DNA from: a virus
Length of the DNA: 64,000 nt
Strand: one strand, 5' to 3'
Virus record (IMG/VR): IMGVR_UViG_3300024177_000003
Location: 5,683-69,682 of that record
Numbering within the stretch: position 1 is the stretch's first letter; the number at the start of each line of letters is the position of its first letter. Made by a program: the position numbers and the translations under genes. Positions 1-64,000 of the stretch are shown here, piece by piece. The notes under the pieces were generated by a model. That model was given only the letters and a program-made list of their open reading frames with translations, ran no database searches and had not been told where the DNA came from.

Positions 1-550
1 GCTCCTCGGCCGCCTCGACGAGCGCCATCCGCCGCTCCATCTCTGCCTCGATCGGCGGCGGCTGCCCCGTCGTCTGGATGATCATCTGGTGCTCGTGAGC
101 GAGCAGCCGGTTGATCGACTGCAGAATCTGCGGCGGGACCTCGACATAGGCCGGCGGCTTGATCGCATACGGCTTGTCGGCGCCGAGATAGACGTCACGC
201 AGAAGGCTCGAAGCCGCACGGCATTTCTGCGCGGTGAGGCGGGCATAGACCTGACTGCCGCCGAATTTCTTGATTTCGTTCAGCTGCGTCGGCGAATACT
301 CACCGTTGAACGTCCGCATGGCCACGAGCAACCGCTCCGACCAGCCCGACTCGGCGGTGTTGCGATGGTTGCGGAAGATCTCGAATTGGCTGCGGATGTA
401 GCCAACGAGCTGCGTCGGGGCGGTCTGCTGCTGTTGCTGATACGCAGCCGCTGCCGCCTGCGAGCGCTGCAGTTCCTGGGCTTCCAGCATCGCCGGGGTC
501 GCAAACTGCAAAACACCGCGCTGGCCTATCGATGAGGTCGCGTCTACCAT
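1..550 (-). CDS. Portal protein, 5' part (runs off the left edge)
   Basis: Not in the ORF track. Manual translation from ATG at 550 gives MVDATSSIGQRGVLQF...WSERLLVAMRTFNGEY...GGSQVYARLTAQKCRAASSLLRDVYL, resembling podovirus-type portal N-termini. It lies next to the terminase genes. Confidence 0.65.
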   Translation of the reverse strand, partial: MVDATSSIGQRGVLQFATPAMLEAQELQRSQAAAAAYQQQQQTAPTQLVGYIRSQFEIFRNHRNTAESGWSERLLVAMRTFNGEYSPTQLNEIKKFGGSQVYARLTAQKCRAASSLLRDVYLGADKPYAIKPPAYVEVPPQILQSINRLLAHEHQMIIQTTGQPPPIEAEMERRMALVEAAEE

Positions 551-589
551 GCGAATCGCGTTACCAGAAAAGTCTGAAGAAAGTATTAA

Positions 590-1309
590 ATGTCGCAGAC
601 CATCTACGACCCGGTCCAATACCACGACCCCTACGATATCGACGAGATGACCCTGGTCAAACTCGCCAAAGAACTTGTCATGAATATCCGGAATTATAAG
701 GATATTTTCAGGGATTTCGGCATTTCCGAAGACGATTATGTGATTATCGAAAAGAACCCGTTTTTCCGCAAAGTCCGTGAACAATTCACCCTCGAATGGA
801 ACGCCGTCGGCTCGACCAAGGATCGCACCACGCTGCAGGCGCAGGCCGCCTGGGAACAGCTGATGCCCGTGCTGGTGCGCCGGGCGCTGCGCGAAGACAC
901 CAATATCGGCGCGTCGACCGATGTCGGCAAACTGGTGATGAAAGCCGCCGGAATCGGCGATAAATCCGAAGAAAAGGGCAACGCGGAGCGATTCGTGATC
1001 CACATCGACATGAGTGCCGGCAGCGACACGCCGGCGGTCGAGCATTACAACAAAAGTGTCGTCATCGATGTCACCAATGGCGGAATCGACGCAATCGGAG
1101 AAGGCAATGGCGAAACTGTCGACGAAGCAACGCAACGCCCTACCGACAAGCGCTTTCGCGTTACCCGGGAAGGGTCAGGGGAAATCGGGGAAAGGGAGCG
1201 GCAGCTATCCCGTGAACAACCCAAGCCACGCCCGCAACGCGTTAAGCCGGGTCGCGCAGCATGGCACACCATCCGAGAAAAAGGCAGTGCGGGCCAAGGT
1301 GAAGGCTAA
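590..1309 (+). CDS. Putative terminase small subunit
   Basis: Helical protein upstream of TerL, with an 'ERFVIHIDM' segment typical of TerS C-termini. The last ~65 codons overlap another gene. Confidence 0.5.
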   Translation: MSQTIYDPVQYHDPYDIDEMTLVKLAKELVMNIRNYKDIFRDFGISEDDYVIIEKNPFFRKVREQFTLEWNAVGSTKDRTTLQAQAAWEQLMPVLVRRALREDTNIGASTDVGKLVMKAAGIGDKSEEKGNAERFVIHIDMSAGSDTPAVEHYNKSVVIDVTNGGIDAIGEGNGETVDEATQRPTDKRFRVTREGSGEIGERERQLSREQPKPRPQRVKPGRAAWHTIREKGSAGQGEG

Positions 1310-1331
1310 ATATCCAGCAATCGGAGAATGA
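1107..1331 (+). CDS. Small basic phage protein (74 aa)
   Basis: RBS GGAGAAGG precedes ATG at 1107. MAKLSTKQRNALPTSAFALPG...YPVNNPSHARNALSRVAQHG resembles a recurrent small phage family. Confidence 0.7.
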   Translation: MAKLSTKQRNALPTSAFALPGKGQGKSGKGSGSYPVNNPSHARNALSRVAQHGTPSEKKAVRAKVKAKYPAIGE

Positions 1332-1332
1332 T

Positions 1333-1563
1333 ATGGCGGACGTGGCGGATATGGACATCGGCGACGCTGTCGCGGCGATGCGCGATGGCAAGAAGGTCAG
1401 CCGGCGCGACTGGGTCGGCCTGTGGATGGCCATGGGTCATGGCGGCGGCCAGGGCGTCGATCACCTACGGCTATACGAGATCGCGGGCCCACCCGAAGGG
1501 CTGCTGGCCAGCTCCATGGACCAGTTCGATGTCCTCGGCCAGGACTGGTACGTCGTTGAATGA
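1333..1563 (+). CDS. DUF2829 / Tad2-like protein (candidate anti-Thoeris/CBASS sponge)
   Basis: MDIGDAVAAMRDGKKVSRRDW...DVLGQDWYVVE matches the DUF2829 pattern (G.A...K.GKKV.R..W ... D.LA.DW.V). Confidence 0.65.
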   Translation: MADVADMDIGDAVAAMRDGKKVSRRDWVGLWMAMGHGGGQGVDHLRLYEIAGPPEGLLASSMDQFDVLGQDWYVVE

Positions 1564-3023
1564 GCATCGAATTCACGGCACCGCTGACGATCGCGCGGTT
1601 CATGCGGTCGGCCGCCTTCGGGCGACTGATCGCCGGCCCGGTCGGATCCGGCAAGACCACCGGCTGCGTCATGGAATGCCTGCGTCGGGCGATGGGGCAG
1701 TCAAAGGCCAAGGACGGCATCCGCTACACCCGGTTCGCCTTCGTCCGCCAAACGTTGAAGCAACTGAAGGATACAGTACTTAAAGATGTAAACTCCTGGC
1801 TCGCCGGGCTCGGCGAGTGGAAGGTGAGCGACGGGACCTATTATTTAAACTTTGGCGATGTCAACAGCGAGTGGATATTCGTCCCGCTGGAAAATTACGA
1901 CGATCAAGCCCGTTTATTGTCGATGCAGCTGACGGGGGCTTGGATATCCGAAGCGATCGAGTGTAATTTCGACATCCTCCCCGCTGTCAGCGGCCGTATC
2001 GGTCGTTACCCGTCAGGTAACAGGGGTGCCCCGACTTGGATGGGCATCATTGCCGACACGAATCTGCCGGTCGAAGGGAGCGACTGGTGGAAATTCATGA
2101 CCCAGCCGCCGCCGAACTGGCAGATCTTCATCCAACCCGGCGGCATGACCCCCGATGCCGAGAATTTAAATTATCTGCTCCAGACCGAAGAAACGATACG
2201 TCTGCCCATAAATCACCCCCGCCGACTCGCGCAGGGGCGACGTTACTACGAGCAGTTTGTTGAAATGTACGGGTCCGAGCACCTGTGGGTTCGACGCTAT
2301 GTAGACGCCCAATTTGGGGACGACCCCTCCGGCGAGGCCGTGTTCAAGGCTTCGTTCAAGTCGAATTTCCATGTGGTGGAAGACACCCTGATCATCCCCG
2401 GCTATCCGCTGATCATCGGCCAGGATTTCGGCCGCAACCCGTGGAGCCTGATCTGTCAGGTCGACCATATGGGCCGGCTGCTCGTGCACAAAGAAATTCC
2501 AGCAACCAACGTAGGCCTGGAGAAGCACGTCGAACAGAGCCTCCGCGGGGTTCTGTACCGCGAGGAGTTCATAGGCCTTAAAGTCATACTGGTCGGCGAT
2601 CCGTCCGGTGTCGCCAAGGGCACTATTGCCGAAGAGTCGAGCTTCGAGGCCTTGAAACGGATGGGCCTCCCTGCGTTCCCAGCTCCGACCAACGACATTG
2701 ACCCGCGCCTTCGGGCCGTCGAAGCGCTGCTCGGGCGGCAGACCAATGGCGGCCCGTCGCTGCTGATAAGCCGGCGAGGCTGCCCATTTCTGACTCGCGG
2801 GATGTCGGGCGGGTACCGTTATACGAAACACAAGGATGGCGCTCTCAAGACAGTGCCGGAGAAATACGACCGCGAAGGATTTTCGCACGTCGCCGACTGC
2901 CTGCAATATGTCTGTCTGGTCGTCCACGGCAACCTCGTGTTTGAATTTTCCAAGCGGTTAGCCGCGATGGGGATGAACAGGGCGGCCAACCGGCCACGCA
3001 TCAGCGCGACCGGCTGGACGTGA
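1560..3023 (+). CDS. terL: Terminase large subunit
   Basis: Walker A GPVGSGKT, Walker B-like AWISE, coupling motif ADTN, RNase H-like nuclease IGQDFG and SHVADCLQY. Confidence 0.93.
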   Translation: MSIEFTAPLTIARFMRSAAFGRLIAGPVGSGKTTGCVMECLRRAMGQSKAKDGIRYTRFAFVRQTLKQLKDTVLKDVNSWLAGLGEWKVSDGTYYLNFGDVNSEWIFVPLENYDDQARLLSMQLTGAWISEAIECNFDILPAVSGRIGRYPSGNRGAPTWMGIIADTNLPVEGSDWWKFMTQPPPNWQIFIQPGGMTPDAENLNYLLQTEETIRLPINHPRRLAQGRRYYEQFVEMYGSEHLWVRRYVDAQFGDDPSGEAVFKASFKSNFHVVEDTLIIPGYPLIIGQDFGRNPWSLICQVDHMGRLLVHKEIPATNVGLEKHVEQSLRGVLYREEFIGLKVILVGDPSGVAKGTIAEESSFEALKRMGLPAFPAPTNDIDPRLRAVEALLGRQTNGGPSLLISRRGCPFLTRGMSGGYRYTKHKDGALKTVPEKYDREGFSHVADCLQYVCLVVHGNLVFEFSKRLAAMGMNRAANRPRISATGWT

Positions 3024-3614
3024 GGGACGCTCTACAGTACCGAGTCACTACAGTCGGCCGGCACGCTTCGGCGGTGCGGAACAATTCGACGTCGACGGCA
3101 CGCTCTGGGTATCCGGGTCGATTTGAGATGCCGGCACGCTACGCGGCATCGGGTCGTTATCGCGGGATAGGCACGCTGCCGAAGCCAGGATCACTTTGTT
3201 CGGTTCGGCACACTCTGGTGGACGGGTCGATACTGTTACTCGGCACGCTCTGCAATTCCGGACCACTGCGTTCTGCCGGCACGCTACATCTTGGCGGGTC
3301 AATTCTAGACAAAGGCACGCTTCGGGCTCCCGTGGCATTCACAATGCCAGGCACGCTATTCAGTGAGCGGATCTATTCCCTCCTTCGGCACGCTGGCCGT
3401 GACCGGGTCACTATTTAGAAGCCGGCACGCTACGTTTACGATGGGGCATTAACGGGCCCGGCACGCTCTCCTAGGTACGAGTCATTTGACGTTGACGGCA
3501 CGCTGCGCGTCACCGGGTCGTTTAAATTATGCAGGCACGCTTGTTGGCTTCCGGGTCGTTACAACCAAAAGGCACACTTGCAGGGCCAGGGTCACTGCCA
3601 ATAACAGGCACGTT
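3024..3614 (-). ncRNA. TIGR-like dual-repeat guide array A (16 units)
   Basis: GGCACGCT-type repeats on + start at 3024, 3060, 3097, 3133, 3170, 3207, 3242, 3278, 3314, 3350, 3387, 3424, 3460, 3497, 3534, 3571 and 3607 (period 35-37). A second repeat (CGGGTC) lies midway, with ~9-nt variable segments between. Confidence 0.88.
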
Positions 3615-4114
3615 TATTTATTCACGGCATCGAGCAGCAAGTCAAGAATCTTCCGCCGATCATCTGTGGATAATTTATAGCCGTAGCCCCAACAGGTTAA
3701 GATCTGAACGTTGTACGGTGCGAGTGCACGCCGCAGTCGTGAAATGTGCACCTCGAGGCTGTTGGACGTTCGTGTGGCGTCTTTGGCAAATGACGGGTGC
3801 TGCAGCAGCGAGAGTAAAATATTGATTTGAACTTTGGTGATGCCGAGCAGCTGCTGCACAGCAACGATAAAATCCCGTTTATTTTCATGGATGATTCGCG
3901 ACAGCTGCAGCGCACGTTGATCGCGGGGGAAGCCCGGTGGCCAGTCAGCCCGCGGCAGGCCGGTGAGGTCTCCGGTGACGACGGCGGCCTCGAAGGTCTC
4001 CCGCAGCTGCGCGGCGGGCACGCGAACGGCACGCGCAATGGCAGCGAGTGGGACGCCTTCGTCGGCGAGGGCGAGCGCTATCGCTACGATATCGTGGGCC
4101 TGGCAGTCATGCAT
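3614..4114 (-). CDS. Winged-helix (OmpR/CtrA C-terminal-like) DNA-binding protein with an N-terminal HTH and no receiver domain
   Basis: C-terminal SLEVHISRLRRAL...ILTCWGYGYKL matches the Trans_reg_C signature. N-terminal VPLAAIARAVRV is HTH-like. Confidence 0.8.
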   Translation of the reverse strand: MHDCQAHDIVAIALALADEGVPLAAIARAVRVPAAQLRETFEAAVVTGDLTGLPRADWPPGFPRDQRALQLSRIIHENKRDFIVAVQQLLGITKVQINILLSLLQHPSFAKDATRTSNSLEVHISRLRRALAPYNVQILTCWGYGYKLSTDDRRKILDLLLDAVNK

Positions 4115-4147
4115 CCCCCAAACCTAGCTTGGAAGATGCACGACCAC

Positions 4148-4463
4148 AAGTCGCTACGTGGTGTCGGGATACTTTGTGTGAAAAGGCACGCTGTTTGATC
4201 CGAGGGGCGCTATCACACGCAGGCACGCTGCTGGATGACGGGTCGTTATATTCACACGGCACGCTGCTGCGTCTAGGGTCGTTGCTAGATTTCGGCACGC
4301 TTCCGAATCCCGGGCCAATAGCGGGCGACGGCACGCTTTGTAATCGCGACACGCTACCGCCATGAGGTTCTCTACTGTGGTTCGGCACGCTCGCCGACGC
4401 CGGGACACTGAGGTGCTTCGGCACGCTCCACAACTCCGGGGCATTCACATACTCCGGCATGTC
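4148..4463 (-). ncRNA. TIGR-like array B (~8 units plus one half unit)
   Basis: Same repeats at 4185, 4222, 4258, 4294, 4330, 4348, 4384 and 4420, with degenerate copies at 4148 and 4456. Confidence 0.85.
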
Positions 4464-4544
4464 GACCGGTGGACGAATCTTCAGCAAGGGAAGAAGACGC
4501 ATCCTTCGCCTCACGGCACGCCGACCGGCCGGCGCCTGCCGCCT

Positions 4545-4919
4545 TCAGGGCGGAAGCTTGGCATCGCATAAAATGGCTTCACGCAGCTCTTTGGCGAATT
4601 GCTGCAGTTCGCCGTGGATGCTGTTCATACGGGCCATGTCACGAGCGGTTGGTTCGGTGTTAGGATCGAGTATGGTCATGACTGAGGACCATAAATGCTG
4701 TGAACCGGCGAAAAACGCTATGCGGCAGATATCACGCATGTTGTCTGACATGTCGGCCGGCAGGCACACGCTGTTGAACGTCAGCCAGCCGCCTTGAACC
4801 AGGACGCCGCGGTCGGTCAGTTCTTCCGAGATACGAGCGGCGATACGATCGAGATCAGGACGTGCCATTGTAAACTCCCTTGCTGCCTGAACACTAGCGA
4901 GTTCGACGACGGCGTTCAA
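4545..4919 (-). CDS. Hypothetical phage protein
   Basis: ORF co-oriented with arrays A/B. Likely start is MARPDLDR after GGGAG. Confidence 0.65.
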   Translation of the reverse strand: MNAVVELASVQAAREFTMARPDLDRIAARISEELTDRGVLVQGGWLTFNSVCLPADMSDNMRDICRIAFFAGSQHLWSSVMTILDPNTEPTARDMARMNSIHGELQQFAKELREAILCDAKLPP

Positions 4920-5040
4920 GCTGTTTTATGTGGGTCGATCATGATACTACTCCATTTCCATTGTCATTTTGTATATTTTATACAATTTGTATTACGTTCT
5001 AGTAGATCTGGACGTTTTGTACAATGTTGCTAGGCCATCT

Positions 5041-5129
5041 CACACGGATACGTTAGTAAGTTTATACCTTTTTGTTTTTTGTGTCACACGAGTACGTTAG
5101 TAAGTTTATACCTTTTTGTTTTTTGTGTC
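5041..5129 (-). promoter_or_regulatory. 44-bp tandem repeat (x2) containing leftward sigma70-like promoters
   Basis: TACGTTAGTAAGTTTATACCTTTTTGTTTTTTGTGTC occurs at 5049 and 5093. On the minus strand the first copy reads GTGACA-17 nt-TAAACT. Confidence 0.6.
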
Positions 5130-5353
5130 GTGTGAATTTGTGGGTCACCTCATCATAACGCGCGCGGGGGTGGGCCGGTCCAGGGTGGGGTGGGGCCAGC
5201 GACGGTGGCCGAACACCAGAAGGTGTGGTGTCCGAACACCAGTTCAGTAGCAGGGAAGTCGCCGAAGGACTTTCGGCTACTAGCCTTTCAGCAAATCGGT
5301 AATTAGGTATATGCTAGTAGGCTAAGTGCTTGAAATCATTGGTGTTTTAGACC

Positions 5354-5651
5354 TCACTAGTTCACTAGATCGCGATTCCGGAACAACACCCCCTTTTTCT
5401 AACGAGGGGGGGAACGCCATTGGCCGGCACGCCCGTTCTGTTCTTGTTCTGTTTGAATAGTTCAATAGAACATTTTACCATAATAATATATATTTCGTGT
5501 GCAAGATAGTAGTATTATCGTACTAAACTATTGATCTAATTGATGGTAAAGAAGAAAACGTGATCAAATATATAGGCCTATTCATGCCTACGAAAAATTC
5601 CCCCTAAAACATGTGACTGTTGTTCCAAACTCGCTACTAGTGAACTACTGA
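5354..5651. other. AT-rich non-coding region bounded by imperfect inverted repeats (candidate origin or terminus)
   Basis: TCACTAGTTCACTAG (5354-5368) vs CTAGTGAACTACTGA (5637-5651), and GGAACAACA (5380-5388) vs TGTTGTTCC (5618-5626). Confidence 0.45.
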
Positions 5652-5792
5652 AAGACCCGATCGCGTCAGGTCTATGGGGCCGGGTGCCGTTCACGCGATT
5701 CCAGCAAAAGGTATTAAAATATTGTTGTACAATCGGAAAAATCTGCTACGTTAGGTGACAGTTGGAAAGGAAATACGTAAGGAGAACACCCC

Positions 5793-5999
5793 ATGACACG
5801 TACAGAAATTCGCGTCGGACAAAAGGTCGTCGTCAAAGGTTCATGGCTTGCCGCATGTGGCTTCAACACCGTCGAAAATACGGCAATGGAGGTGCTCCGG
5901 GTTCTGCCACGCGCATTGCCCGATGGCACACGCTTTTATGAGGTCAAGCGGCCCGATGGTGCGACATGGCTGGTTAACGACTGGCGTATCGTCCGCTAG
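5793..5999 (+). CDS. Hypothetical early protein
   Basis: Strong RBS AAGGAG. First gene of the rightward early region. Confidence 0.7.
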   Translation: MTRTEIRVGQKVVVKGSWLAACGFNTVENTAMEVLRVLPRALPDGTRFYEVKRPDGATWLVNDWRIVR

Positions 6000-6055
6000 C
6001 ACTACGCGCGCGCCGCGATGTGCGGCGCGCTTCAACGCACGAAGGAACGAATCCT

Positions 6056-6358
6056 ATGAACACCGCATATTATGTTTTCACCTCTGGTCTGCCCGGCTGT
6101 CTGCCCGATTATAACAGCGGCGCAATGGCGTTCACCACGCGACGCGACCTCAGTCGCGCCATTCGTGCTGAACTAGAAATACTCAACTACCCCAAATCAT
6201 GCTTTGCTGATGTGTGCATCGAAAAGCTTTGGGGATTCATCAAGCGCCATGGTTCCAGCACCGCGCATCGTGCCGTCTATCACGGCGATCGTGTCTTTGA
6301 AATGCATGGTCTGACCGAATCCGAGTACAACGCTATGCTTGACGCGGACTGCGCATAA
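6056..6358 (+). CDS. Hypothetical early protein
   Basis: RBS AAGGAA before ATG at 6056 (MNTAYYVFTSGLPGCLPDY). Confidence 0.7.
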   Translation: MNTAYYVFTSGLPGCLPDYNSGAMAFTTRRDLSRAIRAELEILNYPKSCFADVCIEKLWGFIKRHGSSTAHRAVYHGDRVFEMHGLTESEYNAMLDADCA

Positions 6359-6640
6359 GGAACGAATCCCATGTTCAACATCTCGTATTCCCGCAACGGC
6401 GCTATGCGCTTCCTGAAGATCGGTCGGTTTTGCTTTCAATTCTGCATCGCCACCGCTTATCGCCCCTTGAAAGGAATTTGACCATGCCTGCCGGTTGGGA
6501 CGTTCACACATTGCAGCATGTCGCCATGCTGTTATTTTCCGATCAGGAGGCACAGTCGTGGTTCCGCTGTGCTTGCCATGGCTACGCCCAAACCCTCTAT
6601 GACGAAATGCCGATGCTCGTTTGGTGCTGATATAAAAGGA

Positions 6641-6895
6641 ATGAATGTGATGACAATCCAAGTCGAGACCTTCACGGCTCCCGCTTATTGGGCAAGCGCT
6701 CTGATTAACGGCGACACGACCGGTATGGAAGATAAAGAAATTGCCACTATGGAGGCATGGTGCGAGTCAATCGCACCGTGGGAAATTATCGATGTTGTCG
6801 ATAACTGCGAGCCCTATTTCACATGGGATTACGCCCAATACGAATCCGGCATCTATGGTGGCGACGTTCTAGACTACATCGCCCATAAAAGGTGA
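6641..6895 (+). CDS. Hypothetical acidic early protein
   Basis: AAAGGA upstream. Contains PAYWASALINGDTTG. Confidence 0.7.
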   Translation: MNVMTIQVETFTAPAYWASALINGDTTGMEDKEIATMEAWCESIAPWEIIDVVDNCEPYFTWDYAQYESGIYGGDVLDYIAHKR

Positions 6896-6977
6896 GGTGC
6901 TGACAGCGTGAACGGCAGGGCTCCTGCCGTTCAAGCGGTCCGCAATCATGCGGCGACCGATAGCAAAGGCTTGAACA

Positions 6978-7373
6978 ATGGAAATCAACGTCACGCACAT
7001 GGTCGATGATGCCGACAGCATGATCGATCTTTCAGGTTCCGTCATGGAACACGGCGAAAACGCCAGTAAGATAACGTGGAACAATGCGCTCGATTACGGC
7101 CGCAATCATCCATTGCTCACCACCGATGATGAACGCGACGACGCACGCAATCACTTTGCCGCATTCGGTGCGTGGTCGCGCGACGACATTGCCGCGTGGT
7201 CGGATGACGAATTGCAAGCCATCACATGTCAGGATGTCGCCGCGGCAATCCGTGAAATGAACGACATCTCCGACGATTACGCCCATTATGAACGTCTCTG
7301 CGAAGAGGGTGTTTGCGACGGCCGGTTATTCCGCGGCATCGACGGTGAATGGTATTTCCACTTAGGTTGTTAA
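6978..7373 (+). CDS. Hypothetical acidic early protein
   Basis: ORF flanked by the intergenic element on both sides. Confidence 0.75.
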   Translation: MEINVTHMVDDADSMIDLSGSVMEHGENASKITWNNALDYGRNHPLLTTDDERDDARNHFAAFGAWSRDDIAAWSDDELQAITCQDVAAAIREMNDISDDYAHYERLCEEGVCDGRLFRGIDGEWYFHLGC

Positions 7374-7633
7374 TCGCAGTGTGCTGACAGTGTGGACGGC
7401 ACCCCCCATGCCGTCCAAGCGGGCCGGTCACTCGCTAGCGCTAAGCCGGATTCGACCGCGTAGGGAGGCCGCTGATGCGTTCTAGCGACCTCCCTGCTAC
7501 GGTCATGAGGCTCACAAAAACGCGCATCCTGCCCCCCTTAGAACGCCAGGACGGGCTTTCGGTATCATGGCATGGTGGCGTGATGATTGTACACGGTCAC
7601 GGCGCCCATGCGTTTGCGTATGGGGAGGCTGTC

Positions 7634-7966
7634 CTAGGGCGGAGCCTCCCCTGGAACGCATGGACGGCTCCACGCGAGCGGGTTTTGATGCCATCGCGTG
7701 AAGCGCGGTGGTCCGTGTGTTTCGCTCACGGCTCTTGCCGCCGCATAACCTACGGTGCTGACCATGTCGTCGGTATCGCTGCCCGCACGCCGCATCGCGA
7801 TTTGGTCCGCAGGGGCGATGCCGTCAGCAAGTAGAACGCGCGCCGCGTCAAGCAGTGGTTGCGTACTGGCGTTCAAAATCTGCCGCTCGCCATAGTGTGC
7901 CGCGTAGGTCGGTCCGCGTGAGGTGTATTTGCCAGTCGGCGTAACGACGATGATGTGCATGAGCAA
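7634..7966 (-). CDS. Hypothetical protein (inverted within the early region)
   Basis: RBS GGAGG before the start; plausible globular composition. Confidence 0.55.
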   Translation of the reverse strand: MLMHIIVVTPTGKYTSRGPTYAAHYGERQILNASTQPLLDAARVLLADGIAPADQIAMRRAGSDTDDMVSTVGYAAARAVSETHGPPRFTRWHQNPLAWSRPCVPGEAPP

Positions 7967-8049
7967 CCTCCATTGCTGTGCGCAAGCTTACACCTCGCAA
8001 CAGCGGCCCACACATCATGAAAAAATTTTAGTACAAACGGAAAAAGTCA

Positions 8050-8078
8050 TTGACAATCGGAAAAGCTAGGCCTAGGTT
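8050..8078 (+). promoter_or_regulatory. sigma70-like promoter
   Basis: TTGACA-17 nt-TAGGTT with an A-tract upstream. It shares ACAATCGGAAAA with a similar site near 5725. Confidence 0.6.
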
Positions 8079-8113
8079 TACATCGTGAACGCAACACAGG
8101 AAGGAACACACAA

Positions 8114-8284
8114 ATGAGTTTGTTGTTCAAGCAGCTAAACGAAGCGGAGCAAGCAAAAGCGCGGCAATGGGCGCGCGACAACTACCGGAAATTTTCGCCC
8201 ATCAACGGTATCTGGCATCCCATCGTTCGGGAGGAATGCGCCAAGATCAATGCGGAAACCGAGTCTTTGCCACGTATGGATTGA
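8114..8284 (+). CDS. Small hypothetical protein (56 aa, not in the ORF track)
   Basis: RBS AAGGAA; MSLLFKQLNEAEQAKARQWARDNY...INGIWHPIVREEC. Confidence 0.65.
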   Translation: MSLLFKQLNEAEQAKARQWARDNYRKFSPINGIWHPIVREECAKINAETESLPRMD

Positions 8285-8351
8285 TTGCAGTCTATGGCCA
8301 TGCCGTTGCATGGCCATAAGCGGCGATCATGCCGAGCAAGGGTAAACCCAC

Positions 8352-9215
8352 ATGAACATGCTTTACACGCAATCCGCTCGTTTCGACACCGGTCACGCTC
8401 TGACCGAAGATGAACTATTCAAGCTGGCACCGTCGGTGTTCGCCACCGATGCGCATCATTCCCGCTCCGAACGGTTCGCACCGGTGCCGACCATCGACAT
8501 GGTGCGCGGCTTGCGCAATGAAGGTTTCTGCGTCGTCGGCGCCAAACAGGCTGTCGCGCGCGTTGACGATAAGCGCAACTACACCAAGCACATGTTGCGT
8601 ATACGCCACATTGACGACATGCGGCATCACAAGGTCGGTGACACGGTTGCCGAAATGTACCTGAAAAACGCCAATGACGGCACTTGCGCTTATGAACTGA
8701 TGGCGGGCTTGTTTCGCATCCAATGCCTCAACAGCTTGGTTGCGCAGACCGATACGATCGACAGCATCAAAGTTTACCATAAGGGGCGAGCGCTTGAACA
8801 AGTCATTGAAGGCACCTACCGCGTCATCGGCGAATCGCAGAAACTACTGGACAATCGCGAGCGATGGGGCGACCTCCAGCTTAACCACGGTCAACGCAAT
8901 GCCTTCGCCGAAGCCGCTCACGTATTACGATTTGATTTGCAGAACGAATCGGACGCGGCACGCGAAACGCACGCAATCAAGCCAACGGCATTGTTAAGCC
9001 CGCGCCGCTTTGACGATCAAGGTACCGATCTATGGACGACCTTGAACGTGGTACAGGAAAATTGCATGCGCGGCGGGCTGACCGGCATCGGTCGTGACGC
9101 CAATAATCGGCGCCGTCGCACCACGACACGGGAGGTGAAAGGCATCGATCAGGACGTCAAGCTGAATAAGGCATTGTGGGTTCTGACCGAGCGCATGGCG
9201 CAGCTAGTCGCGTAA
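8352..9215 (+). CDS. DUF932 family protein
   Basis: APSVFA..AH.SRSERF, TKHMLR, NANDGT, AGLFRIQCLNSL, DLWTTLNVVQEN, LNKALW. Confidence 0.9.
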   Translation: MNMLYTQSARFDTGHALTEDELFKLAPSVFATDAHHSRSERFAPVPTIDMVRGLRNEGFCVVGAKQAVARVDDKRNYTKHMLRIRHIDDMRHHKVGDTVAEMYLKNANDGTCAYELMAGLFRIQCLNSLVAQTDTIDSIKVYHKGRALEQVIEGTYRVIGESQKLLDNRERWGDLQLNHGQRNAFAEAAHVLRFDLQNESDAARETHAIKPTALLSPRRFDDQGTDLWTTLNVVQENCMRGGLTGIGRDANNRRRRTTTREVKGIDQDVKLNKALWVLTERMAQLVA

Positions 9216-9289
9216 GCAATCGCAGTCTGAACGGCACCGCGCGTGCCGTTCAAGCGGCGATTGTGCCGGATAGCAAGGGATTAACGATC

Positions 9290-9820
9290 ATGCGTGCGCT
9301 CACAAAGCTCGATATTGCTGCAATCCGCAAAGCAGATACACTTGTCATTCACCTGAACAAAGCGAACCCACAAGGGACCGTTAGATGTGTCAAGCGGGCC
9401 GATTATACAATTGATCCTTATGCAAAAGACCAAAGCTATTCACTCGACTGCGATGTAGTGTTACGTCATGTCTACGGCGCGACTACCAGTGTTACCGACA
9501 CCGATATCGCTTGCTTTGGCCATGTCAGCATTTATTCCGGACAACGTTGCCCTGTCTATTGCATGTTGGAAACGTTGAAGGAGGGCGACGAATTGACATT
9601 TAGCTTTTACGCCGATGCACATTCAAACGGTTATATCGCCAAAGCAGGATTGCACGCCGATGTGCTCAATTTGCTTGTGCGTCGGCCGTTGAAAGACGGC
9701 AAGTCGCGCTATTACACATGGGAATTAAACGTTAGCATTTGCCCGGAAAACAGCGCTCGCATGTGTCGCAACGTTCCAGTGTCACGCTGGTATCTCGAAG
9801 CAGCAAGCGAAGCGGCGTGA
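9290..9820 (+). CDS. Hypothetical early protein
   Basis: Start directly follows the intergenic element (MRALTKLDIAAIRKAD). Confidence 0.75.
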   Translation: MRALTKLDIAAIRKADTLVIHLNKANPQGTVRCVKRADYTIDPYAKDQSYSLDCDVVLRHVYGATTSVTDTDIACFGHVSIYSGQRCPVYCMLETLKEGDELTFSFYADAHSNGYIAKAGLHADVLNLLVRRPLKDGKSRYYTWELNVSICPENSARMCRNVPVSRWYLEAASEAA

Positions 9821-10030
9821 ATCGCAGTCTGAACGGCACGCACCGTACCGTTCAAGCGGCGATTGTGCCGAAATGCAAAGGAAACGACTTATGAACAACA
9901 GCGCGGAAACACTTGTCATTCTTATTGTCGGCTTGATCGTCGGCGCTTTGCTTTATGCCGGCTCGCAACCAACCGAGGCTTGCAAGCACGACTACACGAT
10001 GTGTGATCGTGATTGAGTAAGGGGATAGCT

Positions 10031-10306
10031 ATGGACGTGAATGCAGCATTGGAACAAGCGCGCGCCGCGTACAAGCATTGGCTTGGAGGCGAACGTGGCG
10101 ATAAGGATATGGAGGTTTTTGGCGACTTGGCGGGGGCTTTCCACATTCTTGACGTATGGCTGTCAAATCGTGGCTACCTGCCGGCCGATTGGGCGGAAGG
10201 TCGTGTCATTCGCACCGCACCGCCGCTTGCAAATGAACGCGAACGTGGTCGCGCGGAGCTAGCACAAGCGCGCGATATCATGCAGCGGATCGAGGGTGAA
10301 CCATGA
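10031..10306 (+). CDS. Hypothetical protein
   Basis: RBS AAGGGGA; overlaps the next start (ATGA). Confidence 0.6.
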   Translation: MDVNAALEQARAAYKHWLGGERGDKDMEVFGDLAGAFHILDVWLSNRGYLPADWAEGRVIRTAPPLANERERGRAELAQARDIMQRIEGEP

Positions 10307-10533
10307 AATACTACGTCCAGCGCACATGTGCGGTGATGATTATCGAGGTTAACGAGATCGAAGCCGACGACATCGAGTCCGCAATCGAGGGTGCTGACAA
10401 CGGCGAAGGCAGGTATTTAGGCCTATCCGTCGGCGATTACGTTGATAGCATCGATGAAAGCTGTCAAGCGCGTCCCGCCGAGCCGTGCAACATACCAAGG
10501 CCTTTTTATCCGGCCGCTTCGATCGAACACTGA
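10303..10533 (+). CDS. Hypothetical protein
   Basis: Translationally coupled to the previous ORF; contains an IEADDIESAIE motif. Confidence 0.6.
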   Translation: MKYYVQRTCAVMIIEVNEIEADDIESAIEGADNGEGRYLGLSVGDYVDSIDESCQARPAEPCNIPRPFYPAASIEH

Positions 10534-10602
10534 CCGCAGTCTATGGCCATGCCGTGGTGTGGCCATACGCGGCGATCATGCCGAGCAAGGGAAACAAATA
10601 TC

Positions 10603-11118
10603 ATGTCTACGCGCGGAATGTTTACGATCAAAGGCAAGAACGGTAAAGACAGTTTCAATATTTACAAGCATCACGATATGTACCCGGAAGGGGCGGCGGC
10701 CGTTATTCGCATGGCGTTCGATGTGTTTGCGTGGCCATTGCCACGCTATGAATCGGATGAACTGGCGGCCGCTATTGTCGCCGCCGCCAAGTGTTCCGGC
10801 ATCATGCGCGTTATGCGGGCTCCCGACGAAAAGGCGCCGCACTACTACCTCGATGAAAGCTATATGCCGGGCGGTGAACTTGCGCGGTACCGCGGCGGCG
10901 GCACGCGGTTATTGCCGCAAGGCAAGCCGTTGAAGGTTGCATCTGCGCATTGCAGCGATATCAGATACCGCTATGAGATTTTTCAAAGCGATGACGGCGG
11001 GGTGCGTGTATGCGGATATAGCGTTGATGCCTTTGGCGATGAGCCAAGCGAGCAATTGTTGTTCGGTTGCGTCTTGGATAATCTGGCGACTGCCGTGGCA
11101 AAGGTGGAGGCGGCGTAA
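10603..11118 (+). CDS. Hypothetical protein, paralog 1 (MSTR...YKHxDxYP family)
   Basis: Highly similar to 11190-11714. Confidence 0.8.
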   Translation: MSTRGMFTIKGKNGKDSFNIYKHHDMYPEGAAAVIRMAFDVFAWPLPRYESDELAAAIVAAAKCSGIMRVMRAPDEKAPHYYLDESYMPGGELARYRGGGTRLLPQGKPLKVASAHCSDIRYRYEIFQSDDGGVRVCGYSVDAFGDEPSEQLLFGCVLDNLATAVAKVEAA

Positions 11119-11189
11119 TCACAGTTATTGTCCTGCTTGAACGGCAGGGCAGTAGCGGCGATCATGCCGATACAGCAAGGGAACTACCA

Positions 11190-11714
11190 ATGTCTACACG
11201 AGCACTCTACACCTTCACGGATAACGATGCCTCCTTCAACGTTTACAAACATTCCGACGGATACCCAACCGGCGCGGCCGCTGTGTTGCGGACGGCATTT
11301 GCGTTGTTTGCGTGGCCACGGCCGCGCTTTGAAGCCGATGAAGCGGCAGCGGCCTTTGTTGCCGCTGGCAAGGTGGCATCGCTGTTGCGCGTTGCCACCG
11401 ATGAAGCATGGGAGATTACCAATGTAACACTCGATACGGACTACATTCCGGGCGGTCAATATGCACGCTATCGCGGTGGCGGTGTGCGCCTCATGCCGCA
11501 AGGCGAGCCCAAGCGCGTTGCGGCGGAGCATTGCAGCGATATCGAGTACAGATACGAGGTTTTCCAAGGCAATGACGAAGCTTTGCGCGTACGCGCCTAC
11601 ACGGTCGATTATTGGCCTGATCCTACTAAGGGCAGTAAGGAGGAATTGATCATCGACTGCCGTTTGGACGAATTTACAGCCAAAGCCGTGCAATACGAAA
11701 AAGAGGACGCGTAA
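11190..11714 (+). CDS. Hypothetical protein, paralog 2
   Basis: Shares MSTR, FNxYKHxDxYP, FAWPxPR, ARYRGGG and HCSDIxYRYE with 10603-11118. Confidence 0.8.
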   Translation: MSTRALYTFTDNDASFNVYKHSDGYPTGAAAVLRTAFALFAWPRPRFEADEAAAAFVAAGKVASLLRVATDEAWEITNVTLDTDYIPGGQYARYRGGGVRLMPQGEPKRVAAEHCSDIEYRYEVFQGNDEALRVRAYTVDYWPDPTKGSKEELIIDCRLDEFTAKAVQYEKEDA

Positions 11715-11781
11715 TCACAGTTATTGCCCTGCTTGAATGGCAGGGCAGTAGCGGCGATCATGCCGATGCAAGGGACAAACA

Positions 11782-12018
11782 ATGCGTGAACAGCAAGAGG
11801 CGTTCGATGCTTTAATGCAGGATGATGCCGAATTAGCAGCAGAGGAATACGTTGCTTACCAGCGTGCGTTCGAAGAACGTAAAAACCGTAACAATATCAT
11901 CATCGCAGTCGGCATAACCGTGCTCATATGTTGGGTATTATTCACGCCGCGTAGCAGTGTTGGCTATGACATTGACGATGATGCACTGACGGCGTGTCAG
12001 GTGGAGGAGGTGCAATGA
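11782..12018 (+). CDS. Small membrane protein
   Basis: Hydrophobic segment IIIAVGITVLICWVLF. Confidence 0.6.
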   Translation: MREQQEAFDALMQDDAELAAEEYVAYQRAFEERKNRNNIIIAVGITVLICWVLFTPRSSVGYDIDDDALTACQVEEVQ

Positions 12019-12323
12019 ATTACGTCATTCACGGTGTCAGTGAACACTATTTCGTCAACAACGCCGGAGAAATCCGGCGCACGCGCAAAGGCTATGAAAC
12101 GCAGTACAGTGGACAATGGCATGTCGTCGCGCTGGTGCAACTGACCAATTTCGGCAACGTGACTTGCCGTATCCCGTTCAAAGATTGGGCAACGTGCGAC
12201 TGGTCGAAAATCCAATGGACGTTCAAGAACGGCAAGCCACGCTGGACGCTGGAAGATGACGACCACGGCAGACGGCGGCGGTGGAGTGAGGGGGTGCGAT
12301 TCGTAACGGGAGAAAAGCCATGA
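12015..12323 (+). CDS. Hypothetical protein
   Basis: RBS GGAGG; ATGA coupling with the previous ORF. Confidence 0.65.
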   Translation: MNYVIHGVSEHYFVNNAGEIRRTRKGYETQYSGQWHVVALVQLTNFGNVTCRIPFKDWATCDWSKIQWTFKNGKPRWTLEDDDHGRRRRWSEGVRFVTGEKP

Positions 12324-12502
12324 TGTATCGCGTCACCTGGACGATCGATATCGAAGCCGGCAGCCCGCAAGAGGCGGCGCGCAAGGCGTTGAAAATTCAT
12401 CGTGATCCTAAGAGCACCGCCACGGTTTTTGAGGTTGAGTGGCGGCACCGTGACGACGTTTCCGGTGGCATGACGATTGATCTAGGAGAATACCTGAGAT
12501 GA
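12320..12502 (+). CDS. Hypothetical protein
   Basis: YRVTWTIDIEAGSPQEAARKA, a recurrent small phage motif. Confidence 0.65.
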   Translation: MMYRVTWTIDIEAGSPQEAARKALKIHRDPKSTATVFEVEWRHRDDVSGGMTIDLGEYLR

Positions 12503-13013
12503 AAAAATACGCGTCTGATCTCAAACCGGGCGACATGTTCATGCACGACACGCAACGGGTTCGCGTGCTGGAGGTGGCGAATCACAGTTACGGTACGGTC
12601 GCGATCTACACCGATGCGCGGAGCAAACCGTTCGTGCTGCGCACCGATCAAGAGGTGGATGTCGGATGAAGCTACAGCGATGGCGTCCTAGCGAAAAAGA
12701 GAAAGAATTAAACAAGAAGATGCGACGACGCCGCGCCTATCTGCGGCGGCAAGCGCGCAAGAAAATGAGCAGACAAGTGTTCGACCAGATCGCAGAGGGA
12801 CTGAAGGAAGCGATTGCTGTCGCCAAAGGAGAAGCGAAACCTTACAAGCTCACGGTTTGTGACCGCGATCTGCGCGATTCCGACCCCTCGCGAGAGGGGA
12901 TATTCCGCGATCACAATTGCTGGCGCTGCCGGTCCGGCGAACTGCCGTGCGTGCAAGGCCATCCCCGGCAGTGTGAGTACCCCCATGCGAGAAACGATTA
13001 AAGGAATTTATTT

Positions 13014-13445
13014 ATGACCAGCAAACGATGGCCTTACAATATGCCTTACGCTCCAAAGCGACAGACATACAAGAAGAGAAGGCCGTTCACTCCGCTACCA
13101 CCTATCGTATGGTGTGAAGAAATGAAAGATAATTTTTACTACAAACTCGGTTATGAACATGGCTCCAAAGGAGCTACCGTATGGGATCACCCTGATTTTG
13201 ACACTTATGAGAAGAGAAAAAACATGGGGCGTGAAAACTGGTTCATATTTCAGATGGGACAAGAAGCCGGTGCTAAAACATATGTCAAGCCACCTCTTAC
13301 AATGCTTGAGAATATAGCTGTGTATGGTGCCATCGCAGGAGCATTGGCAGTCGGTGCCGGAGCGTATCTTGGAATATGCCCGACCTGCACAATTATCTTT
13401 AAAGGCCTTCGATTTTACGACGCCTTCACAAAAAAGAAACGGTAA
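13014..13445 (+). CDS. Hypothetical membrane protein, lower GC
   Basis: RBS AAGGA; C-terminal hydrophobic helix; AT-rich codons. Confidence 0.6.
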   Translation: MTSKRWPYNMPYAPKRQTYKKRRPFTPLPPIVWCEEMKDNFYYKLGYEHGSKGATVWDHPDFDTYEKRKNMGRENWFIFQMGQEAGAKTYVKPPLTMLENIAVYGAIAGALAVGAGAYLGICPTCTIIFKGLRFYDAFTKKKR

Positions 13446-13534
13446 GTGAAAAATGATTACGCTCGATTTGACAGACAACGGCGCGGACCTCACTCGCGCT
13501 CAAGAACGGGGCGCACCGCGCCCCGACCATTAGC

Positions 13535-14563
13535 TTATATGTAACCGAGGATGGCACCAAACTCACGAAAAATACGTGCGAATGTGTCTGCGTTGTTGCC
13601 GAGATAGAAAAAGACTTGGCCTTGTGTTGCGTTGCATGGGTTACCTTGTGTGTTGACGAAGCCGACGCGGCCGCGGGTGAAGCAGAAACGATCCGTAACT
13701 GTGGCAAGTTGGTGAAACCACGCCGTATCCGTATAGCTGTGTGTAAGAACGATCGCTTCGGTAACGCGACCGCTTTCGTATTCGGCGATTGTTTTTTCTA
13801 CGAAATTGGCAAGCAATGGTTTGGCGTAGGGTGGGTTCAACCAGACTTTGCCGCTCCATGTGTGCGCAAGGCCGTCGGTCTCTTTGGTAAAATAGGATTC
13901 GGCTTTGACGGTCTTTTGTGCTTGTTTGTGCGATGCCGGGTCGAGGTCGATAACGTGCATCACTTTACGGGCGGCATCGACATATTTGCGTGGCGTAAAC
14001 CATTCATTGATTCCAGTGCCTAAAGCGCGATGATTAGTGGCGGCAGTGGTATCACTTGTATTTTGGTTAGTATCACCGCGACTGGTACCGCTTGAGCTGG
14101 AGTCGGTGCTAGCAGTGGTATCGTTTGTATCAACGTCTGCGGTGCCATAATCTTCAACACCATAACCGGCAGCGCAGAGAATTTTATCGCGGTAGGCATC
14201 TCGATCTTTCAGGTTGCCGCGCCAGCGGGAGACCTGCTGCTGCTTGATGCCGGTCTGCTGCTCGGCGATGGCGCACGATGTAGATGAACGCAGGTCGGCG
14301 TGCGTCTTAAACCGGTTGCCTCCGGCTGCTTGTCGCACCGTGACGGTCTCGCTCCACCAATCGACGAAGGCTTGCTGGTCGTCGAGTTTAGCTTCGACAG
14401 CCTCAAGTAGCAGATCGAGATCGTTCACCTTCGCGGCGTAGTCGATCAAGGCTTCGAGTTTGGCTTGTTGCCTGCCGAATGTTTGCGGGCTGAACGGTTG
14501 AATGTTGGTGGTCTTGACGTTGAGGTTGTTCATTTTTGCTGTCTCTATTAGCCGGACCGTCAT
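13535..14563 (-). CDS. Phage DNA N6-adenine methyltransferase with an N-terminal extension
   Basis: NEWFTP, IDLDPAS, DGL..W.GKVWLNPPY and TDTAWF motifs of the phage Dam family. Confidence 0.88.
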   Translation of the reverse strand: MTVRLIETAKMNNLNVKTTNIQPFSPQTFGRQQAKLEALIDYAAKVNDLDLLLEAVEAKLDDQQAFVDWWSETVTVRQAAGGNRFKTHADLRSSTSCAIAEQQTGIKQQQVSRWRGNLKDRDAYRDKILCAAGYGVEDYGTADVDTNDTTASTDSSSSGTSRGDTNQNTSDTTAATNHRALGTGINEWFTPRKYVDAARKVMHVIDLDPASHKQAQKTVKAESYFTKETDGLAHTWSGKVWLNPPYAKPLLANFVEKTIAEYESGRVTEAIVLTHSYTDTAWFHQLATVTDRFCFTRGRVGFVNTQGNPCNATQGQVFFYLGNNADTFARIFREFGAILGYI

Positions 14564-14674
14564 TTTTTCTCCCCAGACCGTGGAATTTCGCTTGACACAG
14601 GTCTCATATTACCCAACTTTTGCGGTCCGGGCAAATATAGCACCGGTCACACGTAAACAGGAGGAGATTTTGCG

Positions 14675-15388
14675 ATGAAAGACTACAATGTGCAGCACAT
14701 CGCACTCGGTCAGATCGATAAGAACCCGCTTAATCCGCAGGGGCGCGGGGAGATCGGCGACATCAAGGATCTCTTGAAGTCGATCAACGATAGCGGACTA
14801 TACTACCCTATTCTGGTCAACCAGAAAGCCGATGGGCGCTTCGAGATCATCGAAGGGCACCGCCGCTATGCGGTTTTCCACTTCAAGGCGGAGCATCATC
14901 CCGACTACGCGCAGATTCCGGCGCTGGTGATCAAAGTCGGGGATGAATACCTGACCAAGATTTTTCGCGAGATCAACGATACCGCGAAAAAACTCACAGG
15001 ACGGCAATGGTTCGAGGTCTTCGCTCTCGGTGGTAAAGAGGCTGATATGCCGTCACGGCTTGCTCCATCGATCAAGGCGTTGGGGGAGCTGTTTGATAGG
15101 AACGAGTTGTTGGCCTTGGCGAGGCGGTCGGGGCCGTCGGTGCATGGCTTAGCGCGGCGTGTCGCGCAATTTTGCGGGTTTAATCCTGACGATAAGCCCA
15201 CGTTGCGTCGTATCGTGGCATGGCTGATCAATTCGGGTGACAGCGTGAATGTGCGGATCACGATGAAAGAGGGATCGGCCGAGAAAGTAAAGCACGCCAT
15301 TGCCGAGAAAAAACGGCTTAGCGGTCAACCGTTTCCGGACGGAGAAGTCGTTGCTTACGCGCCGCAGCGAATGCGCGCCGCTGCGTAA
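14675..15388 (+). CDS. ParB/Srx N-terminal domain protein
   Basis: NPLNP, L..SI...GL..PILV and IIEGHRRY motifs; RBS AGGAGGAG; TTGACA upstream at 14592. Confidence 0.85.
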   Translation: MKDYNVQHIALGQIDKNPLNPQGRGEIGDIKDLLKSINDSGLYYPILVNQKADGRFEIIEGHRRYAVFHFKAEHHPDYAQIPALVIKVGDEYLTKIFREINDTAKKLTGRQWFEVFALGGKEADMPSRLAPSIKALGELFDRNELLALARRSGPSVHGLARRVAQFCGFNPDDKPTLRRIVAWLINSGDSVNVRITMKEGSAEKVKHAIAEKKRLSGQPFPDGEVVAYAPQRMRAAA

Positions 15389-15403
15389 ATAAATTTTCAG
15401 GAC

Positions 15404-15422
15404 AGGGCGCGTTTCGCGCCCT
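15404..15422 (+). terminator. Hairpin after the ParB-like gene (possible terminator)
   Basis: AGGGCGCG-TTT-CGCGCCCT is a perfect 8-bp stem, but the U-tail is weak. Confidence 0.35.
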
Positions 15423-15576
15423 CTCCGCGGAGGAAGACCTAATCCGACTGCTGACGGCGTTGACGCGGCGTTCAAAATGTATTAAGCGAACCTGAACGGT
15501 TGCGGTATTGTTCGGTAGGTGAACAAAAAGTCAAGTTCGGCGTTCCGTGATCGGTGTAGCGTAGGAGTAGCGTGTC

Positions 15577-15792
15577 ATGCCGACCACATTCAAACGACGG
15601 ACGGTCAGTCCGCAGTATTGGCTCGATCGTGCCGAGGAAGCCTACACGCTGTCGGAGATCACCAAGTCGCCGAATCTGCGGGCGCTGCTGCACGGCATCG
15701 GTGTCGCGTATGAACGGCAGGCCTTGGTTGCTGAGCAGCAACTGGCAGCAGAAATTGACAACCAGAAAGCTGCATTGACAATTGTAAAGTGA
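15577..15792 (+). CDS. Hypothetical protein
   Basis: RBS AGGAG; YWLDRAEEA motif. Confidence 0.65.
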   Translation: MPTTFKRRTVSPQYWLDRAEEAYTLSEITKSPNLRALLHGIGVAYERQALVAEQQLAAEIDNQKAALTIVK

Positions 15793-16060
15793 CGTTACAT
15801 ATTGTCAACGTGTCGGCAAGGGAGGCACAGATGACAAAGGTGTTTCTGGCCTCGCTTTGCGACGGCGTGTGTGAACGGCAAAAGATCTTCGCCAGCAAGC
15901 GGGGCGCTTTTGTCTGGGTCTTGGAAGAGACCTTCACGCGCTGGTCCGCCGGCGAGATGTGCAAAATCATCGACTGCGCGATAGACGCGATTCCTCCCGG
16001 TGGGCACGGCAACGATGTCGGCACCGCCAGCTATTATATCGTGGAAATGGAGCTTGAACC

Positions 16061-16501
16061 TTGACGAAGAGCGCAACGGAAGCGGCGGATGCGGCTATAG
16101 CCGGACTGATAAAATCACTTGCACGGGCGACCGTCACCCGCAGCGTGCGTATGACCAATAACCCCGACGACATCAACGAATCGCATACCGTCATCTTTCA
16201 GGTCGGGCGGCCGGATGCGTTGGATCCCTACCATGCGAACGGGTCGGGGGAGATGTTTCGCAAGACCATCGACGAACATCCGACCGTTACCATACTGCTG
16301 TACATCCCCGGTTATGACGATGATCCGCGTGACTTGTGGGATATACCGGAGGTGGTGATCTACGTGCAACAGTTCGCCATCGCGGCCAAGATCGAAGACG
16401 CTGCAACGTTGCTGCCCCGCATCGGTGAACACGGCGTCGGGTTGCTGGCGGCCTGTGGCGTGCCGTCTTCGATACGGATGGTGCATGTCGATGCCCCATG
16501 A
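16061..16501 (+). CDS. Hypothetical protein
   Basis: GYDDDPRDLWDIPEV motif, a recognisable conserved-hypothetical pattern. Confidence 0.65.
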   Translation: MTKSATEAADAAIAGLIKSLARATVTRSVRMTNNPDDINESHTVIFQVGRPDALDPYHANGSGEMFRKTIDEHPTVTILLYIPGYDDDPRDLWDIPEVVIYVQQFAIAAKIEDAATLLPRIGEHGVGLLAACGVPSSIRMVHVDAP

Positions 16502-16859
16502 AGGTTTCACGGCGCCGATCAACGCGAAATGTTTTCTGGTCGGCCGTGTGCATGATCATGGACGGTTTCGCGTTCGCATCGTTTCCTGGGACGCACAGGA
16601 TGCCTTCCAGGCCATGAAACAAGGGGAGTCCGTTCGGCACGGGCTGCTCTATGCCCGCGTCAGCAATATCGAGGGACAGGTGATCGATGCTCGAAAAGGG
16701 GGATCTGGTGGAGTTGGAAGACGGTCTGTGGGGCCGCGTGATCGGGATTGATGCCGTCAACGGCACGGTCCTGGTGGCCAACCGTTATGGTAACAACGAA
16801 CCGTTCGAGAAATGCATTGTGGACGTCAAATTGGTGGCGCCGTTACGCGCGAGGAAAGC

Positions 16860-17132
16860 ATGAGCAAAGAGTCTCCCTGGAAGGCCGGCACGCAGCATGA
16901 CGCTACGCAGCAGGCGACGCTGCAAAACTTCATGTGCGAGGTCGTCGATCTGGCGCAGAAATACAAGCTGCAGGGCGGGGATGTGGCCTTCGTATTGTCA
17001 CAGCTGTTGACCGCTACGATGCTGATGGGGGGCTGCGGCCCGAATGCGTTTGACACAATACTGCGGTTTATGGCGCTGGAATTTCGCAAGATGCATAAAC
17101 AGCATGAACAAGACAAGAAAGACGGAGATTGA
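16860..17132 (+). CDS. Hypothetical protein
   Basis: RBS GAGGA before MSKESPW. Confidence 0.55.
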   Translation: MSKESPWKAGTQHDATQQATLQNFMCEVVDLAQKYKLQGGDVAFVLSQLLTATMLMGGCGPNAFDTILRFMALEFRKMHKQHEQDKKDGD

Positions 17133-17451
17133 CGTGGATACATTGACGGGTTTTGTCGCGGCCGAACGGGCCCGGCGCAAGGCGCGTGCCGCCCAGGATG
17201 CGGCCGTGTTTCTGGTGCGTGAAGGCATTGCGACGGTCGGCGAAGCGGCGCGCATTTCGGGTTGTTCCCGGCAGTCCCTGTACCAGTGGACGCGCGATAA
17301 CGATCCGATGCAGAAACGCGAAGCGCTGTTGCAGGAAGCGTATGAGTACGCCAAGGCGACATTCTTCAAGGATCCGGCCAAGCGCAAGCATAAGCGAAGG
17401 GGCCGGCCGCCGATCACGATCGCAGGGGTGCAGAAGGAGCAAGCGGCATGA
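17104..17451 (+). CDS. Helix-turn-helix protein
   Basis: TVGEAARISGCSRQSLYQW HTH and a KRRGRPP AT-hook-like tail. Confidence 0.7.
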   Translation: MNKTRKTEIDVDTLTGFVAAERARRKARAAQDAAVFLVREGIATVGEAARISGCSRQSLYQWTRDNDPMQKREALLQEAYEYAKATFFKDPAKRKHKRRGRPPITIAGVQKEQAA

Positions 17452-18822
17452 ACTGCCAACAAGATGGCCGGCTCCGCGACCTTGTCGATGGGTTGCGCGA
17501 TGTCGAAACACTGTTGGAGAATGTCGCCGAAGACCGGCCTGAATACGTTACGTCTCTCGAAATAACCGACGCCGGAAAAGCTGTCGAGAAAACAATCGCC
17601 TATCTGCGCGACCTTAGATACAGCGGAGATGTGTTCAAATGAACGAGGCAAGGGTGCGCAAGCTGGCCGACGCGATGTTCGACCCCGTTCTGGCCGCGGC
17701 AAAACGCGGTGCGCGTGAGCCGCTGGAGGCTTTCGACATGCTTGGAGCACTTGCGATCTTGAACGGCCGGGTCGTCGCGCTGCTGCGAGAAAATCTCTGT
17801 GAAAAATGTGCCACCGATGCGCTCGCGGCCTATGACGACATGCGGGCGTCTGCTATTGTCCAAGCCATTCACGCGATCAAGTGCAAGCCACCGTGTGAAT
17901 GAGGAGGGCTTAAATAATGGACGTCGGTCATGCCAAGGAACTTGAATACCTTATTCGCAGCACGATGATGTCCCCGGGCGTCGCCGATTGTCTGCGCGAT
18001 CTGATCAAGGATATCGAGCGCGCTGCCGTCCGGCAGTGGATCGCCCAAGTTGATAAAGGGCTTGAACAGGCTATGCTGGTCATAGCGAGAAAGCAGCAGC
18101 GATGAGCAACGAGCGCGTCGAGATTGAAGCCCACATCGTTGTCGAAACCGATGGGGCGTATCTGCTGGACGACGGCAGCATGGAAGAGTGGGTGCCGAAG
18201 AGCTGTTGTCAGGACAACGGCGACGGCACGGTATCGATCGATGAATGGATGGCAAAGCAGAAAGGATTTATTTAAGTGGCACAGGGACCGGGAAAATACG
18301 ATGATCTTGCGACCATCATACAGGCACGAACGGGGGCGCAAGGAATCATGCTTGCGGTCGTCGGTGGCGACAAAGGTGACGGCTTTAGCGTCATCGCGAC
18401 ACTGGACACTGCCCAAGCCATACCCCATGCGTTGCGAAAGGTGGCTGACGAGATCGAACGCGATTTGGCAGAGGATTCGTGCGATGCTTCCTCATGACGA
18501 ATTACATTATGTCGTCAAAGACCGCGTTAAGGAGCGGCTCGAATATTTCGCCTACGGCATGATCATCGGCGGCACCGTCGGCACGCTCTTGGGGATGTTC
18601 CTGGTGCTGTACGCGGCGCGGCCATGAAGCATGTCCCCGGCCTATAGGGAATTCGTCAAGCTCTACGGGGACTACACCGATGAAATCCTCTATACGGCCT
18701 GGTGCATCAAGCAGAAGCGCGAACGGATTGCCCGATTGCGCAGACAGCTCGCCAAAGAAGAGCGCGATCTGATACGATTGGAATCGGTGCAAACGACGAC
18801 TCGGGCGGCAGCGCGCCGTTGA
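17448..18822 (+). CDS. Run of small coupled hypothetical ORFs (17448-17642, 17639-17902, 17917-18105, 18276-18497, 18631-18822)
   Basis: Overlapping or closely spaced stop/start codons with RBSs; no recognisable domains. Confidence 0.5.
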
Positions 18823-18845
18823 AGGGGTATGAAGGGGGTGACCAA

Positions 18846-20705
18846 GTGGCGCTAATAAAGCATTTCCTGGTCGTAGACTTTGAGAGCTATTACGATCAGG
18901 ATTTTAGCCTTCGCAAGATTTCCCCGCCCGAATACATCCTCGGCGACAAGTTCAAAACCCACATTATGGGGGTGTGGGATCCCAACACATGGCTCGCACC
19001 GCGGACATTTCTGCATGAAGAAATTCCCGGACTGCTCGCCGATTATCCGGCGGCCGACACCGCCATGGTCAGCCACAACGCGCTGTTTGACATGTCCATT
19101 TTGTCGTGGCGTTACGGCTATGTCCCGCGCCGCATGCTCTGTACCATGTCCATGGCGCGCGCGCTCTATACGCTCAAATCCTACAGTCTCGGCAACTTGG
19201 CCAGCGCCTTATTCGGACATAATCCGAAGGGCGACATCATCCATAAAGTGAAAGGCATGGGCATTGCCGATATCAAGCAAGCCGGCCTTTGGCCTGTCTA
19301 TAATACCTACTGTATGAACGATGTGCGGATCTGCTGGCACATCTTCCAGCGGCTTTACGCCATGTTCCCCGTCGAGGAGCAGATCGTGCTCGATCTGGTG
19401 CTGCGCTGTGCCGTCGAGCCGGTCCTGGAGGCCGACATCCCGCTGCTGACCGAGCATCTGGTCGATGTTCGCCGGAAGAAGGCGGCGCTGTTGAGCGAGG
19501 CCGGCAGGGAGAAGACCGCGCTGATGTCTACGGCGCAGTTTCGCACCGCGCTGGAGCGGCTTGGCGTCGAGATCGCGTATAAGGCGTCGCCGCGAGATCC
19601 CAACAAGTTCATTCCGGCGTTTTCCAAGACCGACGCATTCATGTCCGAGCTGCTGAGCTACTGCGGATCGGGTGATGACGATGTGAACTGGGCGGTGCAG
19701 ACGCTTGCGGCGGCACGGCTGAATTTCAAGTCCACGATCGAGGAGACCCGTGCCGAGCGATTCGTGACGGTTGCGAGTCAGTCATGGCCAAGCGGCCGGC
19801 CGTTGATGCCGATCCCTTTGCGGTATGGTGGTGCTCACACGCATCGTCTTGCTGGGGATTGGCAGATGAACATGCAGAACCTGACCCGGGACCAGAAAAA
19901 GAGCAAGCTGCGCACGTCGCTGCGGGCGCCGCGCGGGTGCAAGATCCTGGCGCCCGACCTGTCGCAGATCGAAGCGCGCATCGTCGCCACACTGGCCGGG
20001 CAGGATGATCTGATCGCGGCGTTCGCTGCCGGCGTCGACGTCTATGCCGAGTTCGCCAGCGTCATTTTCGGGCATCCCGTCAACAAGAAGGATCATCCGG
20101 TCGAGCGGTTCGTCGGCAAGACCGGCATCCTGGGGCTTGGCTATGGCTGCGGCCATGAGCGGTTTTTCGCTATGGTGACGGCGCAGGCGCGGCAGAACAA
20201 TATCAGCCTGGCCGGTCTGTTCGATAAGGAAACGGCCGAACGCACCGTGCAGACCTATCGCAGCCGCTACGCCATGATCCCGCGGGCTTGGTACGTGCTC
20301 GACGGTTTTTGGCAAAAGTACATCAATGGGCCCGGTGCGGAAAAACTTTGGCCGGATCCCGAATACGGTCCGCTATTGTTCAAACCCAAGACAATCGTGC
20401 TGCCCAACGACTTGACGCTGCGCTACACCGGCGATGAAAAGCTCTGGGGCGGCGTGATCCTCGAAAATGCCACGCAGGCACTCGCCCGCGTGCTGATCAT
20501 GCAGGTGGCTGTGCGATTGTCCAAGCGCGGCTACCGATTCGTGATGCAGGCGCATGATGAGTTGATGTACGTTGTGGACGCAACACTGGTTGACGAATCC
20601 AAAGCGGTGATTATGGAAGAGATGACACGCCGGCCGGCATGGCTGCCGGAGCTGCCGGTCGCTGCCGAGATTGGGGTTGGTGACACCTACGCAGAAAGCA
20701 AATAG
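18846..20705 (+). CDS. Family A DNA polymerase with 3'-5' exonuclease
   Basis: Exo motifs DFESY, HNALFD and YCMND; motif A DLSQIEARI; motif B RFVGKTGILGLGYG; motif C AHDEL. Start is probably GTG at 18846. Confidence 0.95.
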   Translation: MALIKHFLVVDFESYYDQDFSLRKISPPEYILGDKFKTHIMGVWDPNTWLAPRTFLHEEIPGLLADYPAADTAMVSHNALFDMSILSWRYGYVPRRMLCTMSMARALYTLKSYSLGNLASALFGHNPKGDIIHKVKGMGIADIKQAGLWPVYNTYCMNDVRICWHIFQRLYAMFPVEEQIVLDLVLRCAVEPVLEADIPLLTEHLVDVRRKKAALLSEAGREKTALMSTAQFRTALERLGVEIAYKASPRDPNKFIPAFSKTDAFMSELLSYCGSGDDDVNWAVQTLAAARLNFKSTIEETRAERFVTVASQSWPSGRPLMPIPLRYGGAHTHRLAGDWQMNMQNLTRDQKKSKLRTSLRAPRGCKILAPDLSQIEARIVATLAGQDDLIAAFAAGVDVYAEFASVIFGHPVNKKDHPVERFVGKTGILGLGYGCGHERFFAMVTAQARQNNISLAGLFDKETAERTVQTYRSRYAMIPRAWYVLDGFWQKYINGPGAEKLWPDPEYGPLLFKPKTIVLPNDLTLRYTGDEKLWGGVILENATQALARVLIMQVAVRLSKRGYRFVMQAHDELMYVVDATLVDESKAVIMEEMTRRPAWLPELPVAAEIGVGDTYAESK

Positions 20706-20707
20706 CC

Positions 20708-20917
20708 ATGGACATCTGGACGATTTACGACCACCCGCGCGATCAACCCGATAAGTTCGTGATGCGGAAATGGCAGGTGACGGAAGAAATCGTCGCCGGG
20801 CCCAAGGTCGTCGCCGATTCGCTCGATGAACTGCGCGACCTGGCCCTCACCAACGGCATGGTCTGCGTCACCCGCCACACTACGGACGACCCCAAGATCG
20901 TCGAAAGCTGGATATGA
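20708..20917 (+). CDS. Hypothetical protein
   Basis: WTIYDHPRDQPDKFVMR...DDPKIVESW, a recurrent phage family pattern. Confidence 0.7.
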   Translation: MDIWTIYDHPRDQPDKFVMRKWQVTEEIVAGPKVVADSLDELRDLALTNGMVCVTRHTTDDPKIVESWI

Positions 20918-21198
20918 TGGCCAACACCAGCGCATCGTCCTACCATCAAACGAATCAATCGGAGATATCATCGTGTCCTACGCCGACGTCCTCAGCGCCG
21001 AAGAAATTCATAGAGCGATGCTTGACGGCAAAAACTTGTACCGTGCCGGCGAATCGGCAGCCGAATGCCTAACGGTGTCGCATAAGACGCCGGCCAACAA
21101 CATCTATTACCGGCTCGAAGTCATCGATCTGATGCGACTGGTCGGTTTCCTGACAGCCTGTGCCGACGGCATGCCCCGGACAAAAAAGAGCAGCGACG

Positions 21199-21888
21199 AT
21201 GTCATCACAGACGACCGATAAAGGCTTCGCCTTCAGCTACAGCCGCATCAAGGAATACGAAAATTGTCCAAGACGGTACTATGAGACACAGGTCGCCAAG
21301 ACCACCAAGGACACATCCGATCTGCTGGAAGAAGGCGACAAAGTCCACAAGGCCATGGCCAAGGCCTTGATGGACGGCACCCCCCTGCCGCTCAAATATC
21401 GCCAGTGGCAGAAATGGATCGACCGGGTGGCACAGACTCCGGGCGAAATGCTGATCGAAGACGAAGCCCGCTGGGCTTGCACCCGTGATTTCAAGCCGGT
21501 GCCGTTCTTCGCCCCTACGGTGTGGGGGCGGTGTATTGTCGATGTCTACAAGCACGCGCCGCCGGTCGGCTATATCGTCGACTGGAAGGCGGGTAAGAGC
21601 GCGAATGTCGATCCGGTGCAGATGACGCTGATGGCGTTGATGGCATTCATCCACTTTCCGGAGATTGAAATTGTCAAGGGATTTTTTATATGGTTAGGTG
21701 AAGATGATAGTACATCGTACGTCATCGATCGCGAAGATGCCGTCCAACACTGGACGGCGTTAATACCAAGGGTGAAGAGACTTGAAAAAGCAACCAAAGA
21801 CGGCTTCTTCCCGCCGACCCCGAACCGATTCTGTGAACGGTGGTGCCCCTGCACCAATTGTGAGCACAACGGTTCATATGAAGGCTAG
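21199..21888 (+). CDS. PD-(D/E)XK (Cas4/RecB-like) exonuclease
   Basis: SYSRI..YENCPRRY, GDKVH, IVDWKAGK, and a C-terminal C..WCPC..C cluster. Confidence 0.88.
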   Translation: MSSQTTDKGFAFSYSRIKEYENCPRRYYETQVAKTTKDTSDLLEEGDKVHKAMAKALMDGTPLPLKYRQWQKWIDRVAQTPGEMLIEDEARWACTRDFKPVPFFAPTVWGRCIVDVYKHAPPVGYIVDWKAGKSANVDPVQMTLMALMAFIHFPEIEIVKGFFIWLGEDDSTSYVIDREDAVQHWTALIPRVKRLEKATKDGFFPPTPNRFCERWCPCTNCEHNGSYEG

Positions 21889-22285
21889 GCGGCGGGGCCG
21901 GCCACCGAAAGTTCAAGCTGCCCCTGCCGTCGAAAAGAAGGTCCGTAAGGCTCGCGGTCCCGTCAAGCCGACGACGGTGGTCAAGCCGCGGACGCAGGCA
22001 GCGGGCAAGCAGCGCTGTCCGACCTGTGGTGCGTCGTGGCAACCGCCGCTCGATAACGGCGTGCAGCTGACCCCGATCAAGTCGAAGATTTACGACAAGG
22101 TCAAACGCGCTGGGAAGAGCGGAATCGCCATGAGCGATCTTATCGGCAGCGTCTACGGTGACGAGCATGTGACCACGCAGGCGATGCGCAGTCATATCTG
22201 GCAGATCAACGAGCGGCTGGAAGAGGTCGGCACGGCGATCAGGGCGCGGCATGGCGCCTATGTGCTCGAACAGCGTGCCGGATGA
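21878..22285 (+). CDS. Winged-helix (OmpR C-terminal-like) protein with a CxxC and AT-hook-like N-terminus
   Basis: RRGRPP, CPTCG, LTPIKSKIY...LIGSVYG...MRSHIWQINERL...GAYVL. Confidence 0.7.
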   Translation: MKARRRGRPPKVQAAPAVEKKVRKARGPVKPTTVVKPRTQAAGKQRCPTCGASWQPPLDNGVQLTPIKSKIYDKVKRAGKSGIAMSDLIGSVYGDEHVTTQAMRSHIWQINERLEEVGTAIRARHGAYVLEQRAG

Positions 22286-22403
22286 TTTTTCATCTCGTCT
22301 TACATCGGCACGTTGCCGATTTTCTGGCATGCGGTTGGGTGGTGCGCGCCGATCTCGGCGACTACCACGGCCAGTTTGCGGTTATGATGCAGTGGCTTTG
22401 CGA

Positions 22404-22432
22404 TTGCCCCATTCGGAAGCCACTGTTATAAA
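22404..22432 (+). promoter_or_regulatory. Putative promoter for array C and the tas operon
   Basis: TTGCCC-17 nt-TATAAA ends just before the first array unit and overlaps the inverted repeat CAGTGGCTT/AAGCCACTG. Confidence 0.5.
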
Positions 22433-22434
22433 AT

Positions 22435-23051
22435 AACCGCCGGGCGAGGCTAATTGACCCTGACGAAGACAGCGTGCCGGAACCGTAAGAACCATCCGAC
22501 ATTGGGCAGCGTGCCGGAGAAATTCAACTGACCCTAACGACGGTAGCGTGCCGGAACGATATAAGTGACCCTGACGAAGGCAGCGTGCCTGGTGCAACAA
22601 CAGCCACGGACACGTCTTAGCGTGCCGAAGCGCGCCAGTGACCCGTTTCCATATAGCGCGCCCCATGGAACGACAGACCCGAATCCCAATAGCGCGCCGA
22701 TTCCACATAAAAAAGCGCTTGAACTTTTCGGCAACCCGTGTCAACAAACACGGGTCGCCGTGATAGGCGAATGATCCGGGTTGATTAAGCGTGTCGGGGC
22801 GATCTAGCAGTAGCCGTCTAAGAGAAGCGTGCCTTTCCCCACAAGTCATCCAAAACTGAAAGCGTGCCAATGCGGCACAGAGACCCGCAAGGAAAAAGCG
22901 TGCCGGTCAGGGTAAAAGCCTCGATCCCAAGAAGCGTGCCGTACTCATGAAATAACCCCGGCAGACATAGCGCGCCGGCGATGCCCTAGAGACCCGACAC
23001 CCGCAAGCGTGCCGATCTCGCGCCAGTGACCCGGATCCCGATTAGCGTGAA
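22435..23051 (+). ncRNA. TIGR-like array C (~15 units, interrupted by a hairpin)
   Basis: AGCGYGCC-type repeats at 22471, 22508, 22545, 22582, 22619, 22655, 22691, 22788, 22826, 22861, 22897, 22933, 22969, 23006 and 23044, with GACCC loop repeats between. Confidence 0.9.
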
Positions 23052-23097
23052 GAAGCGAAGGAAACAGCATGGGTAAAGAGCAAGGGGAACCCCAATA

Positions 23098-24150
23098 ATG
23101 GCGAAAGACAAGAAAAAGTCCAAAAAGCGCGAGCGGCTGGAACAAACACTCGACCTTCAGCCGCCGGTGTCGGATATGTCATCCGAGGAACTTAAGGCAG
23201 CAGAAATCCACGCCTTGCGCCTCCTCACCCGGGGCGCCTACGCGCTGCAGAAGCTCCGCATCCAGATGGGGCTTCGTCTCTGTGCTAACTTTCGCAATAA
23301 ACTGAAAGTGTCCATTGATGACGTCATCAATGATGAAGAGGATGACGCCGATGAGCTGAGCGAGAAGGCGCAGAGCATTATCGACATGCTCAAGCTGGAA
23401 TACGGCAGGTTGACCGACGGCATCGCCAAGAATCGCACCCTGCCGCGGCGTGAGGGCTTTGTCGGCACCGGCGTGATCTCGACGTTCACCGAACTCGCGC
23501 TGATCGATGATTACCTGTATTTGGAATCGCGTGAGAAAAAACAATTCCGCCATATCGGCGATGCCCTGCAGGATTTCGCCATCTATCGCGATTGGCTGCG
23601 CCATCAGATCGGCATCGGGCCGGCCATGGCGGCCGTGCTGATCACCAAGTTCGACGTCCATAAAGCGGTTCGTCCAAGCCAATTCTGGGCCATCGCAGGA
23701 CTCGATGTTGGTCCGGACGGCAAGGCGCGGTGCCGGCGCAAGGAACATCTCATCGAGCGCGAATACGTTGCCAAGGACGGCAAGACCAAAAAGAAACTCT
23801 CGACAACCTTTGATACATGGCTACAATCACGGTTGCTGGGCGCTTTGGGGACGTCGCTGATGCGAACGGGTTCACCGTATAAACGCTTCTACGACGGCTA
23901 TAAAAAACGTAAACAGGACGACCCGAATATCCGGCACGGGACACTGAAAGATAAAAAAGCGGATATCGACGCCGGCTTGGACGGCGATGACATCTGGCAC
24001 CCGTTGCGGATCCACCGTGCTGCCAGCCGGTACATGGTGAAAACATTCGTCGCCGACTTTTGGCGGCGGTGGCGCGAGATCGAGGGGCTGCCCGTTGTTC
24101 CGACATACCACGAAGCCAAGCAGGGCGGGCACAGCGGGAGGGCAGCATGA
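23098..24150 (+). CDS. TasA-like Nop-domain / IS110-related RNA-binding protein lacking a nuclease domain
   Basis: Coiled-coil LRLLTRGAYALQKLRIQMG, HhH-like GIGPAMAAVLI, SQFWAIAGL and IHRAASRYMVK. No N-terminal DEDD RuvC, no HNH, no IS110 catalytic-Ser 'SSG' loop. Flanked by 36-nt dual-repeat arrays. Confidence 0.85.
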   Translation: MAKDKKKSKKRERLEQTLDLQPPVSDMSSEELKAAEIHALRLLTRGAYALQKLRIQMGLRLCANFRNKLKVSIDDVINDEEDDADELSEKAQSIIDMLKLEYGRLTDGIAKNRTLPRREGFVGTGVISTFTELALIDDYLYLESREKKQFRHIGDALQDFAIYRDWLRHQIGIGPAMAAVLITKFDVHKAVRPSQFWAIAGLDVGPDGKARCRRKEHLIEREYVAKDGKTKKKLSTTFDTWLQSRLLGALGTSLMRTGSPYKRFYDGYKKRKQDDPNIRHGTLKDKKADIDAGLDGDDIWHPLRIHRAASRYMVKTFVADFWRRWREIEGLPVVPTYHEAKQGGHSGRAA

Positions 24151-24398
24151 AAACCACACGGCTTCCTAAATTCGCTTGTCTAGCCTGTGGATCGGTTCAT
24201 GATGCGGCGACGCATCCGACCGGCAACCACAAGCCGAAGAAAGGCGACATCTTCGTCTGCGTTCGCTGTGGAGCCCCGGCAATTTTTGAGAATCCGAATA
24301 CGATCAGGCAGATGACAGAAAAGGAGAAAGCTGAAGAAATGAAAGTAAATCCGGATCTTGTACAAGTGCAAACGGCAGTCCGGATGCTGCGTAATTAG
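24147..24398 (+). CDS. Small zinc-ribbon protein
   Basis: CLACG...CVRCG; ATGA-coupled to the Tas-like gene. Confidence 0.7.
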   Translation: MKTTRLPKFACLACGSVHDAATHPTGNHKPKKGDIFVCVRCGAPAIFENPNTIRQMTEKEKAEEMKVNPDLVQVQTAVRMLRN

Positions 24399-24439
24399 CG
24401 TGCCGTCCAAGTGCGAATGACCCGACATGAGAAAGCGCC
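24397..24439 (+). ncRNA. Solitary TIGR-like unit between two genes
   Basis: AGCGTGCCG TCCAAGTGCG AATGACCCG ACATGAGAA AGCGCC fills the whole intergenic gap. Confidence 0.75.
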
Positions 24440-24670
24440 ATGCCAAAACTCGGACCGACCGGTGACTACCCTGAAGGCAAGTTGAACGGTGATGACGAAG
24501 GCGGGATCGCGATCGGTGTCGCCTATGACCCGGAAAAGGACGTCGTGGTCGTCAATTTCGGCAAGCCGATTAGGTGGGTAGCTATGCCGCCAGCCGACGC
24601 AATCGCGTTCGCGCGCATGATTTTATCATCAGCGCATCGTGAACATGACGGGAAGAATCTGCCGGTGTGA
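24440..24670 (+). CDS. Hypothetical protein
   Basis: LGPTGDYPEGKLNGDDEG...VVNFGKPIRWVAM, a recurrent phage family pattern. Confidence 0.75.
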   Translation: MPKLGPTGDYPEGKLNGDDEGGIAIGVAYDPEKDVVVVNFGKPIRWVAMPPADAIAFARMILSSAHREHDGKNLPV

Positions 24671-25394
24671 TAAAGATATCCGACGGATCTTAGCGTGCCG
24701 ATGTGGTAAAGTGAAGACCGTAAAGGAGGAGCGTGCCGGAGCGACAAAGAGAACCGTTAGCACGTAGCGCGCCGACAGCGACAAAGAGATCCGACGGCTT
24801 GCAGCGCGCCGCTTAAACGTAGTTGACACCTAAGGACGATAGCGTGCCGTGCGAGACAAGACATCCGTAGTAAAGTAGCGCGCCGCTCATCAAGAACGAT
24901 CCGGAGATGAGCAGCGTGTCGTCATCGCGTAGAGACCCGCAGACCTGAAGCGTGCCGAATGTCCAGAAAGCCCCGATGTGGTGGAGTGTGCCGAACAAGC
25001 TGTGTTCGCGGACCCGTCAACGAGTAGCGTGCCGTTGGGACGAAGAGACCCGTGGCGATGGAGCGCGCCATAAATACTAGTCACCCGGAAACGAGTAGCG
25101 TGCCGAGGACGGCGAAACACCCTTGAAAGACAAGCGCGCCGTGATTGCGCAGTGACCCGGTAGACCGTAGCGTGCCGTACGTAAACAAAGCCCCGGATGA
25201 AGGAAAGCGTGCCATGAGCCGATAGTGACCCGAAGATGGTGAGCGTGCCGGTATTTGACAGCGACCCTCGGATCTCTAGCGTGCCGCGACCCTTAAAGTG
25301 ATCCGATCGCGCCAAGCGTGCCCGGTGGTTAAGATACCCGACAACCCGTAGCGTGCCGGATATTAGCAAGAGACCCGTCGTAGCGTAGCGTGTT
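24657..25394 (+). ncRNA. TIGR-like array D (~20 units)
   Basis: Edge repeats at 24692, 24730, 24766, 24803, 24841, 24877, 24913, 24949, 24985, 25026, 25062, 25097, 25133, 25169, 25206, 25242, 25278, 25315, 25350 and 25387. Example unit: AGCGTGCCG TTGGGACGA AGAGACCCG TGGCGATGG (9+9+9+9). Confidence 0.9.
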
Positions 25395-25405
25395 AATGTC
25401 GTTCC

Positions 25406-25792
25406 ATGCTGGAACGCCAAATCAAGAAAGCCGTTAAACTGCGGCTGAAACAACTCGGGTCCGAATGCTGGTCGTTCTGGCCCGTGAGCAACGGAATGGG
25501 CGCACCATGTCTTGACTGCCATGGTGTGCTTCGCGGCCGGGCTTTCGCCATCGAAACGAAAGCACCGGGCAAAAAACCGACGCCCCGGCAGCGCCTGACC
25601 ATCCATGAGCTGGTCGCTGCCGGGACACTTGTTTACGTGATTGACAATCCTGAGGATGCCAATGCCCTCTTTACCAATAATCCACCGCCCGTCGCAGACG
25701 GTGTTGATCCCATACGACCAGATTCAAGGCCTGTTCCCCGACACCCCGACAATCGACTACGAAGGCGTCCGATGGGCCGTTTTGCCTCATGA
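25406..25792 (+). CDS. VRR-NUC domain nuclease
   Basis: E..IK..V, G.P.LD and FAIETKAPGKKPTPRQ motifs. Confidence 0.88.
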   Translation: MLERQIKKAVKLRLKQLGSECWSFWPVSNGMGAPCLDCHGVLRGRAFAIETKAPGKKPTPRQRLTIHELVAAGTLVYVIDNPEDANALFTNNPPPVADGVDPIRPDSRPVPRHPDNRLRRRPMGRFAS

Positions 25793-27269
25793 TCCGTACA
25801 CGCAGGTCAAGCTGCGTGCCGTCGATGTCGACATCCCGGCGCCGATCCTGCACCACTATGACTGGAAAAGCGCCGATCGGCTGGTGCCGTTCAAGGTCCA
25901 GCGCCTCACCGCAGCGCTCGCGACGTCTTGGCAACGCGCTTACATCTTGAACGACCTCGGCACCGGTAAGACCCGTGCTGCGCTTTGGGCGTGGCGTTAT
26001 CTACACATGGTCGGAATGTCGAAAAAACTTCTGGTGGTCGCACCGCTGTCCACGATCCGTTTCACCTGGGCCGCCGAGGCCGCGATGTCGATGCCGGACA
26101 TCAAGGTTGCCGTTCTGCACGGCACGCGCAAGCAGCGCGAAGCGCTGTTGGCATCGGATGCCGATATTTACGTCATCAACCACCACGGGCTGCGCATCCT
26201 GGAAGACGACATCGCCAAGCGCGACGATATCGACTGCATGGTGATCGATGAACTGGCGGTTTATCGCAACAACAGCCAACGTTCCAAGGCGATGCGTAAA
26301 TTCGCGCAGCATTTCACCTGGGTGTGGGGCATGACCGGACGCCCCATGCCGCAGTCACCGGTCGATGTGTGGGGGCAATGTAAAATCATCACGCCGCAGA
26401 ACGTGCCGAAATACTACACGCATGCCAAGACGGCGTTGATGCAGCAGGTGGGCCCCTACGCGTGGGTGCAGCGTGAGGGCGCCAAGGAACTGGCGTTTTC
26501 CTGGATGCAGCCGGCGGTCAGGTTTTCACTGGATGACGTCACCGAGCTGCCGGAGGCGATTTACCGATTCGAAAACATCGCCATGACGGATGAACAGCAG
26601 TTCGCCTACCGGCACATGGCCAATGAATTTGCCGTCATGGTTAACAGTGAACGGATCGTCGCCGCCAATGCCGGTGTAGCACTTGGCAAGCTGCTGCAGA
26701 TTGCGGCCGGGTACGTCTACAGCACGAACCCCGATTATCTGACACTCGATTCGGCACCGCGGCAGCAGCGGCTGCTGGAACTGATCGATGAAGCCTCCGA
26801 CGCCAAGATCATTGTTTTCGCGAATTGGCGACATTTGATTGACAATCTGTCGGAATTGCTTAAGAAGGAAGACATCGAGCACGCCGTGATTCACGGCGAT
26901 GTCAAAGACAGAGAGCGTAGTCACATCTTCAGTGACTTTCAAAACACAAGCAAGTACCGTGTGCTACTCGCGCATCCGCAGACAATGGCTCATGGTGTTA
27001 CATTAACCGCCGCAGCAACAATGATCTGGTACGGCCCTGTGCCGAGCTTAGACATCTACGAACAAGCCTGTGCAAGAATAAGACGTCCAAGCCAAAAGAA
27101 AAAACAACTGTACATTCACTTTCAAGCTACCGGTGCCGAACGCCGTATCTACACGCTGCTCCGGCAGCGCGCAAAAATGCAGAATGCGTTCTTAGACATG
27201 TTACGCGACGCGACAAAAGAAGGAGCAAGGGACAATGACAGTCTGGGACATGAACAATCTGGTTGCTGA
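25641..27269 (+). CDS. SNF2-like superfamily 2 helicase
   Basis: DLGTGKT, VIDE, MTGRP, HGVTLT and QACARIRRPSQ motifs. The true start may be a downstream ATG (~25656). Confidence 0.92.
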   Translation: MTILRMPMPSLPIIHRPSQTVLIPYDQIQGLFPDTPTIDYEGVRWAVLPHDPYTQVKLRAVDVDIPAPILHHYDWKSADRLVPFKVQRLTAALATSWQRAYILNDLGTGKTRAALWAWRYLHMVGMSKKLLVVAPLSTIRFTWAAEAAMSMPDIKVAVLHGTRKQREALLASDADIYVINHHGLRILEDDIAKRDDIDCMVIDELAVYRNNSQRSKAMRKFAQHFTWVWGMTGRPMPQSPVDVWGQCKIITPQNVPKYYTHAKTALMQQVGPYAWVQREGAKELAFSWMQPAVRFSLDDVTELPEAIYRFENIAMTDEQQFAYRHMANEFAVMVNSERIVAANAGVALGKLLQIAAGYVYSTNPDYLTLDSAPRQQRLLELIDEASDAKIIVFANWRHLIDNLSELLKKEDIEHAVIHGDVKDRERSHIFSDFQNTSKYRVLLAHPQTMAHGVTLTAAATMIWYGPVPSLDIYEQACARIRRPSQKKKQLYIHFQATGAERRIYTLLRQRAKMQNAFLDMLRDATKEGARDNDSLGHEQSGC

Positions 27270-27693
27270 ATATATCCGTCAACGCGACAACATCGCCACT
27301 ATCGAAGATCGTCACAAGGAGGAGCTGCGTCCGTTCAAAGAGGTGCAGGAAATTCTCACCGTCAAGCTGCTGGAAATACTCGATCACACCGGTCAGGAAA
27401 GCGCCCGTACCAAATCCGGGACCGTCACGAAAGGAGTCCACACCACCGCATCATGCGCCGAAGATCCCGACGGATTCATTCAGTTTGTGCGCAAGAATGA
27501 CTTGTGGGAACTCGTCAATCGCGCCGCGAACAAGGATGCCTGCATGCAGTATCTCGACCAGCATGGTGTGCTGCCGCCGGGCGTCAAGCTGAACCACCGC
27601 CGCACTGTCAGCGTCAAGGTACCGACCAAGACCAAATCCAAATCTAAAACCAACTCCGACCAACTGCTGAAACTGGTGTCCAACAATGGCTAA
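27235..27693 (+). CDS. Conserved phage replication-module protein
   Basis: Coiled-coil N-terminus, RTKSGTV and LPPGV motifs typical of genes next to SSB in such modules. Confidence 0.7.
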   Translation: MTVWDMNNLVAEYIRQRDNIATIEDRHKEELRPFKEVQEILTVKLLEILDHTGQESARTKSGTVTKGVHTTASCAEDPDGFIQFVRKNDLWELVNRAANKDACMQYLDQHGVLPPGVKLNHRRTVSVKVPTKTKSKSKTNSDQLLKLVSNNG

Positions 27694-28870
27694 CAATGTC
27701 GTTCCGTTCCAAATGGCGCCGGCTTTCGCCGAAGCGCTCAATCCCGCAGAGCAATTCGGCGAAGGCATCAATGCTGCCGGATTTAACCGCATCTCGATCA
27801 AGGGCAAGCGATTCACGCTGTTCCACGAAGGCGCGCCGTATCAGTTCACGACGTTCGATACGGACGGCAACAAGATCATCAAGCAGCACATCGATTGCGT
27901 TGTCCTGGCCGAAAATCCGAAGACGGCACGCACCTATTACGCAGACGCCTATGTCGAAGGGTCGAATGCTTCGCCGACCTGCGCCTCGTCCGACGGCATT
28001 CGCCCGGATTCCGGCACTGAAATACAAGCGAAGAGCTGTCATAACTGCCTTCAGAACCAGTGGCCGGGCGGCCGCCGGGCGAAACCGTGTAAGGAAAATC
28101 GGCGGGTGGCCCTCCTGCTGACCGACGGCATGTTCAAGGGCAAGCACGGGCCCAACACGCAGCCACCGTTTACAGGCGTTACGGTGTTTCCGGTGTTCTT
28201 CCGGATCGCGCCGGATTCGCTGAAAGCCTACAAGCAGTATTGCGACCACCTGCATTCGATCGGCGCGCATCCGTCGTCGGTCGTCACCCGCATCAGCTTC
28301 GAAGAGAAAGAACAGAATCGGCTCAAATTCGAGATGATCCGGCCGCTGACCAACGCCGACGCTCCGGTGGTGCTGCCGCTGCGGACGTCAACCGAGACCA
28401 AGGCGCTGATCGGCACCGGACCGGCGTTGTTGGAATCGTCCGGATCGCCGCCGCCGATTCAAAGGCCGAAACCGGTCGTCGAGGAAGACAACACGGGCTT
28501 TGGCGGGCAGCAGGAAACGATCGGCGGCGGCCGACCGCTCAACCCGTATGCGCAAGAGCGCGGCCGTCTGGCGGCCGGCGACGACGCCCCGGTGCCGCAG
28601 CGCCAGCAGCGGGCGCCTGTCATCGAGGATGATGACGAAGCAACCGCGGCCTTCGGTGAGCAGACCGTCACGGCCGACGCGTCGGAGGCGTCGGAAGAGA
28701 CGGTTGTCGCCGAACCGCCGAAGCGGCGCGGGCGTAAACCGGCGGCCAAGGCAGCCAGCGACGACGATGAATCGGGAGGTGCCGTCGTCAAAAACGCCGG
28801 CGACGACCTCGGGCTCGACGGGCTGGTGGGGAACCTGCAAAATAGGATGAAGAATTACCAGTCTACCTAA
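27686..28870 (+). CDS. Putative ssDNA-binding/annealing protein
   Basis: RISIKGKRF, RTYY, PTCASSDG, C..C..N and KPCK motifs, plus a long acidic disordered tail. Confidence 0.65.
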   Translation: MANNVVPFQMAPAFAEALNPAEQFGEGINAAGFNRISIKGKRFTLFHEGAPYQFTTFDTDGNKIIKQHIDCVVLAENPKTARTYYADAYVEGSNASPTCASSDGIRPDSGTEIQAKSCHNCLQNQWPGGRRAKPCKENRRVALLLTDGMFKGKHGPNTQPPFTGVTVFPVFFRIAPDSLKAYKQYCDHLHSIGAHPSSVVTRISFEEKEQNRLKFEMIRPLTNADAPVVLPLRTSTETKALIGTGPALLESSGSPPPIQRPKPVVEEDNTGFGGQQETIGGGRPLNPYAQERGRLAAGDDAPVPQRQQRAPVIEDDDEATAAFGEQTVTADASEASEETVVAEPPKRRGRKPAAKAASDDDESGGAVVKNAGDDLGLDGLVGNLQNRMKNYQST

Positions 28871-28882
28871 GAGGTCAGCCGG

Positions 28883-31800
28883 ATGGGGGAGATCGAGCGC
28901 TTCCTTTCGGCGGTGCTCGCTTGGGGATCCGGTGGCTACGTCTGGCTGCAGGCGCTCTATGCGAAGAACCCGCGCTGCACGAAGCAGGGTTCCTACCGCC
29001 GCCACGGATACACGACTGCCGCGGAGCTGCTGCGTTCCGCGGCCGCCATTAACGTTGAGTACGTCGACGTCTATTTCTGCCTGTCGATGCAGCGCAGCGA
29101 CCACGTCCGTTCAAAGGACGGCGCCCACGCCTTCCGGGCGCTGTTCTGCGACATCGATGTCCGGCCGGGCGACCCCAACCACTACGAAACGTTCGAAGAG
29201 GCCAAGGAAGCGCTGCTGCGCTTCTGCCACCTGATCGGCATCCCCGAGCCGTCCTGGATCGTCCACAGCGGCCACGGCCTGCATGCCTATTGGTGCTCGC
29301 ACCGGGATCTATCCGTCGCCGAGTGGCGTCCCATCGCCGAGGCCTTCAAGACCGCCGCCATGGCGGCCAGCCCGAAGCTCTTGATCGATATGAGCGTCAC
29401 CGCGGACGCCAGCCGGATCTTGCGTTTGCCCGGGACGCTCAATTGGAAACGTGAAGATTACCATACCCACGATCCTGACAGCCCGCAGCCGGTGCAGCTC
29501 CTGCCGTCCAGCGAGGCGGTCTATGAATTCGACGTCGTTTTCGCTGACATGGTGCGGGATTTCCCCTACGACCCGACGGCCAGACGCCCGGCAGGGCCCC
29601 AGGTCGGCATGGCCTCGGAATTCGCCGCGCAGCTCATGCCAGGCGATCGTTTTGGCGCAGGCATCGACGTCAACACGATCGGGCTGGTGCCGTTCGAAGG
29701 GGTGAAAAAAGTCTGCGGCTGGCTGCGACACGTTTACGACACGCATGGTGAGCACGAAGACCAGCCACGCTGGAACCAGGCGGTCTTATGCGCGACGTTC
29801 ATGCAGGACGGGCAGACGCTCGCGCATGAATTCAGCAACGCCTATCCACGCTATACCGCCGAAGATACGAACGAACTATGGCATCGCAAGAACAACGAGC
29901 GCACCCGCAGCGGCGAGCGAATCGGCTGGCCGTCCTGTCTCGCGATTAAGGACCTCGGCGCCGAGGCCTGTCAGACCTGCCCGTTGTCCGGCAAGGGCAA
30001 GTCACCGCTGTGGCACGGTTACGTGGCTTATCGCGAAACGATCACCGCAGAACAAATCGACGCGGAAGTCAAAGAGCTTGGCGGTGAAAAACCAGCCTAT
30101 TTACGACTTCCACCTGGATTTTATATCGATGAACAGTCCCGCATCAGCGCGTATATGGCGCCGGTCATGTCTGGTACCAAGCTCAAATCTGGTGGCCGGC
30201 TGCTATGGTTGTTTGCCAATGCGGTGCCGACGGCACCGCGGATCGAAGGAATCGGCGAGCATTACGGCATCCGCTTTACGATCGAGACAACGCGCGGACG
30301 CACCCAGGAGGTGTTTCTTTCCGCGCACGACACGCACTCACAGCGGGAGATACGTAAAGCTTATGCGGTCAGCGGTGCGCTCTTGAACCCCGACTCGGAA
30401 GCGAAGGACATGTTGGATAAATTTTCGACGTCATGGCTCGATAGTCTGCGTAAAGAGGACGTTTCCGAAGAGCGCGATTTAGGCGAATTGGGATGGCGGT
30501 ACAGGAACGGCGCCATCGTCGGCTTTATCTATGGCGGGGTCTTCTATCGATCGGATGGCTCTACGGCGCCGTCGATGCCCAGCGTGGCCGAAAGTGAATT
30601 CTATAGATGGTATAGGCCAGCAGGAAATACAACCGTCTGGGCGCAGGCCTCGAAATTGATCACTGACCGCAAGCGGCCCCAGCTCGACTTGATCATCGCC
30701 TCCGCCTTTGCCGCCCCCCTGACGGTGTTCGCCGGGTCGTTATACGGCCCGGTGCTGGTGGTCTGGGGCGACTCCGGCACCGCCAAGACCACGGCACAGC
30801 AGGTTGCCTCGAGCGTGTGGGGGCAACCCAAGCAGACCCGCGAGTCGTTGATCTCGACACCGAAATCGATTCTCGGGCGCCTCGGCCGTACGCGCAACCT
30901 GCCGTCGTTCTGGGATGACGTCCAGGATGAGCGCCACCTGGAGGGGCTATTCAATACGATGTTCGTGGCGACGGAAGGGGCCGAAGGCAGTCGCTTGAAC
31001 GTCGATACCTCGGTCAAGGAACGTAAGCAGTGGCAGACGATGATGGTCGTCGGTGCCAATATGTCCTTTGTTGAATTTCTGACACGGAAGCAAAAGTCCA
31101 CGACGGCCGGCATGCGCCGGGTCTTCGAGGTTCATCTCAAGAAAATGGCCAACGAACCAGGGATGATAAACGCGTTGGAGGCAAGCCGGACATTCGCGAG
31201 CCTCGAACATCATTACGGGCACGTTGGCCAGCAATACGCGAAGCTCCTGGCGTGCGAACACGAATACGTCAGCGGGCTGGTCACGGAGGTCATCAATCGT
31301 TTCAGCGCTAAAGTGGGAGCGAACAGCGACGAAGCGTTCTGGGTTGGCCTGTGCGGCGTGCTGCTGGTCGGCGCGATGCTCAGCCGCACCTTCGGCGCCG
31401 ACATCGATATTGCCAGGCTTGAACACTATCTTGTCGGTGCCTTCTTTGAAAATCGCCGTGTCCGGGCGGAAGAAGGGACTGAAGGCGGGACGTACGAGCA
31501 CACCGAACACGCGCTCACCGGATTCATCAACGAACATTATCTCGAAGGCCATTTTATCGTTGTGCAGAATCGCTGGTTCAACCGGCACACCGTCATTCAT
31601 TCGTTGCGCGACCCCAACACCGGCAAGACGATCTACATCCAGGTCGTACGCGATGATCGGATGCTGATCGTCTCGAAACGGGCGTTTCGGGCTTGGCTCG
31701 ATAAACAAGACATCCGATCGCGGCATGTGTTCACCGGGTTGGCGCAGTGGTTCAGCGCCGAAGAAAAGCGCATGACCTTAGGATCCGGCACCGCCTTTGC

Positions 31801-31888
31801 CCAGACCCAGGAAGCATGTTTCTTCATCCCCGTGCCGGAGGACGGGCCGCTGGTCGAATTCCTCGATGGAACGGCCAGGAAGGCCTAG
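28883..31888 (+). CDS. Primase-helicase (RepB-like AEP primase + DUF927 + P-loop)
   Basis: FCDID, SGHGLHAYW, D.SRILRLPGT.N, Cys cluster, LGW, Walker A GDSGTAKT and WDD. Confidence 0.88.
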   Translation: MGEIERFLSAVLAWGSGGYVWLQALYAKNPRCTKQGSYRRHGYTTAAELLRSAAAINVEYVDVYFCLSMQRSDHVRSKDGAHAFRALFCDIDVRPGDPNHYETFEEAKEALLRFCHLIGIPEPSWIVHSGHGLHAYWCSHRDLSVAEWRPIAEAFKTAAMAASPKLLIDMSVTADASRILRLPGTLNWKREDYHTHDPDSPQPVQLLPSSEAVYEFDVVFADMVRDFPYDPTARRPAGPQVGMASEFAAQLMPGDRFGAGIDVNTIGLVPFEGVKKVCGWLRHVYDTHGEHEDQPRWNQAVLCATFMQDGQTLAHEFSNAYPRYTAEDTNELWHRKNNERTRSGERIGWPSCLAIKDLGAEACQTCPLSGKGKSPLWHGYVAYRETITAEQIDAEVKELGGEKPAYLRLPPGFYIDEQSRISAYMAPVMSGTKLKSGGRLLWLFANAVPTAPRIEGIGEHYGIRFTIETTRGRTQEVFLSAHDTHSQREIRKAYAVSGALLNPDSEAKDMLDKFSTSWLDSLRKEDVSEERDLGELGWRYRNGAIVGFIYGGVFYRSDGSTAPSMPSVAESEFYRWYRPAGNTTVWAQASKLITDRKRPQLDLIIASAFAAPLTVFAGSLYGPVLVVWGDSGTAKTTAQQVASSVWGQPKQTRESLISTPKSILGRLGRTRNLPSFWDDVQDERHLEGLFNTMFVATEGAEGSRLNVDTSVKERKQWQTMMVVGANMSFVEFLTRKQKSTTAGMRRVFEVHLKKMANEPGMINALEASRTFASLEHHYGHVGQQYAKLLACEHEYVSGLVTEVINRFSAKVGANSDEAFWVGLCGVLLVGAMLSRTFGADIDIARLEHYLVGAFFENRRVRAEEGTEGGTYEHTEHALTGFINEHYLEGHFIVVQNRWFNRHTVIHSLRDPNTGKTIYIQVVRDDRMLIVSKRAFRAWLDKQDIRSRHVFTGLAQWFSAEEKRMTLGSGTAFAQTQEACFFIPVPEDGPLVEFLDGTARKA

Positions 31889-32136
31889 GACCGCGGCTTG
31901 ACCGCAGGCAGCTTTTTCGAATCCCCTTCGGTGTCCGACATTTCGCCACCCGGACTCGATTTGCCGTAATCGGTGCGTTGCTGGCTGGTGCGGAACGTGT
32001 CCGGCGTTTTGATGAACCGCGAATTGGTCTTGTTGATGCATTCGCCGCCTTCAGCGAAGCGGGCAGGCACCGGCTTGGAGCCTTTGACGTATTGCGTTGC
32101 CATTACGGCCTCCATGTTAAGGCTTTGACGGCCCAC
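31885..32136 (-). CDS. Small hypothetical protein (FAEGG motif)
   Basis: Last gene of the minus-strand block. Likely start is MATQYV after GGAGG. Confidence 0.55.
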   Translation of the reverse strand: MGRQSLNMEAVMATQYVKGSKPVPARFAEGGECINKTNSRFIKTPDTFRTSQQRTDYGKSSPGGEMSDTEGDSKKLPAVKPRS

Positions 32137-32315
32137 ATTTGGGCTGTTTGCGCGTTGGCGATGGAGGCCATGCGCTTGACCGCCTCATCGGTGCTATTCT
32201 CTCGTAAATCATGCATTTGATCGATGAGCGCCGCATAGCCTGCTTTACAGCGATGGACGGTTTCATCACCCGAAGGGTTGAAAGTGAGGCCAACAGCACG
32301 TTCTCCAAAGGTCAT
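32103..32315 (-). CDS. Acb2/Tad1-like helical hairpin protein (candidate sponge)
   Basis: FNPSGD...K...A.LID...R.ASIA...AQMWAVKA pattern. Confidence 0.6.
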   Translation of the reverse strand: MTFGERAVGLTFNPSGDETVHRCKAGYAALIDQMHDLRENSTDEAVKRMASIANAQTAQMWAVKALTWRP

Positions 32316-32318
32316 TTT

Positions 32319-35300
32319 TTACCTCGCTGGGATCTGATATTTCGGCTCTGCCGGTAGCCCGCGTAGCGCCCGATCGCGGGCGCGAGCGTTTTCTGCCCGT
32401 TTCCATTCCCGGATATCGCGTGCATCGGCGCTTTTGGCGAAGCCTGTCGGATCTGTCTGCCAGGTCCCCGGCGGTCGCAGCCCCATGAGCTGTTCCGGAT
32501 AGGAAATGTTAGACCCTTTCTTTGACGTCTGGGCGGCCTGCTCGCCGAAAATGGGCAGGAATTTCTGACCCAACGCTGTGGCACGGCGTTTAACGTTTTC
32601 AGCCATCGATGCATGTGGCGGCACGATCGGTTCTGGACCGTAGGCCGTCATGCGTTCATTGCGCCATTGATCGGCAATCGCCTGGCCGAGCACCGGCGAC
32701 TTGTTGCCCAGCTCATCGGTAATGTCGGTTAGCTTGCCGCCCGGCAGCAGCGGCCTGGTGTAAGCCCGGATGTCTTTGTGGTAGCCCGGCAGCAAGCCTT
32801 CTTCCTTGACAGTACCCTTGCCGCCGACACCCGGTGCGGTGCCCCCGGTATGGGGGGTGCCGAGGAAGGCGGGCAGGATGTCGTCTTTCTCGACTTTTCC
32901 GGTTTTGGCGTAAGTGTAGAGCATGCCGAGCATTCCAGTCGTCAGCGCGTAGGTCAGCGCTGAAGCAGCGCGAGGGTCGTAATGCTGCGACGTGATGCTG
33001 AAACGATTCTGCCCCTGTGCCGCACCTTTAACGGCCGATAGCGTCCCACCAGCGAGACCGCGGAGCGTGCCGCCGATCGTAAATGACGGTGATTGAAAGG
33101 CGAGCGACATCAAATCTTTCGCCGCTTTGTTCATGAACGTGTTGTCGTGAACGGCTTCACCCATGAAATTGTCGGCATTCTTGGTGATCTGGACGGCCAT
33201 ATCCTGGAATTGCTCCTGCGGCGCATTCGGGTTGGCTCTGCGCCATGCTGCCAGGTTGGCGTATTGGGCGGCAAGTTTGATACGTGGAATGTAAGCCTCA
33301 AACAGCGGCTGCGAGACGACAGACATCAGCCGCAGGGCCTGCCGTGGGATGAACAACGCACCGGCACCGATATCGCGGGTCTGTGCGATACGCTGCAGCT
33401 CTGTCTTCCACCCTGGAATCAACGCGCCACGCATTGCCGCCGTGAACATCGACCCGGCACGCGACATTTCATAATCCATGGTGTGACTGACACCGAACGG
33501 CTTAATATTGGCGTTGCGAAGCGCATCGACGATCGACTGTTCTTCATGCGTGACGTTCTGGGCTCGGCCTAGATAAATATCGCGGATGCGATTGGCTTCG
33601 CCGATCCCCGTGACCGGGCGGATCACGCCGCGGACAAGGCTCTGGATCGAGCTTGTGGGTTTACCGGCAGCCATCTCCGATGCCGCGATATTGAGCGCCT
33701 GCCCCAGCGTCTCATGAACTGTCGTTATGGCGTGATACGCCGGACCGAGCAGTTTTATCTGTGTTGCCGCGTTGGACGTCTGGCGCCAGGCATCGAGGAG
33801 ATTCTGGGGAACAATCCGCGCCAAGCCCGGGCTGTGAAAATTGTTGAACGCCTCGGCGAATTCCCGCGGTGCATAGGCTTGCGCGCCACCCTGTTCAACA
33901 CCTTCAAGGCGAGTCCAGCCCTCCGGCGGTCTGCCGACGACTCCGGGTTCCGGCGTGCCGGCGCCGCCGACGGCATGGGGACGGAAATATTCGATGTAAC
34001 CGGCGCGCTGACCTTCGCCGAGCTGCTCTTGCCGAGAAATGAATTTGGACATCGAATCGACGTACATCAGCGTGCGTTCGATCGGGTTATGGGTGACTGG
34101 AGTCAATCCATGGGCCATAGCCTCTTCGTCGGTCTGGAACCGTTTCTGCCGCAAGCTGCGACCACCGCCTGCCGTTGTCGGCCCGCCTCCACCGGCGTAG
34201 GTACCCATGGCGGCCGGTCGTCCGGACGGATCCATGAAATGTCCGGTCATGTAGTTGTCACGAAATTGCTGCTGAGCGAACTCCGGCTGTGACGTGATGT
34301 AATTTTCGAACCGTTTATAGATGTCACGCACCGTATTGGCGACGTTTCGCATTTCCGGCGGCGGTTGGTAGCCGGGAAAATGGTTGCCGCCTTGGATGTA
34401 ATTGGCGAGCTGCCGCTGCTCGAGCGGCGTTGATCCGTTGATCGCCCTGTGCATCGCGTCGGTGAACGCATGATGCGCGATCTGCTTCTCCTGCTCGGCA
34501 CGCCCCTCGGCCTTCATGATGATATCGCGGGCGGCACGCCCAGACGACGATGAGCTTGCGCGCGTGCCGGTCCAGCGCAAGAGCGCCGGGATGAGCCCGT
34601 CCTGCAAATCCTGCCGGGTCGCGCCTACAAGCCCACGGCCTTGTGGCGTTCCTTGTGTGGTCCCACCACCGGCCGGCGGCGGCGGCGTCAGCGGTGGATT
34701 CGCTGGCGGCGTGGGGACATGGGGTGGACCGCCGGCAGGGGGTTGGGCCGGAGGCTGGGCCTGCGCCGTCGGTGGCGCGGCTGGTGGTGGCGTGGCAGCT
34801 TGTCTGCTCTGCAGCACGGCGGTCGCTGCCTGCCGCATCGCCTGGGATTTCACCCCAGCGATAAGTTGCCGAAGCTCTGCGTCGGTTAAACGGGAGAGCG
34901 TCGTGTCGCGTTTGGTATCCGACATCGCCTGTTGCTGCTGTGTCGGCTGCTCGATGGTCGGCTGTTCCGGCTCTTTAACCTGCCTAAGCTTCTCCTGGCG
35001 CTGCCGCTGCTCTTCCTGCCATACCCGTTGTTGTTCGCGTTGAGCGTCGGTCGGCATGTGCCGGCTTTGTGGCTGTTGTTGTTCTTGTTTTGTCCCCCCA
35101 GCTGCGGCCGGCAAATTTTCTGAAATCCGGTCAAGTTGCTCCCGTGCGCGGGCGAGCGGCGCGCCCTCGGCCGTTCGCGTCTTGACCGGCCCTCGCTCCG
35201 CGGCCGCGAGCGCTTCGGCGGCGTCAGCCGCAGCGCCGCGGGTGCGCGAGCGTGCGGGCGGTCGTGCGACGGGCGCCGGCTCTTTCCGCGGTGTGGCGGG

Positions 35301-37268
35301 CCGATCGAGACTCTCGAGCTGTTCGCGCGCCTGCGCCAAGGCTTGACGCCCTGCAGTCCGTGCCGGGATTGCCGGCGCCGGTTCGCCGACAGGTCGTTCG
35401 GCACCGGCCAGGGCCGTGCGCGCAGCGCTGAGCGCAGCGCGCTGCGCCGGCGGTGAAGACACCATGCGCTCACCGGATGGTGCGCGTGCAGCGGCTTCGC
35501 GAGCTTTGCTGGCCGCAACAGCAGTTTGTGCGGCCGGGGATGGTTCGCTGCGCGCTTTGCTGGTCGCCACGACCTCGGCTGCGGCATCGGGCAACCCGAA
35601 CTCGGCCTTGGCCGCTTCGACTCGCGCCCGGTGCATCTCCGCACGCTGTCGGATCGCCGCGATCGCGCGATCGGTCTCCTGCGCCATCTGCCGGTCGATA
35701 CTACCGACGTGAAGACTGAGGTAATTCCGGAACTTGTCAATCACCGGGTTACCTGTCGCAGATGCTGGCGGCTGCGATGGTACGGCGATTTTATCTGTTT
35801 GATCCGACAGCGTTTTTTCGGACGGCGATTTAGCGGCGATTTGCTCCGGCGATTTGGCGGTTGGCTCCGGTTCTACGCGCGTAACCGGTGGCTTTACCTC
35901 CGGCTGAGCCGCAGGCTCCGACACGGTATCAGCGCGCGGCGCCTCGGCCGCAGCGTTGCGCTGCTTGATCTGATCGAGTACCGCCTGGATCCGGGCGTCA
36001 GCCTCGGGGCTGAGTGTCTGCTGTTCGGCAGGGGCTGCCGGCTTCACCGCCGTGGCCTGTTCCTGGGCATGCAGCTCCGCATCGTCTTCAAACAGCGCCC
36101 GCAAAGTCGGGTCCATGCCGTCATGGATGACGTTGACCTGCCCAGCTGGTGCTTGTTCTTTAGCGTAGGAGGAGTCTACCGTTGAACGCGCGTTGACCGG
36201 CTTAGTCTGTTCAGCCGCGGTACCGAGGCTGTTCGAACCTGGGTTGCCGGACTGGGGTGGTGTCGTCGTTCTGGTGTTTGGCGCGTCGGCAATGCCAGAG
36301 GTCGTACCTTCGACTTGTGGATTGGATTCGCCACCAACTTGCTCTGGCACGCGCACGGGCGGCCACACGTCACGCGTAGGCGTGGCAGGCATAACGTTCT
36401 GTACGTTCGGTGTAGGCGCAACAATATTATTAGTTGTAGGCGCAATAGCGTTGGGCGCCGGCTGCGTCGAACCGGACGGTGGCACAGCGGGTACCGGCTG
36501 TTGGTGGACTCGCGCGCCGATCTTTTCGCCGAGCGTTGTCGGGCCCCACCCTTTCGGCGCCGCCGCACCCAACGCCGTGCTGAGGGCGACGTCCCGCAGC
36601 CCTTCCGCGGTGCCGAGCTTGCCTTGGTAGCCCTGCTGGCCGGCTTCGACGGCACCGCTGATGGCTCCCGCCTGCGCCATGTTCTTCGCCGTCATTGCCA
36701 GCGACGGCCGGAAGCCGAGAAGATTCGTAGCCAGCTGACCGGCCTTGGCCCAATACGGATGCATCTCTGCATTACGCTGCCGGATCGCTGCGTCGTCACC
36801 GAACATGGCACGCTGCGCCGCTTCGGATGGATCCGACGCGGCATACGCACCCCAACCACCTCCGAGGATGCCACCAACAGTAGACCCGACCGGACCGGCA
36901 CCGAGCGCACCGAGACCGGCACCGGTCGCCGCTCCGGTGAGAAAGCCTGCGGCCGCGGGTGGTGCGCTATGACGAAACTCACGCAGGAACGTGTCGATCC
37001 TGCCTTCAGGTTGCGGTGGAGGGGGCGGGGGGTCCGGCACGTCGCCGAAATCCGGGTACTCACGCTGTTGCGCCAGCGGCGCCACCGGCAGATCGGGGCG
37101 CGATCCTGACGACGGGGTCGCCGGCTGGTCGGGAACGTCGCCAAAGTCAGGGTATTCACGCTGTTGCGCCGGCTGTAGCGGTATATCTGCCGCTGCGACC
37201 TGGTCCCCACCGCCACCGCTTGTGTCGTCGGCGACAATCTGGTCGACGGTGTCGTCGTCATTGTCCAC
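32319..37268 (-). CDS. Large internal virion / DNA ejection protein
   Basis: 1649 aa; Gly/Ala hydrophobic N-terminal segment, long Pro/Ala/Gln disordered middle, helical C-terminus; last of three large genes after the tail genes. Confidence 0.6.
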   Translation of the reverse strand: MDNDDDTVDQIVADDTSGGGGDQVAAADIPLQPAQQREYPDFGDVPDQPATPSSGSRPDLPVAPLAQQREYPDFGDVPDPPPPPPQPEGRIDTFLREFRHSAPPAAAGFLTGAATGAGLGALGAGPVGSTVGGILGGGWGAYAASDPSEAAQRAMFGDDAAIRQRNAEMHPYWAKAGQLATNLLGFRPSLAMTAKNMAQAGAISGAVEAGQQGYQGKLGTAEGLRDVALSTALGAAAPKGWGPTTLGEKIGARVHQQPVPAVPPSGSTQPAPNAIAPTTNNIVAPTPNVQNVMPATPTRDVWPPVRVPEQVGGESNPQVEGTTSGIADAPNTRTTTPPQSGNPGSNSLGTAAEQTKPVNARSTVDSSYAKEQAPAGQVNVIHDGMDPTLRALFEDDAELHAQEQATAVKPAAPAEQQTLSPEADARIQAVLDQIKQRNAAAEAPRADTVSEPAAQPEVKPPVTRVEPEPTAKSPEQIAAKSPSEKTLSDQTDKIAVPSQPPASATGNPVIDKFRNYLSLHVGSIDRQMAQETDRAIAAIRQRAEMHRARVEAAKAEFGLPDAAAEVVATSKARSEPSPAAQTAVAASKAREAAARAPSGERMVSSPPAQRAALSAARTALAGAERPVGEPAPAIPARTAGRQALAQAREQLESLDRPATPRKEPAPVARPPARSRTRGAAADAAEALAAAERGPVKTRTAEGAPLARAREQLDRISENLPAAAGGTKQEQQQPQSRHMPTDAQREQQRVWQEEQRQRQEKLRQVKEPEQPTIEQPTQQQQAMSDTKRDTTLSRLTDAELRQLIAGVKSQAMRQAATAVLQSRQAATPPPAAPPTAQAQPPAQPPAGGPPHVPTPPANPPLTPPPPAGGGTTQGTPQGRGLVGATRQDLQDGLIPALLRWTGTRASSSSSGRAARDIIMKAEGRAEQEKQIAHHAFTDAMHRAINGSTPLEQRQLANYIQGGNHFPGYQPPPEMRNVANTVRDIYKRFENYITSQPEFAQQQFRDNYMTGHFMDPSGRPAAMGTYAGGGGPTTAGGGRSLRQKRFQTDEEAMAHGLTPVTHNPIERTLMYVDSMSKFISRQEQLGEGQRAGYIEYFRPHAVGGAGTPEPGVVGRPPEGWTRLEGVEQGGAQAYAPREFAEAFNNFHSPGLARIVPQNLLDAWRQTSNAATQIKLLGPAYHAITTVHETLGQALNIAASEMAAGKPTSSIQSLVRGVIRPVTGIGEANRIRDIYLGRAQNVTHEEQSIVDALRNANIKPFGVSHTMDYEMSRAGSMFTAAMRGALIPGWKTELQRIAQTRDIGAGALFIPRQALRLMSVVSQPLFEAYIPRIKLAAQYANLAAWRRANPNAPQEQFQDMAVQITKNADNFMGEAVHDNTFMNKAAKDLMSLAFQSPSFTIGGTLRGLAGGTLSAVKGAAQGQNRFSITSQHYDPRAASALTYALTTGMLGMLYTYAKTGKVEKDDILPAFLGTPHTGGTAPGVGGKGTVKEEGLLPGYHKDIRAYTRPLLPGGKLTDITDELGNKSPVLGQAIADQWRNERMTAYGPEPIVPPHASMAENVKRRATALGQKFLPIFGEQAAQTSKKGSNISYPEQLMGLRPPGTWQTDPTGFAKSADARDIREWKRAENARARDRALRGLPAEPKYQIPAR

Positions 37269-40062
37269 GGCGTTCGTCCCATTGTTTATACAGACGACGA
37301 TTAAAATCCCGCATTGTCGGCGGCGGTGCCGGCGGTGCTGGCGTTGTCGTCGTGTCCGGCGGAGGTGCAGCCTTCGTTACGGGTGCCGGGATGTTACGGT
37401 AACCCATCTCACCCTTCGGACCGAACGAACCGAACTCCTTACCCTCGCGCTTCGGTGCCAAGTGCCACAATCCAGTGCCGGGTTCACGCGCCATCGTGTG
37501 GGTGTCCGGCAATTTTATATTTGGAGGCTGCGTGCCTCTGTAGGTCGACAGATCGTCATCGCCCGGCCGTGGCCGTGGTTGATTCGATGGAAACGCGTTC
37601 GACGGGGCATAATCGTTCGGGTTCGGCACGCTTTGCCCGCTTGCAATGTTGGCCTGCCGCCGGACCACATCGCTGAGTCGTTGTTTATAATCAGCGATCT
37701 CCTCAGGAGTTGGTTTATCGCTTTTAAACAAAGCTTCAAGACCTAACCGCGCATCCCTCCCGTTGCGATCCTGCGAATCGGTTAAAAGTTTACGCTCCTG
37801 CTGGCTCAGCGACATGATCAATCGCTGCATCGCCGCATCACGCGTCTCCCGTGCAGCGCCTTCACGCCGGCCCTGCATTTCGCGACCGTAGTCTTGTGCT
37901 TGTTTCTGATAATCGTTGCGCGCTTGGATGCCAGCAGCCTGCCGTGCAAACTGGTTAGCCTGGCCTTGATCCCATTGATAGCGCCGGTCACCGGCCGTGA
38001 GTTTATACTGCTCGTCGACGCGATCGGCGTGATACCGCGCCACCTGCTGTTGATAAATGCGTTCATCCTGCCGACGTGCTGCGTCCAAGGCGCGGCTCTG
38101 CTGCATCCGCGTGTTGTCTGGATACTCGCTCATCACCCGGTTATAACGCGCACGTTCACGTTCAAACGAGTGCGGATGCGGCATGCCGGGCACCTCCGAC
38201 GGACCAACCCATTGCCCGTTTACATAACGCCCGATCGGCTGCTGCCGTGGTTGCAGTTGTTGTGGCTGCTGCGCATAACCGGTCGGCACCTGCTGCGGTG
38301 TCTGCTGTCGCGATGCTGGCTGCGGCTGGCTGGCACGGTAGCCGGGCTGCTGCATCTGCCAGGCTTTCATGACGCCAAGACCGGGCGCCGTCAGCCGTTG
38401 ATCGGCAGCTGCCCCGCGATCGGCACCCGCCCGGAGCGCTGCCTGCGCGGCGTCGATGCGTCCGGCCAGTGCCAGATCGGTCGGTCCGCCGGCCATCTGC
38501 CGGGCAGCGTCGGCAACTCCGGCATCCCCCAGACCTGCGACTTGGCCGCGGGTACCACCCGAACCCGTCAGCTGCGCCAAGGTTTGCTCGAGACCCTGCG
38601 ATCCTTGCACGTCGAACAGCGATGCCGGCCCTGCCGCGTACTGCTGGAACTGCTCGGGCGTCATCGCGAACGACGTCACCCGGCCGTCCGGAGCATGCAC
38701 CACCGCGGTGATGTTGCCGTCGTCGGTCTGGTGAAAGTCGAGCTTGCGGCCGTTGGGGACCAGGTCGTTGAGCTTCGAGGCCAGCTCCAAGGCCTTGCCC
38801 ATATCGCCCTGCGTCAGCGCCGCCATCATGACCCCGCGGACCTTGTCGTAGGACGGCCGCAGCGACTGGACGAACTTCGACGCCATGTCGATGTCGCCGC
38901 GCTGCACCAGCGCGTCGACGGTGCGATAGATCGCCCGATTCTGGTCGCCGCGATGCGCCTCGCCGGTGGTCTGGTCCATCAGCTGGGTGACGGCTTCGGG
39001 GCTGAGGCCGCCCTGTCCCTGCAGCATCGCCTGCAGCGACTGCTGCGGGAACGCACCTTGTCGTGGCTGCGGCTGCCGTTCGGTCGGGGTCTGCGGCGCC
39101 TCCATGGGCGCAGCGCGCTGCGCATAGCCGGTCGGAACCGGCGCTTGCGCAGCTGGGGCTTCTCCCTCGGGTACGAAATAACCCGTCCGCTCCGTAGTTT
39201 GAGGTTCTTCCTGCTGCGGAGCCGTCGCCGTCGCCGCCGTCTGCGGCAGCGCCTGCCGGCCGCTACCGGACAGCCCGAACTGCTGCTGGGTGTAGCTGAG
39301 GACGTCACGCAGATCCGTCGTCGGCTTGTCCATCGCGCCGGCACCGGGCGAGAACCCGGTCTGGACGCCACCGGGCGCCCACTGTGACGGCCGCCCCTGA
39401 GACTCGTCGGCGAGCATGTGCGAAGGGCCAAAGTCCTGCGCCCGGGCTTCGGGCATGCCGCCGCCACCGCCTTCACCGCCACCACTTTCGCCGCCGCCAC
39501 CACCGCCGCGCGGCGCCCCGCCGCCACCGCCCCCTTCTTCTGCAGGGGGTCGATCGGTTGGCTCCTTCTCCTCGTCATCCGCCTTCGCGGCTTGCGGCTG
39601 GTTCTCTTCGTCGGGGTCTTTCAAGTCCTCGTCATCGGCCGGCAGCGCGCCGGTGTCGCCGGGTTCAAGCGGCTCCTCTTCCTCCTGAGGTTCCTCGCGC
39701 TCCTCCGGCAATTCCGACCACGTAGGATTGTACTTTTCATCGTCGTCATCACTATCTTCGGACGCGCCGCTGTCGTCTTCGACCTCGCCGCCGTCTTCGA
39801 ACCGATATTGCGGCGGCACCACCGGCGCCTGGGCCGGACGCGTTGCTCGCGCAACCTTGTCGGTGTTGTAGTTCGCCGGGTTGGAGGCGCGGGCATCGAG
39901 CGACATCGACATGATCATCGGATCACTAACAGGATACCTTGGCATCGCCCCGGTGCTCGCCGCCGGATCGGAGGTCCCGGCGGCCATGGCGGTGCCGACC
40001 TCGCCACCGGCGGCGTAGCCAATAACCTTGCGGTTGGCCGGACGACGGCGTCGCTTCTTCAT
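37258..40062 (-). CDS. Putative ejection protein
   Basis: 934 aa, Q/A/G-rich, with YAAGGEV and FEDGGEV motifs. Confidence 0.55.
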   Translation of the reverse strand: MKKRRRRPANRKVIGYAAGGEVGTAMAAGTSDPAASTGAMPRYPVSDPMIMSMSLDARASNPANYNTDKVARATRPAQAPVVPPQYRFEDGGEVEDDSGASEDSDDDDEKYNPTWSELPEEREEPQEEEEPLEPGDTGALPADDEDLKDPDEENQPQAAKADDEEKEPTDRPPAEEGGGGGGAPRGGGGGGESGGGEGGGGGMPEARAQDFGPSHMLADESQGRPSQWAPGGVQTGFSPGAGAMDKPTTDLRDVLSYTQQQFGLSGSGRQALPQTAATATAPQQEEPQTTERTGYFVPEGEAPAAQAPVPTGYAQRAAPMEAPQTPTERQPQPRQGAFPQQSLQAMLQGQGGLSPEAVTQLMDQTTGEAHRGDQNRAIYRTVDALVQRGDIDMASKFVQSLRPSYDKVRGVMMAALTQGDMGKALELASKLNDLVPNGRKLDFHQTDDGNITAVVHAPDGRVTSFAMTPEQFQQYAAGPASLFDVQGSQGLEQTLAQLTGSGGTRGQVAGLGDAGVADAARQMAGGPTDLALAGRIDAAQAALRAGADRGAAADQRLTAPGLGVMKAWQMQQPGYRASQPQPASRQQTPQQVPTGYAQQPQQLQPRQQPIGRYVNGQWVGPSEVPGMPHPHSFERERARYNRVMSEYPDNTRMQQSRALDAARRQDERIYQQQVARYHADRVDEQYKLTAGDRRYQWDQGQANQFARQAAGIQARNDYQKQAQDYGREMQGRREGAARETRDAAMQRLIMSLSQQERKLLTDSQDRNGRDARLGLEALFKSDKPTPEEIADYKQRLSDVVRRQANIASGQSVPNPNDYAPSNAFPSNQPRPRPGDDDLSTYRGTQPPNIKLPDTHTMAREPGTGLWHLAPKREGKEFGSFGPKGEMGYRNIPAPVTKAAPPPDTTTTPAPPAPPPTMRDFNRRLYKQWDERRGQ

Positions 40063-42365
40063 TGCTGATACCCCGTCTGGATCTGCATCTGCTGCGGGCT
40101 GCCGCCGGCGGCCTGGATTTTCCGGGCCTGGGCAATGAGCTTGTAGAAGAACTCCTTACCTTTCCATGCCGCCACATCCTTGGGGATGACGAACTCGCCG
40201 GCGTTCAGCTGCGCTTGGACGTCATCGACTTTCTGCCCGCCGGACGGGCTCAATTCGTGCGACACGAACCCGCCCGTGGTCGGCGGCTTGACCTGGCCGC
40301 CACGCGCCATCATCGGCGGCCCGTTGCCCGCTGGCTGGCGCGGGTTGAAGAACAGCGGCGGCTGCTGCGGCGGCATCATCGGTCCGGTGGTCGGCATGCG
40401 CGGGCGGGGCGGCGGACGCGCCGGCCGCATCGGCCGTGGGCGGTACCCGGTCTGCGGCCGCCTCATGACGGGCCCGCCGGCGGCCATCTCTTCACCGCCA
40501 CCGCTGTCGCCACCGCTATCGCCACCGCCGTCACCGCCGCTGTCACCACCGTCATCGCCGCCGTCATCGCCGCCGCTGTCGCCGCCGCCGTCGCCACCGT
40601 CGTCACCCCAGCTATCGCCACCATCGTCGCCGTAAGGATCATCGCCCCAGTCGGTCTGGTCATCGTTGGTGCTGCCGTCGTCCCAGCCGGAGTCGCCCCA
40701 GTCGATGTTGTCATAACCGGTGTCGCCGCCGGTGTCGCCGTATGGGTCGCCGCCCCAGTCGATGTTATCGCCGGTGTCACCATAAGGATCAGCACCCCAG
40801 TCCGTGGTGTCGCCATAGGGGTCGCTGCCAAAGTCGTAGCCGGTGTTGCCGTATGGATCGCCATAAGGGTCGCTACCGTACGGATCGAATTCGAAATTCG
40901 GCGCGTCCTGGCCGCCCCAACCTTCGTCGTTGGGGTTGGTCGTACCGAAATCGATGGTCTGGCCGCCGGTGGTGTCACCGAAATCGATGTTCGGGGTGTT
41001 GAAATCCTGGACGTTGACGTCGGTCGTCGGCGCCGTGTCGGTGCCGGTCGTGGTCGCATCGACCTGCGAAATCGGCGTCTGGCCGAAATTCGGTGAATTC
41101 GCGTCGCTCGTCTGATCGTCCGGACGCCACTCACCAAACGTCTGATTCAAATTATCGAGCGCAGACTGCGTCCGTGCGTCGGCCAGCACCTGGTTGGAGT
41201 CATAACCGGTCGGCGCCGCCGCGTTATCGCCGACGACTTGATAAGGCGCACCGTTTTCCGCCTGTGTACCAGTGTCTTGAACGTTACCGCCCCATGTCGA
41301 CGGGTCGTTCGGATTGGCACCGGGAATGTCGTATCCGGGCGGCACGCCGCCCGACACGCCCGGCCCAGGGGCCGGCGCCGCATCATTAGGAAACGCCGAA
41401 CCTGGGCTCATCGGCGTAAACCCGGTCGTATCGAACTGCGGCGCTTGCGGCGCAGTATCGGGGGTTGCCGGCCAACCCTGATTTGCCGGTAACTGGAACC
41501 CCGGCATGTTCGTCGGATCCTGCCATGTATCCGGGTTGTTGGGGTCGTAAGGCGGAACGTTGCCGCGCGGGTCAGGCTCCGGCAGCGGGATATCTCCTCC
41601 AGGCTGTGGCTGCGCGTTCGGGGCGTTCTGCTGCTGTGGCGCCTTCGGCCCGGCCGGTTTCGGCGCCGGCGGTTTGGCCTGCTTGGGGGCGCCGCCCTTA
41701 CCTTGCTGAGGTTGCCCGCCGCCACCTTTGTTGCCGCCGTCCCCGCCGCCCTTATCGCCGCCGCTGGGGCTCGAGCTAACCGAACCTTGAGTCGACTGCG
41801 ATTTCGACTGCGACTGCTGTCCGACCGGCGGCAGCTTCATCTGCATGGCGGTGCCGAGCAGCGCGTTCATCGCGTTGGCAGCATTGTACCCGATCTGGTT
41901 GTTCTGCAGGCTCGCCGAGATCGCCTGCTGCCGCATCGCGTTGCCTGCGGCCTGGTCGGCCATGCGCTGCTGATTGCCGGCACCGGCCGCCGCTGCTGCC
42001 GTCATCACCCGGTTGGCTTCGTCGAGCGCGGCGTAGCGCCCACTCGAGGGATCGATGCCGTAGCTCTGCAGGTCCTGAATCGCCGACTGCCGGCCTTGCT
42101 CACCGGCCTGCTGCACCCCGGCTTCGGCCATGCCCATATCGACAGCGATGCGCTGCGGCGACGCATAGCTGAGCGCGTCGCGCATGACGCCGTCGATATT
42201 GCCTTGGTTACGATTGTATTGATCGATGCCCCACTGATAAACCTGAGGCGCCAGATCCCGCGCATACTGCGCGATCTGCATCATCAGATCGCTTTGCGGC
42301 GTGTTCATCAGGACCGGGGTCGATGTCGACTCCGATGTGGACTGGCCAAAACTCGTTGAAGCCAT
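40059..42365 (-). CDS. Putative ejection protein with Asp/Gly repeats
   Basis: Q/A-rich N-terminus, DPYGDT/GDDG repeats, C-terminal DDVQAQLNAGEFVIP motif. Confidence 0.55.
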   Translation of the reverse strand: MASTSFGQSTSESTSTPVLMNTPQSDLMMQIAQYARDLAPQVYQWGIDQYNRNQGNIDGVMRDALSYASPQRIAVDMGMAEAGVQQAGEQGRQSAIQDLQSYGIDPSSGRYAALDEANRVMTAAAAAGAGNQQRMADQAAGNAMRQQAISASLQNNQIGYNAANAMNALLGTAMQMKLPPVGQQSQSKSQSTQGSVSSSPSGGDKGGGDGGNKGGGGQPQQGKGGAPKQAKPPAPKPAGPKAPQQQNAPNAQPQPGGDIPLPEPDPRGNVPPYDPNNPDTWQDPTNMPGFQLPANQGWPATPDTAPQAPQFDTTGFTPMSPGSAFPNDAAPAPGPGVSGGVPPGYDIPGANPNDPSTWGGNVQDTGTQAENGAPYQVVGDNAAAPTGYDSNQVLADARTQSALDNLNQTFGEWRPDDQTSDANSPNFGQTPISQVDATTTGTDTAPTTDVNVQDFNTPNIDFGDTTGGQTIDFGTTNPNDEGWGGQDAPNFEFDPYGSDPYGDPYGNTGYDFGSDPYGDTTDWGADPYGDTGDNIDWGGDPYGDTGGDTGYDNIDWGDSGWDDGSTNDDQTDWGDDPYGDDGGDSWGDDGGDGGGDSGGDDGGDDGGDSGGDGGGDSGGDSGGGEEMAAGGPVMRRPQTGYRPRPMRPARPPPRPRMPTTGPMMPPQQPPLFFNPRQPAGNGPPMMARGGQVKPPTTGGFVSHELSPSGGQKVDDVQAQLNAGEFVIPKDVAAWKGKEFFYKLIAQARKIQAAGGSPQQMQIQTGYQQ

Positions 42366-42426
42366 CTGTAAAGCCCTACAAAATACCGCTGTATTTTGGC
42401 CTTAGCAGAAATGGCTGAACGATGTA

Positions 42427-43695
42427 TTAACCGGACGCAGGAAGCGCATCCTCGGCAGGGGGCGGAGGTGGCGGCGCGGTCGGATCCGGCGTCGCTAACG
42501 CCGGCTGCGGGTCGAACGGCGTGATGTGAAACGGATCCGGGAATCCCGGTCCGGAATCCCAATGATCGAACTTGCTGTGCCAGTAACCGGTGTTGGTGCC
42601 TTTCATCCAGTTTTTATCGACGTGAAGCTGCAGCTGCGCCTTGGGCTTCGTCTCGCCGAAATTGCCGCTGAATTTACCAAGCGCCATCTCGGCGGTCTTC
42701 ACCGGCTCCGGCTTGCCGCCATTGGTGATGAACAGCTTGCGCATCGCACCGTCGCGAAAATCCACGACCTTGCCGTCGTAGAATTGGAACTCGGCGAACT
42801 GCAGATCACCGTATTTATAGCTTGTCAGATCGACCGGCACGGGGATGCCGAGCCCGCCGGTCGGTGCAGAAAAGCCACCGGATTCAACCTCATCGTATTG
42901 ACTTGGATCAAAAGTCCAGTTGTACACAGCGGTTATCGACTGATCACCACCGCCACCAAACCCCCCCACAGCCAAAGCCGCTCCCCCACACGGCCAAAGT
43001 TTAAGCCCATCAATAGGTTCATCATCGAATGATATCGACAGCGTTCCAAAAGCACCGGTGATGTCGTAAGAGATGGCAATGTGGTGCCATACATCGGGCT
43101 GAACGGTCACGAGGAAATCGGAATCATCGATACTGATACCGTATTCATGTTGCGAATCCTGAAACCCGACCGAGAAAAAATTACCTTCTGTTCGCCGAAA
43201 TGTTATCTTACCGTCGTTGTCGCGTATCGTAACTGAAGACGTGTTCTGCGATTGAAATCGAAGCGCCAAGTTGCACAGATTCGGATAGAATCTCGGGTTG
43301 CCGTTGTCATCAAAGCCGCCAACATAAACACCGATAAACGACGGACCTTGTGACCAGACAATTGTCTGAGAACCAAAATTACCCTGGTCTGTATAGCTGG
43401 TAACAACGTTCGTATCTCCCCATGTCACGATCGGGACGATCCCGGCCAAGACAAGGTCCGGCGTATAATCTGCTACAGCGAGATCGGCCCAAACCGCATA
43501 CGCCGCCTGTAACGTCGCGAGCGGCATGCGGAACCAGATCGACATCGTCCCTTTATCAAGCCCTGGCTGGTCTGCAGCTTCGGCACGGCCCCAGGTCTCC
43601 GACCCCTCCTTGTCGATGTTGACAGAGAGCTTGCCACCCCAACTGACATTGACGATGCGTTCGAAAAAATCCTCTTTGAAGACGTAGCGTGTCAT
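42427..43695 (-). CDS. LamG/concanavalin-like tail protein
   Basis: TMSIWFR and WHHIAISYD are LamG-like strands. Confidence 0.6.
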   Translation of the reverse strand: MTRYVFKEDFFERIVNVSWGGKLSVNIDKEGSETWGRAEAADQPGLDKGTMSIWFRMPLATLQAAYAVWADLAVADYTPDLVLAGIVPIVTWGDTNVVTSYTDQGNFGSQTIVWSQGPSFIGVYVGGFDDNGNPRFYPNLCNLALRFQSQNTSSVTIRDNDGKITFRRTEGNFFSVGFQDSQHEYGISIDDSDFLVTVQPDVWHHIAISYDITGAFGTLSISFDDEPIDGLKLWPCGGAALAVGGFGGGGDQSITAVYNWTFDPSQYDEVESGGFSAPTGGLGIPVPVDLTSYKYGDLQFAEFQFYDGKVVDFRDGAMRKLFITNGGKPEPVKTAEMALGKFSGNFGETKPKAQLQLHVDKNWMKGTNTGYWHSKFDHWDSGPGFPDPFHITPFDPQPALATPDPTAPPPPPPAEDALPASG

Positions 43696-44277
43696 TTATG
43701 TCAGTCCTACCGGCCCGAGCAGCATTCCCGGTGGGCCTTCGACGGGTGGCCCTTCGCCGGGATCGCCCGGCCCGGTCGGTCCCGTCGGCTGCGGCGTCTC
43801 GGGAGCAAATTCGTCGCCCGTCTGTGCCGACCCCGGGCCGCCTGCCGGTGCCGTCAAGTCCTGATCGGTCTTCTTGTAGTAGCTCCAGAAAAAATTCGGC
43901 CGCGGACTGTCGAACGATTCGAACTGGATCTGACTCTGCCGGGTCACGTAGACTTTCTGGGTACTGTCCCGTTTACGTTCACCAGCATCATTGATGTGAT
44001 GGTTGTAAACGATCCCGCCAAAGTCAACGATGTAAACCTCGTCATAAGAATCCGTCGCATAGAGTGTGTCCCCTTGCGAAGCGAAGAACGGCTGCCGCGG
44101 AATGTAGAGATTGTTGATGGTGTAGTTGTTCGTCAGCGCCCGCACGGCATCGGCCAGCAGATTGATGGCGCGCAGCAGCGATGCCAGATCGTAAGCCGCC
44201 GGGATGGCGGGCAGGGTGTACCCAGTCCTCGGTTTGCGAATCTGTGTGTAGCTCGCAGGACAGGTCGACGCGATCAT
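43696..44277 (-). CDS. Tail-associated protein, paralog 3
   Basis: MIASTCP...DL.S motif shared with the two upstream genes. Confidence 0.65.
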   Translation of the reverse strand: MIASTCPASYTQIRKPRTGYTLPAIPAAYDLASLLRAINLLADAVRALTNNYTINNLYIPRQPFFASQGDTLYATDSYDEVYIVDFGGIVYNHHINDAGERKRDSTQKVYVTRQSQIQFESFDSPRPNFFWSYYKKTDQDLTAPAGGPGSAQTGDEFAPETPQPTGPTGPGDPGEGPPVEGPPGMLLGPVGLT

Positions 44278-44807
44278 GGCCCGCCGTCTCCGGAAGGCTC
44301 GTCTGATCCTGTATCGGTCGCGGCATCCGGCCCCGGATCCGGCGGGATGATATCATCGATCAGCTGTCCTTCACCCTTATTGCCGTAAATGAAATACAGA
44401 TAGCTGTCCAATGTCTTGTCGTACCACACCATTTGTTCAATGCGCTCGGTCACCACCCACTTGGTCTTGTCGGGCGTGCCGTCCAGATTGGTGCCGTAGT
44501 AAACGTAAAAGTTCTTGACCCGCAGATCCTTGCGCTCGATCCATTTCGAATGTTTAAGGTTGTCTTGAACGGCAGCCACCCAGCCGCTCTTGATCCGATG
44601 GTCGTACACATTGTTGATCGGCTTGCGCTGCGCCAGCGCGTTGTATATCCCGCGCGCGAAATCGAGCGCCTTGAACGCCGATGACAGGTCGGTCGGCATC
44701 GGGAAGGTCGAGCGGGTGTAGAGCCCGGCACTGCCGCGCGGCAGCCCAGCAGGCTGGTCCCGGGACGACGGGCAGGTCTTGGCGACGGGACCGAAATACA
44801 CCGCCAT
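44274..44807 (-). CDS. Tail-associated protein, paralog 2
   Basis: Start MAVYFGPVAKTCP at 44807 overlaps the previous stop. Confidence 0.65.
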   Translation of the reverse strand: MAVYFGPVAKTCPSSRDQPAGLPRGSAGLYTRSTFPMPTDLSSAFKALDFARGIYNALAQRKPINNVYDHRIKSGWVAAVQDNLKHSKWIERKDLRVKNFYVYYGTNLDGTPDKTKWVVTERIEQMVWYDKTLDSYLYFIYGNKGEGQLIDDIIPPDPGPDAATDTGSDEPSGDGGP

Positions 44808-45202
44808 CACAAGAACCTCGTGTACACCAGCGTAATGCTCGTATCCATATTGTGGAACGTGACAGCGTTGAGCGGCCTGAACTGGATGTACTGTGTCGGG
44901 TCGTCCGGATTGACGATCACATCGTGACCGTAAACACGGCTGTCCTCGACCCACTCAGCGCCCTTCAACCGGGATACCTGATCGTCGCCTTTGAGAATGA
45001 CCGATGGCTCCCGCGGCACCACCGTGTTGTTCACATGCGGCGGCTGGTGCAGCATGTGATTCAACAGCTGCAGCAACGCCCGCAAGGCAGCCAGTGCCGA
45101 CCGCAAGTCGGTTGCCCGCGGCACGCCGCGGGCCGTATCCACGATCGTCTTCGGGATCGGCTTGAGCTGGCCGTAGCTGACGGGGCAGGTTGAAGCGATC
45201 AT
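44807..45202 (-). CDS. Tail-associated protein, paralog 1
   Basis: MIASTCPVSYGQ...TDLRSAL. Confidence 0.65.
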   Translation of the reverse strand: MIASTCPVSYGQLKPIPKTIVDTARGVPRATDLRSALAALRALLQLLNHMLHQPPHVNNTVVPREPSVILKGDDQVSRLKGAEWVEDSRVYGHDVIVNPDDPTQYIQFRPLNAVTFHNMDTSITLVYTRFL

Positions 45203-47505
45203 TAGACAAGCGCCAGCTCTTTGACAGACGTTGCCGTCTGCACGTTACTGATTTCAACGCGGCCTTCCAGTTCCCAGCTCCATTGCTCAGCCTTGATCCC
45301 GGAAAAAATTCGCAGCAGCTCCCCGCTGGTCCGGATTTCGCGTGTGCACCAGAGTTGGCCGTCCACATACACCCTCACGATCCCGTACTGGTTCGGGCCC
45401 AGCACAGACTGCGGGAAGGTTATGTCCCGGTCCACTTGCGGCGGCGTCGTGCTCGGTACGCTGAAGAACACCCGCATCACCTCGAAATTGCGCCGGGCTT
45501 CTTGCTGAAACGTCTTCGATCGCCAGAGGTACGGGATGATGATCGGGTCTGCGTCGGTAAAGTCGTAGAAATAGACTCCACCGCCCTGCACCAACAGACA
45601 GATGCCAGTCCATGCGTCCAACTCCACATTGTCAATGTCAAGTTTATTCGGGCTCGACAATGTGTTGAATCCAAGCCGGTGTCCACCAGCTTGTGGCCAG
45701 ATCGTAAACGAGGTCTGATCCTCGGCCGTCAGCTCAACCGTGTAGCCGACCTGCATGGGGTCGCCGACATTCATCGCCCCGAAGGCGAAATAGTTGGTCA
45801 TCAATTTAACGGCACGCACCGTAGCCTGCGGCGTCAGCTTCTTCCACTGCTCACGCAGGATCCAGCCTTCGGTCAAGTTGATCCCGGCGCCGGACTGGCT
45901 GATTTGGATGAGCCCGTTCTGGCTGACATACAGCACCGCGGTATCGGTCGGCACGATCGATGCGCCGTGCAGACACGGCTCGGGCAGATTGATCTTGGTC
46001 ATCGCCATCGACGCCGGGTTGACGCCGTTGACGACATAAGGCGTCCCCTGCGTACAGACGACGATCGATTGCCCGCAGACCCCGATCCCCATGATCGGAA
46101 ATTCGGTCGTGATCACGTAGCCCGGCGGCCAGGCATGCGGTCGGTAGGCTTCGCTGAACCAGACCTCGTTGCCTTTGTAGCCGACCGCGACGCCGTTCGG
46201 GAACGCCTTGATGGCCTTCATATCTGGCGGTGGGCCATACCAATAGAGCGACACCATCTGCGCGTTGAGCGCCACTACGTCATCGGAAATCGTGTCGACG
46301 TACTGTCCCTGCGAGACCGGCACCTCGGCGACGAAGAAATAGCTCCCGAGCCCCGCCTGGTTGGAGATCGTCCGATAGATCTTGGTCGTCTTGATGTTGC
46401 GCTGCGCCGGCAGCATCTCGCCCGGATTGTTCGGGTCAGGGTAATCGGCGCCGAGATTCTCGATCGTCGGCTGGAACAGATCGATCGTCCAGGTCGCGTT
46501 GGACCAGCCATTGACGACCACCGGCGGCGATGGCGGACCCTCCTCGCCATATTCCGTCACCCAGGTGTAGACATAGCCGCGCGCCTCAAACACCGACGCG
46601 CCGAGCAGATTGCCCCAGACCTGCGTTACCGGCTGGCCGCCGGTGGTGCCGCTGATCGGATCTGGTGGTGAGTTCGAATAGGTGTTCGTCCCGGTGGTAC
46701 CAAACGTAACCGCGTTGTTGGCGTTGAACACGTACATCGGCCGGCTATGCGCGATGCCGATCCAGTACGTGACGTTGGACATCACGTTGACGCTGTTGAT
46801 GATGGCGCTGTTGGCCTCGACACTGGTCGTGACGCCAACCATGTCCTCGCCGGTGCCGAGCAGCTGGTACGGCGCCCCGTTGTTGTCGCTGTAAACAACG
46901 GCTTGGTAATGCATCGCCGCGTCGGTCGTACCCGGCATAAAGCTGATCGACTGGATCATCATCGCGCCGCTGGGCACGATCGGGACCAGGAATATGCCGT
47001 TGCCGTTCTGATAGGTCGCCCCGCCGCCATTGACCGCGTCGACGAACTGATAACCGATCGCTGTCGTGTCGCCGCCGCCGGTGACGGTCACCCCGGGCGG
47101 ACACCCCGAAGCCGGCACCCCCAGAACCCAGTCGTGGTCACCGGCGACAATGCGATCGTAGGTGTTATAGCGCGGCTCCTGCGACGGGCTGGCGAAGTAG
47201 AACCGGTCGTACTGGTCATCCACGATCGGGGTGTGCATGACCGTGGTGTCAGGATCGAGGAATTCGAGCCAGTGCGAATCCGGCGCGGTGATCGCCGTGT
47301 TGTTGCTGGTCTTGTCCGGCACCCGGTAGACGTATTTGGCTGCCGAATTACGCAAGGTCCGCAGCAGCTTCGGTTGCCGCCAGCCGGTCAGATTGCCCGA
47401 AAATATGTACGCGTCCCTGCTGAAGGCCGCTTGGCCTTCAGGCAGCAGACGGACGTCCCAAGCTGGTAGCATGCCACCGTATTTATCGAGTTTGATGGCG
47501 GCCAC
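45202..47505 (-). CDS. Tail nozzle / packaged-DNA stabilisation protein (podovirus-type)
   Basis: Beta-rich 767 aa protein with YVYTWVTEYGEEGPPS, VWFSE.Y.PHAWP and Y.WRSK.F motifs. Confidence 0.7.
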   Translation of the reverse strand: MAAIKLDKYGGMLPAWDVRLLPEGQAAFSRDAYIFSGNLTGWRQPKLLRTLRNSAAKYVYRVPDKTSNNTAITAPDSHWLEFLDPDTTVMHTPIVDDQYDRFYFASPSQEPRYNTYDRIVAGDHDWVLGVPASGCPPGVTVTGGGDTTAIGYQFVDAVNGGGATYQNGNGIFLVPIVPSGAMMIQSISFMPGTTDAAMHYQAVVYSDNNGAPYQLLGTGEDMVGVTTSVEANSAIINSVNVMSNVTYWIGIAHSRPMYVFNANNAVTFGTTGTNTYSNSPPDPISGTTGGQPVTQVWGNLLGASVFEARGYVYTWVTEYGEEGPPSPPVVVNGWSNATWTIDLFQPTIENLGADYPDPNNPGEMLPAQRNIKTTKIYRTISNQAGLGSYFFVAEVPVSQGQYVDTISDDVVALNAQMVSLYWYGPPPDMKAIKAFPNGVAVGYKGNEVWFSEAYRPHAWPPGYVITTEFPIMGIGVCGQSIVVCTQGTPYVVNGVNPASMAMTKINLPEPCLHGASIVPTDTAVLYVSQNGLIQISQSGAGINLTEGWILREQWKKLTPQATVRAVKLMTNYFAFGAMNVGDPMQVGYTVELTAEDQTSFTIWPQAGGHRLGFNTLSSPNKLDIDNVELDAWTGICLLVQGGGVYFYDFTDADPIIIPYLWRSKTFQQEARRNFEVMRVFFSVPSTTPPQVDRDITFPQSVLGPNQYGIVRVYVDGQLWCTREIRTSGELLRIFSGIKAEQWSWELEGRVEISNVQTATSVKELALV

Positions 47506-47512
47506 GGCATCC

Positions 47513-48001
47513 TCATTTCAGTGTCGCACCCGAGGCCGGGAACGGCTGGTTCTGTCCCGGATTCTGCGGCTGCATCGTCGTGGTCTTGGCAGCCTCCTCG
47601 GCGGCCAGGCGTTCGCGCAAGAGCCGTACCCGCTCCTGTTCGGCTTCGGCCCGGGCCACGGCCTCGCGGCCAGCCTTCTGCTCGGCTTCGAACTGCGCGA
47701 GTTCCGGACCGTGCCGCCCGAGCGCGACAGGCGGTGGCGCCGACGGTTCGTTGCGCATCTGCCGAATCTTATCGAGGATCGCTTCGCGGGTGTCGAGCCC
47801 CTGCGCCGACGCGGCCTGTTTCTCGAGACTCTCGATCTCGTCTTGGCGGGCGGTCTTCTCCTGCAGATCGCGCGCGATCGTGCGCTGGCGCTCGGCCTCG
47901 GCCTCCTGGACGCGGTGCTGCGAACTCTGCGCCTGCATCTCCTGCAGCCGCTGCGCGTGGTGATCGACGGAAGCGGGGGCCGGTTCTTTGATTTTCGCCA
48001 T
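47513..48001 (-). CDS. Coiled-coil hypothetical protein
   Basis: RBS AGGAGGA; E/Q/R-rich. Confidence 0.65.
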   Translation of the reverse strand: MAKIKEPAPASVDHHAQRLQEMQAQSSQHRVQEAEAERQRTIARDLQEKTARQDEIESLEKQAASAQGLDTREAILDKIRQMRNEPSAPPPVALGRHGPELAQFEAEQKAGREAVARAEAEQERVRLLRERLAAEEAAKTTTMQPQNPGQNQPFPASGATLK

Positions 48002-48076
48002 GAGTCCTCCTTTGTGATACAGTCCTGTTTCGCCCAGCTACACTCGCCGTTAACGGGTCTATTTGAAGATTCGGAG

Positions 48077-48475
48077 CTATGGTGCTACCACCATGAACAG
48101 GACCGTATCGGGTTGAACGTTGCCGAATGTGTCACTGACCGTCAACGTTATCGTGACCTGTTCGTTCACCGCACCCCCCGTTACGGTGAACGTCGCCTCC
48201 TTACCAAGGATTTGTGTCTGCCCGACCGTCAATGTCTCCGACGACGATACCGCGTTGAACTGCGCGATCGAAGCCGCATTATCGAGCCAGACGGAATAGT
48301 CCACCGTCCAGATCTTGGTCGCGCCAACGGTGTGCTTCTTTGATCCCAGCACCATGTCATCACCTATGACGATCAGGGCCGGATCGGCCGGCCGATAAAG
48401 TTCACGGCTTTCACCCGGCCGTTCGATCAGCCGATATTCCGGCGGCACGATGAATGTTTCGTCCGGTTCGCTCAC
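48077..48475 (-). CDS. Small beta-rich fibre adaptor-like protein
   Basis: WTVDYSVWL...TGG...TITLTV. Start uncertain (GTG 48475 or ATG 48355). Confidence 0.55.
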
Positions 48476-49926
48476 AGCAACGCCCCGTAAAACAACGTGA
48501 TGGAATTGACGGCGCCGACCACAGACGAGCCGCTGAACGCGGTTCCACTCGCGTAGCATTCGTAGAAATCCGTGCCGTTGGCGTAGTCGATGACCGTGAC
48601 ATCCGGCGATAAATTGACCGACAATGACTGACCCTGCACGCTGTTCTGAGCAAGAGGACTGCCGTTTTTATAGATGTACACGCTGTGCTGCGTCATACTC
48701 TGCGCGTTCGACGTAAACATCGCCGCCGCGCCCAGCATCACCACGCCCGCCGATGGCGTCCACCGGCAATTGGTCGCGTCATAGCGCGTGTTGATGTCAA
48801 GCAGCTTGGATGTGAACAAGAGCTTGGTCACGCCGCTTAAACTTTGATCGGACGACAGCCTGGCCCTGAACGCATCCTTGGTTGTCGTGCCGGATCCGGG
48901 CGGGCCGGTCGGTCCTGTGTTCCCGTTTTGTCCCGCAGGACCCGTCCCGCCAAAATTTCCAATCGGGCCGGTCGGTCCGGTCGATCCCGTCAGACCCTGC
49001 GGTCCCGTCGCGCCCTGAATTCCCGTCGGGCCGGTGCGCCCAGTCGGCCCGCTCACGCCCTGCAGGCCTGCGACCCCCTGCGGCCCGGCCTGCCCCGTCG
49101 GCCCCGTTACGGCAGGGCCGGTCGGTCCAGTCGGGCCGTCATCACCGTTGTACCCATCGACGCCGCGCGGGCCGGTCGGTCCAACCCCGGAAGGACCGGC
49201 AGCCCCCGTGGCACCCGTCGGTCCTGCGGCTGGACCCGTCGGCCCGGTGGCACCGGTCAACGACGCCGTGCCTGCCGGCCCGGTCGGGCCCTGGCCGGAT
49301 GGCCCAGTCGGTCCCGTCGCGCCAACCCCGGTTGGCCCGATGCCGCCGGCGGGCCCGGCGGCGCCGCCGGGTCCAACCGTTCCCTGCGGTCCCGGCGGTC
49401 CGGTGTATCCCGTGACGCCGGACGGACCCGTGACCCCGACACCGACTGGCCCGGTGTTACCCTGTTGCCCTGTCGGCCCCAGGCTACCTGTCGATCCGGT
49501 ATACCCTTGCGGACCGGTGGGTCCTAGTGTGCCAGTAGGCCCAGCCGGTCCGCTCGCCCCGGTCACACCAGGGATTCCGATACTGCCTTGCGCCCCTGTC
49601 GGGCCGATGCCAAAAGGCCCCGTCGGCCCGGTCGCTCCGGTCGCTGACGCGAGCCCCGGCACACCCGTCGGGCCAGCCTGCCCTGGGGGGCCTGACGGTC
49701 CCGTGGCTCCTGTCGATGACGCGCTGCCGGCCGGCCCTGTCGGCCCGATCGGTCCCACCGCCCCGATGTCACCAGTGACACCGGGTGCGCCCGGTGACCC
49801 GGTCGGGCCGCCGGCGGGACCCGTCGGCCCCGTCGAGCCGTACCCGGCCGAACCCGTCGGTCCCGCCACCACCACGATGGGGCGGGTCATGATCGGAGCT
49901 GCAGGTGCGCCGGCGCCGGTGGTCAT
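48472..49926 (-). CDS. Collagen-like fibre with a C1q-like C-terminal domain
   Basis: Long G-P-T/G-A-T triplet run followed by AFRA...L.F...D....YD...G, which is C1q-like. Confidence 0.8.
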
Positions 49927-49936
49927 TTGCGCTCTC

Positions 49937-50740
49937 TCACCCATTCCACGTAAATGTGCCAGCAGCCGTGAAGGTGTGGATCGTGTAGCCGCCGACATTG
50001 GTGATGGTGCCGCCGCTGGCGCGCTGCGTGTCCCCAGGGTAGCGCACGATCACAATACCGGACCCGCCGGCACCACCAGTGTTATTGTATGCCCCGTAAC
50101 CTCCGTCGCCCGAATTGGCCGCGCGTGCCGCCGGAATAGCGCCCTGTGCGCTTCCTGTTCGACTGGCGCTGCCGCCCGTCGCGTAGGTCTTGGACGTGCC
50201 GCTGATCGAACTCGTGTAGCCGGGACCACCGGTAAGCCCTGGATTGCCGTTGATCCCCGGCCCACCGCCACCGCCGCCACCACCGCCATCGACCGAACCA
50301 CCGGCAGACCCGTTGTAACCTTGTCCCGCGATCCCTGTGCCGGCGCCACCAACCGCCGCGCCGCTTGTTCCGCCACCACCGCCGCCGGAGCCACCACCGG
50401 CACCAGCACCGGCGGCAACGATTGACGATCCGCCGAAACCGCCGCCACCGCCGCCCGTCGCCGTTGCTATGGCGCCGAGACTGCTGTTACCGCCGACGGT
50501 GCCGCTCCCGGTGGAACCAGCCCCACCCGCCCCGCCACCGCCGATCGTGACCGTGTAAGCTGTGCCCGCTGTCGGCGCCTGGAAAGACCCCGGCTGGACA
50601 CCGCCCGCGCCGCCACCGCCACCAAGGCCCTGACTCACCCCGTGTCCGCCACCCGCCCCACCAGCCACGACCAGATACTCGATCATGGTTGGTGGTGGCG
50701 TCGAGACGCCGGCCGGAACCGGCCCTAGCGGAAAGCTCAT
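49937..50740 (-). CDS. Glycine-rich domain tail protein
   Basis: [31 protein letters not shown] and YTIHTFT motifs. Confidence 0.8.
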
Positions 50741-52179
50741 TGGTTGACCCCGTTGGCGTAGCCCACGCAGTCATAAGTCGCGGTGCCGCTGTCAAAACGG
50801 AACACCAGGTGGTCGCGCATGGTGCCTGAAGCCCAGGTGCTCTGCTTGTAGTTGGTCAAGCCCTTGAACTTGTTCCCCCACGAGAGCGTGCCTGCCGCCG
50901 TCATCGAGACGGTGATCGAGATCATGGTTCCGGTCGGCGGATCAGCCGATGGATTCGCGATCGTGAACGCCGCGGCAACGGCACAAGTGAATGCTGGCGC
51001 CGATGTAAAATCCGCTGCAACACCGCTCGTAATCGCCGCCGGCACCGCCGTCTGCGGCTTGGTCCAGTTGTGCGCCGTGGTGTAAATCGTCGGATCCAAC
51101 GGACCTGTCGGTCCGGTCGCGCCGACGGCGCCGCCTGCACCCTGTGAACCAGTCGGCCCGGTCGCGCCGACACCTGTCGGCCCGGTCGCACCGACACCGC
51201 CAGCCGTGCCCTGTGCACCGGTCGGCCCCGTCGATCCCGTCGCGCCGGTACCACCCGCTGAACCCTGTGCACCGGTTGGACCGGTCGGACCGGTCGCACC
51301 GACACCGCCGGGGGTGCCTGGGCTGCCTGCCGTCCCCTGCGCGCCGGTCGCTCCCGTCGGACCCGTCGCGCCGGTCGCACCAACGCTACCTGCTGTGCCC
51401 TGTGCACCCGTCGGTCCGGTCGGACCCGTCGCACCCGTCGCGCCGGTCGCACCAACGCTACCCGCTGTGCCCTGTGCACCCGTCGATCCGGTCGGCCCGG
51501 TCGCGCCGCCGCCTGGACCGATCGGCCCAGTGGTGCCTGTCGGACCCGTAGATCCAGCGCCGGTCAGACCTTGTGGCCCGGTCGGGCCGGTGAACGCGCC
51601 CGCTCCCGTCGCCCCCGTCGGGCCGGTCGATCCAGCACCGGCCGGACCCGTCACGCCAACGGCGCCGACCCCTCCCGTTACCCCCTGCGGTCCGGTAACA
51701 CCGGTCGGGCCCGTCACACCAACGGCGCCGACCCCTCCCGTTACCCCCTGCGGACCCGCCGGCCCGGTGACCCCTGCCGTACCCTGGCTCCCGGTCGCGC
51801 CCGTCGGCCCTGTGGCGCCAACACCTGGCCCGGTCGGCCCTGTGGATCCGGTGAGCGAAGCCGTACCGGCCGGCCCAGTCACCCCCGTGGGCCCGAAATC
51901 CCCCGTCACCCCCGTCGGCCCCGTCGGCCCCGTCGACCCCGGGAGCCCATAACCCGGCGGCCCGGTCATGCCGATCGGGCCGGTGGCACCCGTCGCGGAT
52001 ACGGCGCCGGCCAAGCCTGTCGGTCCGCGGATGCCGGTCGGCCCGGTCACCCCATCCGGCCCCGTCATCCCCACCTGCCCCGTCGGCCCAGTCGTCCCCG
52101 TCGGGCCGCCGCCAGGCCCTGTTGGACCTCCGACGACGACAACCGGCTGCGCGGCGATGAGGGCGGGAATCGAGGTCAT
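50737..52179 (-). CDS. Collagen-like fibre
   Basis: GPT/GAT repeats followed by a beta-sandwich C-terminus (WTKPQ...LSWGNKFK). Confidence 0.8.
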
Positions 52180-52330
52180 GGGAACGGATGGACGATCCAG
52201 ATGAGCCCGGACAGGAAGGCGATGACGCCGACATTGGAGACGACCTGGGTCTTCTTCGCGGTGCCGTCGACAACGATCACCGAACCAAGCCCGGCGCGTG
52301 AACTGCTGATGACCTGTGTCTTGATTGCCA

Positions 52331-53869
52331 TCAGACGATACTCAATTGCGGGTTGACCCAGACCGTCGTCGACGCTTTGCCGAGACGAATCAATCCACGG
52401 ACCCGGCCAGCCCGCTGCGGCGTGAACGCGACTTGAAGCAGCTGTTTCTGCGGCGTTGCCGGAGGATTGTTCCAGGTGTTGCTGGACGCCGGCAGCGCGC
52501 TCGCCGCTGCCAAGATCGATGACAAACTGTCCACGAAATTGGCCATCGGATTGCCGCTTGATCCCATATATTCCAGCGACAACCGGATATCAGTATTGTT
52601 CAGTGATCCGGAAGAAATAAGCTCCACCGTTGCCGTCTTGGATGCGCCGACAGCCGTGTTCTCGACATCGAGCGTGAAGCAAGGCAGCGGCATGCTAGCA
52701 AAATCGGATCGTACGGACGATACCAATTTCAGACTATAATTGCCGATATCATCCACCGCGCCATTGGCAAGTGTCGCGCTGCGATCCGTCGTGACCGCAC
52801 CGGCCGGTGTATAGCGCTCGTTGAGGACATTGCTGCCGTCCCAACAATTGACAAGTTCGACCTCATCTGCAGCGCACGTAGCCGCCGCCGGTGTACCATA
52901 GCGGGTAACAGCCGCAGCGATCTTGCAGCTATCAAACAAAACTTTACTCACAGGACTTACCGCTGGATTCGCCGCAACAAGCGTTCCTGTAACAGCACTT
53001 AGATCGACACCTCGACACGTAATCGTGTTAACTCCCGTATTGAGGGTAAACAATGTTGTCGGCGGCGTGCTTCCACCGACCGCCGACGGTGTGTTCACCC
53101 ATGTAAGATCGAATAGCGTAGATGCGCATCCAATAAAAGATGCGCTTGTACTGTTAAATTGCACTGTCGTGTTATCAAATGTCACTTTTGCAGAGCTTGT
53201 GGTCATCAGACGTGAGGTCGTTGTACCGTTTAAGTTAAACGTGCAGTTCTTGAAATACGCACTCTTCGATCCGATGTTGGCCAGATAAATATTTGTAGTT
53301 GTTGGAGAACCCGACACCGTAAAACTGAAACCTTCCCAATAGGTGTTCACGATAGTATCAAGCACCAGCGAATTTGTTCCTGTCAGCGTCAATGTAATCG
53401 TCGCGCCGGCTTGGCTGTCCGCCGCAACCGGTGGAACAGACCCAGCGCGATTAACAGATAAGACTTGAACCAAACCGAAACCGCTATTGCCAAACCCGTA
53501 GTTTAAATTCGCAGAAAAACTATCGACGCTATCACTGCTGACAAAAACACGATCGCCAGCAACCGCGCGTGTCCCCGTATTTGCCGTAAAAACATAAAGA
53601 GTCCCTGCCGCTGCACTCCATCCGTAAGCAGACTGCCCCGTGACATTGGTAAACGTCGCACTGCCTGATAACGTTGTTGAATTATTACCGGTATTCCAAC
53701 CAGGCTCCGTCGTCCCGGATGTCCCCGCCGTCGTACACCGAAACGCGTATTCCCGCCCTGCAGCTGGAGCCGCCAACGGCCGGATGATCTGCCCGACCGA
53801 ATACGCTGTCGATGCCGCCCACTGCGGGATCGCTGCCCACGCTACGGATGATGCATACCAGTCGCTCAT
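52331..53869 (-). CDS. Tail spike / beta-helix protein
   Basis: [10 protein letters not shown]...[12 protein letters not shown] module followed by a Thr/Ser/Asn-rich beta-helix-like body; lower GC. Confidence 0.65.
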
Positions 53870-55044
53870 TGTAGCGCTTTCACGACATAGCTATACGTAC
53901 CGTTAACACCCCACATCGACACCGTAAACTTATGTCCACTGATCGTATCCAACGCATCTCCCGTGTTCGCACTCACTGTAAATCCTGAGAAAGTCACAGC
54001 TCCGGCGCTGCCCTGGTTCACGAGCATCAGGATGCATGAGCCATCATGAGTCGGCGCCGTGATCGTAAACGCACCGTTATTGTTCACCCACTGCATCGGA
54101 TTCAAACTGAAATCGACCGTGATGTTGCCCGTCGCGTACTGGTACGCCGTCGCATAGACCCCGCCGGATAAATTCTGCCCCGTCGCCCCGAGCAGCATCG
54201 CGCCGGGCTGGTACGGCCCGGTCGGGCCGGTGCCGAGCGGCCCGGTCGCCCCGGCCGCCCCGGCCGCACCGGTCGGCCCCGTCGCCCCCGTGGTCGAGGC
54301 GAATCCGGGCGGCCCCGTTACACCGGTCGGCCCGGCAGGTCCCGTGGCGCCAGTATTGGTGGCGTCACCAGCCGGACCTGTCGGGCCGCCGAGCGGTCCG
54401 GTCGGCCCGGGAGGTCCAACCGGACCGAACCCCGTTGGTCCGGTCTCGCCAAACGGTCCCGTCGGACCAGTGTTACCTGTCGGCCCCGAATTTCCCGTCG
54501 GCCCAAGATTACCAGTCGGCCCTGTCGTACCGGTGACGCCGGTCGGACCGGTGTTCCCCGTCGGCCCGAACGGCCCAGCAGGACCCGTCGGACCGGTACC
54601 GGGCGGACCCGTGGACCCCGTCGGCCCGGTCGCACCCGTGTTGGTCGCCGACCCCGGCGTGCCCTGCGGACCGGTCTGCCCGACACGGCCGGTCGGCCCG
54701 GTGGCGCCAGTATTGGTCGCCGCTGCGGCCGGACCCGTCATCCCGGTCGGCCCCGACGGACCTGTCGGACCAGGTACGCCGGGGCTTCCCTCACCGGTCG
54801 GCCCGGGAAAACCCGGAGGACCGGTCATCCCGGTTGGACCGGTGACCCCCGGCTCACCGGCGCCGGTCGGGCCGGTGTTGCCGGTCGGACCAGTCGATCC
54901 GGTGGCCCCTGTCGCGGATATCGGCCCTGTCGGGCCGGTATCTCCGGTCGGACCACCGTAGGCACCTGTCGGTCCGGTCTGACCGTGAACGACAATGACT
55001 GGCCGGGTCTGGATGATGGGAGGATCGTTCGACGGGTATGACAC
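53866..55044 (-). CDS. Collagen-like fibre
   Basis: GPT repeats followed by a beta-sandwich C-terminus. Confidence 0.8.
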
Positions 55045-55440
55045 TTACACCCCCGTCACGCCTTGAACGACCGTCAGACAGCCATGCATCAACGCCGTCT
55101 TAATCCCCATCGCGTCGGTCATGATCAAGTCATAAACATAAGCACCTGGCAGTAGCGCGTTCTGAATAGCCAAGGGGGCGACGCTGAAATGAAGCACCCG
55201 TTGATTGGGGTCATCAATGACAATGGTGCCAGCCGCTGACGACACCGACAGCTTCGGCGTAGCATCGTAATAGGTCAGCTGAACATCAGCAGCGAAAGTA
55301 CACCCGTTAAAACTCCATGTCGTGTCAGTGGGAGTGCCGAACTGGAAGGCGTTCGACCACGTCGCATTGTTGTCGATCGCCATATCCTCATGGGCCGACG
55401 TCTCGCTATGCGGGTATGTGCAGCCACAATAAACGGACAT
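55045..55440 (-). CDS. Fibre-attachment / structural protein
   Basis: G.YVYDL...G......G...V..GVT pattern of phage adaptor proteins. Confidence 0.6.
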   Translation of the reverse strand: MSVYCGCTYPHSETSAHEDMAIDNNATWSNAFQFGTPTDTTWSFNGCTFAADVQLTYYDATPKLSVSSAAGTIVIDDPNQRVLHFSVAPLAIQNALLPGAYVYDLIMTDAMGIKTALMHGCLTVVQGVTGV

Positions 55441-55443
55441 CGT

Positions 55444-56091
55444 TTACCTCGCCGGCGGGTAAACACTGAAATTCGATACGCCACCACGCTGCCCATCAAC
55501 GCGAAACTGCTGCGGATACGCCCACGTCTGCGCGCCGAACGTGTTGGCCTTCATCCCGGCAACACGGGCACCGGCGATGCCGTCCCTGAACTTTTGCAGG
55601 TGAAACATGGCCTGCTGCGGGTTGGAGAATGCCTCACCCGGAATGGTCATGACATTGCCGACCAAGCCATGCTGGATCGTCAAATGATGCGCCGGCAGCA
55701 CCCAGTCGGGGATATGTGGCGGGAAACATTCCAGCGGGTCGGTCACCGTCTTGATCACGGTCACCGTCATCGTCTGCGTGTTGCTGTAGCCGAACTGAAA
55801 CCGGACCGTGCCGATCGTCGGCATGATCGCGTTCTGCGGCGTCAAGTTCTGGTCGACGACGCCTGCCAACCGCAGGATCCGCCCGGTCCGTACCGGGATC
55901 GGGTAATCGTATGTGTTGGGGACAACGACGATGTCGATGTTCTCTTTCCAGCAATTCGAATCGCCGAAGAACTCGGCCAACGTATCGAACAGCACGACCT
56001 TGATCTGATCTGCCGACGCACCGGTCAGCATGACCTGAGCGTTGCCGAACACTTTGGCCCAGTACAGGTCGACCCCATCCGGTTTGCTCAT
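55444..56091 (-). CDS. Head-tail adaptor
   Basis: Position after the capsid genes; EFF..S.CW.E and L.....G..FSNP motifs. Confidence 0.6.
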   Translation of the reverse strand: MSKPDGVDLYWAKVFGNAQVMLTGASADQIKVVLFDTLAEFFGDSNCWKENIDIVVVPNTYDYPIPVRTGRILRLAGVVDQNLTPQNAIMPTIGTVRFQFGYSNTQTMTVTVIKTVTDPLECFPPHIPDWVLPAHHLTIQHGLVGNVMTIPGEAFSNPQQAMFHLQKFRDGIAGARVAGMKANTFGAQTWAYPQQFRVDGQRGGVSNFSVYPPAR

Positions 56092-56534
56092 GTCGGATGC
56101 CCTCGCGGCGGCGACCCGCCTGTCATCTGATCGATCGCTTTACCCGTCAATCCGGTCGCAAACCAGCGCATAAAGGATGCCACCCTGGCGTCCTGATAGT
56201 CTTCCTGGTCGCGCGCCATCGCTTGTCCGCACAAACCATAAACCAGCGCCTGGCGGAACTGCGGCTCCATCCGCAGCGGCGTGTCATCCACCGCCTGGAA
56301 CGACGGCACTTGGCCCCGCACCGCCAGATTCCAGACGAACAGGTCCGGGCGCAGCCGGCGGGCTTCGAGCAGCGTCATGTTGAACGCCGTCAACATCGAG
56401 GCGTCATCGTACCGGTACGGCGCAATCGTATCCTGCAGCTCGGTCCGGGCCGCAGTGACATAGTCGGAGATCGTCGACAGCGTCGGCTGGTCGGCGTCTC
56501 CGAAATTGCCGTAGTAGATCTGGCTTGTCGCCAT
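56088..56534 (-). CDS. Head completion / adaptor protein
   Basis: AR..LQD...YRY.D..., RLRPDLF and F..ALV.. motifs; start MATSQ at 56534. Confidence 0.65.
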   Translation of the reverse strand: MATSQIYYGNFGDADQPTLSTISDYVTAARTELQDTIAPYRYDDASMLTAFNMTLLEARRLRPDLFVWNLAVRGQVPSFQAVDDTPLRMEPQFRQALVYGLCGQAMARDQEDYQDARVASFMRWFATGLTGKAIDQMTGGSPPRGHPT

Positions 56535-56782
56535 TACGGCCCCGTCACACCCGTCGGTCCGGTCGCCGCGGCGATGAACTGCCCGACCGGCCCGCCGGGC
56601 GCGTACTGGCTGTAAGTCGTGCCCTGCGCCGTCGGGCCGCCGGCAGCCGCCAGCTGATTCCACGCCCCGCCGGTCGCATACTGGTTGAACGCCGCCGCGC
56701 CGCCGGACATGCCGACGGCGTAGGCGAGCTGGTTCGCCACCCCACCAGGCTTACGCTGGTCGGGGGTTACGTTGATAGCCAT
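56534..56782 (-). CDS. Small virion-associated protein
   Basis: RBS GGAGG; directly after the capsid gene; internal QYA.GG repeat. Confidence 0.6.
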   Translation of the reverse strand: MAINVTPDQRKPGGVANQLAYAVGMSGGAAAFNQYATGGAWNQLAAAGGPTAQGTTYSQYAPGGPVGQFIAAATGPTGVTGP

Positions 56783-56792
56783 GATCGCCTCC

Positions 56793-57695
56793 TTACCCGC
56801 CGGAGATGACCTGCGCCTGACAGATCGCCGTACCGTCGACCACCTGATAGCCGTAGACCTGCAGTCCGCGGAGGATCTGACCGAACGTCAACTCGGAACG
56901 CAGCGTCTCGACCTTGCTGATCTGCGAGGCGAATGTAAGCCCATGGGCATGCCCGGCGAAGATCGGCTGCTCACCGGCGGCAAAGTTGACCGAATCGGTC
57001 GTGCTGTTGGGCATCAGGTTGCTGACGTACAACGTGAACCGATCGATCATCCCGAGGCGGCCATTGCGCAGAATCGAGACGGAGTCGCCCGACAGATAGG
57101 CCTGACGGAGTTCCGACTGCTTGATCTGACGACCCGCCCATGCCGGCATGATGACCCAGCGGCCTTGCTCCGGAATGTTCTGTTCGTCGAGCGCCTGCCC
57201 CATCTTCAACAGCAGGTCGATCAGGTTGGTCTGCCCCGAGGTCGCGCCCTGGCCGACGGTGACAATCGGCGTGCCCTTGATGCCGAGATTCAAATTCCCC
57301 GACAGGACACCCGCGGTCGCGCCGCGATTGAAGGAGTTGCACTGGTTGACGATGCCGTCAAGGACATCGCGGTCGACCACGATCTTCAGCTGTTGCGCGG
57401 CATCGTCCGACCACATGGAAAGATTGTTCAGATCGCTCTGAACCTCCATGACGTCGTCGAGCACCAAGCTGAAATATTTACCGATGCCGATGTACAGCTC
57501 GATAGAGCCGCCCGTCGGACGATCGAGACCCAGCAGGCCGTCAGCCAGGTAGTTGCGGATCGTGATCGTGGGCTTCGTTCGGATCTTCACCCGATCGCCC
57601 ATATTCTTGATCTCGCCTTCGTAGTCCGTGTTGGAAATCGCGGCCAGGACCGTGCTCGCGTAGAATTTCTCGACGAGCTTCGCCGACCAGATTTC
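56793..57695 (-). CDS. Major capsid protein, exon 2
   Basis: Frame is open from 57695: EIWSAKLVEKFY...NTDYEGEIKNMGDRVKIRT...LDEQNIP..GR...GLQVYG. Confidence 0.9.
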   Translation of the reverse strand, partial: EIWSAKLVEKFYASTVLAAISNTDYEGEIKNMGDRVKIRTKPTITIRNYLADGLLGLDRPTGGSIELYIGIGKYFSLVLDDVMEVQSDLNNLSMWSDDAAQQLKIVVDRDVLDGIVNQCNSFNRGATAGVLSGNLNLGIKGTPIVTVGQGATSGQTNLIDLLLKMGQALDEQNIPEQGRWVIMPAWAGRQIKQSELRQAYLSGDSVSILRNGRLGMIDRFTLYVSNLMPNSTTDSVNFAAGEQPIFAGHAHGLTFASQISKVETLRSELTFGQILRGLQVYGYQVVDGTAICQAQVISGG

Positions 57696-58382
57696 CCAAC
57701 TGTTACTACGCGGAGGTCACTCGCGTTCAACTCGGTCACCCGAGCGGAGCAGCCATTTCTACTGCTCTCCCCATGTCGCCATGGGGGTCGGACTGTCGCA
57801 TCAGCGAAGCGATACGCTCCGCCGCCCTCTCACTCAGTCTCTGCGGGTCCAGCTTCATAGCACGCAGCTCTTCTGCAAAAGCCGCGCGCGCCTGCTCCAT
57901 CCCCACATAGCCGGCAGTGGTGAAGCGGCCGGACGCATTGTCCAACCACCACAACACGAGCTTTGCCTGCTCTGCTTTCAAGATCAGGTGCGGAAGGATC
58001 ATACCGAGAATCCGACGGATTTCCGCGCCGCTCAGCCATTCGAGCGACCAGCTGTTTTGCTGGTTCCGCCCACTCGCTTTGCGACTGACGAAATGACCGC
58101 CAAACTTACCGTGAAGCATCTCCCCCAAGGAACGGCAGCCATCAGCCATGCACATCCGCACACGCGGACGAACATAAAGCCGATTCCTACCTTTCTTCGG
58201 ATACATACGCTGCACGTCGATACAACCTTCCCCGTCGAAGAGCCCGGCTAAGTATTCCGGTGTCATGTAGACCCCTCGTATGGAATGAACTTAGCGAGCT
58301 TTACTGGTTCCCTCGGGTTACGTCAAAGACGCGTTCCCGGTAATCAGAGAGGGTTTTACATCCCCAAAAATCAGAAAGGGCT
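57696..58382 (-). mobile_element. Group I intron (687 nt) in the major capsid gene
   Basis: 5' exon ends in U, and CATCCCT pairs with intron GGGGATG (U.G at the splice site). Intron ends in G. GATTTT can form P10 with exon 2 GAAATC. Core elements CAGAGACT and GATGCGACAGTCC are present. Splicing restores FIP|EIWS. Confidence 0.92.
57736..58266 (-). CDS. LAGLIDADG homing endonuclease (single motif), intron-encoded
   Basis: YLAGLFDGEGCI and ILPHLILKAEQA motifs. Confidence 0.92.
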   Translation of the reverse strand: MTPEYLAGLFDGEGCIDVQRMYPKKGRNRLYVRPRVRMCMADGCRSLGEMLHGKFGGHFVSRKASGRNQQNSWSLEWLSGAEIRRILGMILPHLILKAEQAKLVLWWLDNASGRFTTAGYVGMEQARAAFAEELRAMKLDPQRLSERAAERIASLMRQSDPHGDMGRAVEMAAPLG

Positions 58383-58490
58383 AGGGATGAAGCCGGTCGC
58401 TTGTAGGTTGTTGGGGGAGGAACCAACCGGCGTGATCGGCGGTGACGAGCCGCTTGTTGCGCCGGGGAATCCCGTGATCGGAATAGGCAT
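58383..58490 (-). CDS. Major capsid protein, exon 1 (36 codons)
   Basis: MPIPITGFPGATSGSSPPITPVGSSPNNLQATGFIP; the spliced product is about 336 aa. Confidence 0.85.
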
Positions 58491-58533
58491 CGCATTGCCC
58501 CATGGGGGCATGTGCGATTAAGCCGGCCCCCGC

Positions 58534-59595
58534 TTAGTTGACGCGGATGCGACCGTCATGCTGGGCTGCGAAAATATCGCGCTCGAGCGCTGTCCACTCG
58601 GCCTCACGGCCGATGTAAGCGCCACGGCGATGCTGTTCGTACAGCTGCGTGATCTGCGGTCGCGTGTAAACGGGTTTGGCCGGCGCCGCAGCGGTTTCAC
58701 CGCTCGAAGCCGTTCTGGCCCGTCCAGGGGACGCCAATGTCGCGATATCGACTGCCGCTGCCCTAGGAGGCTGGGGGGCCGGACTGGGCGAGGGCTGATG
58801 CGTTTGCCCTGCTCTGGCTTCCTCAGCACGGAAGCCATTAAAGAACGCGACGACTCTAGGGGCATTGCCGGCTGAAATCGCTTCGTTCAACAATTGTTGT
58901 CTCATACGTCCGGACAAAGTGTCAATACCGAGCAGCCAATTATGCCAGCGCGGATTGCGATCGATTTCCATAAAGTCCGGCACCGCCGCGGCGACCTGAC
59001 TGTCAAGGATAGCCCGTGAGTCACGGGCATGCCGTGCCCGCAGATCCTGATTCTCTTGCCGCAGCTGATCGAGAAACGGCGCGACCGCCTGCATCGCCGC
59101 CCTCTGGCTGACGTCAAGAAAGTCCGTGCCATAGTTTTGCGCGTCTTCCGGGGTGATAAACTGCTTCGGGGGTGGGGGCGGTGCCCGCCGCTGCTGCGGA
59201 GGCGGCGGCGGCGGGGCAGCCTGCCGCTGTTGCGCGACCTCGTTGAAATACTGCGCCTGCAGATCGCCGAGGTCCTTCTTGGCCTGGTTGAACCGGCCTT
59301 CGAAGGCGAGCGCACGATGCTTCCACGAATCAGCATCGTCAGGAGTGTCTGCCGGCTGCGAAGCGGCAGGCGCCTGGTCCACGCTGCGAACCGAGGGAGG
59401 CGGTTCTTCTGGCGCCTGCCGTTCGACCACCGGCGCCGACGGAGCGTCCGGTGGCACATCGGCCGTGGGAGGAACATCGACGGCCGGAGCTTGATACAAA
59501 GCCTCGATACTGCGGATCCGGGCCTTCACCGCCGGCGGGATCGTGTCCGAATCGAAAGCGGGAACGTCCGGGTTCTGACTCTCAACTATGTTCAC
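58534..59595 (-). CDS. Capsid scaffolding protein
   Basis: Directly upstream of the capsid gene; Pro/acidic N-terminus, coiled coil, C-terminal ERDIFAAQHDGRI. Confidence 0.75.
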   Translation of the reverse strand: MNIVESQNPDVPAFDSDTIPPAVKARIRSIEALYQAPAVDVPPTADVPPDAPSAPVVERQAPEEPPPSVRSVDQAPAASQPADTPDDADSWKHRALAFEGRFNQAKKDLGDLQAQYFNEVAQQRQAAPPPPPPQQRRAPPPPPKQFITPEDAQNYGTDFLDVSQRAAMQAVAPFLDQLRQENQDLRARHARDSRAILDSQVAAAVPDFMEIDRNPRWHNWLLGIDTLSGRMRQQLLNEAISAGNAPRVVAFFNGFRAEEARAGQTHQPSPSPAPQPPRAAAVDIATLASPGRARTASSGETAAAPAKPVYTRPQITQLYEQHRRGAYIGREAEWTALERDIFAAQHDGRIRVN

Positions 59596-59806
59596 GCGTC
59601 ATAGCCTCGTTTAAAAGCAGTGCGAATTTAATACACTGCTGCGCGCGTCCTTGCGCGACTTGAAGGTTGTCGGTTGCTTGAACCAGTTGGTCCAGCTGTT
59701 CCATCTGATAGTTGATAATCGCCGTATAAAAATCACGAAACTGCTGCGGCGCAGCATTTCGCATATAGCGCGCCTGTTTGACAATCTCCGCCGTGGCGTC
59801 GCTCAC
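59582..59806 (-). CDS. Small head-module protein
   Basis: AQGRAQ motif typical of the small gene between portal and scaffold. Confidence 0.65.
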   Translation of the reverse strand: MSDATAEIVKQARYMRNAAPQQFRDFYTAIINYQMEQLDQLVQATDNLQVAQGRAQQCIKFALLLNEAMTREHS

Positions 59807-60030
59807 ATCATATCGTCCGCATCGGGTTCCATCGGCCCGCCCATTGCCGGCGCAGGTGCAGGCATTGGTGCCGGCGGTGCCGGTTTGGGATAAGAATTAC
59901 CCGCAAACGGGCTGCCCCGCGTCAACGCCGCATGTCCAAGCGGCGTCGTCGCTTGAACGCCACCCTTGCCGACGTGTTTAACGATGCTGCCGCCAGGGCT
60001 GAAGGGGGTCAGATCTTTTTTATAAACCAT
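59803..60030 (-). CDS. Small hypothetical protein
   Basis: Start MVYKKDLTP; shares TP...G.I.KH.GKG character with small head-region proteins. Confidence 0.5.
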   Translation of the reverse strand: MVYKKDLTPFSPGGSIVKHVGKGGVQATTPLGHAALTRGSPFAGNSYPKPAPPAPMPAPAPAMGGPMEPDADDMM

Positions 60031-60238
60031 TGGGGCGGAACCCTCCATAACCGATACCGGCACCGCGCATGCCCATATCCGGCCCGGACGACATCGGCGA
60101 GCCGCCCTTGCCGTATTCACGGGTCGAGATCGGCTTGATCCGCGGCGCTGCCATCACGGCCTTGTTGGGATCGAACCGCGGAGGCCGCCCAAGCGGCATC
60201 CGCGGCGAGGGGGGCAGCCCCGTCGCTGGCCGAGGCAT
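60020..60238 (-). CDS. Small hypothetical protein
   Basis: Coupled to the upstream ORF; TREYGK motif resembles TDYGK in 31885-32136. Confidence 0.5.
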   Translation of the reverse strand: MPRPATGLPPSPRMPLGRPPRFDPNKAVMAAPRIKPISTREYGKGGSPMSSGPDMGMRGAGIGYGGFRPNGL

Positions 60239-60495
60239 TACCGTGCCCCCGTGATCCCAGCAGTCGCTTTTTGCGAACCGACGAATCCGAACATTTTATT
60301 GCTCCCGCCCTCGGCAAATTTGCCGCCGCTGCTTGTCGGATCGGACGCGGTCTGTCCTGCCGTCTGCGGCCCAGCTGGATCGGACGTTTTCTCGCGGTTA
60401 CCCGACCCAAACATCGGCGTGTTGCCGCCTTCAGCGAACGTGGTGTTGCGCTGGCTCTCAACCTTTTTGGTCAGACCTGGAACGCCATCAGCCAT
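60238..60495 (-). CDS. Small hypothetical protein with two FAEGG..xMFG repeats
   Basis: RBS GAGGAGGA before MADGVPG. Confidence 0.6.
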   Translation of the reverse strand: MADGVPGLTKKVESQRNTTFAEGGNTPMFGSGNREKTSDPAGPQTAGQTASDPTSSGGKFAEGGSNKMFGFVGSQKATAGITGAR

Positions 60496-60558
60496 AGAGT
60501 CCTCCTCACGGTATACGGCGGACATTAGTGTATAAAGCTTAAGAAAGTGTTAAGCCGT

Positions 60559-62829
60559 TCACTGCACCGTCAGCCGCAGCGTCTCCGAGTCGCTTCCGGC
60601 GTCGTTGCTGGCTTTGACACCGACGCTGTACTCCCCCGCTGTCCGCGGCGTGCCGCTGATGACCCCGGTGCCCGCGTTGATACTCAGCCCATCCGGCAGC
60701 CCCGTGGCTTCGTATGTGGTCGGCGCGTTATTCGCCGTGACGGTGTAGCTGAACGCCTGCCCGACGCGGCCGCTCGCCGCCAGCACGATCACCGGCGTCA
60801 CCGCCGGCTGCGGCGGTTCGGGCGATGTTGGTGCGAACACGACATCAACCCAATAGTTGGTACCCTGGTACGAGTCAGTCGGAAACGCGACCGCGCTCCC
60901 ATATTTATAGACCCCGTTATTACCGCTCGGTGCCGACAGCGGCGCGTTGGTGTAGGTCTGGACGAAGTAGTTCGTATCAGCTGAATACCGTCCACCGGAA
61001 TGGTAAGATACCACGTAGGTGGTATTTGCCTGAACCGCGACCGGGCTGGTAAAATTGGCCTGCTGCCAACCGCTGGCGGATTCACCGCTGAAGGTCACCG
61101 TCGCCAACCGATTGCCATTGGCCGACCACAGCGCGCCGGTATGCGTCCCGGTATTCTGCGACCCCTTGTAGAAGCGTACGCCGGTAACGTTCCCGGCGAC
61201 ACTCGAGCGAAACTTGACGCCGAGTTCGACCGAATTGGAATCGTTCTCCGAAACCACCTTGGGGGTGTCGCTCGAAGCGAAAAGGGTCGTGGCGTCGCCT
61301 GCCGGCGGGATTGGCGGGTCTGGCGGAACCGGCGGATCAGGTGGCGTTGATCCGCTCACCAACGGGTGGGGGTAAATGTAGGGGGTGTAGGCGACGACCC
61401 AAGTATCAGTGCTGCCGCAGCGATACAGCGTCCCCATCGGACCCTGGTCGGTGGCAAAATAGCCGACCCCACCCTGCCCGGCATCGGCCGGATCGGTGGC
61501 GCCGGTCGAGCATGAGGTCGGCCGGTTGGCCATGGTGCCGAAGCCCATGCCCGTGGAGCCGTTGAAGGGCGCCGTCCGCGAGGTCTGTTCCGAAGCCGAG
61601 ACCGCGTTGAACCAATCACGATCGTTTTTGGCATGCTGCGTCGTGTAATTCGGGTTACCGCCGAGGTTCTCGAACGCCATTGGCACCCGTGCCTTCGTGT
61701 CCGTCCAGAAATTGTTCCAGACGTACATCGGCTTCAGGTTGCCGCCTTTTGGCGTAGTTGCAAAATCGCGGCCAGGCTGGTGCCAGCACGGATATCCACG
61801 ATAGGTGGTTGAGGGAGAACGATTGCCGTCGCGGGACTGGTTGCCGTCGCAGATCGGCGCACCGCCATCAATGGAGTTTGCGTATGCGCGATAGTCCAGC
61901 ATCGAGATGGCAACGCCGCTTTTGCCGCTTGCCGCCGTGAACTTGTTGTTGAAAGCATAGAATTCACCTGAGCCCTGATGGTGAAAACAGCGATAGCAGT
62001 CGGCGATTCCTTGTCCGGACCCGCCGCTATTCACACGGATGTCGTTGTCGTAGAGTTCAAAGTTCGCCGGCCCGCCCGCGTGCGTCGCACCGTGCGAGGT
62101 TACGAGACAGTTGGTCGAGGTGTTGCGACGATAAACGGTGTTGTTGCCGCCCCAGCCGTCGATACAGCCGAGCCCGGAATTGTTGTTTGATGCGTTGGTG
62201 ATGACGTTGTCTTCGAAGAACAGATTCTCGGCCTTGCCCGCTGGCGACGGCAGTGGCGTCGAGCCCTCGACACCGATGTAGTTAAACGCCATGACGTTGC
62301 CGTTGTTCGATGCCGTGAACGTATTGTGGTCAACGACACCGTAAAACTGGCCGACCGTTGTATTTTCACCAAAAAAGAGCGTGGTGTTGCCCGCAGGAAT
62401 TGTAAACTTGTTATTATCGATCCGGAACTGGCGCAGCGTCCCGCGACCGTAAAACCAGATCACCATGTTGCCGCCGGTGAATTCAAAGCCGGAGACACGA
62501 TAAAATTTATTGTTGTCCCCCGACAGGTTGCCGTTCATCCCCAGCACAGTGCCGCTGGCGCTGACCTTACACGCACCGAGCGACGCACAGATCAGTGTCG
62601 CGCCCTTGGCGTTGTTGAAGGACACGAAACTGTTCCAGCTATAGTTGCCCGCAGCGAAGGTAAGGGTTGCGCCATCGGCAGCGCCCGAGAGGGCTGAGCT
62701 GATGTCGTTCGACGATGATCCCGCCGTGCAGTTATAGGTGGTGCCACTGCCGGAACACGCAGCATGCGCAGGCGACGACGGATGCGCCAGTGCAAGCACA
62801 GCACATGTACATAAAAGCCGAAATTTCAT
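60559..62829 (-). CDS. Signal-peptide beta-helix protein with DUF4082 and a putative Ig domain
   Basis: N-terminal signal ending AHA, Asn/Gly-rich beta-helix, VELGVKF...VTGVRFYKG...NYWVDVVF (DUF4082), and GLPDGLSINAGTGVISGTP (He_PIG). Confidence 0.8.
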   Translation of the reverse strand: MKFRLLCTCAVLALAHPSSPAHAACSGSGTTYNCTAGSSSNDISSALSGAADGATLTFAAGNYSWNSFVSFNNAKGATLICASLGACKVSASGTVLGMNGNLSGDNNKFYRVSGFEFTGGNMVIWFYGRGTLRQFRIDNNKFTIPAGNTTLFFGENTTVGQFYGVVDHNTFTASNNGNVMAFNYIGVEGSTPLPSPAGKAENLFFEDNVITNASNNNSGLGCIDGWGGNNTVYRRNTSTNCLVTSHGATHAGGPANFELYDNDIRVNSGGSGQGIADCYRCFHHQGSGEFYAFNNKFTAASGKSGVAISMLDYRAYANSIDGGAPICDGNQSRDGNRSPSTTYRGYPCWHQPGRDFATTPKGGNLKPMYVWNNFWTDTKARVPMAFENLGGNPNYTTQHAKNDRDWFNAVSASEQTSRTAPFNGSTGMGFGTMANRPTSCSTGATDPADAGQGGVGYFATDQGPMGTLYRCGSTDTWVVAYTPYIYPHPLVSGSTPPDPPVPPDPPIPPAGDATTLFASSDTPKVVSENDSNSVELGVKFRSSVAGNVTGVRFYKGSQNTGTHTGALWSANGNRLATVTFSGESASGWQQANFTSPVAVQANTTYVVSYHSGGRYSADTNYFVQTYTNAPLSAPSGNNGVYKYGSAVAFPTDSYQGTNYWVDVVFAPTSPEPPQPAVTPVIVLAASGRVGQAFSYTVTANNAPTTYEATGLPDGLSINAGTGVISGTPRTAGEYSVGVKASNDAGSDSETLRLTVQ

Positions 62830-63795
62830 TTAGTCCTCCTGTGGCGCCGGGTAGATCACCTCGACAACATCATCGGTTTTGGCGCCAAGCACCGCCAGCA
62901 ACCCCGGCGACAAGTCAGCAACGCGCCCAGTATCTGTGTGAGGCCCCCAATCAGCAGGATAAGCCAGCACCTCCTGACCCCGAAACCGCACCAACGCCTT
63001 CCGGGTCTGATCCCGCAGCATCGTCTTCGGCGTGACGTCGTAATCCCACCGACAGGCCACATAGAACACATCCGGATCAAGCCGCCGCGCCAAGCCGGTC
63101 GTGCCTGGTGGCTGCTCGGTCAAAAACAGGTGCGGGGCGTCATCCAGCTCATAAACAAAAGCCAGGCCTTCAGACGGACTGACGCCCGTATCGGCGGGAC
63201 CACCAAAACTTGAACATTTGCCATTCGCCGTGAACAAGACGCTGTCCGGAAATTCCGGCTGCGGCGGCAACGGCCGTTCCGGCGGTGCGACACCGCCAAG
63301 CGTTGTCACGATGGCATTACAGACGGATTCAAAATTAGCCGTAAACTTGTTTGAATCCGAGGTATTATCGCAGAAACAAATCTCGAGCAAAATCGCCGGT
63401 TTATTAGTTTTGTTCAAAAACGCGAGATCAGATCTATACTTACCGCCACGATTCGTAAACGGCCCGGCGGCGGCAATCGCCTTGGACATTTTAGCCGCTA
63501 ATTCACTTTGCGTAACGTAAAGTACCTCGGTACCTTGCGCACTGCCGTTATAAGCATTAAAATGCGTACTGACATCCAGCTCACGGGTTTGTTTATTATG
63601 CCAGGATGTAATCCTGTTCAAATTATCACTCTGCGTCGTACTGACGTCATCGTGAAATTTCGGACACCCGAGCAGTTCCGCGACACGGTCGACGACACGC
63701 CGTGCCTGATCGACCTCGTCAAGCTGCGGCGGAACCGGATTGCCGCGCGCACCGCGGATCTTGAGTCCGTGGCCGGAACTGAGAGCGATACGCAT
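62830..63795 (-). CDS. Endolysin: N-acetylmuramoyl-L-alanine amidase (Amidase_3) plus a second C-terminal domain
   Basis: IALSSGHG, E, VSTHFNA, GTEV and AILLEICF motifs; start MRIALS at 63795; C-terminal DWGP...RVADLSPG resembles a double-psi beta-barrel. Confidence 0.85.
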   Translation of the reverse strand: MRIALSSGHGLKIRGARGNPVPPQLDEVDQARRVVDRVAELLGCPKFHDDVSTTQSDNLNRITSWHNKQTRELDVSTHFNAYNGSAQGTEVLYVTQSELAAKMSKAIAAAGPFTNRGGKYRSDLAFLNKTNKPAILLEICFCDNTSDSNKFTANFESVCNAIVTTLGGVAPPERPLPPQPEFPDSVLFTANGKCSSFGGPADTGVSPSEGLAFVYELDDAPHLFLTEQPPGTTGLARRLDPDVFYVACRWDYDVTPKTMLRDQTRKALVRFRGQEVLAYPADWGPHTDTGRVADLSPGLLAVLGAKTDDVVEVIYPAPQED

Positions 63796-64000
63796 TTGAC
63801 TTTGTCCATTTATGGCTATAATGTGTCTTATCCCGGTTCCCCAACCTGGATCGCCCCCGGTGAACATTGATAGCCCCCTATCAGCGACCCCCCAGCACCG
63901 GGGGCACCCCTCATGGCAAATCGTCCTGTCCCTCCGACTCCAACTCCGTCCGCGGCCCATTGCGATAAAGCTCGAGAATCCGCTCCAACTGCGCCGGCTG

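What the first reader, a model, noticed from the sequence alone, without database searches (positions are those of the whole stretch)
3024..4463. Two orphan guide arrays ~19 kb from the effector gene, on the opposite strand
Seen in sequence: about 24 more units with the same two repeats, in reverse orientation and with no Tas-like gene nearby. They are co-oriented with 4545-4919 and 3614-4114, downstream of the duplicated leftward promoter at 5041-5129. Array A fills exactly the space between the wHTH stop (3614) and the convergent terL stop (3023). Inference: one effector in this window is fed in trans by about 60 guides from two separately promoted loci, which could give time-staged guide sets. 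It also implies the arrays can spread independently of the effector gene.
Basis: partly seen in the sequence, partly recalled or inferred. Interest (0 to 1): 0.85.

Follow-up and report, generated by a model that had tools for sequence, protein, structure and literature searches.

The report
Remote TIGR guide arrays in a phage
A soil phage carries two extra arrays of short dual-spacer guide RNAs about 19 kb from, and on the opposite strand to, its only Tas gene, which suggests that one RNA-guided protein can be supplied with guides from several separate operons.

Summary
Window 3023-3614 (16 full units plus a terminal edge) and 4147-4463 (8 full units plus a half unit) are regular dual-repeat TIGR arrays read on the minus strand. 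Each unit has edge AGCGUGCCG, a 9-nt spacer, loop AGYGACCCG and a second 9-nt spacer, as in the arrays flanking the gene at 23098-24150.

That gene is a nuclease-free, TasA-class Tas protein. It keeps the Tyr/His dyad that processes pre-tigRNA in SpTasH. It is the only tas match in the complete 69.7-kb genome.

The remote arrays lie in a leftward operon (orf4545, array B, winged-helix gene, array A). Their spacers are all different from those of the proximal arrays. They occur in contigs of four soil runs, with unit turnover in one strain.

Dispersed arrays with a single tas recur in unrelated phages. G013 and G016 have them on the opposite strand, 10-43 kb away. Published surveys scanned only 5-10 kb around tas.

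Expression and loading in trans are inferred, not shown. Spread without the effector is not supported.

One remote guide nearly matches terL of related phages. This is suggestive only.

The parts
3023..3614 (-). Remote TIGR array A. It has 16 full 35-37-nt units plus a terminal degenerate edge, and fills the gap between the winged-helix gene stop and the convergent terL stop.
   Evidence: 13 of 16 parsed edges are exactly AGCGTGCC.
4147..4463 (-). Remote TIGR array B. It has 8 full units plus one 18-nt half unit, starts with a 5'-degenerate edge, and ends 33 nt before the ATG of the winged-helix gene.
   Evidence: 6 of 6 cleanly parsed edges are exact.
3614..4114 (-). 166-aa winged-helix gene (Trans_reg_C C-terminal domain, no receiver domain) lying between arrays B and A.
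   Evidence: Pfam PF00486, E 9.4e-8. Homologues lie convergent downstream of terL in 16 of 38 relatives that have no arrays.
4545..4919 (-). orf4545, 124 aa from TTG (107 aa from the ATG at 4868), first gene of the leftward unit, function unknown.
   Evidence: No Pfam or PHROG match. A 39% identical homologue lies between arrays in G020. The database holds only the 107-aa form of the protein itself.
5040..5129 (.). 44-nt tandem duplication in the AT-rich region upstream of the leftward unit; a candidate promoter region.
   Evidence: TRF: 2.0 copies, 95% matches. One weak -35/-10 match on the minus strand, not above chance.
23098..24150 (+). The only tas gene of the genome. It encodes a 350-aa TasA-class (nuclease-free) Nop-domain protein with the Tyr337/His345 dyad.
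22471..23052 (+). Proximal array upstream of tas, interrupted at about 22700-22790.
24397..24432 (+). Single TIGR unit between the zinc-ribbon ORF and the 76-aa ORF.
24692..25390 (+). Proximal array downstream of tas.
3032..3067 (-). Last full unit of array A. Its two spacers, read in the published tandem geometry, nearly match a conserved terL site of related phages.
2892..2909 (+). The phage's own terL site homologous to that candidate target. It differs from the guide's composite target at 4 of 18 positions, all synonymous.
1560..3023 (+). terL (large terminase), convergent with array A.
   Evidence: PHROG 2, E 5.2e-21. 38 relatives at 60-77% identity.

Best explanation
Arrays A and B are working dual-repeat TIGR arrays of the same TIGR-Tas system as the arrays beside the gene at 23098-24150, placed in a different operon on the other strand.

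The most likely mechanism is as follows.
1. The leftward unit (orf4545, array B, winged-helix gene, array A) is transcribed as one precursor from the AT-rich region near 4920-5130.
2. The single TasA-class protein, made from the rightward replication-module operon 19 kb away, binds the edge and loop repeats in trans.
3. It cuts within the edge repeats with its Tyr337/His345 dyad and keeps about 24 extra 36-nt tigRNAs. This raises the repertoire to about 60.
4. Because the protein has no nuclease domain, the guides would direct DNA binding (blocking transcription or replication) rather than cutting.

Shown here: the array anatomy, identical repeats on both loci, one tas gene in a complete genome, conserved processing residues, presence in several samples, unit turnover between strains, and recurrence of the layout in other phages.

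Inferred: transcription, processing in trans, loading, and the repressive outcome.
For: 1. Anatomy. The 36-nt units (9+9+9+9) have an edge and a loop that both begin with AG and end with CCG. The ninth base of edge and loop covaries (CCG/CCG or CCA/CCA) in 24 of 24 array sources, as Faure 2025 (PMC12045711, section 8 read) describes for box C.

2. Conservation. Remote repeats are as well kept as proximal ones. Exact AGCGTGCC is found in 13/16 (A) and 6/6 (B) units, against 9/12 and 11/18 in the proximal arrays. All spacers are different: no pair within 6 of 18 differences among 52 units.

3. The effector is a Tas protein. Phmmer against PDB gives TasR 9mty E 4.3e-6 and TasH E 5.9e-6. The profile gives TasH E 2.5e-17. 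The AF2 model has pLDDT 88, and its Foldseek top 10 hits are all TIGR-TasR or TasH, E 6e-8 to 2e-5. There is no Pfam nuclease domain.

4. Processing residues. Y337 and H345 align with SpTasH Y289 and H296. These are the catalytic residues for autonomous pre-tigRNA processing (PMC13421893, passages read). Y337 is invariant in 32 homologues.

5. One tas gene in the record, which CheckV rates 100% complete.

6. Not an assembly artefact. Contigs of 4 soil runs cover the arrays. In the divergent strain X4, 65 nt of array A are replaced by 30 other letters, another contig skips 143 nt, and a loose end shows a different unit.

7. Recurrence. G013 has one tas at 55.6 kb (+) and minus-strand arrays at 11.0-11.8, 12.2-12.9 and 38.5 kb. 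G016 has one tas at 22.6 kb (+) and minus-strand arrays at 6.4, 7.5 and 12.1 kb. G006 has a co-oriented array 9 kb away.

8. In every case looked at, the arrays are co-oriented with the flanking ORFs.
Against: - There is no expression evidence of any kind. No RNA run holds the stretch.
- Promoter-like and terminator-like sites around the locus are not above chance.
- Array B is irregular. It has a half unit, and only 3 of 6 parsed loops end in CCG.
- Loading in trans has been shown in the literature only for arrays cloned next to tas. I saw no experiment with a separate array locus.
- Natural targets remain uncertain (see the novel case). Without them, selection on the remote spacers cannot be shown directly.
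- A divergent or host-encoded second effector cannot be excluded by sequence searches.
Confidence: 0.7

Rival explanations
1. The remote arrays are relics. They were moved away from tas by a rearrangement or recombination, and are no longer transcribed or loaded, simply drifting.
For: They are far from tas and on the other strand. No promoter or terminator stands out. Array B has a half unit and weaker loops. The terL relatives lack arrays altogether, so the arrays are a recent arrival.
Against: Edge repeats are better kept than in the proximal arrays (13/16 and 6/6 exact against 9/12 and 11/18). The 35-37-nt period is intact over 590 nt. The arrays exactly fill intergenic gaps and are co-oriented with their neighbours. 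The same layout recurs in G013 and G016, which showed no terL match to this phage. A strain shows replacement of units rather than decay.
Confidence: 0.13
2. The units act mainly in cis as Tas-dependent RNA processing sites. They would punctuate the leftward operon and so control the stability or translation of the orf4545 and winged-helix mRNAs. Guide function would be secondary.
For: Array A starts at the stop codon of the winged-helix gene. Array B ends 33 nt before its start codon. Protein genes are likewise embedded between units at the tas locus and in G013 (an 81-aa ORF between two arrays). SpTasH cuts inside edge repeats (PMC13421893).
Against: Two or three units would be enough for processing, whereas 24 units with all-different spacers and strain-level spacer turnover point to selection on guide diversity. 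This reading does not exclude guide function.
Confidence: 0.1
3. A second, unrecognised effector serves the remote arrays. It could be a divergent phage protein such as orf4545, or a host protein.
For: orf4545 sits directly upstream of array B, and its only homologues found lie in other TIGR phages, one of them between arrays. It has no known family.
Against: The repeats are identical to those at the tas locus, so the known Tas should bind them. orf4545 is 107-124 aa, which is too small for a Nop domain with a coiled coil. The profile search finds one tas only. orf4545 is absent from most of the Tas loci searched.
Confidence: 0.05

Closest known systems
Dual-repeat TIGR-TasA systems (Faure et al. 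2025, Science; PMC12045711, sections 4-8, 10 and 24 read), for example the Flavonifractor plautii FpTasA locus
   Same: 36-nt units made of edge repeat, 9-nt spacer A, loop repeat and 9-nt spacer B. Edge and loop are pseudo-symmetric, with covarying box C/D-like ends. The Nop-domain protein has no nuclease. The system is carried by a phage.
   Different: Published arrays lie directly upstream, downstream or inside tas, and were sought within 5 kb (Faure, Methods section 24) or 10 kb (Xu et al. 2026, Methods passage). Here two arrays lie 18.6-19.5 kb away on the other strand, inside another operon.
SpTasH of Salicola phage CGphi29 (PDB 9w03, 21kl and others; PMC13421893, passages read)
   Same: The Nop domain aligns (profile E 2.5e-17). 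The autonomous processing dyad Y289/H296 aligns with Y337/H345. It uses dual-repeat guides and is phage-encoded.
   Different: SpTasH has an N-terminal HNH nuclease and cuts DNA. This protein has a helical N-terminus and no nuclease domain.
RNA-guided repression by TasA and dead TasR (Xu et al. 2026, bioRxiv 10.64898/2026.09.09.750476; sections 5 and 10-13 read)
   Same: Nuclease-free Tas proteins bind DNA and silence genes, which is the outcome proposed here. That paper states that natural targets and array acquisition are unknown.
   Different: The TasA tested there (MbTasA) was reprogrammed, and BlTasA uses stem-loop guides. No remote or opposite-strand arrays are described in the sections I read. 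Its TIGRSafari tables were not available to me.
Orphan and multiple CRISPR arrays served in trans by one cas operon (recalled general knowledge, not taken from any call)
   Same: Several arrays with one repeat type are scattered in a genome and share one effector.
   Different: The repeat and guide architecture differs and the effector family is unrelated. No adaptation genes are present. Here the arrays are interleaved with protein genes inside operons.

Membership tests
Dual-repeat TIGR array | Two distinct alternating 8-12-nt repeats separated by spacers of about 9 nt, giving a unit of about 36 nt | tested here: met
   edge 9, spacer 9, loop 9, spacer 9. Unit lengths in array A are 36 (7 units), 37 (8) and 35 (1).
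Dual-repeat TIGR array | Edge and loop repeats share box D-like starts and box C-like ends that covary | tested here: met
   Both start with AG and end with CCG. The consensus ninth base agrees between edge and loop in 24 of 24 sources, 7 with G and 17 with A.
Dual-repeat TIGR array | Spacers are variable and not repeated | tested here: met
   No two of 52 units lie within 6 of 18 differences (only pairs with equal spacer lengths were compared).
Dual-repeat TIGR array | Lies directly upstream, downstream or inside a tas gene | tested here: not met
   Arrays A and B lie 18.6-19.5 kb from the only tas gene, on the other strand. The feature is met by the proximal arrays.
Dual-repeat TIGR array | Starts with a 5'-truncated edge and ends with a 3'-truncated edge followed by an intrinsic terminator | tested here: inconclusive
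   Degenerate first and last edges are present. No terminator-like site follows array A on the minus strand apart from a weak one inside terL at 2887-2871, and the count is not above chance.
Dual-repeat TIGR array | Transcribed and processed into 36-nt tigRNAs bound by Tas | not testable with these tools
   No RNA run is listed for the stretch.
Tas protein, TasA class | Nop / IS110-type RNA-binding domain with a coiled coil | tested here: met
   (TasR and TasH are the top sequence and fold matches, followed by IS621 recombinase). The model has pLDDT 88.
Tas protein, TasA class | No HNH or RuvC nuclease domain | tested here: met
   No Pfam family at E <= 0.01. Residues 1-106 are predicted as helices only. 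The best 120 homologues listed are 261-375 aa long. A novel small nuclease fold is not formally excluded.
Tas protein, TasA class | Tyr/His processing dyad of dual-repeat systems | tested here: met
   Y337 and H345 align with SpTasH Y289 and H296. Y337 is invariant in 32 sequences. The dyad is reported as conserved in dual-repeat systems (Xu 2026, section 10).
CRISPR array | One identical direct repeat of about 25-36 nt separated by spacers of similar size | tested here: not met
   The repeats are 9 nt long, of two kinds, with 9-nt spacers.

The most novel reading that the evidence does not exclude
In this clade of phages, TIGR arrays are not an appendage of tas. They are dispersed through several operons on both strands, so guide production is wired to different transcription programmes, and one nuclease-free TasA is fed in trans.

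The guides are aimed at the packaging genes (terL and the portal or connector gene) of related phages that compete for the same host. The phage's own copies would be protected by synonymous or seed mismatches. This would amount to RNA-guided exclusion of rival phages.

Remote arrays would also explain tas loci that published surveys called 'arrayless'.
Probability: 0.25. Interest if true: 0.85.

Novelty: new variant of a known kind. Interest (0 to 1): 0.66.

Why it matters
TIGR-Tas systems were described in 2025. Their array surveys looked only 5-10 kb around tas. Their natural targets, the way arrays grow, and how guide expression is organised are all stated as open questions (PMC12045711 Discussion; Xu 2026 Discussion).

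This phage is a complete genome in which a single TasA-class gene coexists with four arrays on both strands. The same layout appears in two phages (G013, G016) that showed no terL match to it. Together these show three things:
- Array searches must cover whole genomes.
- Loading in trans is probably normal for this system.
- Arrays can sit inside ordinary operons between protein genes.

The phage also offers a concrete, testable candidate for a natural target: a terL site in related phages. Finally, it is a natural case for testing whether Tas processing shapes the neighbouring mRNAs.

Tried and rejected
Target searches
- Self-targeting: no site in the phage's own genome lies within 2 mismatches of any guide in any geometry. 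Counts at 3 mismatches were 3, 4, 2 and 4 for the four geometries.
- Targets in relatives, allowing 0-2-bp gaps: 6 of 46 guides had hits, against 4.8 expected from 400 mispaired controls. No enrichment.
- All 484 unique 36-nt guides from all Tas phages, against the 1.39-Mb session database: 28 had hits, against a control rate of 6.3%, P = 0.72. No general signal.
- Exact composite target of the last unit of array A: 0 matches in viral contigs. Two metagenome records matched, but in an unrelated AT-rich context that is not a terL homologue.

Searches that returned nothing useful
- A single-protein Tas search of viral contigs found nothing, because the peptide patterns came from variable parts. 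The alignment-based search worked.
- Genome contigs gave no terL relative and no Tas relative. The host is unknown and host targeting could not be tested.
- No RNA holder was listed for the stretch.
- Rfam gave nothing at threshold in 2500-5700, only a JUMPstart match at E 0.69.

Ideas rejected
- The idea that both array loci adjoin paralogous winged-helix genes. The 3614-4114 and 21782-22285 products show no BLASTP similarity (E 50), and only the first matches Trans_reg_C.
- The apparent minus-strand 'array' of G020 at 29.85 kb. It is a GC-rich coding repeat, not an array.

Literature
- Searches for orphan, distant or in-trans TIGR arrays found nothing relevant. One search was badly designed and is not evidence.
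- PMC13171457 was opened by mistake and is an unrelated Cas9 paper.
- Supplements (Faure table S1 and fig. S4; TIGRSafari) were not seen and may list loci with several arrays.
Full report
WHAT IS THERE

The window is bases 5683-69682 of a 69,682-base virus record that CheckV rates 100% complete. The two ends of the record overlap by about 130 bases.

The 8-mer GGCACGCT occurs 49 times against 3.8 expected. It falls in four clusters. Two are on the + strand (13 copies at 3060-3541 and 7 at 4185-4427) and two on the - strand (11 at 22272-23013 and 13 at 24397-25357). Spacing is 35-37 nt.

Read in the sense AGCGTGCC, every cluster resolves into units of edge AGCGUGCCG, a spacer of about 9 nt, loop AGYGACCCG and a second spacer of about 9 nt.

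- Array A occupies 3023-3614 on the minus strand, with 16 full units. Its first, degenerate edge overlaps the stop of the 3614-4114 gene. Its last, degenerate edge overlaps the final base of the terL stop.
- Array B occupies 4147-4463, with 8 full units and one half unit. It begins with a degenerate edge and ends 33 nt before the ATG of the 3614-4114 gene.
- Mixed unit lengths of 35, 36 and 37 nt break every reading frame, so the ORFs listed inside the arrays are not genes.

THE EFFECTOR

The 350-aa product of 23098-24150 has no Pfam match. Several results show it is a Tas protein:
- Phmmer against the PDB finds TIGR-TasR (9mty, E 4.3e-6) and TasH (E 5.9e-6).
- A profile of 32 homologues finds TasH at E 2.5e-17.
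- An AlphaFold model (pLDDT 88) has TasR and TasH as its ten best Foldseek matches (E 6e-8 to 2e-5), followed by IS621 recombinase.

The N-terminal 106 residues are predicted as helices, and no HNH or RuvC domain is detected. The best 120 homologues listed (of 383 with E <= 0.001) are 261-375 aa long. I therefore file it as TasA class.

Y337 and H345 align with Y289 and H296 of SpTasH. Those are the residues that catalyse autonomous, metal-independent pre-tigRNA processing (PMC13421893, passages read). They are reported as conserved in dual-repeat systems (Xu et al. 2026, section 10). Y337 is invariant in my 32-sequence alignment.

The genome has one tas match only, both by protein search and by profile at E <= 1. 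The 5.7 kb outside the window holds no array.

CONTEXT OF THE REMOTE ARRAYS

On the minus strand the order is as follows:
1. An AT-rich region with a 44-nt tandem duplication (5040-5129).
2. orf4545 (no known family).
3. Array B.
4. A 166-aa winged-helix gene (Trans_reg_C, E 9.4e-8).
5. Array A, which ends against the convergent terL (PHROG 2, E 5.2e-21).

There is no room for a promoter between the winged-helix gene and array A, so read-through from upstream is the simplest reading. The sigma-70 and terminator scans give nothing above chance. The promoter role of the duplication therefore remains a guess.

Comparison with relatives:
- Thirty-eight loci of phages with terL at 60-77% identity were fetched. 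None has such arrays.
- Sixteen of the 38 keep a convergent winged-helix homologue downstream of terL, and 0 of 38 have orf4545. In those I looked at, other, apparently coding sequence fills the gap.
- Five near-complete relatives gave no tas match (the tool warns that this blank proves little) and contributed no array units.

The TIGR-Tas system, remote arrays included, is therefore an acquisition of this lineage.

ARE THE REMOTE ARRAYS ALIVE?

- Their edges are at least as well kept as the proximal ones. Exact 8-mers number 13/16 and 6/6, against 9/12 and 11/18.
- The variant edge AGCGCGCC is found in 7 of 30 proximal units and 0 of 22 remote units. No spacer pair is shared. The remote arrays are therefore not recent copies of the proximal ones.
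- Contigs of four soil-metagenome runs cover the arrays (X1 may be the source sample). X2 and X3 match without listed differences.
- In the more divergent X4 strain, one contig replaces 65 nt of array A (3250-3314, two units) with 30 other letters. Another contig skips 143 nt. A loose end at 3567 shows a unit with other spacers (depth is about 2-4, so each rests on one contig).

This looks like turnover of units rather than decay. No RNA run was available.

IS THE LAYOUT UNIQUE?

The same edge motif was found in 17 stretches of 14 viral contigs. An alignment-based search found 28 viral loci with Tas homologues at 40-66% identity.

Within 10 kb of tas, 26 of those 28 loci show periodic repeats, all in the orientation of tas. 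L049 and L103 show none.

Looking at whole records changes the picture:
- G013: one tas at 55.6 kb (+). Plus-strand arrays lie beside it. Minus-strand arrays lie at 11.0-11.8 and 12.2-12.9 kb, flanking an 81-aa minus-strand ORF, and at 38.5 kb.
- G016: one tas at 22.6 kb (+). Minus-strand arrays lie at 6.4, 7.5 and 12.1 kb.
- G006: a second co-oriented array 9 kb from tas.
- G020: four co-oriented arrays spread over 9 kb. Its apparent minus-strand array proved false.

Each of these records has a single tas by profile search. G013 and G016 showed no terL match to this phage. Wherever I looked, arrays are co-oriented with the flanking ORFs.

Twelve lineages with long records were examined: G000, G006, G007/G008, G011, G012, G013, G014, G015, G016, G017/G018, G019 and G020. 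Three have opposite-strand remote arrays (G000, G013, G016).

Published surveys extracted 5 kb (Faure 2025, Methods section 24) or up to 10 kb (Xu 2026, Methods passage) around tas. I found no mention of orphan, distant or in-trans arrays in the held literature.

TARGETS (SUGGESTIVE ONLY)

From the reported 8-nt 3' overhangs (PMC12045711, section 7), I derived the tandem geometry: the target equals spacer A followed by the reverse complement of spacer B.

In this geometry, against the terL relatives:
- There are 12 sites within 2 mismatches, against 1, 1 and 1 in three control geometries.
- For the 26 canonical 9+9 guides, 4 have such a site, against 3.2% of 650 mispaired controls (binomial P = 0.009).

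The four guides behave as follows:
- The last unit of array A (3032-3067) matches a conserved in-frame terL site. L024 differs at 1 position, and L003, L004, L029, L030 and L032 at 2.
- If G-U wobble pairs are counted as pairs, the sites in L024, L003 and L004 have no true mismatch. One of 26 guides reaches this level, against a control rate of 0.15% (P = 0.04).
- The phage's own site (2892-2909) differs at 4 positions, all synonymous. By my reading, three of these are wobble pairs and one is a C-A mismatch at spacer B position 4, inside the published seed. That last step is inference.
- Two proximal guides near-match the portal or connector gene of the same relatives (PHROG 332 E 2.8e-40 and portal PHROG 1216 E 4e-9). 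At those sites the phage's own protein sequence differs. The fourth guide's sites, in L011 and L035, gave no match to the phage's own genome.

Against this reading:
- Allowing gaps removes the enrichment.
- 484 guides from all Tas phages show none (P = 0.72).
- No exact match exists in a terL homologue.
- The analysis was post hoc.

I rate the target reading at roughly one in four.

VERDICT

It is best read as a TIGR-Tas system whose arrays are distributed over at least two transcription units on opposite strands and share one TasA-class effector.

It is a new variant of a known kind. Its main value is that it widens where TIGR arrays should be looked for, makes trans loading and operon-embedded guide production testable, and gives a first candidate natural target.

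The idea of arrays spreading without the effector is not supported.

Noticed in passing
L123 (G020) 8122-8412; window 4545-4919: orf4545 has a 39% identical homologue in another TIGR phage, lying between two co-oriented arrays. Two more homologues (48% identity) lie in L098 and L099, about 5 kb from tas. It could be an array-associated accessory gene. No family is known for it.
   Followed up: partly
window 5022 and 5040-5129: Contigs of strains X3 and X4 leave the window sequence at 5022, both continuing with the same other letters. This lies just left of the 44-nt tandem duplication, so the regulatory region beside the leftward unit is a recombination breakpoint between strains.
   Followed up: no
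window 22471-25390 against 3023-4463: The edge variant AGCGCGCC occurs in 7 of 30 parsed proximal units and 0 of 22 remote units. This suggests that the two loci evolve separately.
   Followed up: partly
window 22700-22790: The proximal upstream array is interrupted by about 90 nt that contain a GC-rich hairpin. This could be an internal terminator or a processing element.
   Followed up: no
One of those phages is a terL relative of this phage. The overall statistics are not significant.
   Followed up: partly
L125 (genome 3902-5569, minus strand; outside the window): A portal or connector gene (PHROG 332 and 1216) lies divergent from the terS/terL block. Its relatives carry the near-matches to two proximal guides.
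   Followed up: partly
genome ends (G000 1-130 and 69550-69682): The two ends of the record repeat each other, with a one-base difference. The record is therefore a complete circularly closed or terminally redundant assembly, although it is labelled linear.
   Followed up: no
window 24147-24398 and 24440-24670: A zinc-ribbon ORF (83 aa) and a 76-aa ORF are embedded between TIGR units downstream of tas. The zinc-ribbon ORF has 35-37% identical homologues next to tas in L091/L053 and L093.
   Followed up: partly

Follow-up and report, generated by a model that had tools for sequence, protein, structure and literature searches.

Does a soil phage that carries a lone Nop-domain protein between arrays of paired 9-nt spacers encode an RNA-guided system, and if so, what would that system do to the DNA that its guides select? 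We addressed this question in a 64-kb stretch of DNA (hereafter the window) from the complete 69.7-kb genome of the phage, whose lifestyle is probably virulent. The locus is a genuine TIGR-TasA RNA-guided DNA-binding system, made up of one nuclease-free protein and two guide arrays. Systems of this type have already been described (Faure 2025; Xu 2026 preprint), and the phage locus is a further example of them.

Two guide arrays and their surroundings

The window contains 65 copies of the motif AGCGYGCC, compared with 11.9 ± 3.5 in 100 shuffled sequences (largest value 20), and 52 of the 65 copies fall in two array loci (Table 1). Parsing recovered 56 well-formed units, 33 at the tasA locus (22432-25394, plus strand) and 23 at a second locus (3023-4427, minus strand). 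The preliminary description had counted about 36 units around tasA; its tandem array stands, with the lower count, and the second locus is absent from it. The anatomy that it gave is borne out by the parsing: an edge repeat AGCGYGCC(G/T), a spacer of about 9 nt, a loop repeat and a second spacer of about 9 nt. Units at the tasA locus are 35-38 nt long, and the 49 edge-to-edge distances at both loci are mostly the canonical 36 nt (24 distances) or 37 nt (17), with 35 nt (4), 38 nt (3) and 41 nt (1) making up the rest. Across the 56 units, the edge repeat is 87-100% conserved at positions 1-8 and has G at position 9 in 41 units; the loop repeat reads A(G/A)(T/A/C)GACCC, followed by G in 42. The two repeats are alike in that both start with A-G/A and end with C-C-G/T (the box D and box C motifs). 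A CRISPR-Cas array was considered and rejected, as there are two distinct 9-nt repeats with 9-nt spacers and not one repeat of 25-36 nt. Rfam returned nothing at threshold in 22000-26000, and PADLOC at E 0.01 had no match for tasA or for four of the five neighbouring ORFs scanned; the ORF at 21878-22285 gave one weak "Cyclase" match (E 0.002).

Table 1. Features of the two array loci, in window coordinates
Feature	Coordinates	Strand	Remarks
Terminase large subunit	1560..3023		phrog_2
Second locus, part 2	3023..3614	-	16 units
Winged-helix ORF within second array	3614..4114	-	166 aa; C-terminus of OmpR/PhoB type
Second locus, part 1	4147..4427	-	7 units and an 18-nt half unit
ORF upstream of second array	4545..4919	-	124 aa; directly upstream, same strand; no family match
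Upstream array, block 1	22432..22699	+	units at 22471, 22508, 22545, 22582, 22619, 22655
Upstream-array interruption	22700..22787	+	7-bp hairpin at about 22735-22757
Upstream array, block 2	22788..23051	+	7 units (22788-23006); truncated edge repeat at end
tasA	23098..24150	+	350 aa, open frame; solo Nop-domain Tas; array on both sides
Zinc-ribbon-like ORF	24147..24398	+	83 aa, CxxC...CxxC; start overlaps tasA stop (ATGA)
Solo TIGR unit	24397..24440	+	edge and loop both perfect; spacer B short; following edge degenerate; between two small ORFs
76-aa ORF	24440..24670	+	between tasA and downstream array; no family match
Downstream array	24692..25394	+	19 units (24692-25386); ends in truncated edge repeat

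The upstream array holds 13 well-formed units (22471-23042), and its first block opens with a degenerate unit (about 22432) and closes with a broken one (22691). A 3'-truncated final edge, as at the ends of both arrays beside tasA, is described for TIGR arrays in PMC12045711. The interruption also carries a weak minus-strand terminator-like call (22762-22749). A scan for sigma-70-like promoters called none upstream of either array; by eye, and without a call from that scan, TGTTATAAA at 22424-22432, just before the array, is a candidate extended -10 element. Matches of the 83-aa ORF to zinc-ribbon families in Pfam and NCBIfam are weak and all under cutoff, and homologues of it lie near tas in two of 51 related loci (adjacent in L024; in L029 beyond the array, some 3 kb downstream). 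The 76-aa ORF has no homologue in these 51 loci.

The second array lies 19 kb from the tasA locus on the opposite strand and has the same edge and loop repeats. The first unit of its part 2 and the stop codon of the winged-helix ORF overlap, and the last unit of that part is immediately adjacent to the terminase gene at the gene's 3' end. The winged-helix assignment comes from Pfam Trans_reg_C (E 9.4e-8; 32.5 bits vs a cutoff of 26.2), and the ORF has no homologue in the 51 related loci. We rejected the winged helix as a conserved accessory of Tas loci, since Trans_reg_C is found in none of 50 neighbour ORFs of relatives (hand-chosen from 114 candidates, with longer ones favoured). The idea that the ORF at 21878-22285 is a second winged-helix gene was likewise dropped, because BLASTP against the 166-aa ORF gave E 39 and Pfam nothing relevant. 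The 124-aa ORF has homologues at three Tas loci, L027 (where it lies between two arrays), L031 and L032. The 69.7-kb genome has a single tas gene, so one effector serves both array loci. The text of Faure 2025 and Xu 2026, taken apart from the supplementary tables (among them table S1, of all loci), has no wording on orphan or distant arrays, self-targets or a winged helix; the phage or its second array may be among the loci of table S1.

The TasA protein and its relatives

The tasA product passes the NCBIfam equivalog profile NF052498.1 ("TIGR_Tas_endo") by a narrow margin of 0.9 bits (100.9 bits, cutoff 100, E 9.6e-29), with residues 40-326 covering the whole profile (1-215 of 215). Its predicted model (pLDDT 87, pTM 0.80) has solved TasH structures as the top match (Z 18.0-18.8), with TasR close behind (Z 17.8, rmsd 2.2 Å over 193 residues), and all of the top ten Foldseek matches are TasR or TasH. 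IS110-family recombinases follow at Z 13.2-13.6, and Nop5/Prp31 at Z 6.3-7.5 over the Nop and coiled-coil part only, which gives the order Tas, IS110, Nop in the comparison that the preliminary description had proposed. The RNA-binding motifs that it named are present, as GIGPAMAA at residues 172-179 and SQFWAIAGL at 194-202. Its assignment to TIGR-Tas holds on the family profile, on the fold and on the array, which fits the anatomy given in PMC12045711.

Its claim that RuvC and HNH domains are missing is likewise confirmed. The protein is nuclease-less because the aligned ranges begin after the HNH of TasH (about residue 64) and the RuvC of TasR (model residues 34-336 against chain residues 110-316). 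Ahead of the Nop part lie 33 residues, including a Lys-rich extension of about 30 aa, that contain no Cys and match neither HNH nor RuvC, and searches of Pfam and NCBIfam with the protein found no nuclease family. Given the passed profile, the Tas-like fold and the missing nuclease domain, we designate the protein TasA.

Two other identities were rejected. An IS110-family transposase would have an N-terminal catalytic domain, which this protein lacks; IS621 aligns from about 121 to 314 only, and there is no DEDD_Tnp_IS110 match. Pfam gave Transposase_20 alone, and weakly (12.6 bits vs a cutoff of 21.3). The label "transposase" (phrog_4285 and older annotation) is explained by the RNA-binding domain common to TasA and IS110. 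A box C/D snoRNP protein of the Nop5/Nop56/58 kind is countered by the low Z-scores given above, the lack of a Nop match in Pfam and the empty Rfam result for 22000-26000.

Residues Y337 and H345 of TasA are invariant in 34 aligned sequences and align residue for residue with Y289 and H296 of SpTasH, which are catalytic in metal-independent pre-tigRNA processing according to PMC13421893. Judged from this alignment, the Tyr/His processing dyad of dual-repeat Tas proteins is kept in the phage TasA. SpTasH itself (Salicola phage CGphi29; PDB 9W03, 9W04, 9VZX, 21KL) shares the Nop fold and the C-terminal Tyr/His loop at about 23% identity, but where it has an N-terminal HNH domain (before about residue 64), the phage protein has the Lys-rich stretch of about 33 aa. 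The Nop domain and coiled coil of TaTasR (PDB 9MTY) superpose on TasA (phmmer E 4.3e-6), whereas its residues 1-109 (RuvC) have no counterpart. The repeats differ as well: TasR repeats run UG...CCA, with box C given as CCA in PMC12045711, and the phage repeats run AG...CCG, with box C as CCG. IS110 bridge-RNA recombinases (IS621, PDB 8WT6/8WT9; ISCro4, 9T56) share the RNA-binding domain but use one bridge RNA and an N-terminal catalytic domain, in contrast to the guide array of the phage and its TasA without such a domain.

Among the closest known systems are the dual-repeat TIGR-TasA systems such as FpTasA of Flavonifractor plautii (PMC12045711), likewise a phage-carried solo Nop-domain protein whose gene has arrays on either side, in which edge and loop repeats alternate between spacers of about 9 nt and the last edge is truncated. 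Unlike dual-repeat TasA systems, for which that paper gives 5 to 15 units as the commonest size, the phage has 56 units at two loci 19 kb apart for one TasA. Many of these units are 37 nt long and genes are embedded in the arrays, and the phage system is known from sequence alone. In a collection of 50,697 phage records the only match to TasA was ORF034 of Ralstonia phage phiRSL1, annotated as "transposase" (31% identity over 88%) and followed, in an unannotated 1.4-kb gap, by what by eye is a degenerate dual-repeat array. PhiRSL1 is a 231-kb jumbo phage and a distant relative, with repeats much more degenerate than those studied here.

Further relatives of tasA were gathered by alignment-based scans. 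A single-protein scan found no close relative in viral contigs and just a 19-residue match in metagenome contigs. The 120 homologues among the matches listed are all 261-375 aa long, a longer length class lying outside this set. Of 29 viral relatives, 27 have the same type of array flanking tas, and box C covaries between edge and loop: it is CCG in both repeats in the closest viral relatives (L024-L027 and L029, 51-66% identity) and CCA in both in more distant ones. The preliminary description had suggested that CCG in both repeats might mark a distinct subfamily. This is borne out in part, as the closest relatives are alike in this trait and more distant ones differ. Edge/loop box covariation is already described in general in the Science paper. 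The closest cultured phages are Rhizobium phages (TerL 49%, PolA 37% identity), identities too low for a host to be named. No tRNA gene was found in the phage genome, and the phage collection held no DNA match to it.

With no nuclease domain in TasA itself, a nuclease acting in trans might cut the sites to which TasA is guided. Candidates flank the locus: a PD-(D/E)XK exonuclease gene lies upstream of the array (21160-21888; Pfam E 5.4e-11), an ORF for a VRR-NUC-like endonuclease directly follows the downstream array (25406-25792; phrog_93, E 1e-14), and the relative L025 has a gene for an HNH endonuclease two ORFs away from tas, about 640 nt upstream. Neither flanking nuclease of the phage, however, has a homologue in any of the 51 related Tas loci; both belong to an ordinary replication and recombination block with PolA, an SNF2 helicase and a primase, and PMC12045711 reports no partner protein as needed by published Tas systems. 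We therefore consider recruited cleavage very improbable.

Guides, targets and spacer composition

Searches with spacer A joined to the reverse complement of spacer B, with gaps and overlaps, as proposed in the preliminary description, gave no match above chance in the phage genome or in related loci. At up to 3 mismatches and gaps of 0-2, the 56 guides had 1 match with 2 mismatches and 10 with 3 in their own genome, against 1.0 and 10.3 in a shuffled-partner control, and all four spacer arrangements, along with overlaps of 1-2 nt, stayed at chance level. The same was true of 784 guides of relatives against the phage genome and of the 56 phage guides against 538 kb of related loci. A pattern scan of viral contigs with 3 of the 56 guides returned 0, 0 and 3 matches, against 2 for a reversed-geometry control, which is chance level in a scan of low power; the 3 matches represent two independent places, as two records are identical and the third is a phage of 34% GC.

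These searches bear on the view that TasA acts on the phage's own DNA, either as an architectural or timing device that bends it for replication, packaging or partition, or as a switch of its own genes. The discussion of the Science paper raises a DNA-bending helper role and mentions ParB-like neighbours at some TasA loci, the phage has a ParB-like gene (14675-15388), and its second array abuts the terminase gene, just as terminase directly follows the array in 4 relatives. We nevertheless regard such a role as improbable. Guides match their own genome no better than shuffled controls, the ParB-like gene lies 7.7 kb from tas, and near-identical strains differ in spacers, a change that a fixed self-site would not allow. 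Arrays in metagenome runs X3 and X4 are identical to those of the phage (0 differences in the listed pieces), but in run X5 the downstream array skips 72 nt (two units) and has densely altered spacers. In general, variant strains in other soil metagenomes (runs X2 and X5) show whole-unit indels and dense spacer differences. The sequencing runs listed include no RNA run.

Across 31 loci, 200 of 537 units have complementary bases at the final positions of their two spacers (A9 and B9), vs 134.1 ± 8.9 expected (z 7.4); no other of the 81 position pairs exceeds |z| 3.5. The excess beyond chance covers only about 16% of units and is weak in the phage on its own (10 of 24 vs 6.4 expected). Complementarity of A9 and B9 is expected from the A plus reverse-complemented B arrangement if some targets share a central base pair, and the excess is thus consistent with the published geometry, some of the guides having an overlap of one base. 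Spacers have a GC content of 51.3%, vs 59.5% for the phage genome, and in 27 of 28 related loci they are AT-richer than the flanks or the genome that carries them. This bias could instead reflect easier unwinding or constraints on the RNA. Spacer pairs at Hamming distance 2 number 21, where a letter-shuffle null gives 8.4; as this null takes no account of position-specific composition, we make no claim of spacer duplication.

That the arrays are decaying or neutral remnants, most of whose units have ceased to guide anything while TasA is retained for some other reason, would suit the degenerate units (22691, 22826, 24985 and 3031, plus a half unit near 4355) and the failure of the target searches to find any target. 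We give this explanation hardly any credence: edge repeats are strongly conserved over all 56 units, arrays are identical in X3 and X4, the RNA-binding and processing residues of TasA are invariant, and A9/B9 covariation calls for selection or for spacer pairs of structured origin.

Proposed mode of action and significance

We propose a two-locus TIGR-TasA system in which dyad-processed tigRNAs would guide DNA binding without cutting at non-self targets, and put the probability of this proposal as a whole at roughly three in four. Both array loci would be transcribed into long precursors, and the single TasA, as a dimer, would bind edge and loop repeats at their box D (AG) and box C (CCG) ends. 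Tyr337 and His345 would then cut the precursor within edge repeats, yielding tigRNAs of about 36-37 nt. Each tigRNA would lead TasA to a 17-20-bp site made up of spacer A and then spacer B in reverse complement, with each spacer pairing with a different strand. As TasA has no nuclease domain, the complex would bind and block rather than cut: it would stay in place and obstruct transcription or other DNA traffic. The phage itself does not hold the targets. The host or rival mobile elements most likely do, in DNA richer in AT, although with no target found anywhere their class is a guess.

The preliminary description had called the natural role of nuclease-less Tas unclear, which has been partly overtaken: according to a 2026 preprint, another TasA, MbTasA, represses transcription, as documented by reporter, RT-qPCR and EMSA data (Xu 2026, 10.64898/2026.09.09.750476). 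MbTasA and a catalytically dead TasR are shown there to carry out tigRNA-guided DNA binding and gene silencing at engineered targets. We liken MbTasA to the phage TasA by inferred function alone and not by protein comparison.

A more far-reaching reading, which we hold to be possible but doubtful, is that the arrays of this phage clade are fast-turning guide libraries. Their spacer pairs would come unit by unit from AT-rich host or rival DNA, in which the protospacers would be contiguous and about 17-18 bp long, and one nuclease-free TasA would silence many targets from two separately placed arrays, a winged-helix regulator belonging to one of the two. If this were true, A9/B9 complementarity would be the first sequence-only trace of spacer acquisition, near-identical strains would bear its footprint in their whole-unit indels, and the AT-rich source DNA would be promoters or foreign islands.

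To the thousands of TIGR systems on record (6,685 arrays in the Xu 2026 preprint), the phage locus adds one more. Its value is mainly as material for two questions that both papers leave open, namely what spacers target and how arrays gain them. A complete genome, 56 guides and both identical and slightly diverged soil strains make a strain-level comparison of arrays possible, and the A9/B9 covariation (31 loci) and AT-rich spacers (28 loci) can guide the search for targets toward offsets of -1 to +2 and AT-richer sites.

A TIGR-TasA locus in a soil phage

The locus is a genuine dual-repeat TIGR-TasA system, well formed and carried by a soil phage; the kind of system is already known. The preliminary description had reported a TIGR-Tas-like system and read its protein as TasA, and the repeat units, the NCBIfam match and the fold bear out both readings. 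The window (64 kb) contains 65 copies of the motif AGCGYGCC, vs. 11.9 +/- 3.5 (largest 20) in 100 dinucleotide-preserving shuffles, and 52 of the 65, counted from their listed positions, lie inside two array loci (see table). In the 56 units, an edge repeat (A-G-C-G-Y-G-C-C, then G in 41/56) alternates with a loop repeat (A-(G/A)-(T/A/C)-G-A-C-C-C, then G in 42/56), each followed by about 9 variable nt; spacings between units are 36 nt (24 cases), 37 (17), 35 (4), 38 (3) and 41 (1). Because position 8 of spacer B is G in 33/56 units, the repeat may reach into the part here called spacer. The tandem dual-spacer array beside tasA is present as first described, and the "about 36" units reported for it come close to the 33 well-formed ones that we counted, besides a degenerate leading unit at ~22432 and a broken unit at 22691.

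Arrays and other features of the phage (window coordinates)
Feature	Position	Strand	Remarks
Second array, part 1	4427-4147	minus	7 units
166-aa ORF between second-array parts	3614-4114	minus	C-terminal OmpR/PhoB-type winged helix
Second array, part 2	3614-3023	minus	16 units; far end abuts terminase gene 3' end
ParB-like N-terminal domain protein; DNA methyltransferase	14675-15388; 13535-14563		7.7-9 kb upstream of tasA
Edge repeats, tasA locus	22471-23006 and 24692-25350		35-38 nt periodicity
Interruption of upstream array	22700-22787		unrelated stretch with hairpin
tasA ORF	23098-24150		350 aa
Solo TIGR unit	24397		tasA locus
Three paralogous collagen-like tail-fibre genes	48472-49998, 50737-52179, 53866-55044	minus

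In the HMM search that the preliminary description had proposed, the tasA product matched NF052498.1, the NCBIfam equivalog model for TIGR-Tas proteins, over the full profile (100.9 bits vs. a cutoff of 100; E = 9.6e-29). Pfam gave only a weak IS110-family Transposase_20 signal, and PHROGs places the product in a "transposase" family, which is how genes like tasA were annotated before 2025. The predicted structure, built on 34 homologues (pLDDT 87, pTM 0.80), has TasH (Z 18.0-18.8) and TasR (Z 17.8, rmsd 2.2 A over 193 residues) as its top solved-structure matches, followed by the IS621 and ISCro4 recombinases (Z about 13) and then by Prp31 and Nop5/56/58 (Z about 7). The modelled protein is the solo-Nop form, TasA, because its alignments start at residue ~34, opposite residue 110 of TasR and residue ~64 of TasH, in both cases past the nuclease domain, and because its N-terminal 33 residues are a Lys-rich helix without Cys. 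This prediction, which sets the protein beside TasH and TasR minus their nuclease domains, agrees with the earlier view of a Nop/IS110-like protein lacking RuvC and HNH domains. Two residues near the C-terminal end, Y337 and H345, do not vary among the 34 sequences and align (phmmer) with SpTasH Y289 and H296, which the available text of PMC13421893 gives as catalytic residues of metal-independent pre-tigRNA processing.

A second array and variation between strains

A second array with the same repeats, missed in the preliminary description, lies on the minus strand, opposite to that of tasA and 19 kb from it (3023-4427). The ORF between its two parts matches Pfam Trans_reg_C above the cutoff (E = 9.4e-8). 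The complete virus record, a single 69,682-bp contig, has one tas gene, and both array loci must therefore use the same TasA protein. Split arrays with intervening genes recur in the clade (related loci L027, L034, L035, L037 and L038); orphan or distant arrays are not named in Faure et al. 2025 (PMC12045711) or in the preprint of Xu et al. 2026 (10.64898/2026.09.09.750476). In four relatives (L043, L050, L051 and L052) the terminase large-subunit gene comes immediately after an array; a terminase gene adjoins the second array in the window too, but convergently.

Among other soil metagenome runs with matching contigs, X3 and X4 show 0 differences from the window in the listed pieces, and X2 and X5 hold a variant strain. 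Flanking genes of variant strains differ by about 1-3%, and both variants carry an in-frame 3-nt insertion at 23343; it falls in the acidic TasA linker (residues about 78-86), where the model is least confident. Six listed X5 pieces outside or at the array edge have 33 differences over 1,952 aligned nt (1.7%). A 388-nt X5 contig (depth 5.2) lacks exactly 72 nt (25206-25277), equal to two units, with the junction inside an edge repeat; before this skip it shows 32 differences and 3 gaps (25009-25205), and after it 8 differences (25278-25469). The 35 listed differences of the contig, mapped by hand, fall in spacers (26), loop repeats (7) and edge positions 5 and 9 (2), and some spacers are nearly replaced (7/9, 6/9, 5/9) beside units with one change. 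An X2 contig is 36 nt longer (22 extra letters plus 14 repeated at 22468-22481), as if the upstream array had one more unit at its 5' end. These single low-depth contigs, in their listed pieces, are an indication, not a measurement, of whole-unit differences and dense spacer changes between strains. Among related loci, identical tas genes accompany identical arrays (L043-45, L046-49, L031/32), and L050 (39 units) and L051 (38), whose tas genes are 88.8% identical, have 5 identical units in common, 4/5 of them in the same relative order.

Relatives and gene neighbourhoods

Among the candidates scored, 383 TasA relatives were found at E <= 0.001, none with >70% identity; lengths of the 120 listed span 261-375 aa. 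ORF calls of three homologues (P0053, P0017 and P0103) run on into arrays, which yields S-V-P and D-P tails and inflated lengths; the overrun arrays have the same repeats as the window. We compared 22 tas loci from GTDB (31-44% identity; nearly all MAGs, from many phyla) and 29 from IMG/VR (40-66% identity), 27 of the latter with the same array type beside tas. In the five closest loci (L024-L027, L029) both repeats end in CCG, as in the window, and in more distant loci both end in CCA. Such covariation of edge and loop repeats, described in general terms in the available text of Faure et al. 2025 (PMC12045711), is what a symmetric dimer requires. The cultured-phage collection yielded a single relative (31% identity), Ralstonia phage phiRSL1 ORF034, annotated as "transposase." After ORF034 lies a 1.4-kb unannotated gap (L058:3970-5395), which by eye seems to contain a degenerate dual-repeat array and in which Tandem Repeats Finder reported none.

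The phage encodes a terminase, PolA, primase-helicase, SNF2 helicase, nucleases, DNA methyltransferase, ParB-like protein, internal virion proteins, endolysin and three collagen-like tail-fibre paralogs, which lie close together, with another ORF between the second and the third. No integrase was found among the 43 ORFs scanned of 76 candidates. The phage is present in soil metagenomes; among cultured phages it is closest to Rhizobium phages of about 61 kb (TerL 49%, PolA 37%). The ParB-like gene is not adjacent to tasA, whereas some TasA loci share an operon with ParB-like genes according to the available text of PMC12045711.

The start of a zinc-ribbon-like ORF overlaps the tasA stop; homologues occur in L024, just upstream of tas, and in L029, about 3 kb downstream of tas and past the array. 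For a 124-aa ORF that lies upstream of the second array, homologues occur in L027 (between two arrays), L031 and L032. In tblastn searches these loci share no other gene with the phage, and 2/51 and 3/51 loci, respectively, are too few for a claim of linkage. Neither the winged-helix ORF nor a 76-aa ORF has a homologue in the 51 related loci, and Trans_reg_C was found in 0/50 neighbour ORFs of relatives examined. The gene directly upstream of tas in L043 (L043:7345-7965) matches the Acb2/Tad1 hairpin domain above the cutoff (E 1e-7), and L038:9088-9477 weakly matches Tad4; judging from these matches, both may be anti-defence neighbours of Tas loci.

Spacer statistics and targets

According to the available text of PMC12045711, spacer A pairs with one DNA strand and spacer B with the other, Tas cleavage yields 3' overhangs of 8 nt, and the system tolerates gaps of 1-2 bp. 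One target strand should therefore read spacer A + rc(spacer B), the same arrangement as the preliminary description had put forward. Complementarity was tested between all pairs of spacer positions, using 537 canonical 36-nt units of 31 loci and partners shuffled within each locus. The sole outlier is A9-B9, complementary in 200 units vs. 134.1 +/- 8.9 expected (maximum of 400 shuffles 157; z 7.4) and in excess in 27/31 loci; the remaining 80 cells have |z| <= 3.5. In the same 9x9 matrix, A5-B6 is depleted (z -3.5). The window phage alone has a weak A9-B9 signal (10/24 vs. 6.4 expected), and the available text of PMC12045711 reports no obvious covariation between spacers. Each of the four Watson-Crick combinations is enriched (1.26-1.62 times) and G-T and T-G are depleted (0.60-0.66 times), a pattern that favours a single shared DNA base pair over an RNA-RNA pair. 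Under A + rc(B), the target centre is where A9 and B9 meet, and A1-B1, the centre of the opposite arrangement, has no signal (z -0.5); natural spacer sequences thus appear to support the published geometry. The size of the excess points to a one-base overlap of the target halves for about a sixth of the units beyond chance.

We searched the phage genome, with arrays masked, for targets of the 56 guides at gaps of 0-2 and up to 3 mismatches, and found 1 match at 2 mismatches and 10 at 3, vs. 1.0 and 10.3 for shuffled partners. Three other spacer arrangements gave similar counts, and overlaps of 1-2 nt stayed at chance level. The system does not address the phage's own genome. Neither relatives' guides against the window phage nor its guides against relatives' loci gave matches beyond controls, and exact IMG/VR scans with 3/56 guides returned 0, 0 and 2 independent matches (reversed-geometry control, 2). 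The available texts of PMC12045711 and Xu et al. 2026 leave natural targets unresolved, partly since 18 nt is too short for large databases.

Spacer GC is 51.3% vs. 59.5% for the phage genome, under all 2000 random draws, and is lower than that of the flanks in 27/28 non-redundant related loci (mean gap 7.6 points); any DNA bound by the system would probably be AT-richer. Spacers are also purine-rich in 23/28 related loci (55.9% purine in the window). Of the earlier proposal of programmable DNA binding without cutting, the nuclease-less TasA stands; the role itself is drawn from published relatives, from which we infer that the natural function would be guide-directed binding and silencing of non-self DNA.
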